From positions 5,614 through 69,613 of the forward strand of contig DDSC01000031.1 in NCBI GenBank assembly GCA_002343265.1: DNA of 64,000 nt, written 5' to 3'. Under the pieces are notes generated by a model. The model searched no databases, was not told the origin of the DNA, and saw only the letters and a list, made by a program, of their open reading frames with translations. The translations under genes were made by a program, and so were the position numbers. Below are positions 1 to 64,000 of the stretch, one piece after another. Positions within the stretch are counted from its first letter, which is position 1; every line of letters begins with the position of its first letter. Source of the DNA: Micavibrio sp. UBA2400. Its GTDB lineage: Bacteria; Pseudomonadota; Alphaproteobacteria; UBA2400.

Positions 1-78
1 ACAAGAAAAGTCTGGTCAGTCTTGAGCGGCAATGCTAATTCCAATTCACAATCCACTCTGAACCCATGAGTTTTGTTC

Positions 79-1161
79 ATGACATACCGCGCCGCCCGCA
101 CTCTGGCTTTTACCTCACTCGCGCTGCTCTCGTCCACCAGCCTGGCTTCGGCTGGATTTATCTGGCTCTCGCCTGAGGATGAACCGGCGGCTGCGGCCAC
201 GCCATACCCTGCACAGGCCGAACCTGCGGTCACGGCAGAGAGCACGATGCCGGAGCAGCCGTTAGCAGCACCGGCCCCTGTGGCGGATGCGCCGGTGGCG
301 CTGACACCGGCCACAACCGATGAGCCACAGTCGCTCGCGCAGGCCGCTGAGGAAGTAAAGACCATTCTCGATCCCAACACGGTTGCCGCTGCGCCGGTTT
401 ATACCAAGGGCGACCAAGCCCCGGTCACGTTGGCTCCCGCACCGATGGCTGAACCTGCACCGGCTCAGGAAGTCACGCTCGCCAAGAGCAGCAGTACCAT
501 GGTATCCCCACAGCCCAGCGCACTACCGGGGGCTTCGGCCGCGTCGGCCATGCCAACGGCACAGTCCCTCATTGATGGTATGCCCAGTATGACCGCGCCT
601 CGCGCAGCGTCAGCTCCGGTTGTTACGACGGCGCCAGCATCGGCTCCTGCCGTGTCGGCGGTTGTTGCCAGCTCGACCGAGCCGTCAGCTGTCACGGTTG
701 ATGCCGAGGGCGTGAAGAGCCGTGTGATTGAAACCAAGACCGAGATTGTGACGGCTCCGGCAGCTGCGCCAGCCCCAACGAATGGTGCTGCGGTATCGCC
801 AATTACCGGCGCAACGCTGACTCGTGCCAGTGCCCCGGTCCCGGCAGCCGAGACGGCTCAAGCTCAGGTTCAGGGCTTTGGTAAGCAAGTCCCGCTGGTT
901 GTGGCTATGCGCCAGATCCTCCCCCCCGGCTATTCCTTTGTGAAGGGTGAGGGGGTCGATCTCAGCCAGTCGGTGGATTGGCAAGGTGGCAAGGCCTGGC
1001 CGGACGTGTTGGCGGATGCCGTGCAGCCGCTGGGTCTTACCGCCCGCCTGACCGGTGACACCGTGGTGATAAACCGCGCTGATGCTGTGACCCCGGTGAC
1101 CGCGGCGAAGGTTCCGGTTCTGACCAACGCCACCATGATGCAAAAGCCCCCTGCCAACTAA
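79..1161 (+). CDS. Secreted Pro/Ala-rich protein with TcpQ/PilL-like C-terminal domain
   Basis: ORF 73..1161, first ATG at 79. Signal-like N-terminus LAFTSLALLSSTSLASA, then a long P/A/T/V low-complexity linker. The C-terminal ~80 aa (GFGKQVPLVVAMRQILPPGYSF..VDWQGGKAWPDVL..VVINR) resembles the TcpQ/PilL domain, from motif memory only. Confidence 0.5.
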   Translation: MTYRAARTLAFTSLALLSSTSLASAGFIWLSPEDEPAAAATPYPAQAEPAVTAESTMPEQPLAAPAPVADAPVALTPATTDEPQSLAQAAEEVKTILDPNTVAAAPVYTKGDQAPVTLAPAPMAEPAPAQEVTLAKSSSTMVSPQPSALPGASAASAMPTAQSLIDGMPSMTAPRAASAPVVTTAPASAPAVSAVVASSTEPSAVTVDAEGVKSRVIETKTEIVTAPAAAPAPTNGAAVSPITGATLTRASAPVPAAETAQAQVQGFGKQVPLVVAMRQILPPGYSFVKGEGVDLSQSVDWQGGKAWPDVLADAVQPLGLTARLTGDTVVINRADAVTPVTAAKVPVLTNATMMQKPPAN

Positions 1162-1173
1162 GCTGTAGCGGGT

Positions 1174-2232
1174 ATGACCAAACACAAAACGCCGCGATCG
1201 AGAGCTTCTCGGTTGCGGCGTTTGTATTTTCGGCGCGCAGTCTTGCGTCCGCTCAATGTGTTTCTTCTGCTGGCGTTTCTGGCCGGGCTGGCTGTTGTCG
1301 GGTGGCAGGAGCCGCAACGTCGCTCCGAGCCCGGCCCTATTGCGACCATTGCCGTGCTGGAGCCGTCGCTACCTCATCCACCTATAGCACCGATACAGAC
1401 TACTCAACCTGCGCCGACAGCGCTGGCACCCCTCGTTTCTGCACCAGCGTTACCGACCTACGAAGAACCGCCAGCGCTGACCGTGATCGAGCCTGTTGCA
1501 CCACCGGTAGCCGCATTGCCATCACCGCATAAGCCACGCATCGCTATCGTGATTGATGATATCGGGCCGGACTGGCGCGGCTCCGTGGCTACCCTCAAGC
1601 TCCCCGGACCGCTAACGCTGGCCCTGCTACCCTACGCCGAGCGGGTGCAGGAGCTGGCGGCCCGGGCCACGGCAGCTGGACATGAGCTGCTGGTGCATAT
1701 GCCGATGGAACCGGATGATATGGCAACCAATTATCCCGGCCCTATAGCCTTGCTCGGCCAGCAATCGCTACACGAACAAAAGGCAATGCTCCAACGAGGC
1801 CTGTCTGCTTTTTCCGGATATGTTGGTGTTAACAATCATATGGGCAGCCGTTTTACCGCCGATCCCACCGGCATGGCCGTAATGATGGCGGAGCTGGCAA
1901 AGCGTAATTTGCTGTTTCTTGACAGTCGGACCACCGGACACAGCGCGGCCCCTGCGGCGGCGGCTCATTATGGTATTCGCTTTGCCGGACGTGACGTGTT
2001 TCTGGATAATGAGCGGGATGTTGGCAAAATTCTGGCACAGTTGCGGCAGACCGAGCGGATTGCCCGGCGGCACGGCCAAGCCATTGCCATTGGCCACCCG
2101 CATCCGGAGACCATCACGGCGCTAGCCCAGTGGTTACCACAAGCGCGCCGTGCCGGCTTTGAGTTGACAACTGTCAGTCAGCTGGCTCGTGTTATTGAAC
2201 CGACGACTTCGGTGTCAGCCACGTCTCGTTAA
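1174..2232 (+). CDS. Divergent polysaccharide deacetylase family protein (YibQ-like)
   Basis: 352-aa ORF with an N-terminal TM segment and a Pro-rich linker. Core motifs IVIDDIG, LLPYA, HELLVHMPMEP, NNHMGSRFT and FLDSRTT are typical of the YibQ family. Confidence 0.75.
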   Translation: MTKHKTPRSRASRLRRLYFRRAVLRPLNVFLLLAFLAGLAVVGWQEPQRRSEPGPIATIAVLEPSLPHPPIAPIQTTQPAPTALAPLVSAPALPTYEEPPALTVIEPVAPPVAALPSPHKPRIAIVIDDIGPDWRGSVATLKLPGPLTLALLPYAERVQELAARATAAGHELLVHMPMEPDDMATNYPGPIALLGQQSLHEQKAMLQRGLSAFSGYVGVNNHMGSRFTADPTGMAVMMAELAKRNLLFLDSRTTGHSAAPAAAAHYGIRFAGRDVFLDNERDVGKILAQLRQTERIARRHGQAIAIGHPHPETITALAQWLPQARRAGFELTTVSQLARVIEPTTSVSATSR

Positions 2233-4030
2233 GCTCGACGCCGTAATCCGCGCGCAAGGCCGCGCCGAACTGCTCAAGCAGATCATTCGCCAGCTGGCTG
2301 CGCAGTTCGTCACGCGTCGCACTCAGATCCTGCCCGGCTATATCAGGCCGCGTCACACTGACCAGTTGATAGACCCAGCTGTCTTCGCCAACCTTGACGC
2401 TACCCGCACCCTCAGCGGGCGCATTAAAGATGGCCGCCACCAGCGTGGCTGGCCACTTGTCTGATTTTTCTTCCCGGCTGAGATCGCCTGTGCGCGTCAG
2501 TCCGGTTGCGGGCTTGTCCTTGTCCTTCAGGGTGGCCAACAGAGCGTCAGCCTGAGCGGCGGCAGCCGCTTCCTTCTTCATGCGGGTCCAGTCAGCAATA
2601 ACCTGATCTTTGACGTCCGCCAGAGCCTTCTTGTGCTCAGGTGCAACTGTGTCAATCTGCACGAAGTCGATGCTGGTACTGGTTTCAACCGGTGTCGCCG
2701 CATCGCCTTCGCTGCCTGCAAAGGCTTGTTCAAGCACCATCTTGTCCAGCCCTTCTACCACCTTGCCTTGGGCGGTCTTGCCCTCCTTTGTGACAAGCGT
2801 GTAGCTGGTCAGCGGGAGCTTATGTGTTGTGGCCGCTTCGCTTAGCGTCGCGCCACCCGCCAAGGCATCCTGCATGGACTTGGAAATGCTATCGAGCTGC
2901 TCGCCCGCCTTCTGGCGGCGAACCTGCTCCAGCACCTTGGCGCGCGCGGTATCAAAGCTTGGAACCACGGCGGGAGTAACTTTAATCAGCTCCATCATAT
3001 GCCAGCCCATCGGGCTCTTAACGAGGGGGCTGACCGTACCCGGAGTAAGAGCAAAAATAGCATCACTCAACTCGGGGAAGGTACTGGCCTTGGTCAGGTC
3101 CGCCACTTCGCCGTACCCCAAGCCAAGGTCCTTGGCTGCCGCTTTAAGCGACTGACCAGCAGCCACCGTCGCCGACAGCTTTTGTGCTGTTGCCTCATCC
3201 TTGGCGGTGCTTTGGCCAATGGTGCGCTTTTCCGCTGTGCCATACTCCTCGGGGGCCGCATCAAAGGCTTGCCTTAATTCGTCTTCGGTCGGCGTTACTG
3301 ACGCCGCCAGTTCGTCCAGCGAGAGCCGGGCTACGGTAAAGCTGCGCTGTTCAGGTTGGCGATAGCCTGTCGTGCTCGCTTCATAAAAACTCTGCAACTC
3401 TTCGTCGGTTGGCTTGGGTACCGACGTCATCTCCGCCGCCTTGAAGGATTTGACCTCGGCCACGCGACGCTCATTTGCCCACTGGTAAAGCGGAGCCGCA
3501 AGCAGCGTGGGGGCATAAGCCTGTCCCTGAATGCTGCCCACCAGAACGGTGCGCATGAGATCGCTGCGAATGGTATTGAGATAGTCTGCTTCGCTCATGC
3601 GCAGCTGCTGGAGCAGACCGCGAAACTTGGCGGGATCAAACTTGCCGTCCTCGCCTCGCAGCGCGGGCTGGCTGGCTATGCTCTGCTTGATGGTATCGCG
3701 GTCATAGCGCAGACCGGTTTTGGTGGCTTCCTGATCGAACAGCGACTGCATGACCATCTGCTGAACAATCTGGCGCTTGATACCCAGCTGCTCGGCCTGT
3801 TCCGGGCTGATACTCATGCCATATTGGTTGGCAATCATCTGCAATTGTAGCTGCAAGGCTTGATCCACCTGCTGGCTCGAAATATCGACCTTGCCAGCCG
3901 TGGCTACGGTCTGGACCCGTCCACCGGTAAAAATCGGCCCGATCCCCCACACGGCAAAGCTGCCGACCAAGAGAAAGAATAGGCCCTTGGCGATCCAGGT
4001 TTGACCAGCGCGGCGCATTGATTGCATCAT
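2192..4030 (-). CDS. ppiD: Periplasmic chaperone / peptidyl-prolyl isomerase PpiD-like
   Basis: 612-aa ORF with an N-terminal membrane anchor (WIAKGLFFLLVGSFAVWGIGPIF). It has a SurA-N-like region and a parvulin-like segment (SPMGWHMMELIKV). Confidence 0.7.
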   Translation of the reverse strand: MMQSMRRAGQTWIAKGLFFLLVGSFAVWGIGPIFTGGRVQTVATAGKVDISSQQVDQALQLQLQMIANQYGMSISPEQAEQLGIKRQIVQQMVMQSLFDQEATKTGLRYDRDTIKQSIASQPALRGEDGKFDPAKFRGLLQQLRMSEADYLNTIRSDLMRTVLVGSIQGQAYAPTLLAAPLYQWANERRVAEVKSFKAAEMTSVPKPTDEELQSFYEASTTGYRQPEQRSFTVARLSLDELAASVTPTEDELRQAFDAAPEEYGTAEKRTIGQSTAKDEATAQKLSATVAAGQSLKAAAKDLGLGYGEVADLTKASTFPELSDAIFALTPGTVSPLVKSPMGWHMMELIKVTPAVVPSFDTARAKVLEQVRRQKAGEQLDSISKSMQDALAGGATLSEAATTHKLPLTSYTLVTKEGKTAQGKVVEGLDKMVLEQAFAGSEGDAATPVETSTSIDFVQIDTVAPEHKKALADVKDQVIADWTRMKKEAAAAAQADALLATLKDKDKPATGLTRTGDLSREEKSDKWPATLVAAIFNAPAEGAGSVKVGEDSWVYQLVSVTRPDIAGQDLSATRDELRSQLANDLLEQFGAALRADYGVELNETWLTPKSSVQ

Positions 4031-4104
4031 GATATACGAATCTCCTCTACTCAGGCGGCGAGTTTAGGGCTATTTGCTGGCAAAGCAACAGGTCAGGAGG
4101 TCTC

Positions 4105-4836
4105 ATGCCCAAGCTAATTGTGGGAAACTGGAAAATGAACGGCACACTGGCAGAGGCGGAAGCGCGGGCGCTAGCGCTTGTGGCGGCACGGGTGCCCGCC
4201 AAACTGGCGGTTTGCCCGCCTTTTGTGCATATTCCGGCAGTCGCACAGGCGCTCGCAGGCTCCATGGTCGGGTTAGGTGCACAGGATTGTCATGCCGAAG
4301 CCAAAGGCGCATTTACCGGAAGTGTAAGTGTACCGATGCTGGCCGAACTGGGCTGTCAGTTTGTGATTGTGGGCCACTCGGAGCGCCGCCATGGTCTTGG
4401 CGAGAACGATCCAATCATTAAAAAGAAAGCTATGGCTGCTCAGAATGGCGGTCTAACGCCCATCATTTGCGTGGGGGAAACGCTGGCCGAGCGCGATGCC
4501 GGGCGGGCGCAGGCAGTCGTCGAGGTCCAGCTTAAGGGAAGCCTGCCGGATGAGGGGCGCTCTTTTGTGGTGGCCTATGAACCGGTCTGGGCTATTGGTA
4601 CAGGGCGCAACGCATCGCCTGATGATGTCCGCCTGATGCATGAGCATATCCGTGCAACTGTGGCTGCGTGCAGGGCCGGGGCAGACGTCACTATTCTCTA
4701 TGGCGGTTCGGTGAAACCCGATAACGCCGCCGCGCTGCTGGCACTGCGCGAGGTTGATGGCTTCCTTGTTGGTGGGGCCTCGCTGGTGGCGGGCGATTTC
4801 GTGGCGATTGCGAATGCGGACGTTAACCTAGGGTAA
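4105..4836 (+). CDS. tpiA: Triosephosphate isomerase
   Basis: Motifs GNWKMNG, VGHSERR and YEPVWAIGTG; 243 aa. Confidence 0.95.
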   Translation: MPKLIVGNWKMNGTLAEAEARALALVAARVPAKLAVCPPFVHIPAVAQALAGSMVGLGAQDCHAEAKGAFTGSVSVPMLAELGCQFVIVGHSERRHGLGENDPIIKKKAMAAQNGGLTPIICVGETLAERDAGRAQAVVEVQLKGSLPDEGRSFVVAYEPVWAIGTGRNASPDDVRLMHEHIRATVAACRAGADVTILYGGSVKPDNAAALLALREVDGFLVGGASLVAGDFVAIANADVNLG

Positions 4837-4945
4837 TTCCCGGCTTAATAATTTGGAATCGCTCGCAGAAAATTACCTCTGGCATGCGGTGGGCGGCTGG
4901 GCTAAAACCCGCAATTGATTATCCTGTAAGCAATCGAGGCATGCC

Positions 4946-5296
4946 GTGGAAAAAGTCGTTCTGGTTCTTCATCTCATTCTGGCTGTAGCAATGATTATCG
5001 TCGTTCTGCTCCAGCGTTCGGAAGGCGCGGGCTTGGCTGGCCCGAGCGGAGGCGGCATGATGCCCGTGCGCGGAAGCGCGAATATCCTGACCCGGACTAC
5101 CGCCATTCTGGCGACCTTGTTCTTTATTACATCGCTAACGTTGGCAATCATGGCTGGCGGGCACAAGCGGAGTGAAAGCATCGCCGATCAGATTGCGGCA
5201 CAAGAACAGGCCGTTCCCACTCCTCCGGTGGAGGCGCCTATTACCCCGCCAATGGCCGACAGTCCGCCCACGTCCAGCGAGCTCCCCAAACCCTGA
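4946..5296 (+). CDS. secG: Preprotein translocase subunit SecG
   Basis: GTG start, 116 aa, two hydrophobic segments flanking [12 protein letters not shown], and a Pro-rich tail. It sits in the conserved tpiA-secG-pyrG position. Confidence 0.85.
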
Positions 5297-5306
5297 GGTT
5301 AACGCC

Positions 5307-6947
5307 ATGACACAGGCCAGCAAGCCGCGGTATCTCTTCATTACCGGCGGCGTCGTCTCCTCTTTGGGTAAGGGTCTGGCCGCGGCGGCGCTCGGTGCGT
5401 TGCTACAGGCGCGCGGCTACAGCGTACGCATCCGCAAGCTGGATCCGTATCTGAACGTCGATCCGGGGACCATGAGTCCCTATCAGCATGGCGAAGTATT
5501 TGTGACTGATGACGGAGCGGAAACCGACCTTGACCTCGGTCACTATGAACGGTTCACCAATGTTTCGGCCAGCGGGCATGACAGCGTGTCCAGTGGCCGT
5601 ATTTACAGCACGGTTCTGGCCAAAGAACGCAAGGGCGACTATCTGGGCGCAACAGTGCAGGTGATCCCGCATGTGACCGATCAGATCAAGGAGTTCATCC
5701 GCACTGACGTGGGTGGTGCACAGTTTGTCATTTGCGAGATTGGCGGCACGGTGGGCGATATCGAGGGGCTGCCGTTTCTGGAGGCCATCCGGCAGTTCGG
5801 TAATGAATGGGGTCGGGCGGATGTCATGTTCATTCACGTGACCTTGCTCCCCTATATTGCTGTAGCAGGTGAGCTGAAGACCAAGCCCACGCAGCACTCG
5901 GTGCGTGAGTTGCTGTCAGTCGGGATTCAGCCTGACTTGCTGTTGTGCCGCGCCGAGCAGAGCATCCCGGCGACTGAGCTTAAGAAAATCGCGCTCTTCT
6001 GTAATGTTCCGGTTGAGCGCGTGATCCCAGCCCTGAATGTCAGCTCTATCTATGCGGTAACCGAGAGTTACCATCGCGAAGGGCTGGATGAGCAGGTCCT
6101 CAAGTATTTTGGGTTGGAGCCACTGCCGAGTATTAACCTCTCGCGCTGGCAGGCGCTGACCCACACCATCCATAACCCGCAAGGGCAGGTGCGGGTGGGC
6201 GTGGTCGGCAAATATGTCAGCCTGCTTGATGCCTACAAGTCGCTCGCGGAAGCTTTGGCGCATGGCGGGATCGCTAATAAGGTGAAAGTTGAACTTGACT
6301 GGATAGACAGCGAAGACTTGGAAAAAACAGATCCAGCCGAGCGCCTGTCGGATGTCGATGCCATTCTGATCCCCGGTGGCTTTGGTGAGCGTGGCACGCT
6401 TGGTAAAATTCGTGCGACGCAATATGCTAGGGAACATAAAATTCCATTCCTTGGTATCTGCTTTGGTATGCAGTTGGCCGTGATTGAGGCCGCGCGGCAT
6501 TTGTGCGGTCTACCCAACGCCAGCACGACCGAATTCGGCCCATGCGAGGAGCCCTTGGTTGGCCTGATGACCGAATGGGTGAAGGGCAATGCGCTCGAGC
6601 AGCGTAGTACGACTGGCGATTTGGGCGGTACCATGCGCCTTGGCGCATATCCCTGTCAGCTCAAGCCCGGCAGTAAAGTGGCCCATATTTACGGCGCTAG
6701 CACAATCAGCGAGCGCCACCGCCACCGCTACGAGGTCAATTTGCGGTGTAAGGATCAGCTCGAAAGGGCGGGGGTCGTGTTCTCGGGCCTGTCGCCCGAT
6801 GGCGTGCTGCCCGAGATTATCGAGCGGGCTGACCACCCGTGGTTTATCGGGGTCCAGTTTCACCCGGAGCTGAAGAGTCGGCCTTTGCAGCCGCATCCCC
6901 TGTTTGTGTCGTTCATCGCCGCAGCGATTGCACAGAGAGGGGGCTAG
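5307..6947 (+). CDS. pyrG: CTP synthase
   Basis: ORF 5172..6947 trimmed to the ATG at 5307 ([23 protein letters not shown]). The GATase half carries LGICFGMQ and HRHRYEVN. The upstream 45 codons overlap secG. Confidence 0.97.
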
Positions 6948-6948
6948 A

Positions 6949-7545
6949 GTGGCCCGCCATAAGATCATCCGGCCGTGGCAGCAGGGCGAGCTTGATGGCC
7001 TGTGCGGGATTTACGCCATCATCAATGCCATGAAGGTGCTGGCGCTGTCGCGCGGCCGAGAGTTTTCGGACGGAGACGGGGCCTTGCTGTTCCGGCAAAT
7101 GTGCAAATATCTGGCCGACCGCAACCAGATGCCGCAGGCCTTGTGGGATGGGACATCCATCATGCATGTGCGTGATTTTTTGAGTACAGCGAAGAGGTTC
7201 ATGCGCAAGTATTATGATCTTGATGTCGTGCATCGCCGCTTGGCTGCACCCTATGAGATTACCCGCAAGGATGTGTTCTGGCGCGTGCTGGACGATGCGT
7301 TGACCACGCGCGATGAGCTGTATAACTTCCGGCATAAGACCAAACATACCCGCGTTGCCCTGCTCGGCCTTGGGTATCCTACTCCGCACTGGTCGCTTGC
7401 CTATGGTGTGGGTAAACGCAGCATTCAGTTGATTGATAGCGGTAGCCGTATTCGTGTCAGTTATGACAATAGTACTGTCGGGGAGACGCATCCCCGCAAA
7501 TGGATGCTCGAGCCTGAGCATACGTTGGTCATTTCGACTCTCTGA
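6949..7545 (+). CDS. Hypothetical protein, C39/BtrH-like papain-fold cysteine peptidase candidate
   Basis: ORF 6904..7545 trimmed to the GTG at 6949, one nt after the pyrG stop. QQGELDGLCGIYAIINA (Gln then Cys) and a distal PHWSLAYGVGKRSIQLIDSG (His-aromatic..Asp) are laid out as in peptidase C39-like domains. No signal peptide. Confidence 0.5.
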   Translation: MARHKIIRPWQQGELDGLCGIYAIINAMKVLALSRGREFSDGDGALLFRQMCKYLADRNQMPQALWDGTSIMHVRDFLSTAKRFMRKYYDLDVVHRRLAAPYEITRKDVFWRVLDDALTTRDELYNFRHKTKHTRVALLGLGYPTPHWSLAYGVGKRSIQLIDSGSRIRVSYDNSTVGETHPRKWMLEPEHTLVISTL

Positions 7546-7636
7546 TCCGTCAATTCACATGCTGGGCAAAGGGGTAAACTCAACCTATACTCGCAAAAAA
7601 CCGTAGCTCACGCAGCCGCACCGGGGGAGAGGTCAC

Positions 7637-7933
7637 ATGGAAACAGGAAGTCTGGTTAATCTGGTGCTGTTTCTGGTCATGCTGGCTTGCACGTTTCTGC
7701 TAATCTATCGTTTGGCCCAGAGTATTCGCGAGCTAAGAGCAAGCGGGCGTCTGCCGTTTGAGGGCATTTACGACCTTGATTTCAACCCCGGCACCTGTCT
7801 GCTGATCCTCGGCGGGCTGTGCCTTGGGGTGCTCATCACCCTGCTGATGAGTATTTTGCTGGGTGCGTTCGTCTCCTGCGATCTGTTTGAGGCGTGCCGC
7901 GTCATTTACTGGATCCGGTCGCTGGTGGCGTAG
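7637..7933 (+). CDS. Small membrane protein, unknown function
   Basis: 98 aa with a good SD (gggagagg, 6 nt before the ATG) and two to three hydrophobic helices. Confidence 0.5.
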   Translation: METGSLVNLVLFLVMLACTFLLIYRLAQSIRELRASGRLPFEGIYDLDFNPGTCLLILGGLCLGVLITLLMSILLGAFVSCDLFEACRVIYWIRSLVA

Positions 7934-7936
7934 GAC

Positions 7937-9142
7937 CTAGTCAGGAACGCGCCGCCGCAGATACAGCCAGGCCGGGATTCCCCCCAAGGCTAGGGCTGCC
8001 GCCAGCGCCCACAAGGCACTGGCCACGCCACTCTCCTGCGCGAGAGCCCCGTAGGGCACGCTGACGACGGTAAAGACCAACTGCGCCATCAGGCTTTGTG
8101 CGCTCAGAATGGTGGCGCGTCGAGCCGGGTCGGCGCGCTGGCTGATGATGTCGGCAATGACGGGGGCATTGACGCCATAAATAGCCTGCCCAAGCAGGAG
8201 CAGCGGAGCAAACATCATCCAGACCGCGCTGCCAGCAAGGGTTGCCAAGCTGATTTCGATCAGCAGCAGGACGCCCAGCAGGCTGACTGGTTTCAGCCAA
8301 CGCTCGAGTGTGTGTGCCAACTGGCTGTTCACAGCCACCAGCAGAAAGGCGGCCGCCGCCAGAATGCCGTTCCATTCCACCGGAATCTGCGCTGCCTGAA
8401 AATAGGGCTGCTGAATCCACATCATCAGCTTGGTACCCACGCCCATAACGGCGGCCAACGCAATGATGGCCGCAATCTCGCGGTGGCCATAGAGTGCAAA
8501 CTTCAGGGTCGTCAGCATGTCATAAAAGGCATTGCGTTCGACATGACGCTTGACCCGCTGTGGCTCGCGCAGGCGCAGACTGACGCCCACGGCAGCGAGA
8601 TGCAGCCCCAGTGTCAACAGCACGGGCAGGCGAAGATCAATCGCGTAGAGAAATCCGGCTAGCGGTGCTGTAATAGCTAAGCCATAAAAGCCGTAGGCGA
8701 AGCGTAAGCCTTCTGCCTTGCGGAACTCACGTTCGCGTCCCTGTTCGGCCAGATATTCAAACAGCATGGCCTGCATGGTGCCGCTGGCAAAGCTGGCCCC
8801 CAGAGCCATCAGCACTTGCACGGCAATGGCATCAAACAGGCCATAGGCCACGGTCAACCAGATATAGCTGGCTGCCCAACAGATGGCCGAAACAATCATG
8901 GTGGTGCGCCGCTGCCAGATATCTGACAGCCAGCCGGTGGGAACCTCTAGTACGACCATGGCCAAGGCAAAAATAGCCTCCACCAGCAGGAACTGGGCGA
9001 AGTCCAGTCCCATGGCTTCGCTGTTGTAGATGACAATCACAGGGAGCAGCAGACCGGGGCAGCGCAGGGCGCAGGCCAGATACAAGCGGCGGATATCGGC
9101 GTTTGGCTCACGTCGCCAGCGGTCTTTGATTATTTTTCCCAT
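7937..9142 (-). CDS. MFS transporter
   Basis: 401 aa, about 12 hydrophobic segments, MFS-like loop D(I)WQRR after TM2. Confidence 0.8.
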   Translation of the reverse strand: MGKIIKDRWRREPNADIRRLYLACALRCPGLLLPVIVIYNSEAMGLDFAQFLLVEAIFALAMVVLEVPTGWLSDIWQRRTTMIVSAICWAASYIWLTVAYGLFDAIAVQVLMALGASFASGTMQAMLFEYLAEQGREREFRKAEGLRFAYGFYGLAITAPLAGFLYAIDLRLPVLLTLGLHLAAVGVSLRLREPQRVKRHVERNAFYDMLTTLKFALYGHREIAAIIALAAVMGVGTKLMMWIQQPYFQAAQIPVEWNGILAAAAFLLVAVNSQLAHTLERWLKPVSLLGVLLLIEISLATLAGSAVWMMFAPLLLLGQAIYGVNAPVIADIISQRADPARRATILSAQSLMAQLVFTVVSVPYGALAQESGVASALWALAAALALGGIPAWLYLRRRVPD

Positions 9143-9379
9143 AGTTACCCCTCCTGTTTAACTCACAGATCGGGCGGGGAAATCTCTTGGTTTAAGGAGT
9201 TTACCAGCCCGTCCATGGGCTGGTTGCCAGCCCCGTTTAACGGTTGTTTTCGGTCGAATAACCATGGCCGCCAAAGGAGGCGGTGAGTGGCAGTCGGCGT
9301 TGGCTGGTGTGTTTCAACATGATGGCAGCGTAACAGAGAGCCGCTAGGTGAAGCAAGTAAAATATGGTAAGTAGCCAGC

Positions 9380-10330
9380 ATGCGCCTGTGTCTCGCTTTA
9401 TTGTGTTTCAGTCTTGCCGCTCCCGCCTTGGCGGCCGATCCCTATGCCGAAATGGAGGAGCTGACACAGGTAAAAGACCGTTACACCATCGGCCCGTGGC
9501 AGGGGGCGCTGGTCGGTGGCGCAAATTGCCAATTGGTGAATACCGAGACGCTGCAGGGGGTCGAGTTTTCGCTGAGTGCGGCCCGAAGCAACCCGTCCAC
9601 CACCATACAGTTGGGGGCTACTTTTCTCCACGATACGACCCTCAACAGCTTGCAGATCAAACTGGATGAGGCTGAGCCGGTGGCGCAGCCTTTCTCGGTG
9701 CATCATTCCGGTTTGTTTTACATGCCAAAGCCTGAGCAGCTTAAGGCGTTGGCCGCCGCGCGCTTTGTGACCTATGCCATCGGGCGGCTCGATAGAGCTA
9801 CCAAACAACTTACCAAAGTCGGGCAGGTGAGTTTTGATCTGCGCGGGTTTGACCGCGCCTATGAGCTGTTCTCAGCCTGTATCGACGGTCAGATGCCCGC
9901 CAATTTACCCAATGAGCCGCTGGAAGAAGGGGATCCGCGTACGGTCGCGGGCGCTCCCAATTGGGACGTGATTGATCTGACCTTTGATGGAAAACCCTAC
10001 TCGCGCTTGGCGAACCTTAAGGACACCGGTGACTTTGCGTTGGGGCTATGGGTGCATAACCGCGCGCAATATGTACTCAATTTGACCAGCTATAAGGATA
10101 TGCCCGAGCTCGATCGCATCAAGGCCGCGCAGTTGACGCTGGACGATAAAGACAAGATGGTGCTGCCGGTGGCAACCCAGCCGGATGGGCTACTCATTAC
10201 GCTGCCGCTGAGTGGCGTGCAGAAAATTGCCAAGGCGGGACAGCTTAAAATTGAGAGTGGTGCGATCAAAGCCGAGTTTACCATTACCAATTTTGCCGCG
10301 GTTGCACAGGCTATACAGCTCAAGGAATAG
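9380..10330 (+). CDS. Periplasmic protein, possible tandem IalB-like domains
   Basis: Signal peptide [35 protein letters not shown] .. [19 protein letters not shown] resembles the invasion-associated locus B family layout, and a second similar half follows. Motif memory only. Confidence 0.45.
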
Positions 10331-10347
10331 TTGCTAATTTCCGGGGC

Positions 10348-12485
<2,138 letters not shown>

Positions 12486-12525
12486 GCAGTTGACGCGCTG
12501 ACTCAATCATGATTCCTTAGCAGAG

Positions 12526-12849
12526 ATGCAACTGCTCCTGACACTTCCGCTTCGGCTCTTTGCCCGCCTTCTGCGCTCGGGCAGTGCTATTGTCGGCAGT
12601 TTTCTTGTTCTGTATTTTGCCCTGTTCGCTTTTGAAGGCGACCGTGGCTATTCCACCTATCGCGCGACCAGCCAGCAGGTAACCGAGGCCGAGGCTAAGC
12701 TGGCTGAGGTGAGGGCCGAGCGTTTGGCTATTGAACGTAAGGTTGTTGCCCTGCGCCCGGATAGCATCGACCCGGATCTGCTGGACGAGCAGGTCCGGCG
12801 TGAGCTTGGCTACGTCAAGCGTGACGAGATTGTCATTCTCGGGCGATAA
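12526..12849 (+). CDS. ftsB: Septum formation initiator FtsB/DivIC family
   Basis: 107 aa: N-terminal TM, a coiled coil (AEAKLAEVRAERLAIERKV), and a C-terminal DPDLLDEQVRRELGYVKRDEIVI. Conserved eno-ftsB-pdhA position. Confidence 0.7.
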   Translation: MQLLLTLPLRLFARLLRSGSAIVGSFLVLYFALFAFEGDRGYSTYRATSQQVTEAEAKLAEVRAERLAIERKVVALRPDSIDPDLLDEQVRRELGYVKRDEIVILGR

Positions 12850-12859
12850 GCCCGTTTTT
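12840..12859 (+). terminator. Possible short intrinsic terminator after ftsB
   Basis: CGGGC-gataa-GCCCG followed by TTTTT. The stop codon lies in the loop and the stem is only 5 bp. Confidence 0.35.
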
Positions 12860-12980
12860 GTGCGCCGCACCATTTCTTGTATCGCAAACCTTTGATCGGC
12901 TTGAAAAATTACCTCAGGCGCGTTAATTAATGCCGCGTCAATCTTGGAGTATTTCTGGGAGTTTTTCAGGGAGTTTTTTC

Positions 12981-13991
12981 ATGTCTGTTGCCCCCGCCAC
13001 GATCGGCCACAATTCAAAACTGCCACCGCCGACCCGCGAGCAGTATCTGAAGTGGTTTCGTGACATGCTGCTTATCCGCCGTTTCGATGAAAAGGCGGGG
13101 CAGCTTTACGGCATGGGCCTGATTGGCGGCTTCTGCCATCTGGCCATCGGTCAGGAGGCGGTTGCGGTCGGTGTGCAAAGCGTTCTGAACCCGCAGGATA
13201 CCGTTATCACCGCTTACCGCGCCCGCGGTCAGATTTTTGCCTGTGGCATGGATCCGCGCGAAATCATGGCCGAGCTGACAGGCCGGGCGACAGGCAACGC
13301 CAAGGGGAAGGGCGGCTCGATGCATATGTTTGACCGCGAGAAGGGCTTTTATGGTGGTCACGGCATTGTCGGTGCGCAGGTCCCGATCGGGGCGGGCTTG
13401 GCCTTCTCACACAAGTATAAGAAGGATGGCGGCCTGTGCGTGACCTATTTTGGTGATGGGGCCGCCAATCAGGGTCAGGTTTATGAAGCCATGAATATGG
13501 CCGCACTGTGGAAATTGCCGTGCCTGTTCGTGGTTGAGAATAACCATTACGCCATGGGCACCTCGGTCGAGCGTTCGGCGGCGGGTGAATTCTTCCGCCG
13601 TGGCGAAGGCTTTGGCATTCCCGGCAAGCGGGTCGATGGCATGGACATTCTGGCTGTGCGCGAGGCAGCCGCTGAAGCGGTGACTCATATCCGCGCGGGG
13701 AACGGTCCTTTGCTTTTGGAAATCGAGACCTATCGTTATCGTGGTCATTCCATGTCCGATCCCGGCAAGTACCGCAGCAAGGAAGAGGTTGAGAAATATA
13801 AGACTGAACTTGATCCGATTGAGCTGTTGCGGCCCAAGATGCTTGCTTCCGGCATCAAGGAGGATGAGATCAAGGCGATTGAGGCCGAGATCAAAGCTGT
13901 CGTGCAGGACGCAACCGATTTTGCCACCCAAAGCCCCGAGCCAAATCCGGCCGAGCTGTGGACCGATGTATTGATTGAAGGGGATAAGTAA
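12981..13991 (+). CDS. pdhA: Pyruvate dehydrogenase E1 alpha subunit
   Basis: ORF 12930..13991; the preferred start is the ATG at 12981, preceded by GGGAG. Motifs [35 protein letters not shown]. Confidence 0.93.
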
Positions 13992-13993
13992 TC

Positions 13994-15370
13994 ATGGCAA
14001 CGCAAGTTCTTATGCCCGCCCTGTCGCCCACCATGACCGAGGGCAAGCTGGCCAAGTGGAAAAAACGCGAGGGCGATAATGTGCGTGCGGGCGATGTTAT
14101 CGCCGAGATCGAAACCGACAAAGCCACCATGGAAGTGGAGGCGGTGGACGAGGGGACACTGGCCAAGATTCTGGTGGCCGAAGGCACCGAGGGTGTGAAG
14201 GTAAATGCGCCCATCGCTGTGCTGGTCGATGCCGGTGAGAAATTTGATGTGTCCAAGCTCGCTGCGCCGGCTAATGCCAACGCCGCCGTGTCAGCTCCAC
14301 CCCCAGCCGCGGCTCCTGCGCAAAGCTATATTCCGGTTGGTCCGGCCAGCGCCCCCGCTCCGGTTGAAAAGACCTATACCGGTGCGATGGTGAAAATGAC
14401 TGTACGCGAAGCCCTGCGCGAAGGCATGGCCGAGGAAATGCGCCGCGATAAGGATGTGTTTTTGCTTGGTGAAGAAGTGGCGCAGTATGATGGTGCCTAT
14501 AAAGTCTCGCAAGGCATGCTCAAGGAGTTTGGTCCCGAGCGGATCATCGACAGCCCGATCACCGAAATGGGCTTCGCTGGCCTTGGTGTTGGAGCCGCGT
14601 TCCATGGCCTCAAACCGATCATCGAATTCATGACCATGAACTTTGCCTTACAGGCGATTGACCATATCCTGAACTCGGCGGCCAAGACGCTGTATATGAG
14701 CGGCGGCAAGATGGGCTGCCCCATCGTGTTCCGGGGTCCCAATGGCGCACCCGGCAAGGTAGCTGCCCAGCATAGTCAGTGTTTTGCTAGCTGGTACGGG
14801 CACATTCCCGGCCTCAAGGTGGTGGCACCGTGGAGCGCCGCCGATGCCAAGGGGCTGATGAAAGCGGCTATTCGTGACCCCAATCCGGTGGTGGTGCTGG
14901 AAAACGAGATCATGTATGGCCAGAGCTTTGATGTTCCGGCTGATCCCGATTTCATTGTTCCGATTGGTAAAGCCAAAATCGAGCGTGAGGGTAATCATGT
15001 GACTCTAGTGAGTTACTCGCGCATGGTGGGCGTGTGTCTGCAGGCCGCCGAGCAGCTGGCCGCTATGGGGATTGAAGCCGAGGTCATCAATCTGCGCACC
15101 ATCCGCCCGATGGATACCCAAGCCATCCTCGACAGTGTGCGCAAAACCAACCGCATCGTTGCGGTGGAGGAAGGCTGGGCCTTTGCCGGCATTGGCTCCG
15201 AGATCGCCGCTGTCGTGAATGAACAGGCATTCGATCATCTTGATGCCCCGGTGCTGCGCGTGTGTGGCAAGGATGTCCCGATGCCCTATGCGGCTAATCT
15301 CGAAAAGCTCGCGCTGCCTCAGGTTGAGGACATTATCGCTGCTGTGAAAACTGTAACCTATAAGGCCTGA
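13994..15370 (+). CDS. pdhB: Pyruvate dehydrogenase E1 beta subunit with N-terminal lipoyl domain
   Basis: An N-terminal biotin/lipoyl domain ([12 protein letters not shown]) and Ala/Pro linker, then the transketolase-like beta subunit (DSPITEMGF..). Confidence 0.95.
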
Positions 15371-15373
15371 CCC

Positions 15374-16642
15374 ATGCCCATCAATATCCTCATGCCCGCA
15401 CTTTCCCCCACCATGACGGAGGGCACCTTGGCCAAATGGCACAAAAGCGAGGGCGATGTCATCAAGGCCGGGCAGGTGATTGCCGAAATTGAAACCGATA
15501 AGGCCACCATGGAAGTGGAAGCGGTGGATGAGGGCAAGCTCGGTAAAATTCTGGTGCCAGCGGGTACGGCAGGTGTGAAGGTGAATGCACCGATTGCTGT
15601 ATTGTTGGCCGATAATGAGAATGTCGCCGATATCAAGGCGGTTGCGCCCGCACCACCACAGTCGGCGCCGGTTACGGCTGCGCCCGCGTCAGCCCCAATC
15701 GCTTCCGTTACGCCGGCCGTCTTAGCCCCGGCCTCGGCACAGGCACCTCAGGGCAGTCGTGTGTTTGCCACCCCGCTGGCACGGCGCATTGCTGCCGATA
15801 AAGGTGTCAATCTCTCCAACATTCAGGGCACTGGTCCGCATGGCCGCATCACCAAGGCCGATGTGGAAGGAGCACAGGTTTCCAATCTCCCGGCGCGCAT
15901 TCCCGGCACCATGGCTATGGGCTCGTCCAGCAGCGCGATTGCCGCAACCATGGATAAGCTCGGCCAGCGCTATCAGGCGATTCCGCATAACAACATCAAG
16001 AAGGTCACAGCCAAGCGCTTACAGGAGTCCAAGCAGACGATCCCGCACTTCTATCTGTCGGTGGATTGCCAGATTGACCAGCTTTTGGCCATGCGCAAGC
16101 GGATCAATGCGACAGGTCTTAAGGTCAGTGTGAACGATTTTGTTGTGCGTGCGGTGGCGCTAGCGCTGCGCGAAATTCCAGCCGCCAATTCAGCGTGGAC
16201 CGATGAAGCCTTGTTGATGTTTGAAGATGTGGATATTTCGGTTGCTGTTGCTACTCCCAACGGTTTGATTACACCTATTGTCAAAAAGGCGGATCTGAAG
16301 GGGCTGGCGGCTATTTCTGAGGAAGTGCGCGAACTGGCTGGACGGGCCAAGGAAGGCAAGCTGAAACCGGAAGAATTCATGGGTGGCGGATTTACCATAT
16401 CCAACCTTGGAATGTTCGGGATCAAGGAGTTTGCGGCTATTATCAACCCCCCGCAAAGCTGTATTCTGGCGGTCGGCGCTGGGGAACAGCGCCCCGTGGT
16501 GGTGGATGGCAAGATTGAGGTGGCAACTGTCATGAGTTGCACCCTCTCGTGCGACCATCGCTCAGTCGATGGCGCTGTCGGGGCCGAGTTCCTGACCGCT
16601 TTCAAGCGCCGGATTGAAGACCCGGCCCTGATGCTGTTGTGA
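15374..16642 (+). CDS. pdhC: Dihydrolipoamide acetyltransferase (PDH E2)
   Basis: Lipoyl domain, E3-binding domain ([17 protein letters not shown]) and a catalytic domain with CDHRSVDGA. Confidence 0.95.
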
Positions 16643-16649
16643 GGATTTT

Positions 16650-17003
16650 ATGGGTCTGAATCTCAAGGAACTGGTTGAGCTGGCCATGCTGGATGCGGTG
16701 ATGGATAAGCCGCTCACGCTTGACCATCTGATGGGGGTTGGCGGCATGTGGCATGAGCTGAGTGGCCGCAGTGATGTGCGTAGCCAGATGGCTGGGGCGC
16801 TCTCGCAAATGCTCGACGCGGGTGAGTTTACCGTGCGCGAAATTGGTGGCTCCAATCACGCACCGCTTACAGGTGGTGAGGCTGCCATGCTGTTCCAGCG
16901 CGCCTCGGCCACGCCTGACCAACTCGCTACGGTGGAGGTGACCATCACTGACACCGGCAAGGCCCATTACAAGACGTTAGCTCATAGGTATTACAATGGA
17001 TAA
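16650..17003 (+). CDS. Hypothetical protein embedded in the pdh operon
   Basis: 117-aa ORF between pdhC and lpdA, starting 8 nt after the pdhC stop and overlapping the lpdA start by 8 nt. I recognise no motif. Confidence 0.45.
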   Translation: MGLNLKELVELAMLDAVMDKPLTLDHLMGVGGMWHELSGRSDVRSQMAGALSQMLDAGEFTVREIGGSNHAPLTGGEAAMLFQRASATPDQLATVEVTITDTGKAHYKTLAHRYYNG

Positions 17004-18384
17004 ATTTGATGTTGTGGTCATTGGTGGCGGCCCCGGCGGCTACGTCACAGCCATTCGCGCAGCCCAGCTTAAAATGTCAGTGGCCTTGGTGGAGGCCAAT
17101 CATCTAGGCGGTATTTGCCTCAATTGGGGTTGCATCCCGACCAAGGCCTTGTTGCGTTCGGCGGAAGTGTTCCATCTCATGTCTCACGCTTCAGCTTATG
17201 GCTTGGCGGCAGACAATATCCGCTTTGACCTGAAAAAAATTGTCGAGCGCTCGCGCGGCGTGGCCAGCCAGCTTAGTGCCGGGGTGAAGCATCTGCTCAA
17301 GAAGAACAAAGTCACGGTCTATGATGGCCATGGCAAGCTGCTTGGTAAAGGCAAAATATCGGTTGAGGGCAAAACCCCGGCAACGCTTGAGGCCAAGCAT
17401 ATCATCCTTGCCACGGGTGCGCGCGCCCGCGTGCTGCCCAATCTGGAGCCGGATGGAAAACTGGTCTGGACCTATAAAGAAGCGATGACACCTGACCGGA
17501 TGCCCAGGAGCCTGCTGGTGGTCGGTTCCGGTGCGATTGGCATTGAGTTTGCCAGCTTCTATCGCACCCTTGGCGCTGACGTGACGGTGGTTGAGGTGAT
17601 GGACCGCGTTTTGCCGGTGGAAGACGAAGAAATTTCGGCCTTCGCCTGTAAAGCCTTTGAGAAGCAAGGCATGAAGATCATGACCGGAGCCAAAGTGGCT
17701 AAGCTCACGAAAGGCGCTGATAGCGTGACGGCCACTATTGAAGTAGGTGGCAAGGTCGAGACGATTACGGTCGAGCGCGTGATCTCCGCCGTTGGCATTA
17801 CCGGCAATGTTGAGACACTCGGTCTTGAAGGCACCGGCGTTAAGGTGGATCGCGGCCATGTGGTGATTGACGAATGGTGCCGCACGGGTGAGCCGGGCGT
17901 TTATGCTATTGGCGATCTCGCTGGGCCGCCATGGCTTGCCCACAAGGCTAGCCATGAAGGCGTCATGTGCGTTGAGAAGATTGCGGGTGTGGCGGGCGTT
18001 CATCCGCTGGATATCAGTAAGATTCCAGGTTGTACCTATTGCTATCCGCAAGTGGCGTCCGTTGGCCTGACGGAAGCCAAAGCCAAAGCCGCTGGCTATA
18101 GTGTGAAGGTTGGCAAGTTTCCCTTCATGGGCAATGGCAAGGCGATTGCGCTCGGCGAGCCGGAGGGGTTAGTCAAAACGGTTTATGACGCCAAAACGGG
18201 CGAGCTGTTGGGCGCACATATGATCGGCGCGGAAGTTACCGAATTGATTCAGGGTTTTGGTATTGCGCGCACTATGGAAGCCACCGAGGCCGAACTGATG
18301 CACACGGTTTTCCCGCACCCGACGCTCTCGGAAATGATGCACGAGGCAACGCTGGATGCCTTTGGTAAGGTCATTCACTTCTAA
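16996..18384 (+). CDS. lpdA: Dihydrolipoyl dehydrogenase (E3)
   Basis: GGGPGGY FAD motif, redox-active CLNWGCIPTK, and C-terminal HPTLSE. Confidence 0.95.
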   Translation: MDKFDVVVIGGGPGGYVTAIRAAQLKMSVALVEANHLGGICLNWGCIPTKALLRSAEVFHLMSHASAYGLAADNIRFDLKKIVERSRGVASQLSAGVKHLLKKNKVTVYDGHGKLLGKGKISVEGKTPATLEAKHIILATGARARVLPNLEPDGKLVWTYKEAMTPDRMPRSLLVVGSGAIGIEFASFYRTLGADVTVVEVMDRVLPVEDEEISAFACKAFEKQGMKIMTGAKVAKLTKGADSVTATIEVGGKVETITVERVISAVGITGNVETLGLEGTGVKVDRGHVVIDEWCRTGEPGVYAIGDLAGPPWLAHKASHEGVMCVEKIAGVAGVHPLDISKIPGCTYCYPQVASVGLTEAKAKAAGYSVKVGKFPFMGNGKAIALGEPEGLVKTVYDAKTGELLGAHMIGAEVTELIQGFGIARTMEATEAELMHTVFPHPTLSEMMHEATLDAFGKVIHF

Positions 18385-18838
18385 CCTGATCCCGACTGCT
18401 ATTTTTAGAGATCGCCTCGGCGAGGCGGCCAAAAAACGCATCCGCCAGCTCCTTCGCCATACCTTGGGCGAGGTTGATCGCCTTGTCGAGGAGCTTAATA
18501 CCAATATGCACGTCTGCCTCATAGTGCAGGTGTGTACCGGTATCCACAGCTTCCAGCCACACCTTTGCCTGCCCTTGCGCCGTGCCCAGCCAGCTCTTGG
18601 CGATGATGGCAATGCTATAGCTTGTGGGCGGCGTGACCTCGCTGAGGGTTATTTCTCCCTCAAAACTTGTTTTGAACGGACCGATTTTCACAACTGCCCG
18701 GCCTAGCCAGTAGTCGGGCCGCACACGCTCAATCACGTCGCATTGAGGGATGCAGGCCTTTAGTGTGGCCGGGTCATAAATCGCCGCCCAGACCTGCGCG
18801 GGAGGGACAGAAAAGGGATAGCTGCCGCTGATCTTCAT
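18371..18838 (-). CDS. SRPBCC-fold CoxG-like protein
   Basis: 155 aa. MKISGSYPFSVPPAQVWAAIYDPATLKACIP matches the CoxG / carbon monoxide dehydrogenase subunit G family pattern. Convergent 14-nt overlap with lpdA. Confidence 0.7.
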   Translation of the reverse strand: MKISGSYPFSVPPAQVWAAIYDPATLKACIPQCDVIERVRPDYWLGRAVVKIGPFKTSFEGEITLSEVTPPTSYSIAIIAKSWLGTAQGQAKVWLEAVDTGTHLHYEADVHIGIKLLDKAINLAQGMAKELADAFFGRLAEAISKNSSRDQVRSE

Positions 18839-18938
18839 GCCCCAGTCTAGCCGATCACCCGGGCTTTATACAGCTCCATGCTTGCCCTGAACGCAAACAC
18901 GCTTATATTTGTGGACGTACTAGGAGGCGACATAACTC

Positions 18939-20294
18939 ATGCCGAATTCCGCACCGGGTGTTCACTACGCCCCGCTCGAGAAAATTTTTACTAAACTGAT
19001 TAGCCCGATGGAGCGTTTTGTTCATCGTCAAAGCTCAAGCGGTATTCTGCTGATGCTGACCACGGTGCTGGCGTTGATTCTGGCTAATTCAGCTCTGTCC
19101 GGCCTTTATTTCGCACTCAAGGAAATTCCTGTTGCGGTTGGTTTTGGCGTCTTCATTCTCAGCAAGCCGCTATTGCTGTGGGTCAATGACCTGCTGATGG
19201 CATTTTTCTTTTTCGTTGTTGGGCTTGAGCTGAAGCGTGAGCTGCTGTTCGGCGAGTTGGCGAGTTGGCGCAAGGCCGCGCTACCGGCAGTCGCAGCGTT
19301 GGGAGGCATGGTTGTTCCTGCCGCTATTTACTTTCTGTTTAATCCATCGGGCCCGACCTCGGCCGGCTGGGCGATTCCCATGGCGACTGATATCGCCTTT
19401 GCGATCGGTGTGCTGGTTCTGCTCGGCTCGCGTGTCCCCAAGGCGCTCATGGCGTTTCTGGTCGCGATTGCTATCATTGATGATCTGGGCGCGGTCACGG
19501 TCATCGCCCTGTTCTATAGCGAAAATATCTCGCTGCACTACCTGCTGGCGGCGGCTGCCATCATGGCGCTTATGTATATATTCAATCGGGCCGGTGTGCG
19601 CCGGGCAGTACCGTACTTCATTCTGGCGATGGGCTTGTGGTTTGTTCTGCTCAAATCTGGCATTCACCCGACGCTCGCTGGCGTGATTGGTGCTTTTCTG
19701 CTGCCGGCGCGTCCCCGTTACGACCCGATCTATTTTAGCAGCAAAGCCAAAGCACTCCTGACACAGTTTGACTCCAGTTATGCCGATAATCCAACGCTCG
19801 TAAAGAATGAGAAAATGCGAGAGCTGGTAGAGACCCTGGATCGTGCTGTGCAGAACGTCAGCACGCCATCGCAGCGGCTTGAGCATATATGGCACTTGCC
19901 GGTAGCGTATCTAGTCGTGCCGCTGTTCGCGTTTATTAATGCTGGTATCACTCTTGATGTATCGGCGATGCGTGGTCTAACGGCAGACCCTGTCTTTCTG
20001 GGCGTTTTCTTTGGTCTGCTGCTGGGCAAGTTTATCGGTATCTTTGGGTTTAGTTGGCTGGTTGTTCGCGCGGGCTGGTTACAATTACCCGAAGGGGTTA
20101 ATTTCCAGCATGTTGCGGGCATGGCCTTGCTCGCGGGCATTGGCTTTACTATGTCCATTTTTATCAGCTCGCTCGCGTTCCCATTCGCGCCCGAGCTTTT
20201 GACGATGGCCAAGACGGGCATTCTGGCGGCCTCTCTGGTTGCGGGCGTGTTGGGAAGTCTGCTGTTGATTCTGGCGGCACGGCAGGGACGCTAA
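18939..20294 (+). CDS. nhaA: Na+/H+ antiporter NhaA
   Basis: 451 aa, polytopic. WAIPMATDIAFA and AIIDDLGAV motifs. Confidence 0.9.
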   Translation: MPNSAPGVHYAPLEKIFTKLISPMERFVHRQSSSGILLMLTTVLALILANSALSGLYFALKEIPVAVGFGVFILSKPLLLWVNDLLMAFFFFVVGLELKRELLFGELASWRKAALPAVAALGGMVVPAAIYFLFNPSGPTSAGWAIPMATDIAFAIGVLVLLGSRVPKALMAFLVAIAIIDDLGAVTVIALFYSENISLHYLLAAAAIMALMYIFNRAGVRRAVPYFILAMGLWFVLLKSGIHPTLAGVIGAFLLPARPRYDPIYFSSKAKALLTQFDSSYADNPTLVKNEKMRELVETLDRAVQNVSTPSQRLEHIWHLPVAYLVVPLFAFINAGITLDVSAMRGLTADPVFLGVFFGLLLGKFIGIFGFSWLVVRAGWLQLPEGVNFQHVAGMALLAGIGFTMSIFISSLAFPFAPELLTMAKTGILAASLVAGVLGSLLLILAARQGR

Positions 20295-20389
20295 AGTCTT
20301 GTATTTCAAAGGGTTGTCTCTACGGTTAATCCCGGTTTAACGGGCCATGTGATTGAATAGGCTAGTATATTCAAACGCATGAGATTGTT

Positions 20390-22099
20390 GTGAGCCGGAA
20401 GCAGCCACCCAAACCACCGCCTGAAAAGCTCTATGAGATTGAGCGGCGTGACCCCACCCGGGCTGAACTGCGGGTTTTGCTTGATGCCGCGGTCGCAACA
20501 GGCGTACGTCCTGGTTTGCTGGGAGCTATCGTAAATCTTGAAAGTGCCGGGACATGGCATCCGCTTATTCGCCCTCCTAAAAAAGGAACACCAGCCGCAA
20601 AAATCAGCGAAACCGGTCGCGTGGTGGTCGATCCGGCCGGAACGGCAGTTGGGATCGCGCAATATACCGAGCCAACCTTTGCCATGAGTATTTACAAATC
20701 AGGCGAGCAGATCATTCGTAACGCGCGGCTCGATCAGGTTGCGCCCGAACAAGCCGCCATCATTCGCGCGGCGATGCTGAAGATGAAAACGGCTCCCGCC
20801 TTGGCTGGCAAGCTCGATTGGAACAAATTCGATAGCTATGTTGATGCGAACCGCCACACGCCTGAGATCCAGAAACTAATGACGTTGCGGTCTGATCCTA
20901 CGGGGCGGGTGCCGCTGCACACGCTCGCGATAGATGCGAAAGGCTATCAAAATGAAGTGAGCGAGCACGGGTTTGAAGCGAATGCCACCAACACCTACGC
21001 TTTGCACTTCCATTCGATCGGATTTCTCAAAGATCTAAACAGAAAAGCTGATCACAAGCTCGGGGAAGACTCTAAATATGGTCTGGCTGCCTTGGCTAAT
21101 GGTGGTGTTTTTGGCGATGCGGTTAAGGGCACCAGCCGGACTGGAGCCCAAATCTATGCAGATTTGTCCAATAAAATCAGCGATGCTCACGCGTCCAATT
21201 TTGAAAAAAAATTCTATGGGCGTGACTTCGGTCTTGATCAGGACAGAGGGAAGCCTCGTACGTTTCGTGACCGGAGCGGGCAGCCTGTTCCTGTTCGTGC
21301 TGATTTGATTGTGCCACAACTTCGTCTCGATCAGTTTCCACCACTATGGGCGCAGCTGAATCCTAAAGTTGAAACACCAGATCGCCTAGCCTCAACCCTC
21401 CACATGTTGGAGCGGCTCGGGTACGATCATGGCCGCAAGCCACCGACCGATTTTAATAATCCGCGTCTTAAAGTTATGATCAGCACCTACAAGCAGCAGG
21501 CGGGGCTGCCATATCCAGAGGCAGGGCTGGATACAGCTACCGAGGCGCATCTGAAACAAGCCGTGGCACGTCTGGATTACTACGCGGCATTGCAAGCTAA
21601 GCAAAGGCGTCTTGCGGCGGATTCCCCCAATCTGGTCGATATCCAGAAGATCCAGAATGATCGCAAAAGTCCGCTACCGCCGGATAAACGACAGGCGGTC
21701 GATCAGTATGTGATTGAGATCAAAGGTCACTTGGCATCGCAGGGTTTCTTGCCTTTGCCACCCAAGGGTAGAAATTTTGATGGCCGTGTCGACAGAGCGA
21801 TGCTTTCGGCCCTGTCAGAGTTCCAACTCAGCAAAGGGCTGCTGAATACCAAGGGTGTTTATGACAAGGTCACGGGCGCGATGCTGATGGGTATTGATCC
21901 CGCTCGCGTTGTCGGTCTGCTGGATGATGAGGTGAGAACCAGCCAAGCAGCCCCGTCACAAGACTTCAACACCCTAGCTGATCGTGGCGTAGTTCAGACG
22001 GCGGCGCTGGCGCAGAGCCTGCAAGTCGACGAACTGCCTGCAGCGCCGCAAAGCGGGCAGGGGCCTACCACACGGCGTGATGCCCCGCGGCATGGATAA
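20390..22099 (+). CDS. Lytic-transglycosylase-like protein with two peptidoglycan-binding-like repeats
   Basis: GTG start, 569 aa, no signal peptide. The N-terminal region carries the SLT-like pattern LGAIVNLESAG .. AVGIAQYT. The C-terminal half has two PG_binding_1-like repeats (STYKQQAGLPYPEAGLDTATEAHL; LSALSEFQLSKGLLNTKGVYDKVTGAML). Confidence 0.5.
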   Translation: MSRKQPPKPPPEKLYEIERRDPTRAELRVLLDAAVATGVRPGLLGAIVNLESAGTWHPLIRPPKKGTPAAKISETGRVVVDPAGTAVGIAQYTEPTFAMSIYKSGEQIIRNARLDQVAPEQAAIIRAAMLKMKTAPALAGKLDWNKFDSYVDANRHTPEIQKLMTLRSDPTGRVPLHTLAIDAKGYQNEVSEHGFEANATNTYALHFHSIGFLKDLNRKADHKLGEDSKYGLAALANGGVFGDAVKGTSRTGAQIYADLSNKISDAHASNFEKKFYGRDFGLDQDRGKPRTFRDRSGQPVPVRADLIVPQLRLDQFPPLWAQLNPKVETPDRLASTLHMLERLGYDHGRKPPTDFNNPRLKVMISTYKQQAGLPYPEAGLDTATEAHLKQAVARLDYYAALQAKQRRLAADSPNLVDIQKIQNDRKSPLPPDKRQAVDQYVIEIKGHLASQGFLPLPPKGRNFDGRVDRAMLSALSEFQLSKGLLNTKGVYDKVTGAMLMGIDPARVVGLLDDEVRTSQAAPSQDFNTLADRGVVQTAALAQSLQVDELPAAPQSGQGPTTRRDAPRHG

Positions 22100-22198
22100 T
22101 ATATTATAAAACAGTAAGTTATGCCAATTTTAGCGGAATGGTAACAGCCACTGGTTAGGATGAAGTAACTCTATTTTTTGAAAGATCAGCCCGGCACC

Positions 22199-23269
22199 AT
22201 GACCACGCCACCCGATCTGCGTCATCTGCTTGAAGACTTGCTGCGTGTCGGTCTGCAAACGTCGCCGGGCATGGCTAACCGCATGGTTGACCAGTTGCAG
22301 GTCGAGTACATCACCAACCCCTATGGGCGACAGCCGCCGCATGTTCTGGTGTTTCCCGATGGCCGTGTTGAGCGGATGACGCCGTTTCAGGTTCCCGTTC
22401 CGGGGTACGCCGCCAACGTGGTTGCGATCGAGCTTCTGGGCTATCCCGGCCAACCGCCTACCGCCGTTCAGCTGCAGGCGCTCGCCAGCTTTGGTGCACA
22501 AGCGCGGCAAATTCTGGCTGGGCGGGTGGGTTTTACAGGGAACCCCGATCTTGTCGCGGCCTGTATGTCGGCGACAGCTTCGGCTAGTCCCGGCTTCATG
22601 CAGTCGGCTGGTCTGGCCGTGGCACCTCAAGCCGTGCCATTAAAGACAGTTGAGCCGGGGAAGGTGCATGATCTGTTCGATATTCTTGGTACGCCACCGG
22701 AGCGGCGCACCCCCCTGCCGCCGGGCAGTATTTTTAACAGCGTCAATAACCTGAAATCGGGTGGCGTGAGCATGCGCCAACTGTTCAAGTCGCCCGGCGC
22801 GCGGGATGTGCGTAGTCTGGTGATCGTACCTTCGCACGACGCCCATAAGCCCGAGCCAGCGGATGACAGCGCCTACAGCCTTGAAGCGCTACGGCAGGCC
22901 GATCAAGGGCTGGGGATGAGCGATTTTCGCGGTCACTATCTGGTGGCCAAAGATGGTAGCCTGATTGAGGGGCGCGATCTGGGTGTAGTGGGCAATTGCT
23001 GGCCGGGCAAGAATGACGGCGCGATCCAAATTGTGGTCGCGGGTAACGGCAAAAATCCCACCCGTGCCCAGCGCGAAACCCTCTATCTCTATGCCGCCTC
23101 TATGCGTAAGGCCTATGAGCGTCCGCAGATGGCTTATGTGCGCGATGTGGCCTTTGCCGACGGCCTGCTGGGCATCGACCCCAACGGGGTGATGAAGGAT
23201 GATTTGGCCAATGCACGCCTGATCGAGGCTGACAGTCCGCCTGTTAAAGGCCAGCGCGCGACGGGTTGA
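22199..23269 (+). CDS. Protein with two Amidase_2 (PGRP/N-acetylmuramoyl-L-alanine amidase)-like segments
   Basis: ORF 22178..23269 (TTG); the first ATG is at 22199. NVVAIELLGYPGQPPTAVQLQALASFG and GHYLVAKDGSLIEGRDLGVVGNCWPGKNDGAIQIVVAGNGKNPTRAQRETL follow the amidase_2 pattern. No signal peptide and a weak SD. Confidence 0.45.
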   Translation: MTTPPDLRHLLEDLLRVGLQTSPGMANRMVDQLQVEYITNPYGRQPPHVLVFPDGRVERMTPFQVPVPGYAANVVAIELLGYPGQPPTAVQLQALASFGAQARQILAGRVGFTGNPDLVAACMSATASASPGFMQSAGLAVAPQAVPLKTVEPGKVHDLFDILGTPPERRTPLPPGSIFNSVNNLKSGGVSMRQLFKSPGARDVRSLVIVPSHDAHKPEPADDSAYSLEALRQADQGLGMSDFRGHYLVAKDGSLIEGRDLGVVGNCWPGKNDGAIQIVVAGNGKNPTRAQRETLYLYAASMRKAYERPQMAYVRDVAFADGLLGIDPNGVMKDDLANARLIEADSPPVKGQRATG

Positions 23270-23296
23270 GGTAATATAATACCACAATAATTAACC

Positions 23297-23326
23297 TTGA
23301 CGATCTCGCTGCCAAACGCGTATAAC
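23297..23326 (+). promoter_or_regulatory. Candidate sigma70-type promoter of rplM-rpsI
   Basis: TTGACG (23297-23302), an 18-nt spacer, then TATAAC (23321-23326), about 37 nt upstream of the rplM ATG. Confidence 0.4.
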
Positions 23327-23362
23327 CCGCACACGTTTGGTTCAACTTTTTTGGGATCTGCC

Positions 23363-23833
23363 ATGAAAACCGTTCATCTGAAAGCGGGCGAGATCAAGAA
23401 GGAGTGGCTGCTGATTGATGCGCAGGATGTAATCCTGGGCCGTCTGGCGTCCACCATTGCTCTGCTGCTCAAGGGTAAGCACAAGCCTACCTATACCCCC
23501 AATCTTGACTGCGGTGACAACGTCATCGTCATCAATGCCGCCAAAGTGGCCCTGACCGGCAAGAAGGCCGAGCAGAGCGTGTGGCACTACCACACCGGCT
23601 ATCCGGGTGGGATCAAGGAACGCACCAAGGGTACCCTGCGCGCCCGCAAGGATGGCAAGCTGGTTGAACTGGCCGTACAGCGCATGCTGGACCGCGAGCC
23701 ACTGGGCCGCCAGATTCTGGGCAACTTGCGCGTTTATCCGGGTGCCGAACATCCGCATGCGGCACAGAACCCCAAGACCTTTGATTTTGCGAGCAAGAAC
23801 CGCAAGAACAAGCTGACCAAGAGGAGTGCCTAA
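23363..23833 (+). CDS. rplM: 50S ribosomal protein L13
   Basis: ORF 23297..23833 trimmed to the ATG at 23363 ([27 protein letters not shown]). Confidence 0.95.
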
Positions 23834-23836
23834 GCC

Positions 23837-24481
23837 ATGGCCGACAAGAAAGACAAGACCGAGAAGGTTGAAAAGACCGTAGAGGTCGAGAAGAAGAAGC
23901 CCAGCCGCGCCAAGAAGGCCGAGGCAGCTCCGGCGGCTGAGGAAGCTGCTGCGCCTGAGGCCAAGAAGGCGGCTCCCCGCCGCGCTGGTAAGGTGACCGG
24001 TATTGCCGACGTCTCTGCCGCTCTCAAGAGCAGCAAGGCCGAGCAGGACAATGCCGCTCCCACCGTTCAGGGCCAGAAGTCGCATATCGATGCGCAGGGC
24101 CGTGCTTATGCCACGGGCCGACGCAAGGATGCTACTGCCCGTGTTTGGCTCAAGCGTGGCTCAGGCCGCATCATCATCAATGGCCGCCCGCAGGAAGTGT
24201 ACTTCGCGCGCCCGGTGCTGCGTATGATTATCAGCCAGCCCTTCGCCGTGGCCAGCCGTCTGGGTCAGTACGACCTGATGGTAACGGTTGCCGGTGGTGG
24301 TCTGTCCGGTCAGGCGGGCGCGGTGCGCCACGGTCTGTCCCGTGCGCTGACCTACATGGAGCCGGAGCTGCGTGGTGTGCTCAAGAAGATGGGCTTCCTC
24401 ACCCGTGACAGCCGTGTGGTTGAACGTAAGAAGTATGGTCAGCCCAAGGCTCGCCGTCGCTTCCAGTTCAGCAAGCGCTAA
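23837..24481 (+). CDS. rpsI: 30S ribosomal protein S9 with long Lys/Ala/Glu-rich N-terminal extension
   Basis: Core [15 protein letters not shown] .. [19 protein letters not shown] .. [11 protein letters not shown]. About 90 residues precede the GRRK motif. Confidence 0.93.
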
Positions 24482-24502
24482 GCGAAGCGTCTATCAAACA
24501 AT

Positions 24503-24533
24503 GCGGGCGGTCCTTGCGGGCCGCCCGTTTTGC
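24503..24533 (+). terminator. Intrinsic terminator after rpsI
   Basis: GCGGGCGG..CCGCCCG stem followed by TTTTGC, about 20 nt after the rpsI stop. Confidence 0.6.
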
Positions 24534-24599
24534 TTTGTGCAGTGGTGCGGCTGGGTTCCCGCTTGCCGCGTGCACAGCCGAGTGCTTATAACTTCAGCT

Positions 24600-25109
24600 A
24601 TGGCCTTCATCATTCCGTACCGCGGCATTTTTCCAGTTATTTCACCCACAGCCTTTGTCGCCGACAACGCCGTGATTATCGGCGATGTCCAGATTGGCGC
24701 GCATAGCAGCATTTGGTTCGGCTGCGTTTTGCGCGGTGATGTCAACGTCATCCGCATTGGTGAGCGCAGTAACATACAGGATGGTACTGTTATCCATGTC
24801 TCAACCGGCGGGCAGGGCACGCATGTGGGGAGCGGTGTGACAGTGGGGCATATGGCGCTGCTGCATGATTGCACCGTGCAGGATAACGGTTTTGTTGGCA
24901 TGAAAGCCTGTGTGCTCGATAAAGCCTGTATCGAAAGCGGCGCCATGCTGGCAGCGGGTGGCTTGCTGACGAGCGGCAAACGCATTCCGACGGGCGAATT
25001 ATGGGCAGGTAACCCCGCCAAGCTCTTGCGGGCACTGACCGACAAAGATCAGGATATGATCGCGCAATCGGCCATCCGCTATTGCGCACTGGCGCAGCAG
25101 TATATTTAG
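24600..25109 (+). CDS. Gamma-carbonic-anhydrase-like hexapeptide-repeat protein
   Basis: ORF 24372..25109 trimmed to the ATG at 24600 (MAFIIPYRGIFPVISPTAFVADNAVIIGDV). Left-handed beta-helix repeats and the GNPAK motif. The upstream part overlaps rpsI and its terminator. Confidence 0.85.
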   Translation: MAFIIPYRGIFPVISPTAFVADNAVIIGDVQIGAHSSIWFGCVLRGDVNVIRIGERSNIQDGTVIHVSTGGQGTHVGSGVTVGHMALLHDCTVQDNGFVGMKACVLDKACIESGAMLAAGGLLTSGKRIPTGELWAGNPAKLLRALTDKDQDMIAQSAIRYCALAQQYI

Positions 25110-27094
25110 ACTGCTCTCACTTTCACATAGCGCCCCGGTGCGGGTTCGATACTCTTTCCAATGGCACGAGCCGGAACAGTACCGCCATCATGCTGGTGCA
25201 ACCATTTACGCCAGGTGGGCCACCAGCTACCTTCGGTTTCGTGCGCGTTGTCCAGCCAGTTGTGCGGCATCGGTGGTAATTTGGCATTTTCCCAGTGTTG
25301 GTATTTCTTGGCGGCGGGTGGGTTGACCACACCCGCAATATGACCTGACCCCGCCAGCACAAATTTGACCGGGCCCTTGTACAGTTGTGTCGCGGCGTAG
25401 GTTGCTGCCCAAGGCGCGATATGATCTTCCCGCGTGGAGAGGATAAAGGTGGGGGTGTCAATGGTGCGCAAGTCAATCTTTACACCGTCCAGCGTCATGC
25501 CACCCGGTTTAACCAGATTATTTTTCTGATACATCTCGCGCAGATAAAAACGGTGCATGGTGGCGGGCATGCGCGTACTGTCGCTGTTCCAATACAGCAG
25601 ATCAAACGGGAAAGGTTCCTTGCCGAGCAGATAATTGTTCACCACAAACGACCAGATCAGGTCATTGGCGCGCAGCAGGTTGAACGTGGTGGACATCTGC
25701 CGTGCGTCCAGAAACCCAGTTTGCGCCATGCTGTGTTCCAGCGCATCGAGCTGTTCATCATCAATGAAGATGCTCAGGTCGCCCGCCTCATGGAAATCAA
25801 CCATGGTGGTGAAGTAGGTGGCGCTGGTAATGTTCTTGTAGGCTTTGGGCTCTTTCTGTTTCATCCAGGCTAGCGTTGCCGCTAGTAAGGTGCCACCCAG
25901 ACAATAACCAATCACATTCAGGTCCGGTTCGCCGGTAATTTTTGCAACCGCCTTTTGTGCAGCCAGAATGCCAAGCTTCATATAGTCAGCAAATCCCAGC
26001 TTGGCGAGTTTAGCATCCGGATTGACCCACGAGATGCAGAAGACAGTCAGCCCCTGATCGACAGCCCATTTGATGAACGAGTTATCCGGCTTCAGATCAA
26101 GAATATAGTATTTATTGATCCACGGCGGGACGATGAGAAGCGGACACCGCGCAACCTGTTTGGTGGTCGGTGTGTACTGGATCAGTTGCATCAGCTCGTT
26201 CTGGTACACCACTGCGCCGGGGGTCGTGGCGAGGTTTTTGCCAACCGCAAACGCATTTTCGTCGGTCATGCGGATGCGCCCCTGATCGAGGTCGCTGAGC
26301 AGATTGCGCAGGCCCTTGAGCAGGTTATCGCCCCCAGTTTCAAGTGTCGCCCGCAGTACCTGCGGATTGGTCAGGGCGAAATTGCTGGGCGACAGGGCAT
26401 CGGCGAACTGGCGGATATAGAATTCCAGCTTGCGGCGGTGCTTGGTATCGAGGCCGTCAAGCTTGTCGACCTGCTGCAGCAGCCAGCGCGACGAGAGCAG
26501 GTAGGACTCTTTGATATAATCAAAGACCGGATTGTCATGCCAGGCGGGGTCCTTGAATCGCTTATCATGGGCGGGAGCGTGGACAACGTGGTGGGATTTA
26601 CCGCCCATCAAGCGCAAGGTGCTATGCTGCCAAAGGTAGAGGTATTGCCGCCACAAATCGGCCTGCGCTTCCATGAACTTGACCGGATTGGTCGCCATAC
26701 GGCTGGTCAGCTCCAAAAAGGTCTGCAGCACGGAGCCGGGCAGATGTGACGTACCCGGAAGGAGGATATTATTCTTAAGGGCAAAGTCGCCGAGCAGCTT
26801 CTGACTACTGGAGCCAATCTCGGCCCAGCGCTTGGCCCAAGCAGCCGGATCGCCGCTTTCCGCCCGGAACGGCTCGTGCGTAACCGACTCCGTGCGAGTG
26901 GTGGGCGGTGGCTTGGTGGTGTTAACTTTTGCTTTGGCCGGGTTAGATTTGGGGACGGGAGATTTAGCTTTTGGTTGTACGGCAGCGCGCTGTCGCGGCT
27001 CCGCCGGGCGCGGGCCAAAAAGAATCGCTAGTTGCTCGGCCGAAAGCTTGCCTTGGCCAGCTTTTCTCTTGTCGCCCTTGGGCTTATCGGCCAT
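25106..27094 (-). CDS. phaC: Class I poly(3-hydroxyalkanoate) synthase
   Basis: 662 aa with the lipase-box GYCLGGT and conserved PPWINKYYILDL and RMPATMH-type segments. The basic/Pro-rich N-terminal extension is about 80 aa. Confidence 0.92.
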   Translation of the reverse strand: MADKPKGDKRKAGQGKLSAEQLAILFGPRPAEPRQRAAVQPKAKSPVPKSNPAKAKVNTTKPPPTTRTESVTHEPFRAESGDPAAWAKRWAEIGSSSQKLLGDFALKNNILLPGTSHLPGSVLQTFLELTSRMATNPVKFMEAQADLWRQYLYLWQHSTLRLMGGKSHHVVHAPAHDKRFKDPAWHDNPVFDYIKESYLLSSRWLLQQVDKLDGLDTKHRRKLEFYIRQFADALSPSNFALTNPQVLRATLETGGDNLLKGLRNLLSDLDQGRIRMTDENAFAVGKNLATTPGAVVYQNELMQLIQYTPTTKQVARCPLLIVPPWINKYYILDLKPDNSFIKWAVDQGLTVFCISWVNPDAKLAKLGFADYMKLGILAAQKAVAKITGEPDLNVIGYCLGGTLLAATLAWMKQKEPKAYKNITSATYFTTMVDFHEAGDLSIFIDDEQLDALEHSMAQTGFLDARQMSTTFNLLRANDLIWSFVVNNYLLGKEPFPFDLLYWNSDSTRMPATMHRFYLREMYQKNNLVKPGGMTLDGVKIDLRTIDTPTFILSTREDHIAPWAATYAATQLYKGPVKFVLAGSGHIAGVVNPPAAKKYQHWENAKLPPMPHNWLDNAHETEGSWWPTWRKWLHQHDGGTVPARAIGKSIEPAPGRYVKVRAV

Positions 27095-27126
27095 GGTGCT
27101 ATCTCTGGGTCCCGAGGATTACGCTC

Positions 27127-27525
27127 ATGCAATTATTAACGCATTCCGGCCGAATCGCCAATCTGCTGCTTTTACTTTCCTTAACGGTGACGACTGGCTG
27201 TACCGTCGGCCCTTGGGAGGCTGAGTTCTGGCAGCCACCTCCGGCGTCCGGCGTGGTACCGATCGAAGGCGGGAAAAGCTATCCAATTTCGCGTGCCGCC
27301 GGATTAGATTCAGGCTGGCCCAATTTGGCAGACGTTCCAGAGCGGCAGGAGCCGCCGTTAACGCCAGAGCATGCTCAGGCCGAGCTGGAGGCCCTATCGG
27401 CCGACCGCTCAGCCGCGTCAACCGCTGGTAATAGGCAAGCCGAGCGTGGCCCGGTTTCAACAGCCCCCACCATTCCCAGCCAGACACCGAGTCCGCCAGA
27501 AGAAATTACCTTGTCTGTACCGTAA
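27127..27525 (+). CDS. Putative lipoprotein
   Basis: ORF 26971..27525 trimmed to the ATG at 27127. Lipobox-like LSLTVTTGC and a Pro/Ser/Thr-rich tail. Confidence 0.5.
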   Translation: MQLLTHSGRIANLLLLLSLTVTTGCTVGPWEAEFWQPPPASGVVPIEGGKSYPISRAAGLDSGWPNLADVPERQEPPLTPEHAQAELEALSADRSAASTAGNRQAERGPVSTAPTIPSQTPSPPEEITLSVP

Positions 27526-27621
27526 GGTTAATTCACCCTCTTAACCAATAAAAAGGTTTGAGTTTGGTTTGGCCAATTTGCTAGCTTGCGGCCAAGCACA
27601 GATCAGGGATGAGGAGAGGGT

Positions 27622-28134
27622 ATGGCTGCAGTGATTCCCGCATCGGCATTTCGGCAGGTGGCCTGCTGGATGTTTGAATGCGCTCCAAAACTTCCGGATG
27701 TGACGGATGAGTGGACCCGGCGGATTGAACGGCTGCATGATCTTGGTCTGGCAATTCTCATTGATGGCACCCTGAAGCAGAATACCCTTGATGAGCAGGG
27801 GCACGGGAGTTGTGTCTGGACCCTGCCAGCGCCTGATAGCAGTCAGCTATGTTTGCACTTTACGGCTGCGGTACCGCCCGAAAAAGGTGAAGTCCAGAGC
27901 TGCCAGATTGTACTGGTCCGACCGCAACCGGCTGCGACGGCTCTCAGTCTCTTCAAGTTAACCCAGCATCAGCGCCCCAACACTACACATTGCTACGACC
28001 TGCTGGAAACCCACGGCCTGACAGCGGAGGCACTCAATCTGGCCGATCGGATGCACGCCATGCTTTGGGCCGAGCCGGGCCGTACACAGCTTGCCGAGCG
28101 TACGCGCCAGCTCAAACATCAGCTTGATTTCTAG
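27622..28134 (+). CDS. Hypothetical protein
   Basis: 170 aa with a strong SD (gaggagaggg) before the ATG. I recognise no motif. Confidence 0.5.
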   Translation: MAAVIPASAFRQVACWMFECAPKLPDVTDEWTRRIERLHDLGLAILIDGTLKQNTLDEQGHGSCVWTLPAPDSSQLCLHFTAAVPPEKGEVQSCQIVLVRPQPAATALSLFKLTQHQRPNTTHCYDLLETHGLTAEALNLADRMHAMLWAEPGRTQLAERTRQLKHQLDF

Positions 28135-28197
28135 CCTTTTATTATCCGGACATTTCAAGCCATTGCCGAAAGGCCGTTGATCTGGCAGGAGCTAGAT

Positions 28198-29259
28198 ATG
28201 GAGCCTCTTCGTATCGGATTAGCCGGATTGGGAACAGTGGGCAGCGGTGTGGCCCGTCTGCTCTCGACCCAGCAGGATGTTATTGCCGCCCGCTGTGGTC
28301 GTCCGGTTGTCATTACGGCCGCGTGCGTTCGTAGTCCCTCAAAAGTCCGCAATCTCCCAGTGGGGCAGATTCAGCTGGTGACAGAGCCTCAGGCGCTACT
28401 GCATCAGCCGTCAGTCGATGTGGTGGTTGAAGTGATTGGCGGTGCCGAGGGGGCTGCGCGGGAACTGGTCGAATCTGCACTGAAGGCGGGTAAGCCTGTC
28501 ATAACCGCTAATAAGGCCTTGCTGGCCAAACATGGATTGGCTTTGGCGCGTTTGGCTGAAGGTCACCGGAGCGTGCTGTTTTGGGAAGCTGCGGTAGCGG
28601 GTGGATTGCCGATCATTAAGCTGATACGCGAAGGACTGGCGGCTAACCGGATTCTTCGTATTGACGCTATCCTTAACGGCACATGTAACTATGTTCTTAC
28701 AGCGATGGCGCAGCAAGGGCTTGAACTGACGGGAGCTCTTGCTGAGGCACAAGCGCATGGCTATGCCGAAGCTGACCCTGCTGCGGATCTTGATGGCGTG
28801 GACACCGCTCAGAAGCTCGCCCTGTTGGCTGCACTGGCATTCGGGGTGCCGCCGGATGTCTTGACCATCCCGACGACAGGGATCCGCGCCATCGCGCGTA
28901 CTGATATTCAGGCTGCTGCGGCACAGGGTCAGGTGATCAAGCTGCTGGCGCGGGCGCGACGGACTGAGGATGGACTGGACCTCCGGGTGCAGCCGTGCCG
29001 CGTACCGCTATCCTCTGCGCTTGGGCAGACACACGGCGTTAACAATGCGGTCCTGATCCAGGCTGATTGCGCTGGGCCTGTTTTTTGTCGTGGCGCTGGT
29101 GCTGGAGCCGAGCCGACAGCTTCAGCTGTGATTGCCGATATTATCGATTTTGCGCGGGGCAATCGCCCGGCAACATTTGGGGTGCCGTGGGCCGCGCTGC
29201 GGTCACCGCCGTTGCTGCCCGTGCCGGATGACAGGCTACCACTGGTGAATGATGTCTGA
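28198..29259 (+). CDS. hom: Homoserine dehydrogenase lacking the C-terminal ACT domain
   Basis: The ATG at 28198 is preceded by AGGAG. Motifs GLAGLGTVGSGV (NAD), ITANKALLA, ILNGTCNYVLT, GYAEADPAADLDGVDTAQKL. The protein ends about 30 aa after the catalytic domain. Confidence 0.85.
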   Translation: MEPLRIGLAGLGTVGSGVARLLSTQQDVIAARCGRPVVITAACVRSPSKVRNLPVGQIQLVTEPQALLHQPSVDVVVEVIGGAEGAARELVESALKAGKPVITANKALLAKHGLALARLAEGHRSVLFWEAAVAGGLPIIKLIREGLAANRILRIDAILNGTCNYVLTAMAQQGLELTGALAEAQAHGYAEADPAADLDGVDTAQKLALLAALAFGVPPDVLTIPTTGIRAIARTDIQAAAAQGQVIKLLARARRTEDGLDLRVQPCRVPLSSALGQTHGVNNAVLIQADCAGPVFCRGAGAGAEPTASAVIADIIDFARGNRPATFGVPWAALRSPPLLPVPDDRLPLVNDV

Positions 29260-31102
29260 GCCAACCGCTCATCCGGCGTTATTGGGGGTAACGCAGTCCC
29301 TGCTCGGGCGTGAGTGGCGACTGCGAGGCAGCGGTGCTGACCGTATCGTGTGCGGGTTGTCTCAACAATATGACCTGTCTGACCCTGTTGCGCGTATTCT
29401 TGCCGCGCGGGGCTATACGCAAGACAATACCGAGCGGTTTTTAAATATCAGCCTACGCGATCATTTGCCCGCCGAGCCGATCAAAGCGTTTAAGGACATG
29501 GATAAGGCGGTTGCCCGACTGCTTTGGGCGATCCGGCACGATGAGCCGATCGTTGTCTATGCCGACTATGATTGTGATGGCGCGACGTCCGGTGCACTGG
29601 TTCGGCTTTACCTACGCGCTCTCGGAATCCAGACCGTCAGCTATATTCCCGATCGTCTGCGCGATGGCTATGGCGGAGGGCGTACCTCGATCGATGAAGT
29701 CCGCGCCATGCTTGACAGCAGGGGAGCTGGTCCCGGCCGGGGACTGTGTATCATGCTGGACTGCAACTCACGCGCGTTTGATTTGCTTGCCTATGCCCAA
29801 CAGCGCGGGGTGACAGTTATCATCGGGGATCATCACAAAACAGAAGGAGAGTTGCCCCACGCTGAGGCGATTGTGAATCCCATGCGCTGGGATGATGACA
29901 GTGCATCGAATGTGCTGGTGAAGGACTTGGTTAGCGTGGGTATTGCCTTCATGATGATGGGCGCGCTGAATAGTGCGTTGCGGGACGAGGGGTATTTTAC
30001 GTCATCACGGCCTGCCCCGGATATGCGGGATTTTCTCGATCTGGTCGCGGTCGGCACCGTCGCTGATGTGGGGCGTTTGACCGGGTTGAACCGTACCCTG
30101 GTGGCGCGAGGTCTGGAAAAGCTGCAGGAGCGTAAAAATATCGGCCTTGCGACACTGCTACGCCTCAGTGGACTGGATATCAGTCAGCGCCCCACGGCCG
30201 AAGACATTGGGTTTCGCATCGGACCGCGTATTAATGCGGCGGGGCGGATTGATCGCACAGATCTAGGCATTACTCTGCTCTGCACACAGAGTGAGCTTGA
30301 AGCTCTGGAGTTGGCCGAACAGTTGGGCGCTATCAATCGCGCTCGCCAAGAGATCAATGAGCAGATGATGGCAGAGGCGCGCCATCAGGCGTTAGCGCAG
30401 ATGGAATCTGGTGCACCTGTACTTGTGGTGGCTAATCGCGCGTGGCATCCCGGTGTCGTGGGGATTGTGGCAGGCCGTCTGCGTGAGGAATTCTATCGGC
30501 CAGCTTTTGTCTTTGGTCGCAATCCCCATCTGGAGGAGCATCTGCTCACCGGCTCAGGTCGCTCGGTCGAAGGGATCGATCTTGGTGAGGCCGTTATTAG
30601 TGGGCAAATTCGTGGTCTATTTAAAGGTGGAGGGCACGCCATGGCCGCCGGAGCGACCGTTGACGGGCGCCAGCTGGATGATTTCAGGCGCTATCTGGCC
30701 GAAACCTTGGCGCGTGAAATTGACCGGTTGCCACCGCGCCCATTACTGCACTGTGATCTTGTGCTGGATGCCGGGGCCGTGACGCTTGACCTTGTCCGAC
30801 AACTGGATCGGTTGGAACCGTGCGGCAAGGATAATCCCGCGCCAATGCTTGGCTTGGCGGGAGTGCGCTTGAGCTATGTTCAGCCGATGGGGCAGCAGGG
30901 CCAGCACCTGCGCTGTGAATTCAGCAATGCGTCCGGCCATAAGGTTTCAGCGGTGGTATGGAACTGCATGGATAAGCCGCACGGTAAGGCTTTGCTCGAA
31001 GGGCGCGGTAGCCATTTCCACATCATGGGTGTTGTCAGCAAGAACAGCTTTAACGGCCGCGACAGCGCCCAATTCCGGGTTGAGGATGTTGCTGCGGCCT
31101 AG
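29249..31102 (+). CDS. recJ: Single-stranded-DNA-specific exonuclease RecJ
   Basis: DHH motifs DYDCDGATS and GDHH; DHHA1 GGGHAMAAG. 617 aa, overlapping the hom stop by 11 nt. Confidence 0.93.
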   Translation: MMSEPTAHPALLGVTQSLLGREWRLRGSGADRIVCGLSQQYDLSDPVARILAARGYTQDNTERFLNISLRDHLPAEPIKAFKDMDKAVARLLWAIRHDEPIVVYADYDCDGATSGALVRLYLRALGIQTVSYIPDRLRDGYGGGRTSIDEVRAMLDSRGAGPGRGLCIMLDCNSRAFDLLAYAQQRGVTVIIGDHHKTEGELPHAEAIVNPMRWDDDSASNVLVKDLVSVGIAFMMMGALNSALRDEGYFTSSRPAPDMRDFLDLVAVGTVADVGRLTGLNRTLVARGLEKLQERKNIGLATLLRLSGLDISQRPTAEDIGFRIGPRINAAGRIDRTDLGITLLCTQSELEALELAEQLGAINRARQEINEQMMAEARHQALAQMESGAPVLVVANRAWHPGVVGIVAGRLREEFYRPAFVFGRNPHLEEHLLTGSGRSVEGIDLGEAVISGQIRGLFKGGGHAMAAGATVDGRQLDDFRRYLAETLAREIDRLPPRPLLHCDLVLDAGAVTLDLVRQLDRLEPCGKDNPAPMLGLAGVRLSYVQPMGQQGQHLRCEFSNASGHKVSAVVWNCMDKPHGKALLEGRGSHFHIMGVVSKNSFNGRDSAQFRVEDVAAA

Positions 31103-31293
31103 GTCGTCTTCAACAGCCACAGGGCGATGACACCAAGCGCCATGATTGTTAGTCCGGCCATACGCAAGGTATCAGCGGACTGGCTGAGCGTCACGCTCAT
31201 CATGCGTTTCATTCTCTCGGGCATCGCGACATAAAGAAAACCCTCAAAGATCGCCATCAGTGCGAGCGCCCGCCAGAGATCGTCAAGAGTCAT
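31099..31293 (-). CDS. DUF2065-family small membrane protein
   Basis: 64 aa, two hydrophobic helices (ALALMAIFEGFLYVAMPERM..). This is the conserved position downstream of hflC. Confidence 0.6.
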   Translation of the reverse strand: MTLDDLWRALALMAIFEGFLYVAMPERMKRMMSVTLSQSADTLRMAGLTIMALGVIALWLLKTT

Positions 31294-31296
31294 GCG

Positions 31297-32232
31297 CTAT
31301 TTGGCAGGACTGTTGAAGTGGCGCAGGAAGGCACTGTCCGGTGACAGCACCAGTGTGGTGTTGTCGGGTTTTAGTGCTGTGCGGTAGGCCTGTAGCGAGC
31401 GGTAGAACGCATAGAAGGAGGCATCCTTACTGGTCGCTTCACCCAGTACGCGGATGGATTCATTATCGCCTTCACCGCGGAGCTTCTGCGCTTCACGCTG
31501 GGCATTGGCGATGATTTCCACCCGCTCACGATCGGCGGCGGCGCGAATGGCCTGTGCCCGCTGCTCACCCTCGGCGAGTGTTTGCGCCGCGACGCGATCA
31601 CGCTCCGAGCGCATACGATCGAACACCGCTTGCAGGGCACGGTCGGGGAAATCCGCCTTGCGGACCCGAACATCAATGATCTCGATGCCATACTTGGAAG
31701 CTTTGGCGACATTGTTGACCCGCGCAGCAATTTCCCCGACGATGGCACCGCGTTGCTCGGATAGCAGTTGTTTCAGACTATAACGGCCCAGAACACCGCG
31801 CACGGCGTCATCTACAACTGGGCGTAACAGGGTGGTTAGACGGGCTTCATTCTGGACAGTTATGACAAAGTCACGCGCGTTGGTGACGCGATAGCGCACA
31901 AAGCTGTCGACAACCAGACGCGGGCGCTGATCGGCTTCATTGCTCGCCGCAACACCTTCCTTTGGGGTTTGCGCATCTTCGCCCATCAGCACCTCGGTGC
32001 TCGGCGGGTCAAGCGCGAGTACGCGTCGATCCAAGCGCACCAGCTCCTGAATGAAAGGGAGCTTGATTTGCAGACCGGGGGCGTCGTGGCCCGGTTCATT
32101 GATTGAGCGGACAAACTGTCCAAACTGGCGGATCACTACAATTTCGCGCTGATCTACCACGAACAGACTATCACTCAGGATAAAGCCAAGGCCCGCAAGG
32201 ATACCCAGTACAGTCAACAGGCGAGGGGACAT
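31297..32232 (-). CDS. hflC: Protease modulator HflC
   Basis: SPFH/band-7 protein with an N-terminal TM, directly downstream of hflK. Confidence 0.9.
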   Translation of the reverse strand: MSPRLLTVLGILAGLGFILSDSLFVVDQREIVVIRQFGQFVRSINEPGHDAPGLQIKLPFIQELVRLDRRVLALDPPSTEVLMGEDAQTPKEGVAASNEADQRPRLVVDSFVRYRVTNARDFVITVQNEARLTTLLRPVVDDAVRGVLGRYSLKQLLSEQRGAIVGEIAARVNNVAKASKYGIEIIDVRVRKADFPDRALQAVFDRMRSERDRVAAQTLAEGEQRAQAIRAAADRERVEIIANAQREAQKLRGEGDNESIRVLGEATSKDASFYAFYRSLQAYRTALKPDNTTLVLSPDSAFLRHFNSPAK

Positions 32233-32244
32233 GTCAGCTTCTCC

Positions 32245-33390
32245 TTAGTTGGTCGTTGCGGTCGGGGCCGCTGGAACAGCCGGGGCGCGGCGCAGGGAGT
32301 CGAGCGGCAGGTAGGGCATGACCCGCTCGGCGCCATTACCCTCAAGAATGATCTTGTTGGCTCCGCCCATCACCTGCTCCATTGTCTCCAGATACAGACG
32401 GGTGCTGGTGGTTGATTCAGCTTGCTTGTAAGCATTATAGACCTGCGTAAAGCGGTCGGCATCACCGAGCGCTCCAGCCACAATCTGAGCTTTGTAAGCA
32501 CGAGCTTCTTCCAACATGCGGTTGGCCTCGGCGCGGGCCTGCGGAAGGACCGAGTTGCGGTAGCCTTCGGCCACGTTACCTAGGCGGTTGGCTTCCTGCT
32601 GGGCGTTTTGGGCCTTGATGAAGGCATCAATTACGGGGGCCGGGGCCTCCATCCGCTGGAGCTGCACACTATCGACGCTGATACCTGCATCATAGGTGGC
32701 CATCAGATCGCGTAGGCGCTTCTCTACATCCTGACGGATGGCCTCACGGCCCGAGCCGATGGCGGTCATGATCTGGTTCTGCCCCATGACTTCGCGCATG
32801 ACGCTTTCCGCTGCTATCCGCAGCGTTACATCTGGCTCACGCATGTTGAAGAGGAATTTGACCGGGTCAGCGACGCGCCACTGCACAGTAAATTCCATAT
32901 CCACAATATTGGAATCACCGGTCAGCATCATCAGGGATTCCGCGCTACCATCACGTGAACGGGTGGCGTTTTGAGCCGGGACACCCATTTCTACGCGGTT
33001 AATGCGGGAGGTGGAAACAGCGGTATAGCGCTCAACCAGCGGGACCAGCCAGCGTAGACCGGGCTGCTCTTGCCGGACCATGGCACCAAAGCGCTGGACC
33101 ACCGCTACCTCGCCGTCGTTGATGCGATAAAAGCCGAGCAAATGTCCCTGTGCCAGCCCCTGAAGAGCGAGAAAAACGAGCAGGACCAAGCCAATCATGA
33201 CGGCGGTACCGCGCGGCCCCTGACCGCCCATCGCGTTTTTGAGCCGTTCTTGGCTACGGCGGATCATTTCATCGATATCCGGACCCTCCGGGCCACCGGG
33301 ACCGCGACCACTGCCCGAGCCACCTCCCCACGGATTACCTCCGCCAGAGCCGCCATTACCCCACGGGCTTCCACCTTGGTTCCACGACAT
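32245..33390 (-). CDS. hflK: Protease modulator HflK
   Basis: Gly-rich N-terminus (GGSGGGNPWGGGSGSGRGPGG), a TM segment, then the SPFH domain. Confidence 0.9.
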   Translation of the reverse strand: MSWNQGGSPWGNGGSGGGNPWGGGSGSGRGPGGPEGPDIDEMIRRSQERLKNAMGGQGPRGTAVMIGLVLLVFLALQGLAQGHLLGFYRINDGEVAVVQRFGAMVRQEQPGLRWLVPLVERYTAVSTSRINRVEMGVPAQNATRSRDGSAESLMMLTGDSNIVDMEFTVQWRVADPVKFLFNMREPDVTLRIAAESVMREVMGQNQIMTAIGSGREAIRQDVEKRLRDLMATYDAGISVDSVQLQRMEAPAPVIDAFIKAQNAQQEANRLGNVAEGYRNSVLPQARAEANRMLEEARAYKAQIVAGALGDADRFTQVYNAYKQAESTTSTRLYLETMEQVMGGANKIILEGNGAERVMPYLPLDSLRRAPAVPAAPTATTN

Positions 33391-33480
33391 CGCAACGTCC
33401 TTTCCTTACGGGTGCGCCCGCTTTATATACGCTGGCAGGGTAGCTCCGGCTAGGGGCTGCCGCAGATTTTTGAGGTTACC

Positions 33481-34506
33481 ATGAACGAATCGCAAATTCG
33501 TCAGATGCTTGATGACTGGCAGGTGCCACCCAGCCTGATCGGCGGGGTGAATGTTCACGCGGGGGTGGTAACCCTTGTTCTGGAAGTTGCGCCGGAGCGT
33601 GTTTCTGCGCTGGAACCAATGCGGGCTGACCTGCAAAACAAGTTGGCAACCGTGAAGGGTGTTGAGAAGGCGCAGGTGGTGGTAACCGCCGCCAAACCCC
33701 AGCCGACCGCCAAGTCCGAGCCAAAGCCGGTCGCGCCGGGCGTGAAGGCAATTATCGCCGTTGCTTCAGGCAAGGGCGGGGTGGGCAAGTCAACGGTGGC
33801 GGTTAATCTGGCCGCTGCTGCGGCTCAAAGCGGGCTCAAGGTGGGACTACTCGATGCAGATATCTATGGCCCATCGCTGCCAACGTTACTGAATATTCAC
33901 AGCGGTCCCCCCGAACTTGATGAGGATCGCAACATGATCCCGCCAATGGTGCAGGGCATAAAAGTCATGTCGATTGGCTTCATGATTGATGCCGAGCGGG
34001 CTTTGGTCTGGCGCGGGCCGATGGTACATAGCGCCATCAACCAGATGCTCCGCGATGTGGCGTGGGGCGAGCTTGATCTGCTCTTTGTCGATATGCCGCC
34101 GGGCACCGGCGATGCCCAGCTCACGCTCGCACAAAATGGCCGCCTGACAGGCGCTGTCATTGTCAGTACGCCGCAGGATTTGGCCCTGATTGATGCACGC
34201 CGGGGCGTGGCGATGTTCCAGAAGGTGGACGTACCCATCCTTGGCATTATCGAAAATATGAGCCTCTACTGCTGCCCCAACTGCGGGCATCAGGAGGCTA
34301 TCTTTGGGCAGGGCGGGGCCAAGGCTGAGGCTGCTAAACTTGGCGTGCCGTTGTTAGGTGAGCTGCCGCTGGACAGCCGCGTGCGTGAAACGGGGGATGC
34401 GGGATTACCTATTACAGTAGCCGAGCCGAAGGAGGCACAAGCCCAGCTGTTCAGGAAAATTGTCGCGGGACTAACCGTGCAACTGGGGATCGCCACAGCA
34501 GCCTAG
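33481..34506 (+). CDS. apbC: Fe-S cluster carrier ATPase Mrp/ApbC
   Basis: Deviant Walker A SGKGGVGKST, CPNCGH motif, and an N-terminal DUF59-like segment. Confidence 0.9.
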   Translation: MNESQIRQMLDDWQVPPSLIGGVNVHAGVVTLVLEVAPERVSALEPMRADLQNKLATVKGVEKAQVVVTAAKPQPTAKSEPKPVAPGVKAIIAVASGKGGVGKSTVAVNLAAAAAQSGLKVGLLDADIYGPSLPTLLNIHSGPPELDEDRNMIPPMVQGIKVMSIGFMIDAERALVWRGPMVHSAINQMLRDVAWGELDLLFVDMPPGTGDAQLTLAQNGRLTGAVIVSTPQDLALIDARRGVAMFQKVDVPILGIIENMSLYCCPNCGHQEAIFGQGGAKAEAAKLGVPLLGELPLDSRVRETGDAGLPITVAEPKEAQAQLFRKIVAGLTVQLGIATAA

Positions 34507-35720
34507 CGCGAGACCCAGATGCAGGTGAGATCGTCTGAGAGCGGCGGGCGTTTGTAGGTTTGGAAGAACCTGTCCAGTAGGACCCGCATAGGTTTATCAG
34601 GTGCGGCCTTCCGGATATCCTCAATCCAGCTTTGCAGTCCGGCTTCTTCCAGTGCCTTGGGGTTGCTATCCGTGACTTCTTCAATGAGGGCGTCCGAGTA
34701 GGTGACCAAGAACGAGCCGGGCTCAAAGGCATGGGTGCGATCCGGATAGGTCGTGCGTTTGCTGACACCCAAAAAGAGGCCGCTGGCGTCCAGCAACTCA
34801 ACTGATCCGTCCGGGTTCCCAAAGACCGGGCTGGGCGCGCCCGCGCCCGCGTAGGTCAGCAGATTGGTAGCGGTATCGAAGATACCGACAAAGGCTGTCG
34901 CGAACTGCCCCATCGGTAATACGTCTTTAAGCGCAGAGTTCACTTCTGTCAGCCATTCACCGGGCTGTCGGCCTTTGAGCGGCGTGCGGTCGATGATGGT
35001 GTGAAGGCGGAAGGTGTTAATGGCCGCACCGATACCGTGACCGGAGAAGTCAACATTGATAACGGCCATGGCGGTGTCGCTATACTCAAAGATATTCCAG
35101 AAGTCGCCTCCCATTTCCGAGGAGGGCTCGAACAGGTAGTCGATTGTGATTCCGCGCGGCTCGATGACCTTTTTAACCTTGCGATCATCAGGAACCAGAG
35201 ACATTTGCATGTTGCGCGCCAGCTTCAGCTCGCTTTCAATACGCTCACGAAACTTCTTCATCTCGCGAATAAGCAGAAGTTTTTCAAGATGAAGGCGTAC
35301 GCGGGCCATGCACTCGCCGGGATTGACCGGCATGGCGAGAATATCGGTCGCCCCAGCCTTGAAGCAGGCAACACGCTGCTGGTCGGTGTTGAGTGTGGTT
35401 TGAATCAGAATAGGCAGATCAACCATGTCAGAGCGCTGGCGTAGCTTCTGGGTCATTTCCACACCGCCCATGCGGGGCATGCCATAATCAGCGAGCACCA
35501 GATCGGGTTTGAAACTGTCGATCTTTTCCAGACCTTCAACGCCATCATTGGCAAATTCGATCTGGGTTACACCCGCCCAGCCGACAAAGCGGGCCAGAAT
35601 CTGACGGTTGAATTTGCTGTCATCGACAATTAGGACGCGCGCATGGCGCAGCTGCAGGTCAAGTTCGCTTCCGTGCGCTGCGCCAGCCTCCGCAGGAGGG
35701 GCTAGCGTATGGTCTGTCAT
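34503..35720 (-). CDS. Response regulator with PP2C/SpoIIE phosphatase output (RsbU-like)
   Basis: N-terminal receiver (ARVLIVDDSKFNRQ .. DLVLADYGMPRMGG) and a C-terminal PP2C domain (MGGDFWNIF .. FSGHG .. TYSDALIE). Confidence 0.85.
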   Translation of the reverse strand: MTDHTLAPPAEAGAAHGSELDLQLRHARVLIVDDSKFNRQILARFVGWAGVTQIEFANDGVEGLEKIDSFKPDLVLADYGMPRMGGVEMTQKLRQRSDMVDLPILIQTTLNTDQQRVACFKAGATDILAMPVNPGECMARVRLHLEKLLLIREMKKFRERIESELKLARNMQMSLVPDDRKVKKVIEPRGITIDYLFEPSSEMGGDFWNIFEYSDTAMAVINVDFSGHGIGAAINTFRLHTIIDRTPLKGRQPGEWLTEVNSALKDVLPMGQFATAFVGIFDTATNLLTYAGAGAPSPVFGNPDGSVELLDASGLFLGVSKRTTYPDRTHAFEPGSFLVTYSDALIEEVTDSNPKALEEAGLQSWIEDIRKAAPDKPMRVLLDRFFQTYKRPPLSDDLTCIWVSR

Positions 35721-36445
35721 GTCAGGAAGCGCAGGGTGGTCACGCGCCCTCCGTGGGTCACATTCATGGCCAGCGTCAGCGAGCGGATGATGGCAAGGCC
35801 GCGACCGGCCGGAGCGAAGGGGTCCATATTCGCAGGTAATTTGCTCTCATCATAACCGTTACCTTGGTCGATGATCGAAATGTCGAGGAATTCGTGATCC
35901 CATGAGGCAATCACATCAACACGGCGACGTGCTTCCGGTCCCACCATACGCGATTGCAGTTCCTGCGCAAACTTGGCAAAGTTGCCGACATCGCCTTTCA
36001 TGTTGCTCTCAAGGCCGAGATTACCGTGCACAACAGCATTGGAAATGGATTCATGCAGGGCTAACTCCACATCCGGGCGACGGATCGGGGTGAGGACCCC
36101 GCGCGCTGCTAGCGCATCACACACCAGAGCAGCGCTGTCGATGGTATAAGCCGTGCTCGTGGTAAGAGAGAAGCAGAGCTTGCGGGCACCGATGCCCTCC
36201 AGCGTTGTGCTGGTCAGCTGGTCCTCAGCCGAGGTAAGTTCAACGTAGCCTTGATAAGGCTGGGATAAAGCCTGGCTGATTGCCGTGCCATCCATTGAGG
36301 CACTGACTAACACGGCAACGCCGTTGCCAGCCGCAGGGTGTGTACCCTGTGGGGCCAGTGTAAAGCCGTGCCGCTGGGCGACACCGTGAAGAATTTCATC
36401 AGGAACACCGTTGCCATACAGGTGTGCAACGGACGCGGCGGCCAT
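35717..36445 (-). CDS. RsbW-like anti-sigma serine kinase (HATPase_c) with N-terminal extension
   Basis: ORF 35717..36568 trimmed to the ATG at 36445 (GAGGAGG SD 6 nt upstream, no overlap with the STAS gene). N-box ESISNAVVHGN, G-boxes IIDQGNGYD and GRGLAII. 4-nt overlap with the downstream PP2C gene. Confidence 0.7.
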   Translation of the reverse strand: MAAASVAHLYGNGVPDEILHGVAQRHGFTLAPQGTHPAAGNGVAVLVSASMDGTAISQALSQPYQGYVELTSAEDQLTSTTLEGIGARKLCFSLTTSTAYTIDSAALVCDALAARGVLTPIRRPDVELALHESISNAVVHGNLGLESNMKGDVGNFAKFAQELQSRMVGPEARRRVDVIASWDHEFLDISIIDQGNGYDESKLPANMDPFAPAGRGLAIIRSLTLAMNVTHGGRVTTLRFLT

Positions 36446-36455
36446 GACGGCCTCC

Positions 36456-36764
36456 TCAGTCTTCGATATTAAAGATGGTACCGAACTTGGCGATATCCAA
36501 GATCCGGCGGACCTGATTGTGCGCACCGCGCAGAACCAGTTGGCAATCATTACGCTCGGCGGTATCACGTGCGATCAGGAACATGCCCAGACCGCTGGAA
36601 TCTACAAATTCAAGCCCGGCGAGGTCGAACACGAATTTTTGCCCCTTCACCGGTTCATCAAACAGCGCCATCACGCTGCGAAACTGCTCGTGGTCAGTAA
36701 AGGTCAGGCGGCCACTGAGCAGAACTTCAGTCGTCGTGTCCGTCTTGCGTACCTTGTAATCCAT
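36456..36764 (-). CDS. STAS-domain anti-sigma-factor antagonist
   Basis: 102 aa. LEFVDSSGLGMFLIAR carries the conserved phosphorylatable Ser context. Confidence 0.85.
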   Translation of the reverse strand: MDYKVRKTDTTTEVLLSGRLTFTDHEQFRSVMALFDEPVKGQKFVFDLAGLEFVDSSGLGMFLIARDTAERNDCQLVLRGAHNQVRRILDIAKFGTIFNIED

Positions 36765-36981
36765 AGACTTCCTCCACCGGGCCGAACGGCCGTATCACGA
36801 ATTGCGCCGTCAGGAGCCAATAGAATCTGGCCGACAGCAAGTACCCGCAGGTCATAGAGCACCATAACAAAGTTAGTGAGTCATTAACACGGGGTGATTC
36901 TTGCTAACGAAGTCAGAAAATCCTTTGCCGATGCAGGGTTGCATCGCTGGAGTCGGATAAAATTATAGGCAAATGGAGTCA

Positions 36982-37007
36982 GAAAAAGACCGCGCCGAAG
37001 CGCGGTC
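36982..37007 (-). terminator. Intrinsic terminator downstream of the metallophosphoesterase gene
   Basis: On the minus strand: GACCGCGC-UUCG-GCGCGGUC followed by UUUUUC. Confidence 0.65.
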
Positions 37008-37116
37008 GTAAGTTTTCTTGGGGAGGAAACACCCAGCAGGGTGTTACAGAGATTGCTCGCTGCGCTGCGAATTTATTGCTGCAGTGCGGTATTGTCAATC
37101 GACAAATTGATAAATA

Positions 37117-37947
37117 TCAAGTGATTGAGGTCTGAAGGACGCGCCGCTGGTCTTGTTCCAATACCAGTGCCGTGAGGCGTCCGCTGGCATAAGCGCCGGT
37201 ATCAAGGCCGATGCGGTGATGCAAAAGTTCTGGCTCCGGGCTGATGGTGTGGCCATGGACAATAATTTTTTCGAGTGGATGGGGGTGATGGAGAAAGTGA
37301 TCGCGAATCCATAGCCGCCAGTTATCCGTCTGCTCGTGCAGGGGCTCGCTCGGATTAACTCCAGCATGGACAAAATAATAGTCACCAAACTCTGCATAAG
37401 TTGGACGCCGGCGGATCCAGTCCAGATGATCTTGCGGAAAGTGCTCACGCAGCAGATGTTTAAGACGTTCCAGCCGCTCAGGGCTGGGGGTGCCATGCTC
37501 GTAGGGGATGCGATAGCTGGCTAGTGTTTGTAGGCCACCATACAGCAGCCAGCCGGGCAGAGGTGGCTGGTCGCTAAAATAACGCAGTAAGGCCTGCTCG
37601 TGGTTTCCCATCAGGCACACACTTTCAATGTCCGCGGGCAAAGGGTTCATCAGCCGCTCGACCACCTCACGCGAATGTGGCCCGCGATCAATATAGTCGC
37701 CTAAGGTGACGAGAATGCAGCGGCCGGAAAAATCCTCGCGGTCGCGTTCAATTTGGGCGATCAGATCATTCAGACAGTCCAAGCGGCCATGAATATCGCC
37801 TACGGCATATATGCGCATGCCCTCGGGCGCACGTGCGGGCGTAGAGGTATGTTGCGGCGTCTGCGCCGCTGTTTTGGAACCAAACAATCCAAGCATGGAA
37901 CCAGTTATAGCGGATATTGTTGGCAATTGCAGCAGAAATGCAGCCAT
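37117..37947 (-). CDS. Metallophosphoesterase (PrpA/ApaH-like Ser/Thr phosphatase family)
   Basis: IYAVGDIHGRLDCL, GDYIDRGP, GNHE and VHGH motifs. The true start may be an internal Met (MRIYAVGD). Confidence 0.8.
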   Translation of the reverse strand: MAAFLLQLPTISAITGSMLGLFGSKTAAQTPQHTSTPARAPEGMRIYAVGDIHGRLDCLNDLIAQIERDREDFSGRCILVTLGDYIDRGPHSREVVERLMNPLPADIESVCLMGNHEQALLRYFSDQPPLPGWLLYGGLQTLASYRIPYEHGTPSPERLERLKHLLREHFPQDHLDWIRRRPTYAEFGDYYFVHAGVNPSEPLHEQTDNWRLWIRDHFLHHPHPLEKIIVHGHTISPEPELLHHRIGLDTGAYASGRLTALVLEQDQRRVLQTSIT

Positions 37948-38003
37948 GCAAGCAGGAGTGAAGATTGCCTTCGCTCCTGCCTAATAATCAACTGGGACAA
38001 GTC

Positions 38004-38744
38004 CTAAATCACCGGCATCATCGCGGCGACCAGCGGGTGCCGCACGATGTCGCACTCGTCAAGGCGCACCACAGCGATCCCGGTCACGGCCTCAAGCCGT
38101 CGCGCCAGATCGGATAGCCCGGACAGCCCTTCCAACAAGTCGCTCTGTCCGGGGTCACCGGTCAGGACCATGGTGCTGTGCCACCCCAGACGGGTAATGA
38201 GCATCTTGAGCTGGGCGTAGGTACAGTTCTGCGCCTCATCAACTACTACAAAAGCGTTGTTCAGAGTACGGCCGCGCATGTAGCCGATTGGGGCAATTTC
38301 GATTTCGCCCTCTGTCATCATCTGCTTCATGCGTTTAAGGCCGAGGCGATCACTCAGGCAGTCATAGAGTGGGCGCAGATAGGGGGCCATCTTGTCATTC
38401 AGATCACCGGGCAGGAATCCTATCGTTTCCCCGGCCTCAACTGCTGGGCGGGACAGGATGATTTTATCCACCTGACCGGCCTCTAATGCCTCCACCGCTG
38501 CACTAATGGCCAGATAGGTTTTGCCGGTGCCTGCCGGACCAAGGGCGAGGGTTAGCGCATGGCTGCGGATCGCCTCCATCAAGTCTTTCTGTTTAGGGCT
38601 CTTGGGTCGAACGTTTTTCACATAGCGCTGATCGCGGCGATCGTCGCGTCCGCTGTCGAGCGGATCCCAGCCACGCGGCTCGCTTTCGCGCGTGCTGACC
38701 GCATGCAGGTGGTGACGTATGTTCTTTTTGCCCATTTTACCCAT
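38004..38744 (-). CDS. phoH: PhoH-family ATPase
   Basis: Walker A GPAGTGKTYLA, Walker B VVVDEAQN, and GDPGQSDL; 246 aa. Confidence 0.9.
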   Translation of the reverse strand: MGKMGKKNIRHHLHAVSTRESEPRGWDPLDSGRDDRRDQRYVKNVRPKSPKQKDLMEAIRSHALTLALGPAGTGKTYLAISAAVEALEAGQVDKIILSRPAVEAGETIGFLPGDLNDKMAPYLRPLYDCLSDRLGLKRMKQMMTEGEIEIAPIGYMRGRTLNNAFVVVDEAQNCTYAQLKMLITRLGWHSTMVLTGDPGQSDLLEGLSGLSDLARRLEAVTGIAVVRLDECDIVRHPLVAAMMPVI

Positions 38745-38817
38745 AGATAGCTCCTAGGTTGAGGTGAGCAGCGCGAAGCCGGGTGAAAGACAGCGCGCCA
38801 TGACATCCGAGTCGCAT

Positions 38818-38975
38818 GAAAAAAGACCCCGGGGATACCGGGGTCTTGAAGTCAGGCAGTCGTTTCGGAGATGCGCTGCACAGGAGGCTACCGGAAAATC
38901 CGGGGGGCGCATTGCGCCCTGATCGGGAACCGGGTGGGGGGTGGCTCAAGCTACCTCTCACATCCATATGCTGCA
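38818..38975 (-). ncRNA. Candidate small RNA ending in a strong intrinsic terminator
   Basis: Minus-strand terminator GACCCCGG-UAUCC-CCGGGGUC plus UUUUUU (38818-38845). Upstream lie hairpins GGGCGC-AAU-GCGCCC (38905-38919) and CCGG-AUUUU-CCGG (38891-38903), and a CCUCCUG stretch (38881-38887). The 5' end is not defined. The only overlapping ORF is cut by the terminator. Confidence 0.35.
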
Positions 38976-39144
38976 CAACATCTAAACGGTAACCCGCTTT
39001 AAGGAATCCGTCACTAGCAAATCGTGTGAAGAATTTATGATAACATCCTGATTTTTATGCTGTTGCAGCAATGCCGCAGGATTGTGTTGATGCTTGATAA
39101 GTGCCGCTGCTATAAGGCGATTATAAAGCAGGGAGACGGCCACA

Positions 39145-39726
39145 ATGAAAGACGCCTTTTTAATGCGAGCGGTAAGCTTGGCCCGGCGGGACGGTATTCC
39201 ACCTCCGGGGTCGGTGGAGATCCGGGCGCATAAGCCGCTCGACAATGATCCTTACATTACAACAGCTATCCCCATGGTGTCGTTTCGCTCTCCTTCAGGC
39301 GATCCCTTGGCATTGTTGGAGAGTCTGTGGTCAGATGATGAACGTACCCACATTGTTGATCGCACCGCCATTTTAGTTAATCCGGAAACAGGGCAGCCTC
39401 ACGATGTAGGTTTGTTCTTCCAAAGCCGCCCCGGCTGCTATACCGCAGCATTGAGCCAGTGCGAAATTTCACTCAATCGTATTCGGCTTAAGACTGCCCG
39501 GGAGGGGCTGCGCCCCGGCATGAAAATGAATCAGCATGTCCGGGCCTTTCGACAGTCGCGCGATGCGTATTGCCGAGATCTTCTCGAATGCTTTGAAGCC
39601 GCTGCCGGCATGTTAGGTGTTACGGCGAGCCAGAGCATTCTGAAGAGCAACCGCTCACTCTTTCGTATCCCCGACGCGTTGCATCTTGCTGGGTGCCGGA
39701 GACTACCGCAAAAAATCTGTGGATAA
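39145..39726 (+). CDS. Hypothetical protein
   Basis: 193 aa with an SD (agggaga) 8 nt before the ATG. No recognisable motif. An AT-rich stretch lies upstream. Confidence 0.45.
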   Translation: MKDAFLMRAVSLARRDGIPPPGSVEIRAHKPLDNDPYITTAIPMVSFRSPSGDPLALLESLWSDDERTHIVDRTAILVNPETGQPHDVGLFFQSRPGCYTAALSQCEISLNRIRLKTAREGLRPGMKMNQHVRAFRQSRDAYCRDLLECFEAAAGMLGVTASQSILKSNRSLFRIPDALHLAGCRRLPQKICG

Positions 39727-39819
39727 CCAGAGCGGAGTCTGCCTTCGCCATTGACAGTGCTCCGATTCGGCTGGGAAACCTGTGTCCAATTGGACACGCT
39801 ATGTCGTGTGGAGGATTTC

Positions 39820-40599
39820 ATGTCGGCAGCCGCCGAATTGCTTGATCAACCGGGTGTGCAAGACCTCGCGACGTTCAGTCTGCGTGGTCAGAGCATGACC
39901 ATGATGGTGCTCAAGCTCTATGATGCCGCAGATCCGGATCTATTTGCTCAGATCAGTGCCAAGATCGGACAAGCGCCCAGTTTTTTCCGCCACGCGCCGA
40001 TTGTCCTTGATGTAACCGAGTGCCCCGGTGCCTCGATTAATTTTGCCACTCTCATACCCGGACTCAAAAAACTTGGCCTTATTCCCGTGGGTATTCAAGG
40101 CGGTCCGGTTGATGTGCAGAGTGCGGCGGCCAGCGCCGGCCTTGGTGTTTTTCGCGCTGGGCGCTCGCAGCAGGCGAGCCAGAGTGATCTGCAGGTGCCA
40201 ACCTCGGATCGCGCACCTGCGTCTGCTCCAATGGCGGCGAATGAGGACAGCTACACGCCCACCATGATTATTACCGAGCCCGTGCGCTCAGGGCGCCAGA
40301 TTTATGCCCCGCGCGGTGATCTGGTCGTGATGGCACCGGTCAGTGCCGGGGCTGAATTACTCGCTGATGGCAGCATTCATGTTTATGGCTCGCTGCGCGG
40401 GCGGGCGTTGGCCGGCCTGTCCGGCGATACCAATGCGCGCATCTTTACCCATTCACTGGAGGCCGAGCTGATCTCGATTGCCGGGCTCTATCGCGTAGCG
40501 GAGGATATCGAGCCTGCGGCGCGGGGCAAAGCTGCCCAGATTTTTCGTGAAGGTGAGTCCTTGCGGATCAAGCCGCTGTTGGTTGGTCTGAAAGATTAG
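39820..40599 (+). CDS. minC: Septum site-determining protein MinC
   Basis: ORF 39751..40599 trimmed to the ATG at 39820 (GGAGGA SD). The C-terminal beta-helix has RSGRQIYA..GDLVV..VSAGAELLADGSIHVYG. Confidence 0.85.
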   Translation: MSAAAELLDQPGVQDLATFSLRGQSMTMMVLKLYDAADPDLFAQISAKIGQAPSFFRHAPIVLDVTECPGASINFATLIPGLKKLGLIPVGIQGGPVDVQSAAASAGLGVFRAGRSQQASQSDLQVPTSDRAPASAPMAANEDSYTPTMIITEPVRSGRQIYAPRGDLVVMAPVSAGAELLADGSIHVYGSLRGRALAGLSGDTNARIFTHSLEAELISIAGLYRVAEDIEPAARGKAAQIFREGESLRIKPLLVGLKD

Positions 40600-40625
40600 T
40601 TGGAAGAGCAGAAGGAGAGAAGGTC

Positions 40626-41441
40626 GTGGCAAAAATAATTACAGTGACATCCGGCAAGGGCGGCGTGGGCAAGACGACCTCGTCGGCGGCGATTGCGACC
40701 GGTCTGGCGATGAAAGGCCATAAGACCTGCGTGATCGACTTCGACGTCGGTCTGCGTAACCTTGACCTTATCATGGGCTGCGAACGCCGAGTGGTGTTCG
40801 ACATGGTTAATGTCATCAATGGTGAAGCCAAGCTGCATCAGGCTCTCATCAAGGACAAGCGGGTAGATAATCTCTACATCCTGCCGACCTCGCAGACCCG
40901 CGACAAGGACGCGCTCTCCAAAGAGGGTATCGAGACCATCATGGAAGAGCTCAAGAAAGACTTCGACTATGTGGTGTGCGATAGTCCGGCCGGGATTGAG
41001 CAGGGGGCGCTGATGGCGCTCTACTGGGCGGACGAGGCGATCATCGTGACCAATCCGGAAGTCTCCTCAGTACGCGATAGCGATCGTATCCTTGGCATTC
41101 TGGCCAGCAAGAGCCGTCGCGCTGAGCAGGGCCAGAGCCCGGTGAAGGAGCATCTGCTTATTACCCGCTATGATCCGACCCGCGTCGAGAAAGGCGAAAT
41201 GCTGAAGGTGGACGACGTGCTGGAGATCTTGTCGGTGCCGCTGCTGGGCGTGATCCCGGAAAGCCCGGCGGTACTGGCAGCCTCCAACGTTGGCAACCCC
41301 GTTGTGCTGAACGAGAAGAGCACAGCCGGGCAGGCCTATATGGACGCGGTGCGTCGTTTTGTGGGTGAGCGCGTGCCCCAGCGCTTCATCGAAGCGGAGA
41401 AAAAGGGCTTCTTTGACAAACTCCTGCGGAGGTCGGCATGA
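40626..41441 (+). CDS. minD: Septum site-determining ATPase MinD
   Basis: SGKGGVGKTT deviant Walker A and the C-terminal amphipathic helix KKGFFDKLLRR. Confidence 0.97.
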   Translation: MAKIITVTSGKGGVGKTTSSAAIATGLAMKGHKTCVIDFDVGLRNLDLIMGCERRVVFDMVNVINGEAKLHQALIKDKRVDNLYILPTSQTRDKDALSKEGIETIMEELKKDFDYVVCDSPAGIEQGALMALYWADEAIIVTNPEVSSVRDSDRILGILASKSRRAEQGQSPVKEHLLITRYDPTRVEKGEMLKVDDVLEILSVPLLGVIPESPAVLAASNVGNPVVLNEKSTAGQAYMDAVRRFVGERVPQRFIEAEKKGFFDKLLRRSA

Positions 41442-41821
41442 GCTTTCTCGACAAACTTCTAATTGCCGCTGGCCTTAAGGAAGAAGTCAGCACCGCGGCC
41501 ACCGCCAAGGACCGACTGATGGTGACGGTCAGTCACCAGCGTCGCCATCGCCACAGCCCGGACTACCTGCCGCTGCTGGAGAAGGAGATTCTGGCAGTCA
41601 TCTCCAAATATGTCGAAATCTCCGAGGACAAGGTCGACATCAAGTTCGACCGTGGCGATCGCATTTCGACTTTGGAAGTGAATGTCGAATTGCCATCCGA
41701 TGCCTCGATCAAGGCACGCGTGCGCAAGTTCGAGACCAGTGAGGATGTTATCGCGCCCAAGAAGGCCGAGAAAACCGCCGCGTCCGAGAAAAAGGACAAG
41801 AAGGTTGAGACAGCCGCATAA
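41438..41821 (+). CDS. minE: Cell division topological specificity factor MinE with C-terminal Lys-rich tail
   Basis: ATGA overlap with minD. The MinE core runs MSFLDKLL..AKDRLMV..YLPLLEKEILAVISKYV..LEVNVELP, followed by about 41 extra residues. Confidence 0.85.
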   Translation: MSFLDKLLIAAGLKEEVSTAATAKDRLMVTVSHQRRHRHSPDYLPLLEKEILAVISKYVEISEDKVDIKFDRGDRISTLEVNVELPSDASIKARVRKFETSEDVIAPKKAEKTAASEKKDKKVETAA

Positions 41822-41858
41822 TTTAAGGTTGTGGGTTAAAAAAATACGTTCGTCAGAG

Positions 41859-41886
41859 ACGGGGTCGGCAACGGCCCCGTTTTTTC
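41859..41886 (+). terminator. Intrinsic terminator after minE
   Basis: ACGGGG..GCCCCGU stem followed by UUUUUU. Confidence 0.65.
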
Positions 41887-41951
41887 TTTGACTTAAGTTG
41901 GCTCTCGAGTGCCTCTTTGCAATTGTATCGCAGGATGGTGCTAAAGAAGGA

Positions 41952-42626
41952 TTAGGCAGTCGCGTCAGTCAGCGTGCTGGCATACGTCTGGGCCGCGCGA
42001 GCCGCTTGGGCTGGGGAGACGGCCACAACCTCACCCGTCACCTCATTCGCAGTGACGGTACTGGAAGGTATATCCAACTGGATTCTTTTCTCCAGCAGGG
42101 CGTCGAGTTGTTTGACGAGGTCCGGCCCCAGTTTATCCGCCACACTCGGTTCTATGGGCTGGGTGTCAGGTTGATTCGTTTTTTGCTCGTCCCGCTGCTT
42201 TTGGGTACGCTCTTGCTCGGCCTTGGCTTGCTCGCGCTTTGCCAGCTGTGCATCAAGCAGGTCGGCCAGTGTCGTTGCGTTTCCATCCTCACCGCCTGAA
42301 CCGGGAACGCGCATTGGTGTCGGCGCAGCAGCAGCCTGTGCTGCTTTCTGACTGGGGTCGATCTGCTGTAATAAAGTCAGGACATCGCCAGATAGCCGTT
42401 GTGTGGGGGGGGCGGATGCGGCGAGGGGTGACTGGGTGTATTTTTGAAGGCTCTGGCTGAAGCTCTGCAGTGGGTCTTTCAGCTTTTCAAGGCGGACAAG
42501 GGCATCAATCGGTCCGCCGTCACCGGTCAGGCGGCCGCCGGCGATTGTTTGTACATCCAGCACTCTGGCGAAGCCACCGCCATAGAGACCCGGAAGCGCG
42601 CGTAGGTTCGCAGACGAGTCGGTCAT
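41952..42626 (-). CDS. Hypothetical protein (Gln/Ala-rich, central charged coiled segment)
   Basis: 224 aa. No clear SD and no recognised motif. The composition looks protein-like. Confidence 0.45.
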   Translation of the reverse strand: MTDSSANLRALPGLYGGGFARVLDVQTIAGGRLTGDGGPIDALVRLEKLKDPLQSFSQSLQKYTQSPLAASAPPTQRLSGDVLTLLQQIDPSQKAAQAAAAPTPMRVPGSGGEDGNATTLADLLDAQLAKREQAKAEQERTQKQRDEQKTNQPDTQPIEPSVADKLGPDLVKQLDALLEKRIQLDIPSSTVTANEVTGEVVAVSPAQAARAAQTYASTLTDATA

Positions 42627-42671
42627 GCTATTATCTTAACAAATCAATTGGTTGACTTCACGTAAAAAAGC

Positions 42672-42700
42672 AAAAAATCCCTCTGTTCAGAGGGATTTTT
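42672..42700. terminator. Bidirectional-looking intrinsic terminator (serves rpmJ on the minus strand)
   Basis: AAAAAATCCCTCTG-ttca-GAGGGATTTTT: a perfect hairpin flanked by A-run and T-run. Confidence 0.65.
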
Positions 42701-42731
42701 AATGTCGAAATAGTTAATAGAAGCGCGCGAA

Positions 42732-42857
42732 TTAACCCTGACGGGCCTTGTAGCGGGGGGCTACCTTATTGATGATGTAAATCTTGCCCTTGCGGCGCAC
42801 GATTTTGTTGGCCTTGTGGCGGGACTTCAGGCTCTTGAGCGATGGCGAAACTTTCAT
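42732..42857 (-). CDS. rpmJ: 50S ribosomal protein L36
   Basis: Not in the ORF track (41 aa). My minus-strand translation is [41 protein letters not shown], the Cys-less L36 type common in Alphaproteobacteria. Confidence 0.9.
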
Positions 42858-43004
42858 GATATCCTCGTACAAAGTAATCCGGTTTTTGTCGGTGCGCGCC
42901 TCCGACAAGGCCGGGAACCTATCCGCTTTTGCCCCCTCGCGTCAACCGAAAAAATCGGTCATTTTTGATCGAATCGAGGCAAAAATAAGCAAGATTACGT
43001 TACG

Positions 43005-44102
43005 TCAATTGCTGCGAAGAAACCGGACAGCAGCGGGCCCTTGCCGGTTGGTCCAGCAACTCGCCTCAATCTGCCCTCCTGGCTGGCCTGTCTCTCGTGT
43101 GAGGGCGTAAATGCCGCTCAGGCGGGCATAGCCGGCAAAGGGGGAGCGAGCCACGTGGAACAGGAAACCACGCTCCGCTGCGCTGGTGGCGGTTGGTGTT
43201 CCCATCAGTGTCCCATGGCTGTTCAAGCGATCCAGTTGCTCGTTCACGGCCTTATCGCATAGGGCTATGGTCTCCTCGAGGGTTGGCGGCTTGTCAAAGA
43301 AAGACGTCGCGGCAGAGAGTGAGCCTTGGTCAAGCTCAGCAGACGTCACCCATGCCAGGAAATTTTTCGAATTCTCGTCAGTGTGCTGGCAGATCAGTTC
43401 ATAAACCAGCTGACCGTTGGCAATTTGCTTTTGAGGGGGAAGTTTTTTGGAGAATTGCTCCTCCTCGGCCAGCCGCCCGCCCAGAATGGCATGGCAGTCC
43501 GCCTCTCGGCGCAAGGTGAGCCGCGCTGCTTGCATGAGATTATCCTGATAATAAGACTGTTCGTGAGGCAATTTGAGGTTCTCGGTCGCAATGGGAAGTT
43601 TCTCGGCTATCCCGCGCGCTTCGAAGATGGCGTGGACCACGGCCTCGTTGGTGCCGCCCCAGATCATGCTGATGCCGACAAAGACCAGAATGAGAGAGCG
43701 CTTGAAGGTGGCCAGATGATCGCGCGGCTCAAGCTGTGGTAGTTGTGGTAGCTCGCGGTAGAGATCCAGTGCACTGCCAGCCGTACCTGGCTGATCGGTA
43801 GTCATCAAGGCACCAGATGTGCCGCCCCCAATCGCACCAAAGGTGCCCGGCGGTGGGAGGGCAGTGCCGGGTTGATAGGCGGGCGAGGATAATGCCGTGT
43901 CCATCAGTTTTTTCTGACGCGAGCGCCAGAGCAGTTCCTTGATGAATCCGCTGGGCACAAACAGCAAAAACCATAAGGCCAGAACGCCAAAGCCCATCAG
44001 TGCTGCAAGCTCAGGGCTGACAAAGGCGACCACAAGAAACCAGGTGAAGAGGAGGACGACGACGAGAATCAGAAGTCCGAGTCCTGAGGCAAAAGGTCCC
44101 AT
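43005..44102 (-). CDS. Hypothetical membrane protein
   Basis: 365 aa with an AAGGA SD. Two N-terminal TM helices and one internal hydrophobic segment. No recognised motif. Confidence 0.55.
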   Translation of the reverse strand: MGPFASGLGLLILVVVLLFTWFLVVAFVSPELAALMGFGVLALWFLLFVPSGFIKELLWRSRQKKLMDTALSSPAYQPGTALPPPGTFGAIGGGTSGALMTTDQPGTAGSALDLYRELPQLPQLEPRDHLATFKRSLILVFVGISMIWGGTNEAVVHAIFEARGIAEKLPIATENLKLPHEQSYYQDNLMQAARLTLRREADCHAILGGRLAEEEQFSKKLPPQKQIANGQLVYELICQHTDENSKNFLAWVTSAELDQGSLSAATSFFDKPPTLEETIALCDKAVNEQLDRLNSHGTLMGTPTATSAAERGFLFHVARSPFAGYARLSGIYALTRETGQPGGQIEASCWTNRQGPAAVRFLRSN

Positions 44103-44255
44103 CCGAAATCCTTACTCAAACGTTAAGCGCGAGGAAGCGCCGATAAACCAGTGAGTCACTCCTATCTCATTTTGGGGACTTGACGACAAGGTGTGTTGGA
44201 GTATCCCGTTATGGTGTCTCCAAGACGCGATGTGTTGTGTAAGTGGTTGCCAAGA

Positions 44256-44311
44256 CCACAATATGTGGTATCTTCTGGATAATATCCACGATATTCACAG
44301 GTTGTGGATAA
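44256..44311 (+). promoter_or_regulatory. Palindromes and DnaA-box-like elements upstream of nrdA
   Basis: CCACA-ata-TGTGG (44256-44268); TGGATA-a-TATCCA (44277-44289), with centres 21 nt apart; and TTGTGGATAA (44302-44311), which is the reverse complement of the TTATCCACA DnaA-box consensus. All lie 30-85 nt upstream of the nrdA ATG. Confidence 0.35.
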
Positions 44312-44340
44312 CGCGGAACGAGACAAGAACGGAGGGGGCT

Positions 44341-46179
44341 ATGGCGAGTGATGGCGGTATGCTGGACTTGGTACAAATTGAACGTGGGCCTAGTGTGCGG
44401 ATTGACCGCAGCCGGGACGCCAAGCTAACCCAGTTCGGCAAGGATACGCTGTCCGACCGCTATCTGATGCCTGGCGAGTCCTATCAGGATATGTTTGCCC
44501 GTGTGGCCATGGCCTATGCTGACGACACGGCCCATGCCCAGCGCCTTTATGACTATATTTCCAACCTGTGGTTCATGCCCTCCACCCCGGTACTGTCCAA
44601 CGGCGGTACGGACCGCGGTCTGCCTATTTCCTGCTTCCTGAATGAGGCAGGCGACAGTCTAGATGGCATCGTCGATCTCTGGACCGAGAATGTCTGGCTG
44701 GCTGCACGCGGTGGGGGGATCGGCTCTTACTGGGGCAACCTGCGTGCAATTGGCGAACGGATTGGCAAGGTTGGCAAGACCTCCGGCGTGATGCCCTTCA
44801 TCAAGGTAATGGACTCCCAGACCCTTGCCATCTCGCAAGGCTCACTGCGCCGTGGCTCGGCGGCTGTCTATCTGCAAGTCTCGCACCCCGAGATTGAAGA
44901 ATTTATCGAAATTCGCCGCCCTACCGGTGGCGATCCCAACCGTCGTGCACTGAACCTGCATCATGGTGTTGTTATCACCGACGACTTCATGAAGGCGGTG
45001 GAGAATGATGAAGAATGGGCGCTCAAGTCGCCCAAGGATGGCCGCGTGATGAGCCGTGTCTCGGCGCGTCATCTGTGGATACGCATGCTCACCGCCCGTG
45101 TTGAAACGGGTGAGCCGTACCTGCTGTTCATCGATCATGTGAATCGCGCCATTCCCGAGCATCACAAGCTGGCCGGCCTGAATGTGAAGATGAGCAACCT
45201 GTGCTCCGAGATCACTCTGCCCACAGGCCGTGATAAGGACGGCAAGAACCGTACAGCGGTGTGTTGCTTGTCCTCGCTCAATCTTGAGACCTATCTGGAG
45301 TGGGAAAATCATCCGACCTTTATTGAGGATTGCCTGCGCTTCCTTGATAACGTCCTCTCTGATTTCATCGCCAGCGCGCCGGACAGCATGAGCCGCGCCC
45401 GGTATGCCGCCATGCGCGAGCGCTCGGTTGGCCTTGGCGTGATGGGATTCCATAGCTTCCTGCAAGGTCAGCGTATTCCGTTTGAAAGCGTCATGGCCAA
45501 GGTCTGGAACAAGCGCATGTTCAAGCACATCAAACAGGAGGCCGATAAGGCATCGGTTGTACTGGCTGATGAGCGTGGCGCCTGTCCGGATGCGGCTGAG
45601 TATGGCATCCATGAGCGCTTCTCCAACAAGATCGCCATTGCGCCCACAGCCTCCATCTCCATCATTTGCGGTGGGGCCAGCCCCGGCATCGAGCCGGTGG
45701 CGGCCAATGTGTACACGCACAAGACACTGACCGGCAGCTATCCGGTTCGCAACCCTTATCTGGCCGACGTGCTCACCGAGCATGGCCAGAACACGGAAGA
45801 GGTATGGTCGAGCATCGCCGTCAATGGTGGCTCGGTGCAGCACCTCGATTTTCTCTCGCAGGATGAGAAGGACGTATTCAAGACCGCGATCGAGCTGGAT
45901 CAGCGCTGGGTGATCGAACATGCGGCGGACCGTACCCCGTTCATCTGCCAGAGCCAGTCGCTCAACATCTTCCTGCCGGCGAACATTCACAAGCGCGACC
46001 TGCACCAGATTCATTATCTGGCGTGGAAGAAGGGCGTTAAGTCGCTCTACTACTGTCGCTCCATGTCGCTGCAACGGGCCGAGAGTGCGGAAGGCGCTGC
46101 CAAGACACAGGCTGCTGCCAACGCCAATACGCCGAAAGATAATCCCAATAACGGCGAAGAGTGTTTGGCCTGTCAGTAG
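44341..46179 (+). CDS. nrdA: Ribonucleoside-diphosphate reductase alpha subunit (short form, no ATP-cone seen)
   Basis: ORF 44191..46179 trimmed to the ATG at 44341 (GGAGGGGG SD). Motifs LPISCFLN, NLCSEITLP, CCLSSLNL, and the C-terminal Cys pair ECLACQ. Confidence 0.95.
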   Translation: MASDGGMLDLVQIERGPSVRIDRSRDAKLTQFGKDTLSDRYLMPGESYQDMFARVAMAYADDTAHAQRLYDYISNLWFMPSTPVLSNGGTDRGLPISCFLNEAGDSLDGIVDLWTENVWLAARGGGIGSYWGNLRAIGERIGKVGKTSGVMPFIKVMDSQTLAISQGSLRRGSAAVYLQVSHPEIEEFIEIRRPTGGDPNRRALNLHHGVVITDDFMKAVENDEEWALKSPKDGRVMSRVSARHLWIRMLTARVETGEPYLLFIDHVNRAIPEHHKLAGLNVKMSNLCSEITLPTGRDKDGKNRTAVCCLSSLNLETYLEWENHPTFIEDCLRFLDNVLSDFIASAPDSMSRARYAAMRERSVGLGVMGFHSFLQGQRIPFESVMAKVWNKRMFKHIKQEADKASVVLADERGACPDAAEYGIHERFSNKIAIAPTASISIICGGASPGIEPVAANVYTHKTLTGSYPVRNPYLADVLTEHGQNTEEVWSSIAVNGGSVQHLDFLSQDEKDVFKTAIELDQRWVIEHAADRTPFICQSQSLNIFLPANIHKRDLHQIHYLAWKKGVKSLYYCRSMSLQRAESAEGAAKTQAAANANTPKDNPNNGEECLACQ

Positions 46180-46240
46180 GCTAACACCCTTCCCAGTCAG
46201 CTATCTGGGCAGACGAGGCGGTTATCACCAAGGAGGGACT

Positions 46241-46618
46241 ATGTCACACATCAAACGTATGACACCACTGCGCGTGGTCGATGATCTGGTCGATGAGGGC
46301 ATGTTCTATGAGGCGTTTGGAGCCACCCGTGTGCTGGCCGATGCGCCCGATTGCGTGGGGTATAAAGCCGCCAACGATACCGCCGTGATCCTCACCAGCC
46401 GTAAACTGGCCGACAAAAACTATGGCCCCTTTATCGCCGGGAAGCTGGCCCGCAGCGGAGCACTCTATTTTCATGTGGATAACATCGACGCCGAGCTTGC
46501 CGACCTGCCCGGCGCCGCGCACATTCTCACCCGCGCGGTGGTCGATGGCGTGGAAGAAGCCGTGATCGAAACCGAGACCGGCATGGTGGTGCTGGCAGCA
46601 ACAGCTCTTAGAAGTTGA
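46241..46618 (+). CDS. Small conserved-looking protein, possibly glyoxalase/VOC-like fold
   Basis: ORF 45920..46618 trimmed to the ATG at 46241 (AAGGAGGG SD). 125 aa with host-like G+C. The fold guess comes only from a beta-alpha-beta-like pattern (YFHVDNIDAE). Confidence 0.5.
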   Translation: MSHIKRMTPLRVVDDLVDEGMFYEAFGATRVLADAPDCVGYKAANDTAVILTSRKLADKNYGPFIAGKLARSGALYFHVDNIDAELADLPGAAHILTRAVVDGVEEAVIETETGMVVLAATALRS

Positions 46619-46632
46619 ATGGGAATAATTTA

Positions 46633-47220
46633 ATGGCTATCGACCTTTTACCGAAATTCATATTAGAATCCTACGAAGTACATGAATGGAAACACGCCTG
46701 TGCCATTCTTAAGCAGGATTTCCCCAAAGAATGGAATGATATCTGTTTTGTTCTAGAAGATTTTAGACTTTTACGCAGTTGGATAACAGTTGGTGGTGGG
46801 CGGAAATCTAAAGTTTCTGAAGCTATTGATTCTTCGCTATATAGACTTGGATGGAGCGAACGTCATTTCGAGACCGAAATTGTTATTGATAAAACTGCAA
46901 TGAAATCGCCCACCCACTCGGTTGATTGCTTTAGGAATGGCGTGGCTCTAGAAATTGAGTGGAATAATAAAGATCCTTTTTACGATCGTGACCTCAATAA
47001 TTTTCGACTTCTTTTTGATCTTAGGGCTGTGAGTGTCGGTGTGATAATCACTAGATCTGATGAATTGCAGAGTATTTTTGATGATTTAGGGCGTGGTCAA
47101 AGTTATGGAGCCTCTACGACTCATATGAAAAAACTACTTCCAAGAATTAGTGGGGGTGGTGGGGGCGGATGTCCTCTGCTAGTCTTTGGAATTACAAAAA
47201 AGCTATACATAGAAGACTAG
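46633..47220 (+). CDS. Type II restriction endonuclease, BglII/BamHI-fold candidate
   Basis: ORF 46615..47220; ATG at 46633. HSVDCFRNGVALEIEWNNKDPFYDRDLNNF..VSVGVIITR parallels BglII DIDFGKRDTLVEVQFSNYPF..VAIIITK (recalled sequence). Adjacent to a DNA methyltransferase. Confidence 0.55.
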   Translation: MAIDLLPKFILESYEVHEWKHACAILKQDFPKEWNDICFVLEDFRLLRSWITVGGGRKSKVSEAIDSSLYRLGWSERHFETEIVIDKTAMKSPTHSVDCFRNGVALEIEWNNKDPFYDRDLNNFRLLFDLRAVSVGVIITRSDELQSIFDDLGRGQSYGASTTHMKKLLPRISGGGGGGCPLLVFGITKKLYIED

Positions 47221-47234
47221 AAGGAGTGCTTTGA

Positions 47235-47894
47235 ATGATTCCCCATCTTTCTGCTGCGGAAGATCTTGCTCAGTCATTTGGACGTAAGAAATTCAAAACT
47301 ATTCTAGCCGATCCGCCGTGGCAATTCCAAAATAGGACAGGAAAGATTGCCCCAGAGCATAAGCGGCTTTCTAGATATCCGACTATGCATTTGTCTGACA
47401 TCTGCGATCTACCTGTGCCCAGTTTATTAGCAGATACTGCTCATTTATATCTTTGGGTTCCTAATGCATTGCTTCCCGAAGGACTTAAGGTTATGCAGTC
47501 GTGGGGGTTTAATTATAAAAGCAATATAGTCTGGCATAAAATTAGAAAAGATGGAGGGCCAGATGGACGTGGCGTTGGCTTTTATTTTCGAAACGTCACT
47601 GAACTTCTTCTGTTCGGAGTACGCGGAACTGGCGCTCGAACGCTCTCCCCCGGCAGAAGTCAGGTGAATTTTTTAGCAACGCAAAAGAGAGAGCATTCTA
47701 GGAAGCCAGACGAGATTTTTGATATAATACAATCATGTAGTCCTGGTCCATACTTGGAGCTTTTTGCTAGAGGTGTTCGCAAGGGGTGGGACGTATGGGG
47801 AAACCAAGCAACCGAAAGCTATTACCCTGATTGGGAGACTTATTCGAACCATTCAATGTCCGAACAACGTAATGGTGATAGAGTACGAGCGTGA
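47235..47894 (+). CDS. MT-A70-family N6-adenine DNA methyltransferase
   Basis: Catalytic ILADPPWQF (DPPW) motif, the downstream LYLWV block, and HSRKPDE near the C-terminus; 219 aa. Confidence 0.8.
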   Translation: MIPHLSAAEDLAQSFGRKKFKTILADPPWQFQNRTGKIAPEHKRLSRYPTMHLSDICDLPVPSLLADTAHLYLWVPNALLPEGLKVMQSWGFNYKSNIVWHKIRKDGGPDGRGVGFYFRNVTELLLFGVRGTGARTLSPGRSQVNFLATQKREHSRKPDEIFDIIQSCSPGPYLELFARGVRKGWDVWGNQATESYYPDWETYSNHSMSEQRNGDRVRA

Positions 47895-47925
47895 TACCAG
47901 TTTAGAAAATCATAGGAGTAGAGAA

Positions 47926-48975
47926 ATGCCCTGTCAATTGATGACCCCGAACCCTGTTTACAAGCCCTTCCGTTACCCGTGGGCGTATGACGCGTGGCTC
48001 ACGCAGCAGCGTCTGCACTGGCTGCCGGAAGAAGTGCCGATGGCTGATGATGTGAAGGACTGGCGCAACCGCCTGACTGCATCGGAAAAACATTTGCTCA
48101 CCCAGATTTTTCGTTTCTTCACGCAGGCGGATGTGGAAGTGGGCAACTGCTATAACAAGCATTACAGCCGCGTCTTCCAGCCAACCGAAGTGCAGATGAT
48201 GCTTACCGCCTTCTCGGCGATGGAGACCATCCATATCGCGGCCTACTCGCATCTGCTCGACACCATCGGTATGCCGGAGAGCGAATACTCGGCCTTCCTC
48301 AAATACAAGGAGATGAAGGACAAGTACGACTATATGCAGAACTTCAATGTGGACAACCCCACTGAAGTGGCGCGTACACTCGCGGTGTTCGGGGCGTTCA
48401 CGGAGGGGCTGCAGCTGTTCGCCAGTTTTGCCATCCTCATGAACTTCCCGCGCTTTGGCAAGATGAAGGGCATGGGCCAGATCGTTACCTGGTCGGTGCG
48501 TGATGAGACCTTGCACACGCTCTCCATCATCCGCCTGTTCAAGAGCTTCGTCGCCGAGAACCCCGAAGTCTGGACCGAACAGTTCAAACAGGAGTTGTAT
48601 GCGGCGTGCGATACCATCGTGCAGCACGAGGACGCCTTTATTGATCTCGCCTTTGAGCTGGGCGAGATCGATGGGCTGAACGCACAGCAGGTGAAGGATT
48701 ATATCCGCTGGATTGGTGATCGCCGTTTGCAGCAGCTAGGCCTTGAGCCGAAGTACAACATCCCCAAAAACCCGCTGCCGTGGATGGATGAAATCCTCAA
48801 CGGTGTCGAACACGCCAACTTCTTCGAAAACCGCTCGACCGAGTACAGTAAAGCTGCCACCGCCGGGACATGGGATGAAGCTTTTGAGGAGTTTGACACC
48901 AAGCGCGAAGCGGTGCGTACTGCTGCTTTCGCCGCCTTTACCGCCGATGATGGCACTCGCCCAGCCGGGTACTGA
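47926..48975 (+). CDS. nrdB: Ribonucleoside-diphosphate reductase beta subunit
   Basis: ORF 47764..48975 trimmed to the ATG at 47926 (TAGGAG SD). The alternative ATG is at 47941. Di-metal/radical-site helices FFTQADVEVGN, AMETIHIAAYSHLL, FTEGLQLFASF, VRDETLH. Confidence 0.95.
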   Translation: MPCQLMTPNPVYKPFRYPWAYDAWLTQQRLHWLPEEVPMADDVKDWRNRLTASEKHLLTQIFRFFTQADVEVGNCYNKHYSRVFQPTEVQMMLTAFSAMETIHIAAYSHLLDTIGMPESEYSAFLKYKEMKDKYDYMQNFNVDNPTEVARTLAVFGAFTEGLQLFASFAILMNFPRFGKMKGMGQIVTWSVRDETLHTLSIIRLFKSFVAENPEVWTEQFKQELYAACDTIVQHEDAFIDLAFELGEIDGLNAQQVKDYIRWIGDRRLQQLGLEPKYNIPKNPLPWMDEILNGVEHANFFENRSTEYSKAATAGTWDEAFEEFDTKREAVRTAAFAAFTADDGTRPAGY

Positions 48976-49032
48976 TTTTGCTAGACGAGCAAGCCGGGGG
49001 CGAGCGTTCCTCCCGGTGTTTAACGCCTTATG

Positions 49033-49302
49033 TCAGCGCAAGACCATCTTGCCCGTTTTGGGGTCGCGGCAACCTTCTTGGGTACGGAGGGCATCGAGCT
49101 TTGGCAGTGCTCTTGCGGCTAACTCGCCTTCCAGCGCCATCCAGTAGTCACGCCCAAGCCGCACGAAACGTCCCGGCCTTGCCAAGGCATACTGCGCGGC
49201 GGCCGTAAGTGCTTCATGCGCTGCGGCTTGGCGCTGGGCTAGTGTGAGTGCGTAAAATTGCGCCTTGGGTCTTGCCATGAAAACCATCACTTTCGAGGCC
49301 AT
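49033..49302 (-). CDS. Hypothetical small protein downstream of fliP
   Basis: ORF 49033..49368. Candidate starts at 49302, 49287 and 49278, none with a good SD. No recognised motif. Confidence 0.3.
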   Translation of the reverse strand: MASKVMVFMARPKAQFYALTLAQRQAAAHEALTAAAQYALARPGRFVRLGRDYWMALEGELAARALPKLDALRTQEGCRDPKTGKMVLR

Positions 49303-49345
49303 GGTAGAACCAGAAAAAACGCCTGACAAGCACGAAGAAGTTAAT

Positions 49346-50122
49346 TTACGGCCCGCCAGAGACACCATAACTGGCGACTAGCGAACCAGCCAGCATGTGC
49401 CAGCCATCGATCAGGACAAAAAACACGATTTTGAAGGGCAGGGAGATCACCACTGGCGGCAGCATCATCATACCCATGGCCATCAGGATGGACGCCACCA
49501 CCATATCGATCACCAGAAACGGCAGGAAGAGCAGAAAGCCGATTTCAAAAGCGCGGCGTAATTCCGAGATCATGAAGGAGGGGATTAGCGCTACCAGCGG
49601 GGTTTCTTCGGCTTTCATATTTTCGGTCTTGTACTTGCCCATGTCGAGAAAAAGCTGCAGGTCTTTCTCACGGGTATGCTGCAGCATAAAGGTCCGGAAT
49701 GGAGCGACGCTTTTATCAAACGCGTCTTTTGCCTCAAGATCGTTGTTCATGTAGGGCTGTACGCCATCCGTCCACGCCTGTTGCAGCGTTGGGGCCATGA
49801 TGAAAAAGGTCAGGAACAGCGCCAGCGAGATCAGGACCTGATTGGGTGGAGTCTGCTGCACGCCAAGGGCCGAGCGCAGGAAAGATAACACCACAACAAT
49901 ACGGGTAAAGCTGGTCACCATCACCAGAATGCCCGGCGCCAGCGAGAGCAGGGTGATAAGTGCTACCAGCTGCACAATACGGGCCGAACTGCTGGCCCCA
50001 TCGCCCATGTCGAGGGAGAGCTGCTGCGCGAGGGCGGGCAGGGCTACGAGACAGAGCAGGGCAAGCCCCAAGAGCTTACCCAGCGTCGGCAGGTGGGCGC
50101 GCAGGTTTTTCACAAAGGTCAT
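49346..50122 (-). CDS. fliP: Flagellar export apparatus protein FliP
   Basis: 258 aa with a signal-like N-terminus. Conserved stretches TSFTRIVVVLSFLR, GVQQTPPNQVL, FLTFFIMAP and FLLFLPFLVIDMVVASILMAMGMMMLPP. Confidence 0.95.
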   Translation of the reverse strand: MTFVKNLRAHLPTLGKLLGLALLCLVALPALAQQLSLDMGDGASSSARIVQLVALITLLSLAPGILVMVTSFTRIVVVLSFLRSALGVQQTPPNQVLISLALFLTFFIMAPTLQQAWTDGVQPYMNNDLEAKDAFDKSVAPFRTFMLQHTREKDLQLFLDMGKYKTENMKAEETPLVALIPSFMISELRRAFEIGFLLFLPFLVIDMVVASILMAMGMMMLPPVVISLPFKIVFFVLIDGWHMLAGSLVASYGVSGGP

Positions 50123-50406
50123 GGCTTATCTCCCCCGGCGCCTTGGATGCCGCTTTCCACTACCACCGGCCCGGCCTGTGCGGACAAAAGCACCAGATGC
50201 TCGGTCTGATCCCGGCGCAGTAATACCAATTGGTGGCGATGATCGATGATCTTGCGCTCCACCAGCGTAAGGCGGGGATTAGCCGGGGTACCGATCATCC
50301 CCGGTAGACCGGGGGAGACTTTGCGCACGGCCCAGGCCACCAGCCCGATCAGGCATAAGGTGAAGAGCAGCGCCGCCAGCGCGCGCAGAAGATCGGCACT
50401 TTCCAT
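50119..50406 (-). CDS. fliO: Flagellar biosynthesis protein FliO
   Basis: 95 aa with a single TM (ALAALLFTLCLIGLVAWAV), then LTLVERKIIDHRHQLVLLRRD. 4-nt overlap with fliP. Confidence 0.7.
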   Translation of the reverse strand: MESADLLRALAALLFTLCLIGLVAWAVRKVSPGLPGMIGTPANPRLTLVERKIIDHRHQLVLLRRDQTEHLVLLSAQAGPVVVESGIQGAGGDKP

Positions 50407-50449
50407 AGCCTAATGGTTAATGGGTGTTCGCCCGCTCCGCAAGGGTGGA

Positions 50450-50773
50450 TTAGCCTTTGCTGCTAGCGCTGGTCTTGGCGTAGGCCGTAGCAGCCTTCAG
50501 CCGGGTATTGATAAGCTGCATGGCTTCCTCGGCGGCACCTTGCTGGCGCTTGAAATCGGCGGTCAGCTCATCCAGCGTGGATGCTAACTCGGTTAGCGCA
50601 GGCAGATAGCTTTTTCCCAGCTCCTTGGGGGCCGCGTGCAGGCTGGACATAAGCTCAGAGATCAACTTATCGAGCTGTGTGCCTTCACTGACCGTGCCCT
50701 CACTCAGGCGGCTGCGTAATTGCTCGGCCTCGGTACGCACCGCGGCCAGTTTTGCGTCAATTTCATCTTTCAT
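50450..50773 (-). CDS. Coiled-coil protein, unknown function (flagellar operon)
   Basis: 107 aa with heptad-like helical composition. ATGA overlap with the upstream gene. Confidence 0.5.
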   Translation of the reverse strand: MKDEIDAKLAAVRTEAEQLRSRLSEGTVSEGTQLDKLISELMSSLHAAPKELGKSYLPALTELASTLDELTADFKRQQGAAEEAMQLINTRLKAATAYAKTSASSKG

Positions 50774-51060
50774 GTGAAATCCTCCGGCGCATAGGTCTTA
50801 CTATTAGCCTGATAGACACGACTCAGTATTTCACTCACCGCAGCAAGTGCCTCCAGCGGGACCTGCTCACCTAAATCAAGGGCGGCAAGAATTTCAGCCA
50901 GATCAGCGTCTTCTCGTACCTTGATCCCTTGTTCAAACGCTAGCTTAAGTATTTCGGCAGCGACCTCGCCATAGCCGCTGGCCAAAATTTGGGGCAGCTT
51001 ACCCTCTCCGCTGATGGCGGCTGCAACCTGGCGTTTCGGAGTCTCGGGTGTATCGTTCAT
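50770..51060 (-). CDS. FlhB C-terminal-domain-only protein (EscU/YscU/FlhB-C family)
   Basis: ORF 50770..51081 trimmed to the ATG at 51060 (ATGA overlap). ILASGYGEVAAEILKLAFEQGIKVREDADLAEILAALDLGEQVPLEALAAVSEIL aligns with the post-NPTH part of FlhB. Confidence 0.7.
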   Translation of the reverse strand: MNDTPETPKRQVAAAISGEGKLPQILASGYGEVAAEILKLAFEQGIKVREDADLAEILAALDLGEQVPLEALAAVSEILSRVYQANSKTYAPEDFT

Positions 51061-52598
51061 CTCAGCAGTTGGCTCACCCACTCTGGTCGGGTCACAGGCC
51101 AGAGCAACAGGGCTATTAGTACGGCGAGCAAGGCTGCCGCAAAGCCCGTAGCCAGAGTTCCTCCGCCAGCCCGCAGGCTCACCGGGGCGGGAATAAGCCG
51201 TTGCAGAGCCTGTTTGCCGGCGATGCCAATTGCGAGCCAGAGACAGAGGAGCAGCAGAGCAGCCAAGGCGAGATCCCAGCCCATGACAGGTATCTGTGGG
51301 GGTAAGGACGCAGGGCGGGGCTGGCTAATCCACATATAATAGGCACCTGCACCAGCCCCCATCCCCACCAGACCGGTCAACAGACGGGGGATAAAGGAGA
51401 TATTCTTGAAAACCAGCCGAATGCGATCGACTAAGGCAAAGGCACACTCACGCGACAAGCCGTAGGGATAGCGCTGGGTAAAGAAGCGGGCGGGTTTCAC
51501 GCCACGGGCTAGCGCCTCGGTCAGCTCACGGATGATACGGAATTTGCGGGACAGGCTGGGAAGGCTCAGACTGTTGATCTGCTCGAGGACGGGATTGATC
51601 TGATCATCGATCAGCTTGGGAAAGCCCATCAGCACCGGGCGCATCCCCACCGCCTCAATATCTTCGATCTTGCCATTCAACTCCATCCGAAAGCGCCCAT
51701 ATGGGACAATAGCCTGATAGAACAGTGCGGCCTCGCCGCTGGCGTTGGCACGGGTGTCAGGTGTGATGAGCGCGTGACCTTCTGTCAGGCCTTGGGCCCC
51801 TACATCATCGACAAGATTGCCGACTGCGACTGGTGCCTTGCCGGGATCGCCTGCGGCAAAGCGTCCGATCGCGTTGACCAGCACCGTCGTTTCTTCAGTC
51901 TGGAATTTCAGCCCCTGACACTCCCGGCACTGGGTCAGTCCCATGCCGCGGCAGACGTGGCAGGGCACACGCTGCTGCCCGTTACAGCTATGGCAGGGCA
52001 GGACGCGTCGGCCTTGACAGCGCAGACAGGGGCGACTGCGGTCGGCAGGATCTATTCCGCTTCCGGCACAGCCTTGGCAGGTGAGGGTGCCGCTACCTGA
52101 GCAGGTCGGGCACTGAATATCCCGCTGACCATGGCAGTTGAGGCATTTTTCATTCCCGGTGCCCAGACACAGATCGCAGATTAACTGCAGGGCAACGCGC
52201 TGGCTGAGTTTGGGTAAACTCCAGCGACCTTCCTCCAGTCCCCAGCCGCCATGCGGCGCACTACTGGCCAGAGCGCGGACCTCTTCAACCCAGCCCTGCT
52301 CGGCAATCTGATCGCGTAGGCTATTGAGGTAGGATTGTTCTTCGGTACGGTCACGAAAGACGCGCATTTCGCCGCCGCGGGCGGGGCCAGCCAGCCTGCG
52401 CATCTCCTGTTTTATTTCTAGCTCGAGTTGTAGCTTGCCGGGGATTTTGTAGTCAGAATTCTCAATCTGTTGGATCTGTATCTGTTCCAGCTTGTAGCCA
52501 TTGCCCACCAGCAGCCGCCGGAGCAGAGCCAATGTTTTGGCGTATTGATCGCCCCCTCCCTGCGGTGTTGGAGCATCTGTCTCGTCGATTTCGCTCAT
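51057..52598 (-). CDS. Membrane protein with eight CxxC zinc-finger-like motifs (doubled DnaJ-CR-like domain)
   Basis: 513 aa. Residues C141-C227 contain CDLCLGTG, CLNCHGQR, CPTCSGSG, CQGCAGSG, CLRCQGRR, CHSCNGQQ, CHVCRGMG and CRECQG. Three C-terminal hydrophobic helices. ATGA overlaps at both ends. Confidence 0.7.
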   Translation of the reverse strand: MSEIDETDAPTPQGGGDQYAKTLALLRRLLVGNGYKLEQIQIQQIENSDYKIPGKLQLELEIKQEMRRLAGPARGGEMRVFRDRTEEQSYLNSLRDQIAEQGWVEEVRALASSAPHGGWGLEEGRWSLPKLSQRVALQLICDLCLGTGNEKCLNCHGQRDIQCPTCSGSGTLTCQGCAGSGIDPADRSRPCLRCQGRRVLPCHSCNGQQRVPCHVCRGMGLTQCRECQGLKFQTEETTVLVNAIGRFAAGDPGKAPVAVGNLVDDVGAQGLTEGHALITPDTRANASGEAALFYQAIVPYGRFRMELNGKIEDIEAVGMRPVLMGFPKLIDDQINPVLEQINSLSLPSLSRKFRIIRELTEALARGVKPARFFTQRYPYGLSRECAFALVDRIRLVFKNISFIPRLLTGLVGMGAGAGAYYMWISQPRPASLPPQIPVMGWDLALAALLLLCLWLAIGIAGKQALQRLIPAPVSLRAGGGTLATGFAAALLAVLIALLLWPVTRPEWVSQLLR

Positions 52599-52870
52599 GC
52601 GCCCTCCTCATCTTCCCCCTTGGCAGGCGCAGGGGGGAGCGGGGCGGGTTGGCTGGGTAAAGTAAGGATGGAGAGATCCGGGGGGGCATTTTCTGCCGCA
52701 GCGCGGTTTTCGGCCTGAATGCGCTCAAACACTTCCTTACGCAGGATGGTCACCTCCGGGGGGAAGACAAAACCGAGTTTGACCGTCTTTCCAGAGACGG
52801 AAATAACTGTGATTTCAACATCTTCGTCGATCACGATAGTTTCGCCGGGTTTGCGCGTCAGGTACAGCAA
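52595..52870 (-). CDS. csrA: Carbon storage regulator CsrA with Pro-rich C-terminal tail
   Basis: MLYLTRKPGETIVIDEDVEITVISVSGKTVKLGFVFPPEVTILRKEVFERIQAEN matches the CsrA consensus (MLILTRRVGET..V.IG..AP..V...R.E....I), followed by about 35 extra residues. Confidence 0.85.
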   Translation of the reverse strand: MLYLTRKPGETIVIDEDVEITVISVSGKTVKLGFVFPPEVTILRKEVFERIQAENRAAAENAPPDLSILTLPSQPAPLPPAPAKGEDEEGA

Positions 52871-52876
52871 CGGATT

Positions 52877-52892
52877 TGGCCTGCTTTCTGCA
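52877..52892 (+). promoter_or_regulatory. Candidate sigma54 (-24/-12) promoter for flgB-flgC-fliE
   Basis: TGGCCTGCTTTCTGCA has the GG and GC dinucleotides at the canonical TGGCAC-N5-TTGCA spacing, about 100 nt upstream of flgB. Confidence 0.4.
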
Positions 52893-52994
52893 TAGGTCAG
52901 TGCGGGGAGCGATCCCCTAGGTAATAATTATCAGGCCCCGGCCAACCTGACAAAGACAAAGTTCTGCGGGTTTCGGGGTGAAAGGGTGGGAATC

Positions 52995-53399
52995 ATGGAC
53001 CTGACCGGTATGACCGTGTTCCGGCAACTGGAACAAAAAATGGGCTGGCTGTCAGCCCGGCAGTCAGTTTTAGCCGAAAATATAGCCAATGCGGATACTC
53101 CGGGCTATCGCCCGCGCGATCTTCAGGCCTTTGCCAGCCTCGTTGACGGTCGTGGCGGGTTGCCTATGCAGGTCACCAGTCCCGTCCATATGGTGGGCAG
53201 TAATGGCAATACTGCCACACCTTCGGCTCAGCGCGACCGCTATGCCATCGAGACCTCGCCGAACGGCAATCAGGTGTCGCTTGAAGATCAGCTGACCAAA
53301 ATGGGTGAAAACGGCATGGATTACCAGTTCATGACCAATCTGTATCGCAAACAGATCAGCATGATTAAAACCGCGCTTGGTCGCGGCACATCGGCTTAA
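52995..53399 (+). CDS. flgB: Flagellar basal-body rod protein FlgB
   Basis: ORF 52986..53399 (GTG); ATG at 52995. LAENIANADTPGYRPRDL motif. Confidence 0.9.
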   Translation: MDLTGMTVFRQLEQKMGWLSARQSVLAENIANADTPGYRPRDLQAFASLVDGRGGLPMQVTSPVHMVGSNGNTATPSAQRDRYAIETSPNGNQVSLEDQLTKMGENGMDYQFMTNLYRKQISMIKTALGRGTSA

Positions 53400-53410
53400 G
53401 GAGGAGTGTC

Positions 53411-53827
53411 ATGAGCAGTGATCTCTTAACCTCGCTCACCGTTTCAGCGTCCGGCATGAAGGCGCAAAGTCTGCGTATGCGGGTGATTGCTGAAAATATC
53501 GCCAATGCCGAGTCAACCGCCGACAAGACGGGTGGGCTGCCCTATCGCCGACAGGTGGTGAGCTTTGCCAGCGAGCTGGACAAAGCCAGTGGTGCCAATC
53601 TGGTCGAAGTGAGCAAAGTGGGGCGTGATCCCAGCCAGTTCGTACGCCGCTATATGCCCGGCCATGCCAGTGCCGATGCGGATGGCTATGTGATGTATCC
53701 CAACGTCAACTCATTAATCGAAACCATGGACATGCGCGAAGCCCAGCGCAGCTATGAAGCCAACCTGAATGTTATTGAAGTGTCACGCATGATGCTGATG
53801 CGCTCAATTGACATTCTGCGCGGATAA
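53411..53827 (+). CDS. flgC: Flagellar basal-body rod protein FlgC
   Basis: SASGMKAQSLRMRVIAENIANAEST..PYRRQ, C-terminal EANLNVIE; 138 aa. Confidence 0.95.
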   Translation: MSSDLLTSLTVSASGMKAQSLRMRVIAENIANAESTADKTGGLPYRRQVVSFASELDKASGANLVEVSKVGRDPSQFVRRYMPGHASADADGYVMYPNVNSLIETMDMREAQRSYEANLNVIEVSRMMLMRSIDILRG

Positions 53828-53841
53828 GGAGAAGCTTAACC

Positions 53842-54147
53842 ATGGCCAATCTTAACCAGATCGCTGCATCCGCCTATGGGGCGACCCAAAAGCTGCCGAC
53901 GCTTCCGAGCCTTGAAGCCAAGACGGATGACGTTAGCTTTTCCGATCTGGTTGAAAAGGCGATTGATAGTTTTGAAGGAACGCAGGCTAAAGCAGAAGAT
54001 ATGAGCATCAAAGCTGCTCAGGGCAAGGCTGATATCAATGACGTTATCCTCGCCGTACAGAATGCCGACGTTGCCCTTAGTGCCGTGGTGACGATCCGTG
54101 ATAGGATCATTCAGGCGTACCAAGATGTGCTCCGGATGGCGATTTAA
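53842..54147 (+). CDS. fliE: Flagellar hook-basal body protein FliE
   Basis: 101 aa. FSDLVEKAIDS..; C-terminal VVTIRDRIIQAYQDVLRMAI. Confidence 0.85.
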   Translation: MANLNQIAASAYGATQKLPTLPSLEAKTDDVSFSDLVEKAIDSFEGTQAKAEDMSIKAAQGKADINDVILAVQNADVALSAVVTIRDRIIQAYQDVLRMAI

Positions 54148-54737
54148 GCCTTCCGGTAAATAAAAATCTTTCCTTGGTGCAGGTAGCGGGTTTTTATCTT
54201 GCGCTCTTCCTGTGGGATCCAGCCTCTACCGAGGCGAAATTTATTACAGATTATAAGTGAGTGTGGAGCAGCTTCGTACTCCAGTTTTTCGGCAATCCTT
54301 GTCAGAAGCGACGGGAGCATGAAGATAACGAAGGCATTACCCTGTGACCAGTCAATCTTGAAGAAGTCGCTGCGGACATAGGTAAGGTTATCGAGGCCTT
54401 GCCGCTTCTTCATCCAGTTGGACCAAAGAACTGATAGTGCATTCAATTCGACACCTACGACATTGGCCTGCGGCAGGGCTTTGGCAATCTGACGAGTGAG
54501 GTGCCCGTTACCTGAGCCGAGATCATAGATCGTATAACGCGGGAGGGTGCGCGCCGCATAATCGTCGCGTAGCAGGCGGATGATTTCCTCACGGATTGCT
54601 GGCGCTGTCCGGATATTCGGAACGCCACCATGAAACAGGACAAAATAGGCATAGATTAGCCAGGCACCACAGGCCAGATAAAAGCTGATCTCGGTCAGGT
54701 AGTGCAGTGTTATGGCGAACATGGGTAGTAAGTCCAT
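54144..54737 (-). CDS. Membrane-anchored class I SAM-dependent methyltransferase
   Basis: ORF 54144..54923 trimmed to the ATG at 54737, which avoids overlap with fliQ. N-terminal hydrophobic helices, then motif I YDLGSGNGHLTRQI and VVGVELN. Confidence 0.65.
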   Translation of the reverse strand: MDLLPMFAITLHYLTEISFYLACGAWLIYAYFVLFHGGVPNIRTAPAIREEIIRLLRDDYAARTLPRYTIYDLGSGNGHLTRQIAKALPQANVVGVELNALSVLWSNWMKKRQGLDNLTYVRSDFFKIDWSQGNAFVIFMLPSLLTRIAEKLEYEAAPHSLIICNKFRLGRGWIPQEERKIKTRYLHQGKIFIYRKA

Positions 54738-54810
54738 AGCGTAATCTAGCCGTGTTTTCCCGTCTGTGCAGGGGGTTAACGCAGGCCGCAAAGCCGTGTA
54801 CACTGGGCCT

Positions 54811-55104
54811 ATGACTGAGGCCGATATCATTTCCATCACGCGTGACGCTATTACGGTGCTGCTGATTGTCAGTGCGCCGCTCTTGGTAATTGCTATGCTG
54901 GTCGGTCTGATTATCTCCTTCATTCAGGCGCTAACACAAATTCAGGAAGCGACCATTTCGTTTGTGCCAAAGATTCTTATCATGTTTGTAGCGCTTATGT
55001 TTTTGCTGCCGTTCATGACACATCAGCTGACGGATTTCGGCAACCGCCTGCAGCCCCTCATTATTGGCGCAGCCAACGTGCCGCCCGCTACAGCAGCACA
55101 GTAG
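54811..55104 (+). CDS. fliQ: Flagellar export apparatus protein FliQ
   Basis: ORF 54766..55104 trimmed to the ATG at 54811. VSAPLLVIAMLVGLIISFIQALTQIQEATISFVPKIL is the FliQ signature. Confidence 0.9.
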   Translation: MTEADIISITRDAITVLLIVSAPLLVIAMLVGLIISFIQALTQIQEATISFVPKILIMFVALMFLLPFMTHQLTDFGNRLQPLIIGAANVPPATAAQ

Positions 55105-55108
55105 GGCG

Positions 55109-56134
55109 TTAAGCCAACCGGGCGGTACACCGCCCTATAATCCACCAGAGCAGCAGGGTCAGCACGATGGCGACATAGCCATCGATTGCGTAGTGCCAGC
55201 CTAGGTGGATGCTCGCCAGCAGCATGGTCACCAGAAACAGCACGGCCCCGGCAAAGAACCAGCGGTTGAGGGAATAGGCCACACAGGCGAACAGCGTGGC
55301 CATGCTGATATGCATGCTCGGAAGTGCCGAGATGCCGCCGAACTGGCTCATTTTACCAGTGCGATAGATTTCGAGCAGGATGTCGCGAAAACCGAGCGCG
55401 GAGAGGGCGTGGCTGTCCAGAGCCCGCAAATACTCGATAATAGGGGCAAAGCGGGCAGAATCGCCTACGAAAATATCGTAGTAGACCGGTCCCCCGGACA
55501 GAAACAGCCCAGCCATCAGGTTTCCCAGCAGGGCCCAGCTCAGGAGGTAGGTATAAAAATAACGATGACGCAGCGCCCGTGACGTAATGGAGAATGTTAC
55601 CAGAACAGGGAAGAAGAGGATAGCTAGCAGCCATAGGGCTGAATAGACCAGCTCTAGCGACCGGGTGATAATGGGGTGTCCCAGAAAAGGCTGTAGCCAG
55701 AACCATGGATCAACGCCGCCGTGCAGGGTTCGGTCCAGTTGAGCCAGCGGTGCGTCCCACGCGAATTCAAAATACTTCGGCAGCAGAATTTTGACGGTAA
55801 GAAAGCATTGAATGAAAATGAGCAGAAACGGAATGAGCAGAACTCCCAGTGCGAGTTGCGGTGTCAGTTTGGCACGAAAGACAGCGGGTAGTGCCGCGAG
55901 CGGGCTGTCCTTATGATGGCGCAGGACCTGCAGCAGACTGACTAGCGCCAGCCAGAGTATCAGCAGCAGGGCGATGGCGGGGCCATAGCCGATCGCAAAC
56001 TCAAGCGGGTTAAAGCGGTGTTTCTGATGGAGGGCAATCAGGCCTGCGAGGCCGAAGTAGCCCAGAAAACCGTAAAAAACCCAACGCTCCGCATAAAGCT
56101 CGGCACGCAGGGAAGATAAAAAGGTGGGTGACAC
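55109..56134 (-). CDS. PAP2_C / sphingomyelin-synthase-like polytopic membrane protein
   Basis: 341 aa, 6 or more TM segments. LPSMHISMA (PSGH-like) and HLGWHYAIDGY (HxxxD, cf. the HYTIDV motif of SMS/IPC-synthase-like enzymes). Confidence 0.55.
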   Translation of the reverse strand: MSPTFLSSLRAELYAERWVFYGFLGYFGLAGLIALHQKHRFNPLEFAIGYGPAIALLLILWLALVSLLQVLRHHKDSPLAALPAVFRAKLTPQLALGVLLIPFLLIFIQCFLTVKILLPKYFEFAWDAPLAQLDRTLHGGVDPWFWLQPFLGHPIITRSLELVYSALWLLAILFFPVLVTFSITSRALRHRYFYTYLLSWALLGNLMAGLFLSGGPVYYDIFVGDSARFAPIIEYLRALDSHALSALGFRDILLEIYRTGKMSQFGGISALPSMHISMATLFACVAYSLNRWFFAGAVLFLVTMLLASIHLGWHYAIDGYVAIVLTLLLWWIIGRCTARLA

Positions 56135-56193
56135 GACAGCTCCGGCCGGATGGGGGGTGGCAGCAGTTTCAAACTCGTTTAGGATGGTAGCCG

Positions 56194-56967
56194 ATGCCCT
56201 CGGAGCTGCAAACCCTTCTTACAACTGGCCTGTTCGCGTGGATTTTGGTGTTCGCGCGGGTCGGGACCGCGTTCATGTCGCTGCCCGGTATTGGCGAGGC
56301 CTTTGTTGCGGCCCGGGTTCGCCTTCTGCTGGCCCTTTTGGTCAGCGCTCTGCTGGTGCCAGGTCTTCTCCCCCAGCTTCCCGCGATGCCGACCCAGCCA
56401 TTCTCCCTTGCGCTACTGGTAGGGGGCGAAGTGTTCTATGGTGCCTTTATTGGCCTACTCGCCCGATTGATTGTGGCTACCGTTGAAGTGGCGGGTATGA
56501 TAATTGCCATGCAAATCTCTCTTTCAAACGCATCGGTGTTTAATCCGGCGATGGCGGCGCAAAGCTCGCTCACCAGCGCCCTGCTGGGCATTACCGCGCT
56601 GGTGTTGCTGTTTGCAACTGATCTGCATCATTTGCTGTTGCTGGCCGTAGCCGACAGCTATACGGTCTTTCGCCCCGGCATCGCCCCCCAGTTTGGCGAT
56701 TTCGCGTCTGCCTATGCGCAGTTACTCTCACAGAGTTTTGTCGTAGCGACACAGCTTGCTGCGCCTTTGATCATTCTCGGGCTGGTGTTTTATCTGGGGC
56801 TGGGTCTGATGAGCCGTTTGATGCCACAGCTGCAGATCTTCTTTATCGCTATTCCGGCCCAAATCTATCTTGGTCTGCTGGTGCTGGGCCTAACCCTGTC
56901 CACCCTGATGCTGCTCTGGCTTCGCTATGCGCAGGAGACGCTGCAGGGCTTTCTGGATATCCGGTGA
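56194..56967 (+). CDS. fliR: Flagellar export apparatus protein FliR
   Basis: 257 aa, polytopic. FAWILVFARVGTAFMSLPGIGE is an N-terminus typical of FliR. Confidence 0.9.
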   Translation: MPSELQTLLTTGLFAWILVFARVGTAFMSLPGIGEAFVAARVRLLLALLVSALLVPGLLPQLPAMPTQPFSLALLVGGEVFYGAFIGLLARLIVATVEVAGMIIAMQISLSNASVFNPAMAAQSSLTSALLGITALVLLFATDLHHLLLLAVADSYTVFRPGIAPQFGDFASAYAQLLSQSFVVATQLAAPLIILGLVFYLGLGLMSRLMPQLQIFFIAIPAQIYLGLLVLGLTLSTLMLLWLRYAQETLQGFLDIR

Positions 56968-56970
56968 ACC

Positions 56971-58056
56971 ATGGCTGAAGAATCCGAAGACCAATCCAGT
57001 AAAACGGAAGAACCAACCCAGAAAAAGCTGGATGACGCCCGCGAGAAGGGCGAAATCATCCTTTCGCGCGAGGTCAATCATTGGTTCATGATTCTTGCGG
57101 CGACTGTCTTTCTGCTTCTGTTTGCAGGTCCCGCCGCTCTTCAACTTGGGGCCGGATTGCGCGATCTTATCATTCGCCCACATGATTTTGCCGTTGGGGA
57201 TGTTGCTGGGGTTGGTGCCCTGTTTAGCGATCTGCTTCGCTTGGTTCTGCTGGCTCTGCTCCTGCCATTTCTGGCGTTTCTTGTGGCGGCTATCGCCGGG
57301 GCGTTGGTACAGTCCGGCTTTTTGTGGGCTCCTGAAAATATCGTACCCAAGCTGGACCGGGTGTCCCTGATTCAGGGGTTTTCCCGTCTCTTTTCCCTGA
57401 AGAACCTGCTTGAGTTTCTTAAAGGCATACTCAAATTAACTATTGTCGCCGTTGTGCTGCTGGCACTGATCTGGCCTGTTTTACCAACACTGGAACATAC
57501 CATTGACCTACCGATTGTAACGATGCTGGGCGAGTTGAAAATCATCAGTCTGCGGTTACTCGGCGGTGTGCTGGCGATCATGTTTGTGATCGCGGTTATG
57601 GATTATCTCTTGCAGCGTCAATTGTTCATGATGCGGATGCGGATGAGCCGCCATGAGCTGAAAGAAGAATTCAAACAGGCCGAAGGCGACCCGCAGATTA
57701 AACAGCGGATACGCCAGATCCGTGCCGAGCGCGCCCGTCGCCGCATGATGGCGGATGTACCTAAGGCGGATGTTATCATTACCAACCCGGATCACTATGC
57801 CGTTGCGCTCGAGTATAAGCCGCCCCAGCACAGTGCGCCGATTGTCATAGCGATGGGGGTTGATCTGCTCGCGCAGAAAATCAAAGAGATCGCCCGCGAG
57901 CATAATATCCCAATTGTCGAAAATCCGCCGCTGGCCCGCGCACTCTACGCTACTGCCGATCTCGACCAGCAAATCCCCCAGGAGCACTTCAAGGCTGTGG
58001 CTGAAATCATCAGCTACGTTTTCAAGCTGAAAGGACGTAGCGGGAAAAAGCCATGA
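56971..58056 (+). CDS. flhB: Flagellar export apparatus switch protein FlhB
   Basis: MAEESEDQSSKTEEPTQKKLDDAREKGE, four TM segments, an NPxH autocleavage site (ITNPDHYAVAL), and PIVENPPLARALY. Confidence 0.95.
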   Translation: MAEESEDQSSKTEEPTQKKLDDAREKGEIILSREVNHWFMILAATVFLLLFAGPAALQLGAGLRDLIIRPHDFAVGDVAGVGALFSDLLRLVLLALLLPFLAFLVAAIAGALVQSGFLWAPENIVPKLDRVSLIQGFSRLFSLKNLLEFLKGILKLTIVAVVLLALIWPVLPTLEHTIDLPIVTMLGELKIISLRLLGGVLAIMFVIAVMDYLLQRQLFMMRMRMSRHELKEEFKQAEGDPQIKQRIRQIRAERARRRMMADVPKADVIITNPDHYAVALEYKPPQHSAPIVIAMGVDLLAQKIKEIAREHNIPIVENPPLARALYATADLDQQIPQEHFKAVAEIISYVFKLKGRSGKKP

Positions 58057-58490
58057 AGACGTTGTATCCCAATCAGTCCGGTGCCATTCTCATCCTGTTT
58101 GGACTTTTGCTGGTCCCCCTGTTGGGATTACTTGGTTATGCCGTTGACTGGACACGGGCCCAGGCCATGCAGCGGGAATTGCAAGCGGCGGTCGATGCGG
58201 CCGCGTTTGCTGGTGGGAAATCGTTTCATCTGGGTGATGATGGCTTGAAAAAAGTCATTCAGGATTATTTTGCCGAAAACTGGTGGACAAAGCCGCGGGA
58301 TGTCCGGCTCGGGGCCTTTACAGTTGGGATCGACCGTGTTGGCACGACGGAATACGCAAAGCGGCTGGCTATTCATGTCGATGCCTATGTTCCCACCTAC
58401 TTCCTTGCGGTCATTGGTGTCCGCTGGCTGCATGCCGCTGCCGAAACTTCGCTGGCGGTTCCCCGCATTAAGGATGATGAATCACGTTAA
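58053..58490 (+). CDS. TadE/TadG-like (Flp pilus assembly N-terminal motif) protein
   Basis: ATGA overlap with flhB. SGAILILFGLLLVPLLGLLGYAVDWTRAQAMQRELQAAVDAAAFAG matches the TadE/G-like N-terminal pattern. Confidence 0.6.
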   Translation: MKTLYPNQSGAILILFGLLLVPLLGLLGYAVDWTRAQAMQRELQAAVDAAAFAGGKSFHLGDDGLKKVIQDYFAENWWTKPRDVRLGAFTVGIDRVGTTEYAKRLAIHVDAYVPTYFLAVIGVRWLHAAAETSLAVPRIKDDESR

Positions 58491-58593
58491 GGGATTCACT
58501 CAAGCGAATCGCATTTTTCTGGCATTCCAGAGCGTAAAGTTTTATTAACTTTGCTAACCAACAATCACGCCCACAAGGCTGATTCTATTTTTA

Positions 58594-61176
58594 GTGCGGA
58601 GTTTTCAGGTGAGTTTACCGGACGATCAATCATCTACCCCTCAAGCAGTGGTAAGCGACCCTATAGCCGCTTCGGCTCCTTCGGTTACGGTGAGTGAGGG
58701 GCACCCACTGCGCTGGGCTGGCTGGATCATCATTCTGATTGCTGCGCTGGGTCTGGGGCTGGAGCTGTTTGGTCCACGTTATAATCTGGTGCTCAATGAT
58801 TCTCTGATGCAGGCGCTGCTGGGCAGTCTGGCTATTTGTGCGGCGGTTATTTTAGTCCTGCTCGACAAGATGCAGGGTCAGATAGAGCATGAACGCGAGA
58901 TTTTTGCCGAGACCGCGGATAATCAGAGTGCCGGCATGGCCATTTGTGCAGCCGATGGCCGGGCGGTTTATAGTAATGCCGCCTTCTGGCGTCTGCTCGA
59001 ACCATACCCGATGATGGGGATCGATCATTCCCGCCCGGAAACGGTTTTGGAGAGCTATTTCGCCGCTGATACCAAAAGGGCGAGTGACTTCGCCAAGGTC
59101 AGGTCCGAGGCGCATGCCGGACAGTTCGGCACCTGTGAGCTACTGCTCAAGGATGCCGATGAGGTAACGCGCTGCTTTCTGGTTAGCGCCTGGCCAGCCA
59201 AGGCTATCAAAGGGTATGTGACTTGGCGATTGGAAGATATTTCGCCGCGGGTGCAGGTTCAGGAAGCTATCGCGCGTGAGCAGGCCCGCTGGGCCGACTT
59301 CATGGATCATGCCCCAGTGGGTTTCTTTTCGGCAGATGCCAATGGCAAGCTGGTATTCGCGAACTCGACCCTGGCGCGCTGGCTTGGCACCACCGCGCGC
59401 GAGCTGACGGCATCGACTCATCTGCACGACATTCTGACCCGCCCATCGGATGGAGCCGCACTTTACGATATAAGCGTTGAAGGTGGCGATTTTCAGCAGG
59501 GAGAGTTCACTCTCAAGGGGCCGAACGGGCGGCAGCTGCAGGCGCTGGTGGCGCAGGCAATTGATCGCACGCCCGACGGTGCTTTGCGTACGCGAGCCGT
59601 TGTTCACGATCTGACAGCCGAGCGGAAATGGCAACAGGCACTGCAAGACAGTCAGATGCGCTTCCGCCGCTTTTTCGAAGAAAGCCCGATTGGTGTGGCG
59701 CTGGTGGCCGATGGCGGCATGCTGGCCGAGTGCAATCCGGCCTTTTTGCGCATGATCGGCTCGGACGCACCCCAGATCCTTGCACAGCCGCTGTCTAATT
59801 TTGTTGAGTCTGGCCCGGTGGATCTGCTCGCGCATCTTGCTCGCGTTCTGCTAAGTGATGAACTATTACCACCGCTCGAAGTCAAATTGAAAGCCAGCGG
59901 TGGTCGCGAACTGATGGCACAGATTTATGCTCGCCGTATTGGCTCGGATGATGTGACGGGTGCCCGACTTATCCTGCACTTTATCGACATGAGCGAGCAG
60001 AAGAATCTGGAGGCGCGCTTCGCTCAGTCGCAAAAGATGCAGGCGATTGGTCAGCTGGCCGGTGGTGTGGCGCATGACTTTAACAATCTTCTGACGGCGA
60101 TGATCGGCTTTTGTGATCTGCTCCTGTTGCGCCATCGTCCCGGCGATCCCAGCTTTGCCGATATCATGCAGATCAAGCAGAACGCCAATCGCGCTGCGGG
60201 TCTTGTGCGTCAGCTGCTAGCCTTCTCGCGTCAGCAAACTTTACAGCCGAAAGTACTCAATTTGTCGGATGTTCTGGTGGACTTGTCTCACCTTATCCGA
60301 CGCCTGATTGGTGAGAATATCCAGCTGAATTTGGTGCATGGGCGCGAGCTGGGCATGGTCAAAGCCGATCAGGGCCAGATTGAGCAGGTTATCATCAATA
60401 TGGCCGTCAATGCGCGGGATGCCATGCCTACGGGCGGCAAACTCACCGTGACTACCAGCAACCTAGCCTTGCGCGCGCCGCTGCGCCGCGAGCATGAGGA
60501 AGTACCGCCGGGTGAATGGGTGGTGATCGAGATCAATGATACCGGTACCGGCATTCCACCAGATATCATTGGCCGCATCTTTGATCCCTTCTTCTCCACC
60601 AAAGAAGTGGGCAAGGGCACGGGCCTTGGCTTGTCCACCTGTTACGGTATTGTTAAACAGACGGGTGGTTATGTCTTCGTCGATACCGAGATGGGCCGCG
60701 GCACCACCTTCAGTATCTATCTGCCGCGCTATGTACGGAGCGCCGCCGAGCAGGCGGAAGTCCAGAAGCAGGAACAGGCCGAGAAGGTGGCACCCGATCT
60801 TACCGGGGCAGGCGTCATCATGCTGATTGAGGATGAAGATGCTGTGCGTATGTTTGCCGCGCGGGCCTTGAAGAATAAAGGCTACACGGTGGTCGAGGCA
60901 CGCTCAGGCGATCACGCGCTAGAGGTTATTAAAGGTCATACCGGCAAGATCGATCTGATTATCTCGGATGTCATGATGCCAGGCATTGATGGCCCGACCG
61001 CTATGCGCGCGATCAAGAAAGAGCGCCCCGGTGTAAAAGCCATCTTCATTTCTGGTTATTCAGAAGACAAGTTGCGCGAGAGCTTTGAAAGCGGCGAGGA
61101 GGTTCACTTCCTGCCCAAGCCGTTCAGCCTTAAGCAGCTGGCCGAGAAGGTGAAGGACGTTCTGAACGGGAATTAA
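58594..61176 (+). CDS. cckA: Hybrid sensor histidine kinase/response regulator, CckA-like
   Basis: GTG start at 58594; alternative GTG at 58609 with a GGAG SD. Two TM segments, PAS repeats, and the H-box QLAGGVAHDFNNLLTAMIGFCDLLL..LLAFSRQQ, very close to Caulobacter CckA as I recall it. HATPase and a C-terminal receiver (DLIISDVMMPGIDG). Confidence 0.8.
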   Translation: MRSFQVSLPDDQSSTPQAVVSDPIAASAPSVTVSEGHPLRWAGWIIILIAALGLGLELFGPRYNLVLNDSLMQALLGSLAICAAVILVLLDKMQGQIEHEREIFAETADNQSAGMAICAADGRAVYSNAAFWRLLEPYPMMGIDHSRPETVLESYFAADTKRASDFAKVRSEAHAGQFGTCELLLKDADEVTRCFLVSAWPAKAIKGYVTWRLEDISPRVQVQEAIAREQARWADFMDHAPVGFFSADANGKLVFANSTLARWLGTTARELTASTHLHDILTRPSDGAALYDISVEGGDFQQGEFTLKGPNGRQLQALVAQAIDRTPDGALRTRAVVHDLTAERKWQQALQDSQMRFRRFFEESPIGVALVADGGMLAECNPAFLRMIGSDAPQILAQPLSNFVESGPVDLLAHLARVLLSDELLPPLEVKLKASGGRELMAQIYARRIGSDDVTGARLILHFIDMSEQKNLEARFAQSQKMQAIGQLAGGVAHDFNNLLTAMIGFCDLLLLRHRPGDPSFADIMQIKQNANRAAGLVRQLLAFSRQQTLQPKVLNLSDVLVDLSHLIRRLIGENIQLNLVHGRELGMVKADQGQIEQVIINMAVNARDAMPTGGKLTVTTSNLALRAPLRREHEEVPPGEWVVIEINDTGTGIPPDIIGRIFDPFFSTKEVGKGTGLGLSTCYGIVKQTGGYVFVDTEMGRGTTFSIYLPRYVRSAAEQAEVQKQEQAEKVAPDLTGAGVIMLIEDEDAVRMFAARALKNKGYTVVEARSGDHALEVIKGHTGKIDLIISDVMMPGIDGPTAMRAIKKERPGVKAIFISGYSEDKLRESFESGEEVHFLPKPFSLKQLAEKVKDVLNGN

Positions 61177-61511
61177 GCTGCCGGCCTCAGGATACGCAAA
61201 TAGTCGCGCGTTGCTTGAAGTGCTTTCGGGCAAGCTGGCGTGTTTGTGGCGCGACCTTCGCACTGGCAGATAAAAAGGCGCAACGCGGCCGTCATGGACG
61301 AATGAGGTACCGGGTTCCAGCCATTCGGTTGCCGATCCTGCCATTGGCTCATTTCGCCGTGAAGGAGCCAGAGCATGGAGAGTTGCGGCGGCGAGGGCTG
61401 GCGCTGCTCATTCAGCCAGCCATCGAGCGCCTGATGTGCGCCTTCGCAGATACGGCCAAAGGTTGGCGTTGGTTCGCGGGTGGCAAAACTGTCAAGGTTC
61501 ATATCGGCCAT
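61173..61511 (-). CDS. Hypothetical protein
   Basis: 112 aa, convergent 4-nt overlap with cckA, weak SD. Protein-like composition and no recognised motif. Confidence 0.3.
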   Translation of the reverse strand: MADMNLDSFATREPTPTFGRICEGAHQALDGWLNEQRQPSPPQLSMLWLLHGEMSQWQDRQPNGWNPVPHSSMTAALRLFICQCEGRATNTPACPKALQATRDYLRILRPAA

Positions 61512-61724
61512 AAAGTATCTCTAAAAATCTAGTTGGAGAGCGTATGCTAGTCGTGTCCGTACGGCAAGGTCACGAAAAATCGGCGAGCACCAAATTATTT
61601 GCTAAAAAGCCTCAAAATTAGGCAGTTACTTTTGCAATACCGCTCTTGCCAAAACCATTAACCATCGCCACCTTACACTCTAGTCATTGGTGATTCTTTT
61701 CTTCCTGAACATGCAGGTGCTTTA

Positions 61725-64000
61725 ATGGTTGATTTGCCCAAAGGTGTTGTGTTTCCGGTGCTGCCGTTGCGCGATATTGTGGTGTTTCCCCACATGATCG
61801 TGCCGCTGTTTGTTGGCCGCGAAAAATCGGTCAAGGCGCTGGAAGACGTGATGCGCGAGGACAAGCAAATCCTGCTCGTCACGCAAAAGAACGCCGGGCA
61901 GGATGACCCCGGTCCGGCTGACCTCTATTCGATCGGTACTCTTGGCACTGTTCTGCAACTGCTCAAGCTGCCGGACGGCACGGTAAAGGTACTGGTGGAA
62001 GGGCAGCAGCGCGCCCGTGTGTTGCGCTATACCGATAAGCCCGAATTCTATCAGGCTTATGCCGAGTTGGTGCCGGACACCGGGTCGGAAGGCGAAGAGC
62101 AGGAGGCGTTACTACGCGCGGTCACCTCGCAGTTTGAGCAGTATGTAAAGCTCAATAAGAAAATTCCCCCGGAAGTTCTGGTCTCGATCAGTCAGATTGA
62201 TTCACCCAGCAAGCTCGCCGATACCGTTGCCAGTCATCTCGCACTCAAGCTGCCGGAAAAGCAGACCCTGCTGGAGCTGTCGAGCGTTGATGAGCGCCTT
62301 GAGAAAATATATGGCCACATGGAAGGCGAGATCGGTGTGCTACAGGTTGAGAAACGCATCCGTAACCGAGTCAAGCGCCAGATGGAGAAGACCCAGCGCG
62401 AATACTATCTGAATGAGCAGATGAAAGCCATTCAGAAGGAGTTGGGGGATGGTGAAGAAGGCAAGGATGAAACTGCCGAGCTGGAAGAGCGCATCAAGCA
62501 AACCAAGCTGAGCAAGGAAGCCAAGGAAAAAGCCATGGGCGAGCTGAAGAAGCTGCGCCATATGAGCCCGATGAGTGCTGAAGCCACCGTGGTGCGCAAC
62601 TATATTGACTGGCTGGTTAGCATCCCATGGAAAAAGAAAAGCAAGCTCAAGCATGATATCGCCTACGCGCAGAAGGTTCTGGATGAAGATCATTATGGCC
62701 TTGAGAAGGTCAAGGAGCGTATTCTTGAATATCTCGCCGTGCAGACCCGTACCGACAAGGTGAAAGGCCCGATCTTGTGCCTCGTTGGTCCACCTGGTGT
62801 TGGTAAGACATCGCTCGGCAAGAGCATTGCCAAGGCGACAGGGCGCAACTTTGTCCGCATGTCGCTAGGCGGTGTGCGTGATGAAGCGGAAGTGCGCGGT
62901 CACCGCCGTACTTATATCGGCTCCATGCCCGGTAAGGTCATTCAGGGCATGAAGAAAGCCAAGACCAGCAATCCGTTGTTCCTGCTCGATGAGATCGACA
63001 AGTTGGGGCAGGATTGGCGCGGCGACCCGTCGAGTGCGCTGCTGGAAGTACTCGATCCGGAACAGAACAATACCTTTGCCGACCATTATCTGGAGGTCGA
63101 TTACGATCTGTCGGATACGCTGTTTATCTGCACGTCCAACTCGCTCAATATGCCAGGGCCGCTGTTGGACCGTATGGAGATCATCCGTCTGTCCGGCTAT
63201 ACCGAGGATGAAAAGGTCGAGATCGCCAAGCGCCACCTGATCGCCAAGCAGATGGAAGCCAATGGCCTCAAGACGGAAGAGTTCGAGATTACCGAGGCGG
63301 CGCTGCGTGATGTAATCCGCTATTACACGCGCGAGGCAGGGGTACGTAACCTTGAGCGCGAGATTGCGACCTTGGCCCGCAAGGCGATCAAGGAGATCGT
63401 CAGTAAGCAGGCCGAGCGTGTGGTCGTTACGCCCGACAATCTGGAAAAATTCCTGCTGGTGCGCAAGTTCCGCTATGGCGAAATCGAGGATGCAGATCTA
63501 GTGGGTGTCACCACCGGCTTGGCATGGACTGAGGTGGGCGGCGATATCCTCCAGATCGAAGCCGTAGCCTTGCCGGGCAAAGGCCGTGTTCAAACGACCG
63601 GTAAGCTGGGCGATGTGATGAAGGAGTCGATCCAGGCGGCTGAGAGCTTCGTCAAGTCGCGTGCGCCAGCCTATGGCATCAAACCGACTTACTTTGGGCG
63701 TCGTGATATCCATGTACACGTGCCAGAAGGTGCCACACCCAAGGATGGCCCGTCGGCGGGTGTCGCTATGGTGACTTCAATTGTCTCGGTTATGACGGGC
63801 ATCCCGGTGCGCAAGGATGTCGCCATGACGGGTGAGATCAGTCTGCGTGGCCGTGTGTTGCCCATCGGCGGTCTAAAAGAAAAGCTGTTGGCGGCGCTGC
63901 GCGCAGGCATAAAAATCGCACTTATTCCAAAGGAAAACGAAAAAGATCTGGCCGAGATACCGGACAATGTCAAAACCGGGCTTACCATCATTCCCGTGAC
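61725..64000 (+). CDS. lon: ATP-dependent Lon protease (3' end beyond window)
   Basis: Not in the ORF track because it is open-ended. My translation from the ATG at 61725: [35 protein letters not shown].. ; Walker [10 protein letters not shown] (about 62790); protease region PKDGPSAGV (about 63740). Confidence 0.97.

What the first reader, a model, noticed from the sequence alone, without database searches (positions are those of the whole stretch)
46619..47925. AT-rich type II restriction-modification cassette wedged inside the nrdA-nrdB operon
Base composition drops abruptly. Hand counts give 33% and 43% G+C for the 60-nt lines starting at 46621 and 46681, against 72% for the line starting at 46501. 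The two ORFs are a BglII/BamHI-fold endonuclease candidate (SVDCF..VALEIEWNNK..VGVIITR, laid out like BglII D..EVQ..IIITK) and an MT-A70-family methyltransferase (DPPW). The cassette starts at the stop codon of the upstream 125-aa ORF and ends 31 nt before the nrdB ATG. The nrdB Shine-Dalgarno (taggag) sits in the AT-rich DNA, so nrdB expression probably depends on transcription through the cassette. No integrase, transposase or terminal repeats are visible. An addictive R-M pair locked inside an essential dNTP-synthesis operon is an unusual stabilisation context. As far as I recall, BglII and BamHI pair with N4-cytosine methyltransferases rather than MT-A70 enzymes, so the pairing itself may be atypical.
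Basis: partly seen in the sequence, partly recalled or inferred. Interest (0 to 1): 0.65.

Follow-up and report, generated by a model that had tools for sequence, protein, structure and literature searches.

The report
Common restriction-modification cassette in nrd hotspot
An intact but very common two-gene restriction-modification module (BstYI/BglII-like cutter plus MT-A70 adenine methylase) sits in a strain-variable slot just upstream of nrdB in a Micavibrio-like bacterium. The placement is neat, but the system is ordinary and the operon is not the cell's only route to dNTPs.

Summary
Window 46619-47925 is the lowest-GC 1.3 kb of the window (42% against 57%, z = -5.5). It encodes a full-length Endonuc-BglII protein (E 1e-42; predicted fold closest to BstYI) and a full-length MT-A70 methyltransferase (E 2e-30) between a small conserved ORF and nrdB.

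Most of the interpretation does not hold.
- **Pairing:** R plus MT-A70 is the norm for this family. It recurred in all six other genomic contexts I examined and is stated in the literature (PMC4738411).
- **Essentiality:** the genome also encodes a class II B12-dependent NrdJ, and two of three family relatives lack class I RNR.
- **Shine-Dalgarno:** the nrdB SD is native DNA shared with R-M-free relatives.

The slot after the small ORF is a strain-variable hotspot. Relatives carry a GIY-YIG gene, GIY-YIG plus R-M, a helicase-like gene, or unrelated ORFs there. The three nrd-linked endonucleases form one clade (100/98) with saturated synonymous divergence, so the cassette is probably an old resident that is sometimes lost.

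In this genome the cassette has no leader of its own, so it is probably co-transcribed with nrdA, the small ORF and nrdB. Verdict: new member of a known kind, modest interest.

The parts
44256..44268 (+). Perfect palindrome CCACAATATGTGG in the nrdA leader. It is NrdR-box-like by my recollection of the consensus and is a candidate operator for the operon promoter.
   Evidence: It is the only zero-mismatch match in the window and is visible in the sequence. Nothing comparable precedes nrdB. The function is not tested.
44341..46179 (+). nrdA, class I ribonucleotide reductase alpha subunit. The ATG at 44341 is the likely start; the open frame begins at 44191.
   Evidence: NF006577 at 1013.8 bits (cut-off 620) and Pfam Ribonuc_red_lgN and lgC. 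It is 88-91% identical to relatives.
46241..46618 (+). ORF125, a small conserved protein between nrdA and the variable slot, with a glyoxalase/bleomycin-resistance (VOC)-like fold.
   Evidence: No Pfam or NCBIfam hit. It is conserved at 60-72% identity in four related lineages. The AF2 model has pLDDT 83.7, and its best Foldseek hits are MRD 1kmz (TM 0.67) and glyoxalases.
46619..46632 (+). Left junction: only 14 nt between the ORF125 stop and the R start codon, with no cassette leader and only a weak GGGA Shine-Dalgarno-like motif.
   Evidence: Sequence. The homologous cassettes in L006 and L019 carry AT-rich leaders of 92 nt and about 150 nt with GGAG before R.
46633..47220 (+). R: BglII/BstYI-family type II restriction endonuclease, 195 aa, with catalytic D98-x8-E107-x-E109.
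   Evidence: PF09195 E 1.2e-42 over 1-163/163. At least 8000 homologous clusters exist, some named 'BglII/BstYI family type II restriction endonuclease'. D98, E107, E109 and K113 are invariant in 30 homologues. The AF2 model has pLDDT 82.6, and Foldseek gives BstYI 1sdo (TM 0.71, E 3e-8) then BamHI.
47221..47234 (+). R-M spacer carrying a strong Shine-Dalgarno (GAAGGAG) for M.
   Evidence: Sequence.
47235..47894 (+). M: MT-A70-family (beta-class, DPPW) DNA methyltransferase, 219 aa. By family it is presumed to be an N6-adenine enzyme.
   Evidence: PF05063 E 1.8e-30 over 1-172/172. PADLOC MTase_II E 2e-90. The best PDB relatives are ciliate MTA1-type MT-A70 proteins and METTL3. DPPW and all 100+ invariant residues are retained in an alignment with six partners of homologous R genes. 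It is the only MT-A70 gene in the genome.
47895..47912 (+). Right junction: the tail of the inserted DNA, with no similarity to relatives.
   Evidence: Comparison of the 70 nt before nrdB in seven loci.
47913..47925 (+). Native nrdB ribosome-binding site (GGAGTAGAGAA), shared with R-M-free relatives.
   Evidence: The window has GGAGTAGAgAA-ATG; L023 and L020 have GGAGTAGAAA-ATG.
47926..48975 (+). nrdB, class I ribonucleotide reductase beta subunit.
   Evidence: NF007186 at 570 bits (cut-off 237) and Pfam Ribonuc_red_sm. It is 87-92% identical to relatives.

Best explanation
This is an intact type II restriction-modification module of a very widespread family: a BstYI/BglII-fold endonuclease followed by its usual MT-A70 (DPPW) methyltransferase.

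The host is a Micavibrio-like alphaproteobacterium. The module lies in a strain-variable hotspot between a small VOC-fold gene (ORF125) and nrdB of the class I ribonucleotide reductase cluster.

The nrd-linked copies in three host lineages descend from one acquisition. They have diverged about as deeply as the host genes, under purifying selection, and they have stayed AT-rich. Some strains have lost or replaced the cassette.

In this genome the cassette has lost the leader seen in its relatives and abuts ORF125. It is therefore most likely transcribed from the nrdA promoter as part of one nrdA-ORF125-R-M-nrdB transcript. R has a weak ribosome-binding site and M a strong one, which would favour methylation over cleavage.

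The presumed function is ordinary. M methylates a short palindromic site, possibly with a GATC core such as AGATCT or RGATCY. R cuts unmethylated incoming DNA.

Shown here: gene identities, fold, the conserved pairing, slot polymorphism, the clade, the junctions and the presence of NrdJ. Inferred: co-transcription, expression balance, enzymatic activity and specificity.
For: Identity:
- Pfam and PADLOC hits for R and M.
- BstYI is the best structural match for R.
- The catalytic D-x8-E-x-E and DPPW motifs are invariant.

Commonness and pairing:
- At least 8000 clusters at 74-83% identity.
- R next to MT-A70 in all six other contexts examined.
- Also present on plasmids and phages.
- Literature statement in PMC4738411.

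Hotspot. The same slot holds different contents in relatives:
- GIY-YIG (G001, L023, L020, L024).
- GIY-YIG plus R-M (L019, L028).
- An SF1-helicase-like gene (L026).
- Unrelated ORFs (L021, L027).

Single origin: the three nrd-linked R proteins form a clade with support 100/98 among 121 homologues.

Age and selection:
- dS between the copies is saturated and dN is 0.10-0.16, while host nrdA and nrdB have dS about 0.9-1.1.
- GC3 is 0.32-0.39 in all three copies.

Embedding:
- The junctions are 14 nt and 31 nt, the leader is missing and the nrdB RBS is native.
- No plus-strand terminator or strong promoter is predicted inside the cassette.

Specificity hint: AGATCT has O/E 0.47, rank 7 of 64 hexamer palindromes.
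Against:
- Persistent AT-richness after saturated synonymous divergence is not what simple amelioration predicts.
- The topology inside the R clade, (window,(L006,L019)) at 98/81, disagrees with the host genes, which place the window closest to the L019/L020 lineage. Some lateral movement or replacement within the family is therefore likely.
- AGATCT depletion is not distinctive. TGATCA and several GC-rich palindromes are depleted as much or more.
- The consensus promoter scan is weak evidence, in an alphaproteobacterium especially.
Confidence: 0.75

Rival explanations
1. Recurrent independent capture. Related AT-rich members of one R-M sub-lineage entered the same hotspot separately in the three host lineages, or repeatedly replaced one another, rather than descending vertically from one insertion.
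For: - All three copies keep GC3 of 0.32-0.39 although their synonymous sites are saturated.
- The junctions and leaders differ: 14 nt, 92 nt and about 150 nt.
- The topology inside the R clade disagrees with the host genes at 98/81.
- The slot demonstrably turns over between strains.
Against: - The three copies form an exclusive clade (100/98) among 121 homologues from many phyla.
- Sliding-window identity of the flanks shows no local discordance next to the cassette.
- The window's R is somewhat more similar to L019's R (84%) than to L006's (82%), as the host genes are.
Confidence: 0.2
2. One reading: an addictive R-M pair that stabilises itself by sitting inside an essential dNTP-synthesis operon which needs read-through for nrdB, with an unusual R/M pairing.
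For: - The junctions are tight and no terminator or strong internal promoter is predicted.
- R-M systems are known to insert into operon-like clusters and to cause post-segregational killing (PMC2993543).
Against: - A complete class II NrdJ is present, and class I RNR is absent from two of the three family relatives.
- R-M-free and R-M-bearing alleles coexist in close relatives.
- The nrdB RBS is native.
- The pairing is the family norm.
Confidence: 0.1
3. A domesticated or partly silenced module. R is barely expressed because it has a weak RBS and no leader, and M serves mainly as an epigenetic methyltransferase whose expression is coupled to nrd (replication) control.
For: - R has a weak SD and no leader, while M has a strong SD.
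- An NrdR-box-like palindrome occurs only upstream of nrdA.
- Earlier scan notes report methyltransferases in the nrdA-nrdB gap elsewhere. These are unverified leads.
Against: - R is intact with all family-invariant residues and has low dN relative to saturated dS.
- Both genes are retained together in all three nrd-linked lineages.
Confidence: 0.07

Closest known systems
BstYI (RGATCY) and BglII (AGATCT) type II restriction endonucleases; Pfam PF09195; PDB 1sdo, 1vrr, 2p0j
   Same: Full-length PF09195 match. BstYI is the best structural match, with TM 0.71. The catalytic spacing is D-x8-E-x-E/Q. The size is about 195-200 aa.
   Different: Only 16-19% identical to BstYI in the structural alignment. 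Sequence and profile searches of PDB find nothing. The recognition sequence is unknown. By my recollection, BglII's own partner is an N4-cytosine methyltransferase, whereas this subfamily pairs with MT-A70.
Prokaryotic MT-A70 (Ime4-like, circularly permuted beta-class) methyltransferases of 'BglII R-M systems' (Iyer, Zhang and Aravind 2016, PMC4738411)
   Same: Full-length PF05063 match, an N-terminal DPPW motif, and a position immediately downstream of a BglII-family R. The pairing is described in that paper.
   Different: No biochemical data exist for this member. The target base and site are inferred from the family only.
R-M systems inserted into operon-like gene clusters without mobility genes (Kobayashi group; Ishikawa et al. 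2010, PMC2993543)
   Same: A bare two-gene R-M unit with no integrase, transposase or repeats, inserted between genes of an operon-like cluster.
   Different: Here the target is the class I RNR cluster, the site is shared by three host lineages, and in this genome the cassette has lost its own leader.
The nrdA-nrdB gap of T-even phages as an endonuclease hotspot (mobE, I-TevIII; Wilson and Edgell 2009, PMC2790892; Crona et al. 2011, PMC3045599)
   Same: Selfish nuclease genes occupy the gap between RNR subunit genes. Relatives of this genome carry a GIY-YIG gene in the same slot.
   Different: This is a cellular genome, not a phage. The occupant is an R-M pair rather than a homing endonuclease. 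The slot lies after an extra small gene (ORF125). Homing was not tested.
Strain-variable defence hotspots between conserved core genes
   Same: Conserved flanks with alternative cargo in close relatives: R-M, a helicase-like gene with weak defence-model hits, GIY-YIG, or unknown ORFs.
   Different: The hotspot lies inside a metabolic gene cluster. Only the R-M cargo is a recognised defence system, and the helicase matches to defence models are weak.

Membership tests
BglII/BstYI-family type II restriction endonuclease (PF09195) | Profile match above the curated threshold over the whole domain | tested here: met
   145.9 bits against a cut-off of 26, profile positions 1-163 of 163.
BglII/BstYI-family type II restriction endonuclease (PF09195) | BstYI/BglII/BamHI-like PD-(D/E)XK fold | tested here: met
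   The AF2 model has pLDDT 82.6. The top Foldseek hits are BstYI 1sdo, 2p0j and 1vrr (TM 0.64-0.71, E 5e-9 to 3e-8), then BamHI 1bhm.
BglII/BstYI-family type II restriction endonuclease (PF09195) | Catalytic acidic triad with D-x8-E-x-(E/Q) spacing | tested here: met
   D98, E107 and E109 are present and invariant in 30 homologues. The equivalence to BglII D84/E93/Q95 is from memory and was not aligned here.
BglII/BstYI-family type II restriction endonuclease (PF09195) | Sequence-specific cleavage of a GATC-core palindrome | not testable with these tools
   The only evidence is indirect: AGATCT has O/E 0.47 in the genome, rank 7 of 64 palindromes, which is not distinctive.
MT-A70 / beta-class DNA N6-adenine methyltransferase (PF05063) | Profile match above the curated threshold over the whole domain | tested here: met
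   106.6 bits against a cut-off of 23.9, profile positions 1-172 of 172. PADLOC MTase_II E 2e-90.
MT-A70 / beta-class DNA N6-adenine methyltransferase (PF05063) | Catalytic DPPW motif near the N-terminus (permuted order) | tested here: met
   D26-P27-P28-W29 is invariant across seven partners of homologous R genes.
MT-A70 / beta-class DNA N6-adenine methyltransferase (PF05063) | m6A formation on DNA at the site cut by R | not testable with these tools
Type II R-M system (gene pair) | R and M adjacent on the same strand, with the pairing conserved across unrelated genomic contexts | tested here: met
   The R-then-M order, with overlaps or gaps of up to about 100 nt, recurs in the nrd-linked relatives (L006/L007) and in Limnohabitans, a Bdellovibrionales MAG, a plasmid-like contig and a further MAG.
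Variable hotspot between conserved flanks | Alternative cargo at one site between the same conserved genes in close relatives | tested here: met
   At least five slot states follow the ORF125 homologue. Four of them follow an identical ORF125 protein. L019 and L023 are collinear at 94% identity up to a sharp breakpoint.
   A complete class II NrdJ lies on contig C40 (NF005736, 2184 bits against a cut-off of 1737). G002 and G003 carry NrdJ only.
Free-standing homing endonuclease in the nrd gap (mobE-like) | An HNH or GIY-YIG homing nuclease that cuts the empty allele | tested here: not met
   The occupant in the window is a PD-(D/E)XK R-M pair. The genome has no homologue of the relatives' GIY-YIG gene. 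Relatives carry a GIY-YIG gene in the slot, but homing was not tested.

The most novel reading that the evidence does not exclude
The cassette may have become a true member of the class I RNR operon. Having lost its own promoter and leader, R-M expression would be slaved to the nrd promoter (NrdR- or DnaA-box-like operators), so methylation and restriction capacity would rise and fall with dNTP supply and replication. More broadly, the gap before nrdB would be a site that cells and phages alike keep filling with DNA-modification and nuclease genes.
Probability: 0.15. Interest if true: 0.55.

Novelty: new member of a known kind. Interest (0 to 1): 0.3.

Why it matters
The R-M system itself adds little. 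It belongs to one of the most widespread two-gene R-M families, and its R/M pairing is already described.

The locus is a clean natural example of three things:
- A strain-variable hotspot lying inside a metabolic gene cluster. It echoes the well-known nrdA-nrdB endonuclease hotspot of T-even phages, but in a cellular, predatory-bacterium-like lineage.
- An R-M cassette with no mobility genes that has stayed at one site through deep host divergence while remaining strongly AT-rich. This bears on how far 'amelioration' applies to accessory genes.
- A cassette that appears to have given up its own expression signals to the host operon.

If the last point were confirmed, it would be a tidy case of defence-gene expression tied to replication metabolism.

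Tried and rejected
- **PDB sequence searches for R.** Sequence (phmmer) and 30-sequence profile searches of PDB found no BglII or BstYI match. Only the fold comparison found them.
- **NCBIfam.** It has no model for R, M or ORF125.
- **Recognition site from palindrome avoidance.** AGATCT is depleted (O/E 0.47), but so are TGATCA (0.41), CCCGGG (0.25), GAGCTC (0.32) and others. This is not decisive.
- **Rfam.** A scan of 43500-49500 at E <= 0.1 found nothing.
- **NrdR-box search.** Only the nrdA leader has a clean palindrome. My 16-mer did not recover boxes in relatives, so the operator assignment stays tentative.
- **Flank-mediated transfer.** Sliding-window identity of nrdA, ORF125 and nrdB shows no local switch of nearest relative next to the cassette.
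- **Terminal repeats.** Only chance-size matches.
- **Assembly chimera.** Rejected, because independent contigs from other samples share the arrangement.
- **Right junction of the occupied allele in the polymorphic lineage.** Contigs L019 and L028 end inside or just after R-M, so the junction was not recovered.
Full report
**1. The observation**

The composition drop is real and sharp.
- Window 46619-47925 is 42.1% G+C, against 58.4% and 57.1% on its two sides.
- It is the lowest 1.3-kb stretch in the window (z = -5.5) and lies in the lowest 0.55% of such stretches in the 1.98-Mb genome.
- A two-state likelihood fit places the boundaries at 46608 and 47942.
- Third-position G+C is 0.32 in R and 0.36 in M, against 0.67-0.75 in the flanking genes.

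- ORF1 (46633-47220) matches Pfam Endonuc-BglII over the whole profile (E 1.2e-42).
- ORF2 (47235-47894) matches MT-A70 over the whole profile (E 1.8e-30) and a PADLOC type II methyltransferase model (E 2e-90).
- The flanks are a class I RNR alpha subunit, a 125-aa ORF with no family hit, and a class I RNR beta subunit.
- No mobility gene and no terminal repeats are present.

**2. What the two proteins are**

The endonuclease has at least 8000 homologous clusters in the big protein collection. The best 120 are 74-83% identical to it. Those that carry a name are called 'BglII/BstYI family type II restriction endonuclease', and they come from Betaproteobacteria, Bdellovibrionales and other groups.

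Sequence and profile searches against PDB find nothing. An AlphaFold model (pLDDT 82.6) matches BstYI best (1sdo, TM 0.71, E 3e-8), followed by BamHI. D98, E107 and E109 (spacing D-x8-E-x-E) and K113 are invariant in 30 homologues.

The methyltransferase keeps DPPW and every other invariant residue of its family. Its nearest solved relatives are ciliate MTA1-type MT-A70 proteins and METTL3. It is the only MT-A70 gene in the genome, and R is the only copy of its kind.

**3. The pairing is normal**

In every other genomic context I examined, the R homologue is followed directly by an MT-A70 gene:
- L006/L007, nrd-linked metagenome contigs.
- L008-L010, a Limnohabitans genome and two matching metagenome contigs.
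- L011 and L012, a Bdellovibrionales MAG and one further contig.
- L013-L015, a plasmid-like contig with a resolvase, a T4SS coupling protein and MobC.
- L016/L017, another MAG.

[quoted passage not shown] Homologues also occur on plasmids and phages under routine annotation. Earlier notes of this scan record the same cassette in about 21 other genomes. I treat those notes as leads only, but they agree with my own census.

**4. The host and the operon**

The window lies on contig C19 of a 1.98-Mb MAG that is 94% complete. Its closest held relative, G001, is recorded as 'MAG: Micavibrio sp.'.

The class I RNR cluster is not the cell's only RNR. Contig C40 encodes a complete class II B12-dependent NrdJ (NF005736, 2184 bits against a cut-off of 1737). 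All four genomes of the family have NrdJ, and two of them (G002, G003) have no class I enzyme. The premise of an 'essential operon' is therefore weak.

**5. The slot is a hotspot**

I used ORF125 as an anchor and collected the region from relatives. The states found were:

| Locus or lineage | Content after ORF125 |
|---|---|
| Window | R-M, then nrdB |
| L006/L007 (NrdA 88% identical) | 92-nt leader, R-M, then nrdB |
| G001 and L024 | a GIY-YIG gene (frameshifted in G001) between REP-like palindromes, then nrdB |
| L023 | GIY-YIG, a 117-nt REP-like spacer, then nrdB |
| L020 | an extra lysine-rich ORF, GIY-YIG, then nrdB |
| L019/L028 | GIY-YIG, a leader of about 150 nt, then R-M |
| L026 | a break inside the REP-like palindrome into AT-rich DNA carrying an SF1-helicase-like gene of more than 586 aa, with weak matches to defence helicases |
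| L021/L027/L033 | two unknown ORFs and a two-component system, with no nrdB within 5 kb |

The last five rows belong to a fourth lineage whose ORF125 proteins are identical or nearly identical to one another and 72% identical to the window's.

L019 and L023 are collinear at 94% identity up to a sharp breakpoint. So R-M-bearing and R-M-free alleles coexist among close relatives.

This recalls the nrdA-nrdB gap of T-even phages, a documented hotspot for mobE and other endonucleases (PMC2790892; PMC3045599). It also matches the known ability of R-M units to insert into operon-like clusters (PMC2993543).

**6. History of the cassette**

In a maximum-likelihood tree of 121 R proteins, the three nrd-linked copies form a clade with support 100/98. 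Between them, synonymous divergence is saturated and dN is 0.10-0.16. The host nrdA and nrdB genes show dS of about 0.9-1.1 and dN of 0.06-0.11.

The copies are therefore old, under purifying selection, and not recent transfers of one another. All three keep GC3 of 0.32-0.39.

Two observations do not fit pure vertical descent.
- AT-richness persists despite the depth of divergence.
- The internal topology, (window,(L006,L019)) at 98/81, conflicts with the host genes, which put the window nearest the L019/L020 lineage.

The flanks show no local discordance. I conclude that one acquisition, followed by long residence with occasional loss or replacement, is the best reading. Recurrent capture from a related AT-rich pool remains a live rival.

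**7. Junctions and expression**

On the right side, the 12-13 nt before the nrdB ATG (GGAGTAGAgAA) match the R-M-free relatives L023 and L020 (GGAGTAGAAA). The nrdB ribosome-binding site is therefore native, and the insert ends between 47895 and about 47912.

On the left side, only 14 nt separate the ORF125 stop from the R ATG. The AT-rich leaders present in L006 (92 nt) and L019 (about 150 nt), each with GGAG before R, are missing.

R has only a weak GGGA motif upstream, whereas M has GAAGGAG. No plus-strand terminator or strong promoter is predicted within the cassette. The only clean operator-like palindrome lies upstream of nrdA.

**8. Specificity**

Specificity is unknown. AGATCT is depleted about two-fold in the genome (O/E 0.47), but it ranks only 7th of 64 hexamer palindromes, and TGATCA and several GC-rich palindromes are depleted as much or more. 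A GATC-core hexamer is a reasonable guess from the fold family and no more than that.

**9. Verdict**

This is a new member of a known and very common R-M family in a noteworthy but explicable place. Interest is modest (0.3). It rests on the hotspot inside the RNR cluster, the long-lived AT-rich resident, and the apparent surrender of the cassette's own expression signals to the host operon.

Noticed in passing
window 46241-46618: ORF125, conserved between nrdA and the variable slot in four related lineages, has no Pfam or NCBIfam family. Its predicted fold is glyoxalase/bleomycin-resistance (VOC)-like, with best hit MRD 1kmz at TM 0.67. Its role next to a class I RNR is unknown.
   Followed up: partly
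L023:1198-1524; L005:3884-4120; L020:4851-5177; L019:701-985: A small GIY-YIG gene (PF01541, E 6e-18) lies in the same slot in relatives. It is flanked by REP-like palindromes (GGATCCCCGCTTTCGCGGGGATGAC and variants) and looks frameshifted in G001. The window's genome has neither the gene nor the repeat.
   Followed up: partly
L026:5426-7450: In one strain the slot breaks inside the REP-like palindrome into AT-rich DNA that encodes an SF1-helicase-like protein of more than 586 aa (AAA_11, AAA_30). It has weak matches to defence-system helicases (MkoA, PDC-S37).
   Followed up: partly
L027:693-4631; L021/L029; L033: In some strains nrdA-ORF125 is followed by two unknown ORFs (178 and 301 aa) and a convergent two-component system, with no nrdB within 5 kb. 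The class I RNR may be broken up or relocated there.
   Followed up: no
G000 contig C38, about 10200-12300 (outside the window): A stretch of about 2 kb has only 20-29% G+C in a 57.5% G+C genome. This is far lower than the R-M cassette.
   Followed up: no
window 44256-44311: The perfect palindrome CCACAATATGTGG is followed about 30 nt later by TCCACGATATTCACAGGTTGTGGATAA in the nrdA leader. Both look like operator sites (NrdR-box-like or DnaA-box-like). An earlier first-reader note flags the same elements.
   Followed up: partly
whole genome G000: Several hexamer palindromes are more depleted than AGATCT: CCCGGG (O/E 0.25), GAGCTC (0.32), GCCGGC (0.37) and TGATCA (0.41). This hints at past or present pressure from other R-M systems.
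   Followed up: no
L016:4144-4731; L007:2967-3554: ORFs of exactly 195 aa with no Pfam hit lie just upstream of R in L016/L017 and just downstream of nrdB in L007. I did not compare them with each other or with R.
   Followed up: no
phage records LC545443.1 and LC545444.1 (hits H13, H14): Nitratiruptor phages NrS-2 and NrS-3 encode a 70%-identical homologue of R under a feature annotated 'methyltransferase'. This may be a fused or mis-annotated gene.
   Followed up: no

What the first reader, a model, noticed from the sequence alone, without database searches (positions are those of the whole stretch)
51057..52870. csrA translationally coupled to a membrane protein with eight CxxC motifs at the head of a flagellar export operon
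A clear CsrA homolog with a ~35-aa Pro-rich tail heads a minus-strand operon in which successive genes overlap by ATGA (52595-52598, 51057-51060, 50770-50773). The order is csrA, the 513-aa protein, a FlhB-C-only protein, a coiled-coil protein, fliO, fliP. The 513-aa protein has eight consecutive CxxC(x)G motifs (nt 51918-52178). That is twice the four-motif cysteine-rich domain of DnaJ, so up to four zinc centres. A soluble region and three C-terminal TM helices follow. Where CsrA is encoded in flagellar loci, its known antagonist is FliW, and no FliW-like ORF is present in this window. To my knowledge CsrA is also uncommon in Alphaproteobacteria. The tight coupling suggests the zinc-finger membrane protein is a stoichiometric partner, tether or antagonist of CsrA linked to export-gate assembly. 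This last point is inference only.
Basis: partly seen in the sequence, partly recalled or inferred. Interest (0 to 1): 0.7.

Follow-up and report, generated by a model that had tools for sequence, protein, structure and literature searches.

The report
CsrA-coupled membrane zinc-finger flagellar gene
In a Micavibrio-like bacterium the RNA-binding regulator CsrA is co-translated with a 513-residue membrane protein carrying eight zinc-knuckle motifs and a small look-alike of the FlhB export-switch tail; the trio stays together in all 11 related genomic places examined, so the membrane protein is a credible but untested new player in flagellar control.

Summary

- **Family:** X belongs to an undescribed family, with at least 262 clusters at E<=1e-30. 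The few that carry a name are hypothetical proteins from alphaproteobacterial MAGs. Eight CxxC motifs plus three TM helices is the ancestral state of this family.
- **Context outside the clade:** 5 of 5 relatives sampled outside one clade lie in housekeeping contexts, with no csrA or flagellar genes nearby.
- **Context inside the clade:** in a clade of about 19 clusters (X identity 31-59%), csrA-X-flhX-like is intact in 11 of 11 places, mostly with overlapping stop and start codons. Neighbouring non-flagellar inserts turn over.
- **CsrA:** the linked CsrAs form a distinct subgroup with a disordered Pro-rich acidic tail. They keep I51 and N55, the FliW-contact residues.
- **FliW:** none was found in the window or the related loci, but whole genomes could not be searched. 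X has no FliW-like fold.

Verdict: a real, conserved and novel module. A physical CsrA-X link remains inference. X may equally partner the FlhX-like protein, or only be co-expressed.

The parts
52924..52953 (-). sigma-70-like promoter of the csrA operon (TTGTCA, 17-18 nt spacer, TAATTA/AATTAT)
   Evidence: Consensus scan. The same -35 TTGTCA and a TA-rich -10 are conserved in the closest relatives L004, L018 and L006. Function is inferred.
52904..52917 (-). 5'-proximal hairpin of the csrA leader (GGGGA-UCGC-UCCCC)
   Evidence: Folded in the window, L004 and L018. The stem is kept with different sequences in 4 relatives. Weak evidence: few sequences, and the fold z-score is about 0.
52876..52892 (-). 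conserved leader element UGCRRRAASYRGGCCAA, 4-5 nt upstream of a non-AUG start
   Evidence: Invariant TGC..AA..GGCCA in 9/9 in-clade loci. The spacing to the start varies by 1 nt, so it is non-coding. The loop reads AGGAA (a GGA motif) in 5/9 loci but AGAAA in the window.
52595..52870 (-). csrA (91 aa, TTG start): CsrA core 1-56 plus a Pro-rich acidic tail
   Evidence: Pfam and NCBIfam above cut-off. Best solved relative is 5DMB_D, the Geobacillus CsrA from the FliW complex. I51 and N55 are present. The tail is predicted unstructured, pLDDT 42-55. Tail motif DLxxLxLP has an invariant P72.
51057..52598 (-). X: 513-aa membrane protein, cytoplasm-facing N-terminal ~400 aa plus three TM helices
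   Evidence: ORF. AF2 pLDDT 85.9. Family of >=262 clusters. No Pfam or NCBIfam family apart from a sub-threshold CRD hit. No signal peptide at the N-terminus (sequence).
51918..52178 (-). cysteine-rich domain: eight CxxCxG motifs as two blocks of four with an 11-residue period
   Evidence: Motif positions 141, 152, 163, 174 | 191, 202, 213, 224. BSD2_CRD 24.5 bits, cut-off 27. Foldseek match to BSD2 6ekb, E 3.6e-3, prob 0.99.
51090..51386 (-). three transmembrane helices of X (residues ~405-425, 442-465, 480-503)
   Evidence: AF2 helices and hydrophobic segments.
50770..51060 (-). FlhX-like gene: FlhB C-terminal (post-cleavage) subdomain only, 96 aa
   Evidence: Bac_export_2 36.3 bits, profile positions 270-335 of 335. 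Aligns to residues 290-357 of the window's own FlhB, downstream of its NPDH site at 272. It has no NPxH motif and no TM helix.
50450..50773 (-). 107-aa helical protein of unknown family
   Evidence: Only sub-threshold helical-bundle hits in Pfam. A homologue follows the FlhX-like gene in L004, L006, L014, L018 and L020, but not in L001.
50119..50406 (-). fliO
   Evidence: TIGR03500 24.5 bits, below cut-off. Assigned from its position upstream of fliP and the ATGA overlap with it.
49346..50122 (-). fliP
   Evidence: Pfam FliP 280.9 bits, TIGR01103 295.7 bits.
52995..54147 (+). divergent flgB-flgC-fliE
   Evidence: Precomputed Pfam families Flg_bb_rod, Flg_bbr_C and FliE. The same divergent arrangement is seen in the in-clade loci long enough to show that flank.

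Best explanation
**What X is.** X is an inner-membrane protein. Its first ~400 residues face the cytoplasm. They comprise a beta-rich domain carrying two tandem BSD2/DnaJ-like four-motif zinc-knuckle units (up to four Zn(Cys)4 sites), followed by a helical domain. Three C-terminal TM helices anchor it. X is a member of an uncharacterised family in which this architecture is ancestral; its few named members come from alphaproteobacterial MAGs.

**What happened in this lineage.** In one lineage (Micavibrionales-like), the gene became fixed between csrA and an flhX-like gene. The operon has a sigma-70-like promoter and runs divergently from flgB-flgC-fliE. X is translationally coupled to both neighbours.

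**Proposed function.** I propose that in this lineage X acts as a membrane platform of the flagellar export and regulation module. It would hold at least one of its two co-translated neighbours at the membrane near the export gate: CsrA, through its clade-specific disordered Pro-rich tail or its alpha-helix, and/or the FlhB-CC look-alike. That would tie CsrA's translational control of late flagellar genes to the state of the export apparatus.

**Shown:** gene identities, coupling, conservation of the trio, the architecture, and family membership.

**Inferred:** cytoplasmic orientation, zinc binding, every protein-protein contact, and the regulatory consequence.
For: 1. csrA-X-flhX-like is intact in 11/11 in-clade places: the window/L012, L001-3, L004, L006, L010, L014, L015, L018 and L020. 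X identity falls to 31% and the CxxC count changes from 8 to 6 to 4 across them.
2. Stop and start codons overlap at csrA/X in 7 of the 8 junctions read (ATGA in 5, 1 nt in L006, 14 nt in L020). The eighth, L015, has a 2-nt gap. X/flhX overlaps by ATGA in 5 of the 6 junctions read.
3. Internal control: non-flagellar genes inserted in the same clusters differ from locus to locus, whereas X never moves. Examples are the methyltransferase and PAP2 in the window, Na/Ca exchanger plus DIT1 in L010, and two 515-aa membrane proteins in L006.
4. The X-linked CsrAs are a separate subgroup of a large alphaproteobacterial CsrA family. They read SVSGK instead of EVRGK, and LRKEVF instead of LRREIY. They carry an 85-115-aa form with a DLxxLxLP...Pro-rich...acidic tail in place of a short amphipathic end. 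The tail is predicted disordered, as expected for a docking segment.
5. CxxC loss (to 6 and to 4 motifs) occurs in two in-clade lineages. 130/137 out-of-clade members keep eight, which suggests changed constraints after recruitment.
6. Precedent: the protein antagonists of CsrA named in the papers read here are FliW and CesT, the latter a protein chaperone (PMC7829508, PMC4894983). FlhX-type proteins occur in operons with a partner gene, as in fliK2-flhX of P. putida (bioRxiv 10.1101/2021.08.29.457346).
7. A flagellin gene in in-clade locus L014 has two GGA motifs in its leader, one at the SD (CAGGGAU ... AAGGGAGG). This fits a canonical CsrA target.
Against: - No interaction was computed or measured. 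No multimer prediction was available.
- X keeps all 41 family-wide conserved positions and has only 11 scattered clade-specific ones, so there is no obvious new binding surface.
- 5/5 out-of-clade family members lie in unrelated housekeeping contexts, so the family's basic function does not need csrA next door.
- All in-clade loci come from one lineage, so part of the synteny is inherited.
- CsrA keeps I51 and N55, and ERIQAENRAAAE is as invariant in the X-linked CsrAs as in the other, mostly short-tailed CsrAs, whose contexts were not examined. This points to a shared partner such as FliW.
- The acidic end of the tail overlaps the ribosome-binding site of X (GAGGAGG), so part of its composition may be a coding by-product.
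- The GGA leader motifs are not statistically supported: z-score 0.38, and no motif enrichment in the window.
Confidence: 0.4

Rival explanations
1. Co-expression only. X performs the still unknown general function of its family, for example a membrane-associated zinc-dependent holdase or scaffold. It sits in this operon through a lineage-specific rearrangement that has simply been inherited. CsrA is controlled by a canonical FliW encoded elsewhere in the genome.
For: - The family is large and otherwise unlinked to csrA or flagella in 5/5 sampled contexts.
- X retains all family-wide conserved positions.
- CsrA keeps the FliW-contact residues I51 and N55, and the helix is nearly invariant across the whole alphaproteobacterial CsrA family (PMC7829508).
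- CsrA and FliW co-occur strongly across bacteria (bioRxiv 10.64898/2026.06.11.731707).
- ATGA overlaps are common in compact operons. This operon has four, including fliO/fliP.
Against: - The trio is kept in 11/11 places while other inserted genes in the same clusters turn over.
- The linked CsrAs have their own subgroup signature and tail.
- No FliW appears in the 64-kb window or in about 150 kb of in-clade loci, including one with a flagellin gene.
Confidence: 0.3
2. FliW replacement. X is the CsrA antagonist of this lineage and works by partner switching. Its chaperone-like zinc-knuckle domain would hold unexported flagellin or another late substrate at the membrane. When export starts, X is freed and sequesters CsrA, releasing flagellin translation.
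For: - No FliW was seen in any in-clade sequence examined.
- csrA and X have overlapping stop and start codons, consistent with coupled translation.
- The clade-specific CsrA tail.
- The CRD resembles BSD2; from general knowledge, BSD2 and DnaJ are chaperones that bind non-native proteins.
- The CsrA protein antagonists named in the papers read here are FliW and the chaperone CesT (PMC7829508).
Against: - X has no FliW-like sequence or fold.
- Whole genomes were not searched for FliW.
- I51 and N55 are conserved as in FliW-bearing species.
- Two in-clade lineages have lost 2 or 4 of the 8 CxxC motifs, which is odd if the CRD were the key binding module.
- The family exists without csrA adjacency elsewhere.
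Confidence: 0.12
3. The cysteine-rich N-terminal part is periplasmic, and the CxxC pairs act as thiol-disulfide redox centres for envelope or flagellar assembly rather than as cytoplasmic zinc sites.
For: CxxC is also the active-site motif of thiol-disulfide oxidoreductases (general knowledge). Charge counts around the TM helices are not decisive: 3, 1, 2-3 and 2 K+R.
Against: - There is no signal peptide or N-terminal TM helix to export a 400-residue domain.
- The CxxCxG periodicity and the match to BSD2 indicate zinc knuckles.
- AF2 models short beta-hairpins typical of zinc ribbons.
Confidence: 0.03

Closest known systems
CsrA-FliW-flagellin partner-switching checkpoint (Bacillus subtilis, Campylobacter jejuni, Helicobacter pylori)
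   Same: - A CsrA with a C-terminal extension is encoded among flagellar genes.
- I51 and N55 are conserved.
- The best solved relative is the Geobacillus CsrA from the FliW complex (PMC7829508, PMC4894983).
- A flagellin leader with two GGA motifs occurs in a relative.
   Different: - The gene coupled to csrA is not FliW. It is a 513-aa membrane protein with no FliW-like sequence or fold.
- The CsrA tail is twice as long, Pro-rich, acidic and predicted disordered.
- No FliW was seen in the sequence available.
DnaJ-type cysteine-rich domain proteins without a J-domain (BSD2; from general knowledge also the plant membrane proteins Orange and LQY1)
   Same: Repeated CxxCxG(xG) motifs with an ~11-residue period. 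Weak sequence and structure matches to BSD2. From general knowledge, Orange and LQY1 likewise combine TM helices with such a domain.
   Different: - Eight motifs in two blocks instead of four.
- The domain is inserted in a ~400-aa cytoplasmic region with no other recognisable fold.
- A bacterial family whose named members are all alphaproteobacterial.
- No J-domain.
- The Pfam score is below the curated cut-off (24.5 against 27).
FlhX (HP1575 of H. pylori; PP_4329 of P. putida): free-standing homologue of the processed C-terminal part of FlhB
   Same: The gene downstream of X encodes only the FlhB-CC part, without TM helices or an NPxH cleavage site. A full-length flhB lies elsewhere in the window at 56971-58056. 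FlhX genes sit in small operons with a partner gene, as in fliK2-flhX.
   Different: Here the upstream partner is X, not a FliK-like protein. TIGR00789 scores 54.6 bits, below its 117.35 cut-off. Orthology to FlhX was not tested.
CesT-CsrA (enteropathogenic E. coli)
   Same: Precedent that a protein chaperone can bind and antagonise CsrA (cited in PMC7829508). That CesT belongs to a type III secretion system is general knowledge.
   Different: CesT was not compared with X here. From general knowledge it is a small soluble chaperone with no evident similarity to X, and it acts on a CsrA without a C-terminal extension.

Membership tests
CsrA/RsmA (PF02599, TIGR00202) | Profile match above the curated cut-off over the whole ~53-residue core | tested here: met
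   PF02599 78.4 bits against 27, residues 1-52 of 53. TIGR00202 72.4 against 70.1.
CsrA/RsmA (PF02599, TIGR00202) | RNA-binding residues in beta1 and beta5 (L2, L4, R6, R/K7, R44; general knowledge from E. coli mutagenesis) | tested here: met
   The sequence MLYLTRK...LRKEV has L2, L4, R6, K7 and R44. Binding itself was not tested.
FliW-regulated CsrA subtype | C-terminal extension with V/I51 and N55, the FliW contact residues (PMC7829508) | tested here: met
   I51 and N55 present. The alignment to 5DMB_D runs to residue 66.
FliW-regulated CsrA subtype | A fliW gene in the same genome | not testable with these tools
   No PF02623 hit in the window or in-clade loci.
FliW (PF02623), as an identity for X | FliW profile match or FliW-like beta-barrel fold | tested here: not met
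   No Pfam hit. Foldseek against the PDB listed no FliW structure among its 50 best matches, and no match reached E<=0.001.
DnaJ / Hsp40 | J-domain plus a CRD with four CxxCxGxG motifs plus C-terminal domains | tested here: not met
   Only 15 bits to the DnaJ equivalogs (cut-offs 377-548), restricted to the CRD. No J-domain.
BSD2-type cysteine-rich domain (PF25436) | Profile match above the gathering score | tested here: inconclusive
   24.5 bits against 27, residues 161-208. Foldseek 6ekb E 3.6e-3, prob 0.99, TM-score 0.39 normalised to the 62-residue target. Eight CxxCxG motifs are present.
FlhX / FlhB-related (TIGR00789) for the downstream gene | Free-standing FlhB-CC domain: Bac_export_2 C-terminal match, no TM region, no NPTH site | tested here: met
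   PF01312 36.3 bits against 24.4, profile 270-335/335. Aligns to FlhB 290-357. No NPxH. TIGR00789 itself is below cut-off, 54.6 against 117.35.
New '8xCxxC + 3 TM' family (undescribed; named members are alphaproteobacterial MAG proteins) | Full-length ~500-aa match, 16 conserved Cys, GNG motif near the N-terminus, YPxG motif before TM1, three C-terminal TM helices | tested here: met
   Profile search: 262 clusters at E<=1e-30, aligned end to end. 41 family-wide conserved positions include all 16 Cys, G32-N33-G34 and Y377-P378-G380.

The most novel reading that the evidence does not exclude
X-family proteins are membrane-bound protein partners of the alphaproteobacterial CsrA subfamily in general. 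On this reading they tether or antagonise CsrA at the inner membrane in place of, or in addition to, FliW. The Micavibrionales-like lineage merely reveals the pairing by placing the two genes (and an FlhB-CC mimic that reports the export-gate state) in one translationally coupled operon. This would be a third kind of CsrA control, after sRNA sponges and the soluble proteins FliW and CesT.
Probability: 0.12. Interest if true: 0.8.

Novelty: new variant of a known kind. Interest (0 to 1): 0.5.

Why it matters
CsrA is among the most widespread post-transcriptional regulators. In the papers read here its activity is controlled by sRNA sponges or by two proteins, FliW and CesT. Alphaproteobacteria show the highest average loss of ancestral flagellar genes (>40%).

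A conserved, translationally coupled csrA-X-flhX-like module offers a concrete, testable candidate for membrane-linked control of CsrA, or for a new accessory of the flagellar export switch. It occurs in a lineage whose identified members are Micavibrio relatives; Micavibrio aeruginosavorus is an obligate predator of other bacteria (PMC3189940).

Independently, it puts a first functional handle on a family with several hundred sequence clusters and up to four zinc sites that has no Pfam or NCBIfam model.

Tried and rejected
- **X as a disguised FliW:** rejected. No Pfam hit and no FliW structure among the 50 Foldseek matches listed.
- **X as DnaJ:** rejected. No J-domain; only the CRD matches weakly.
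- **Fold assignment for the non-CRD parts of X:** nothing in the PDB beyond chance, TM-scores about 0.1.
- **sRNA antagonists or any Rfam family in the window:** none at gathering thresholds.
- **Enrichment of the CsrA site CANGGANG in the window:** none, 40 found against 39.7 expected.
- **Structured leaders:** the csrA leader and the L014 flagellin leader fold no better than shuffles, z from -0.1 to +1.6. Only the 5' hairpin shows some covariation.
- **FliW presence in Micavibrio from the literature:** the supplementary table of bioRxiv 10.64898/2026.06.11.731707, as stored, lacks CsrA and FliW columns. No held paper mentions both Micavibrio and CsrA.
- **Genome and metagenome scans with X:** only 2 loci each, because the back-translated patterns were clade-specific. 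They say nothing about out-of-clade copies in the same genomes.
- **Identity of the 107-aa helical protein:** only sub-threshold coiled-coil-like hits.
- **CsrA monomer AF2 model:** poor, pLDDT 59, as expected for a domain-swapped dimer. Used only to show that the tail has no predicted structure.
- **Natural CsrA-X fusion as Rosetta-stone evidence:** one 643-aa gene call (P0180) exists. It differs from the unfused reference by two 1-nt insertions 20 nt apart in short homopolymer runs, on a single auto-assembled contig. I treat it as a probable assembly error.
Full report
**1.

On the minus strand, csrA (52595-52870, TTG start) is a clear CsrA. It scores PF02599 78.4 bits against a cut-off of 27, and TIGR00202 72.4 against 70.1. 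Beyond residue ~60 it carries a tail with 8 Pro and 6 Asp/Glu.

It overlaps by ATGA the 513-aa ORF 51057-52598, called X here. X overlaps by ATGA an FlhB-C-only gene (50770-51060), which overlaps by ATGA a 107-aa helical protein (50450-50773). After a 43-nt gap come fliO and fliP, again overlapping by ATGA.

X has exactly eight CxxCxG motifs at residues 141-227, which is nt 51918-52178. They form two blocks of four with an 11-residue period. The AF2 model is confident (pLDDT 85.9). It shows short hairpins through the cysteine-rich part, a beta-rich and a helical region, and three long C-terminal helices. No signal peptide precedes the 400-residue N-terminal part, so it should stay in the cytoplasm; this is inference.

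flgB-flgC-fliE run divergently. fliQ, fliR and a full-length flhB follow, interrupted by a methyltransferase and a PAP2 gene.

**2. What X is**

X matches no curated family. The only signals are a sub-threshold hit to the BSD2 cysteine-rich domain (24.5 bits against 27) and 15-bit hits to the DnaJ zinc-finger region. Foldseek against the PDB finds only BSD2 (6ekb, E 3.6e-3). The 50 matches listed include no FliW structure, and none reaches E<=0.001.

A word-based search finds only 13 close homologues at 42-59% identity. A profile search of 1.8 billion representatives finds far more: 262 clusters at E<=1e-30, aligned end to end, almost all 470-580 aa. Where named, they are hypothetical proteins of alphaproteobacterial MAGs.

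Eight CxxC motifs occur in 159 of the 177 full-length (>=400 aa) sequences then held. Forty-one positions are conserved family-wide, including all 16 Cys. So "twice DnaJ" is the ancestral state of an undescribed family, not a peculiarity of this locus.

**3. Where the csrA link holds**

In a neighbour-joining tree the window protein falls in a clade of 19 of the 156 representatives. I looked at 11 in-clade places:

- the window's own contig (L012; L013 is a second assembly of it)
- L001-3
- L004
- L006, a Micavibrio sp. MAG
- L010
- L014
- L015
- L018
- L020

Every one has csrA immediately upstream of X, and every one that extends past X (all but L010, where X ends about 100 bp before the locus end) has the FlhB-C-only gene immediately downstream. 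Every locus long enough to show the other flank also has divergent flgB-flgC-fliE.

At csrA/X the stop and start codons overlap in 7 of the 8 junctions read; L015 has a 2-nt gap. At X/flhX they overlap by ATGA in 5 of the 6 junctions read.

The helical protein follows in most loci, but not in L001. fliO-fliP follow in only some. Other inserted genes in these clusters differ from locus to locus. That makes a useful internal control: passengers turn over, X does not.

Outside the clade, 5 of 5 contexts are unrelated housekeeping neighbourhoods with no csrA and no flagellar gene. The neighbours include SurA/DnaE, a methyltransferase with DUF4167, UvrA/SSB, ATP synthase and ferrochelatase.

Two in-clade lineages have reduced the CxxC count to six and four.

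**4. The CsrA side**

The window CsrA belongs to a large, tight subfamily of at least 216 clusters. They begin MLYLTRK and share an almost invariant ERIQAENRAAAE. Named members are alphaproteobacterial MAG proteins and Limimonas halophila. CsrA is therefore not rare in uncultured Alphaproteobacteria.

| Feature | X-linked CsrAs | Other alphaproteobacterial CsrAs |
|---|---|---|
| Strand-loop motif | SVSGK | EVRGK |
| Before the helix | LRKEVF | LRREIY |
| Length | 85-115 aa | mostly 74-80 aa |
| C-terminal end | DLxxLxLP, then Pro-rich, then acidic | mostly short, amphipathic |

The tail has no predicted structure.

All of them keep I51 and N55. These two residues are needed for FliW binding in C. 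jejuni, and N55 also in B. subtilis; N55 is identical, and position 51 is V or I, in the FliW-bearing species compared (PMC7829508). The best solved relative is the Geobacillus CsrA from the FliW complex.

This cuts both ways. The helix may still bind a FliW encoded elsewhere, or X may use the same surface.

No FliW is found among the window ORFs or in about 150 kb of in-clade loci, one of which includes a flagellin gene. Whole genomes could not be searched.

**5. The downstream neighbour**

The 96-aa protein aligns only to residues 290-357 of the window's own FlhB. That lies beyond the NPDH autocleavage site at 272. The protein has neither an NPxH motif nor TM helices.

This is the FlhX type: a free-standing copy of the processed FlhB C-terminal subdomain. 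In H. pylori, FlhX can partly replace FlhB function. In P. putida it forms an operon with a partner gene, fliK2 (bioRxiv 10.1101/2021.08.29.457346). X is as tightly coupled to this gene as to csrA.

**6. Regulatory region**

- The operon has a sigma-70-like promoter, conserved in the closest relatives.
- The leader begins with a hairpin whose stem is kept with different sequences in 4 relatives.
- An invariant element, TGC..AA..GGCCA, lies 4-5 nt upstream of the start.
- The start codon is non-AUG (TTG or GTG) in 9 of 9 loci.
- In 5 of 9 loci the element presents AGGAA in a small hairpin loop, the classical form of a CsrA site. The window itself reads AGAAA, so autoregulation cannot be claimed here.
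- In L014 the flagellin leader carries CAGGGAU and an SD-overlapping AAGGGAGG 27 nt apart. The fold is not better than shuffles.

**7. Interpretation**

The evidence establishes a conserved, co-translated csrA-X-flhX-like module in a lineage whose identified members are a Micavibrio sp. MAG and a Pseudobdellovibrionaceae MAG. Micavibrio is o__Micavibrionales in the GTDB taxonomy quoted, and Bdellovibrionota/Pseudobdellovibrionaceae in NCBI taxonomy. The module is built around a recruited member of a wider zinc-knuckle membrane family.

| Reading | Confidence |
|---|---|
| X is a membrane platform that physically engages at least one of its two coupled neighbours and ties CsrA-dependent control to the export gate | 0.40 |
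| Co-expression only, with a canonical FliW elsewhere | 0.30 |
| Outright FliW replacement by partner switching | 0.12 |
| Periplasmic redox role | 0.03 |

None of the protein contacts was testable with the tools at hand.

**8. Verdict**

Its own refutation criterion, loss of the adjacency in relatives, is not met. Three of its arguments need revising:

- The eight motifs are an ancestral family trait.
- CsrA is not rare in these bacteria.
- FliW cannot be declared absent.

This is a new variant of a known kind of system, flagellum-linked CsrA control, built around an undescribed protein family. It is worth an experiment, but not yet a mechanism.

Noticed in passing
window 46615-47894 (+), between nrdA 44191-46179 and nrdB 47764-48975: A BglII-type restriction endonuclease and an MT-A70 DNA methyltransferase, plus a 125-aa ORF, sit between the two ribonucleotide reductase subunit genes. 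The segment has 47.5% GC against about 56% around it, which suggests an inserted restriction-modification cassette.
   Followed up: partly
window 52868-52953 (-); L001, L004, L006, L010, L014, L015, L018, L020 upstream of csrA: csrA starts with TTG or GTG in 9/9 loci and is preceded by an invariant non-coding element, TGC..AA..GGCCA. In 5/9 loci this element forms a small hairpin with AGGAA in the loop, the shape of a CsrA site, hinting at autoregulation. The window has AGAAA there instead.
   Followed up: partly
protein P0180 (643 aa, one Logan contig) compared with L020 9940-10090: One gene call fuses CsrA and X into a single protein. Compared with the unfused reference, it needs two 1-nt insertions (AAAA to AAAAA, TT to TTT) 20 nt apart inside the 14-nt csrA/X overlap. 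This is probably an assembly error, but a real fusion would be Rosetta-stone evidence.
   Followed up: partly
L014 17850-17912 (leader of a flagellin gene in an in-clade relative): Two GGA motifs, AUCAGGGAUAC and CAAGGGAGG, lie 27 nt apart and the second overlaps the SD. This resembles the CsrA-bound flagellin leaders of Bacillus and Campylobacter. The predicted fold is no better than shuffled sequence.
   Followed up: partly
window 54144-54722 (-) and 55109-56134 (-): A SAM-methyltransferase gene lies between fliE and fliQ, and a PAP2-family membrane phosphatase gene lies between fliQ and fliR. Both are on the opposite strand. Relatives carry different or no inserts at these positions.
   Followed up: partly
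proteins P0016/P0170 (L020) and P0018 (L014): Two in-clade lineages of X have lost zinc-knuckle motifs, down to six and four CxxC. 130/137 out-of-clade family members keep eight.
   Followed up: partly
proteins P0220-P0315: A large, very uniform CsrA subfamily: MLYLTRK..., with ERIQAENRAAAE almost invariant, mostly 74-80 aa. Its named members are alphaproteobacterial MAG proteins and Limimonas halophila. Its genomic contexts and FliW linkage were not examined.
   Followed up: no
window 34503-37947 (-); L004 3975-7396: A calcineurin-like phosphoesterase and an HATPase_c_2 protein lie in the window, next to an unscanned 405-aa ORF. In relative L004 a phosphoesterase, STAS, HATPase_c_2 and response-regulator/SpoIIE genes lie directly downstream of fliP. 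This is the gene set of a partner-switching module.
   Followed up: no
window 1-64000: No Rfam family, including tRNAs and known sRNAs, reaches its gathering score anywhere in the 64 kb.
   Followed up: no
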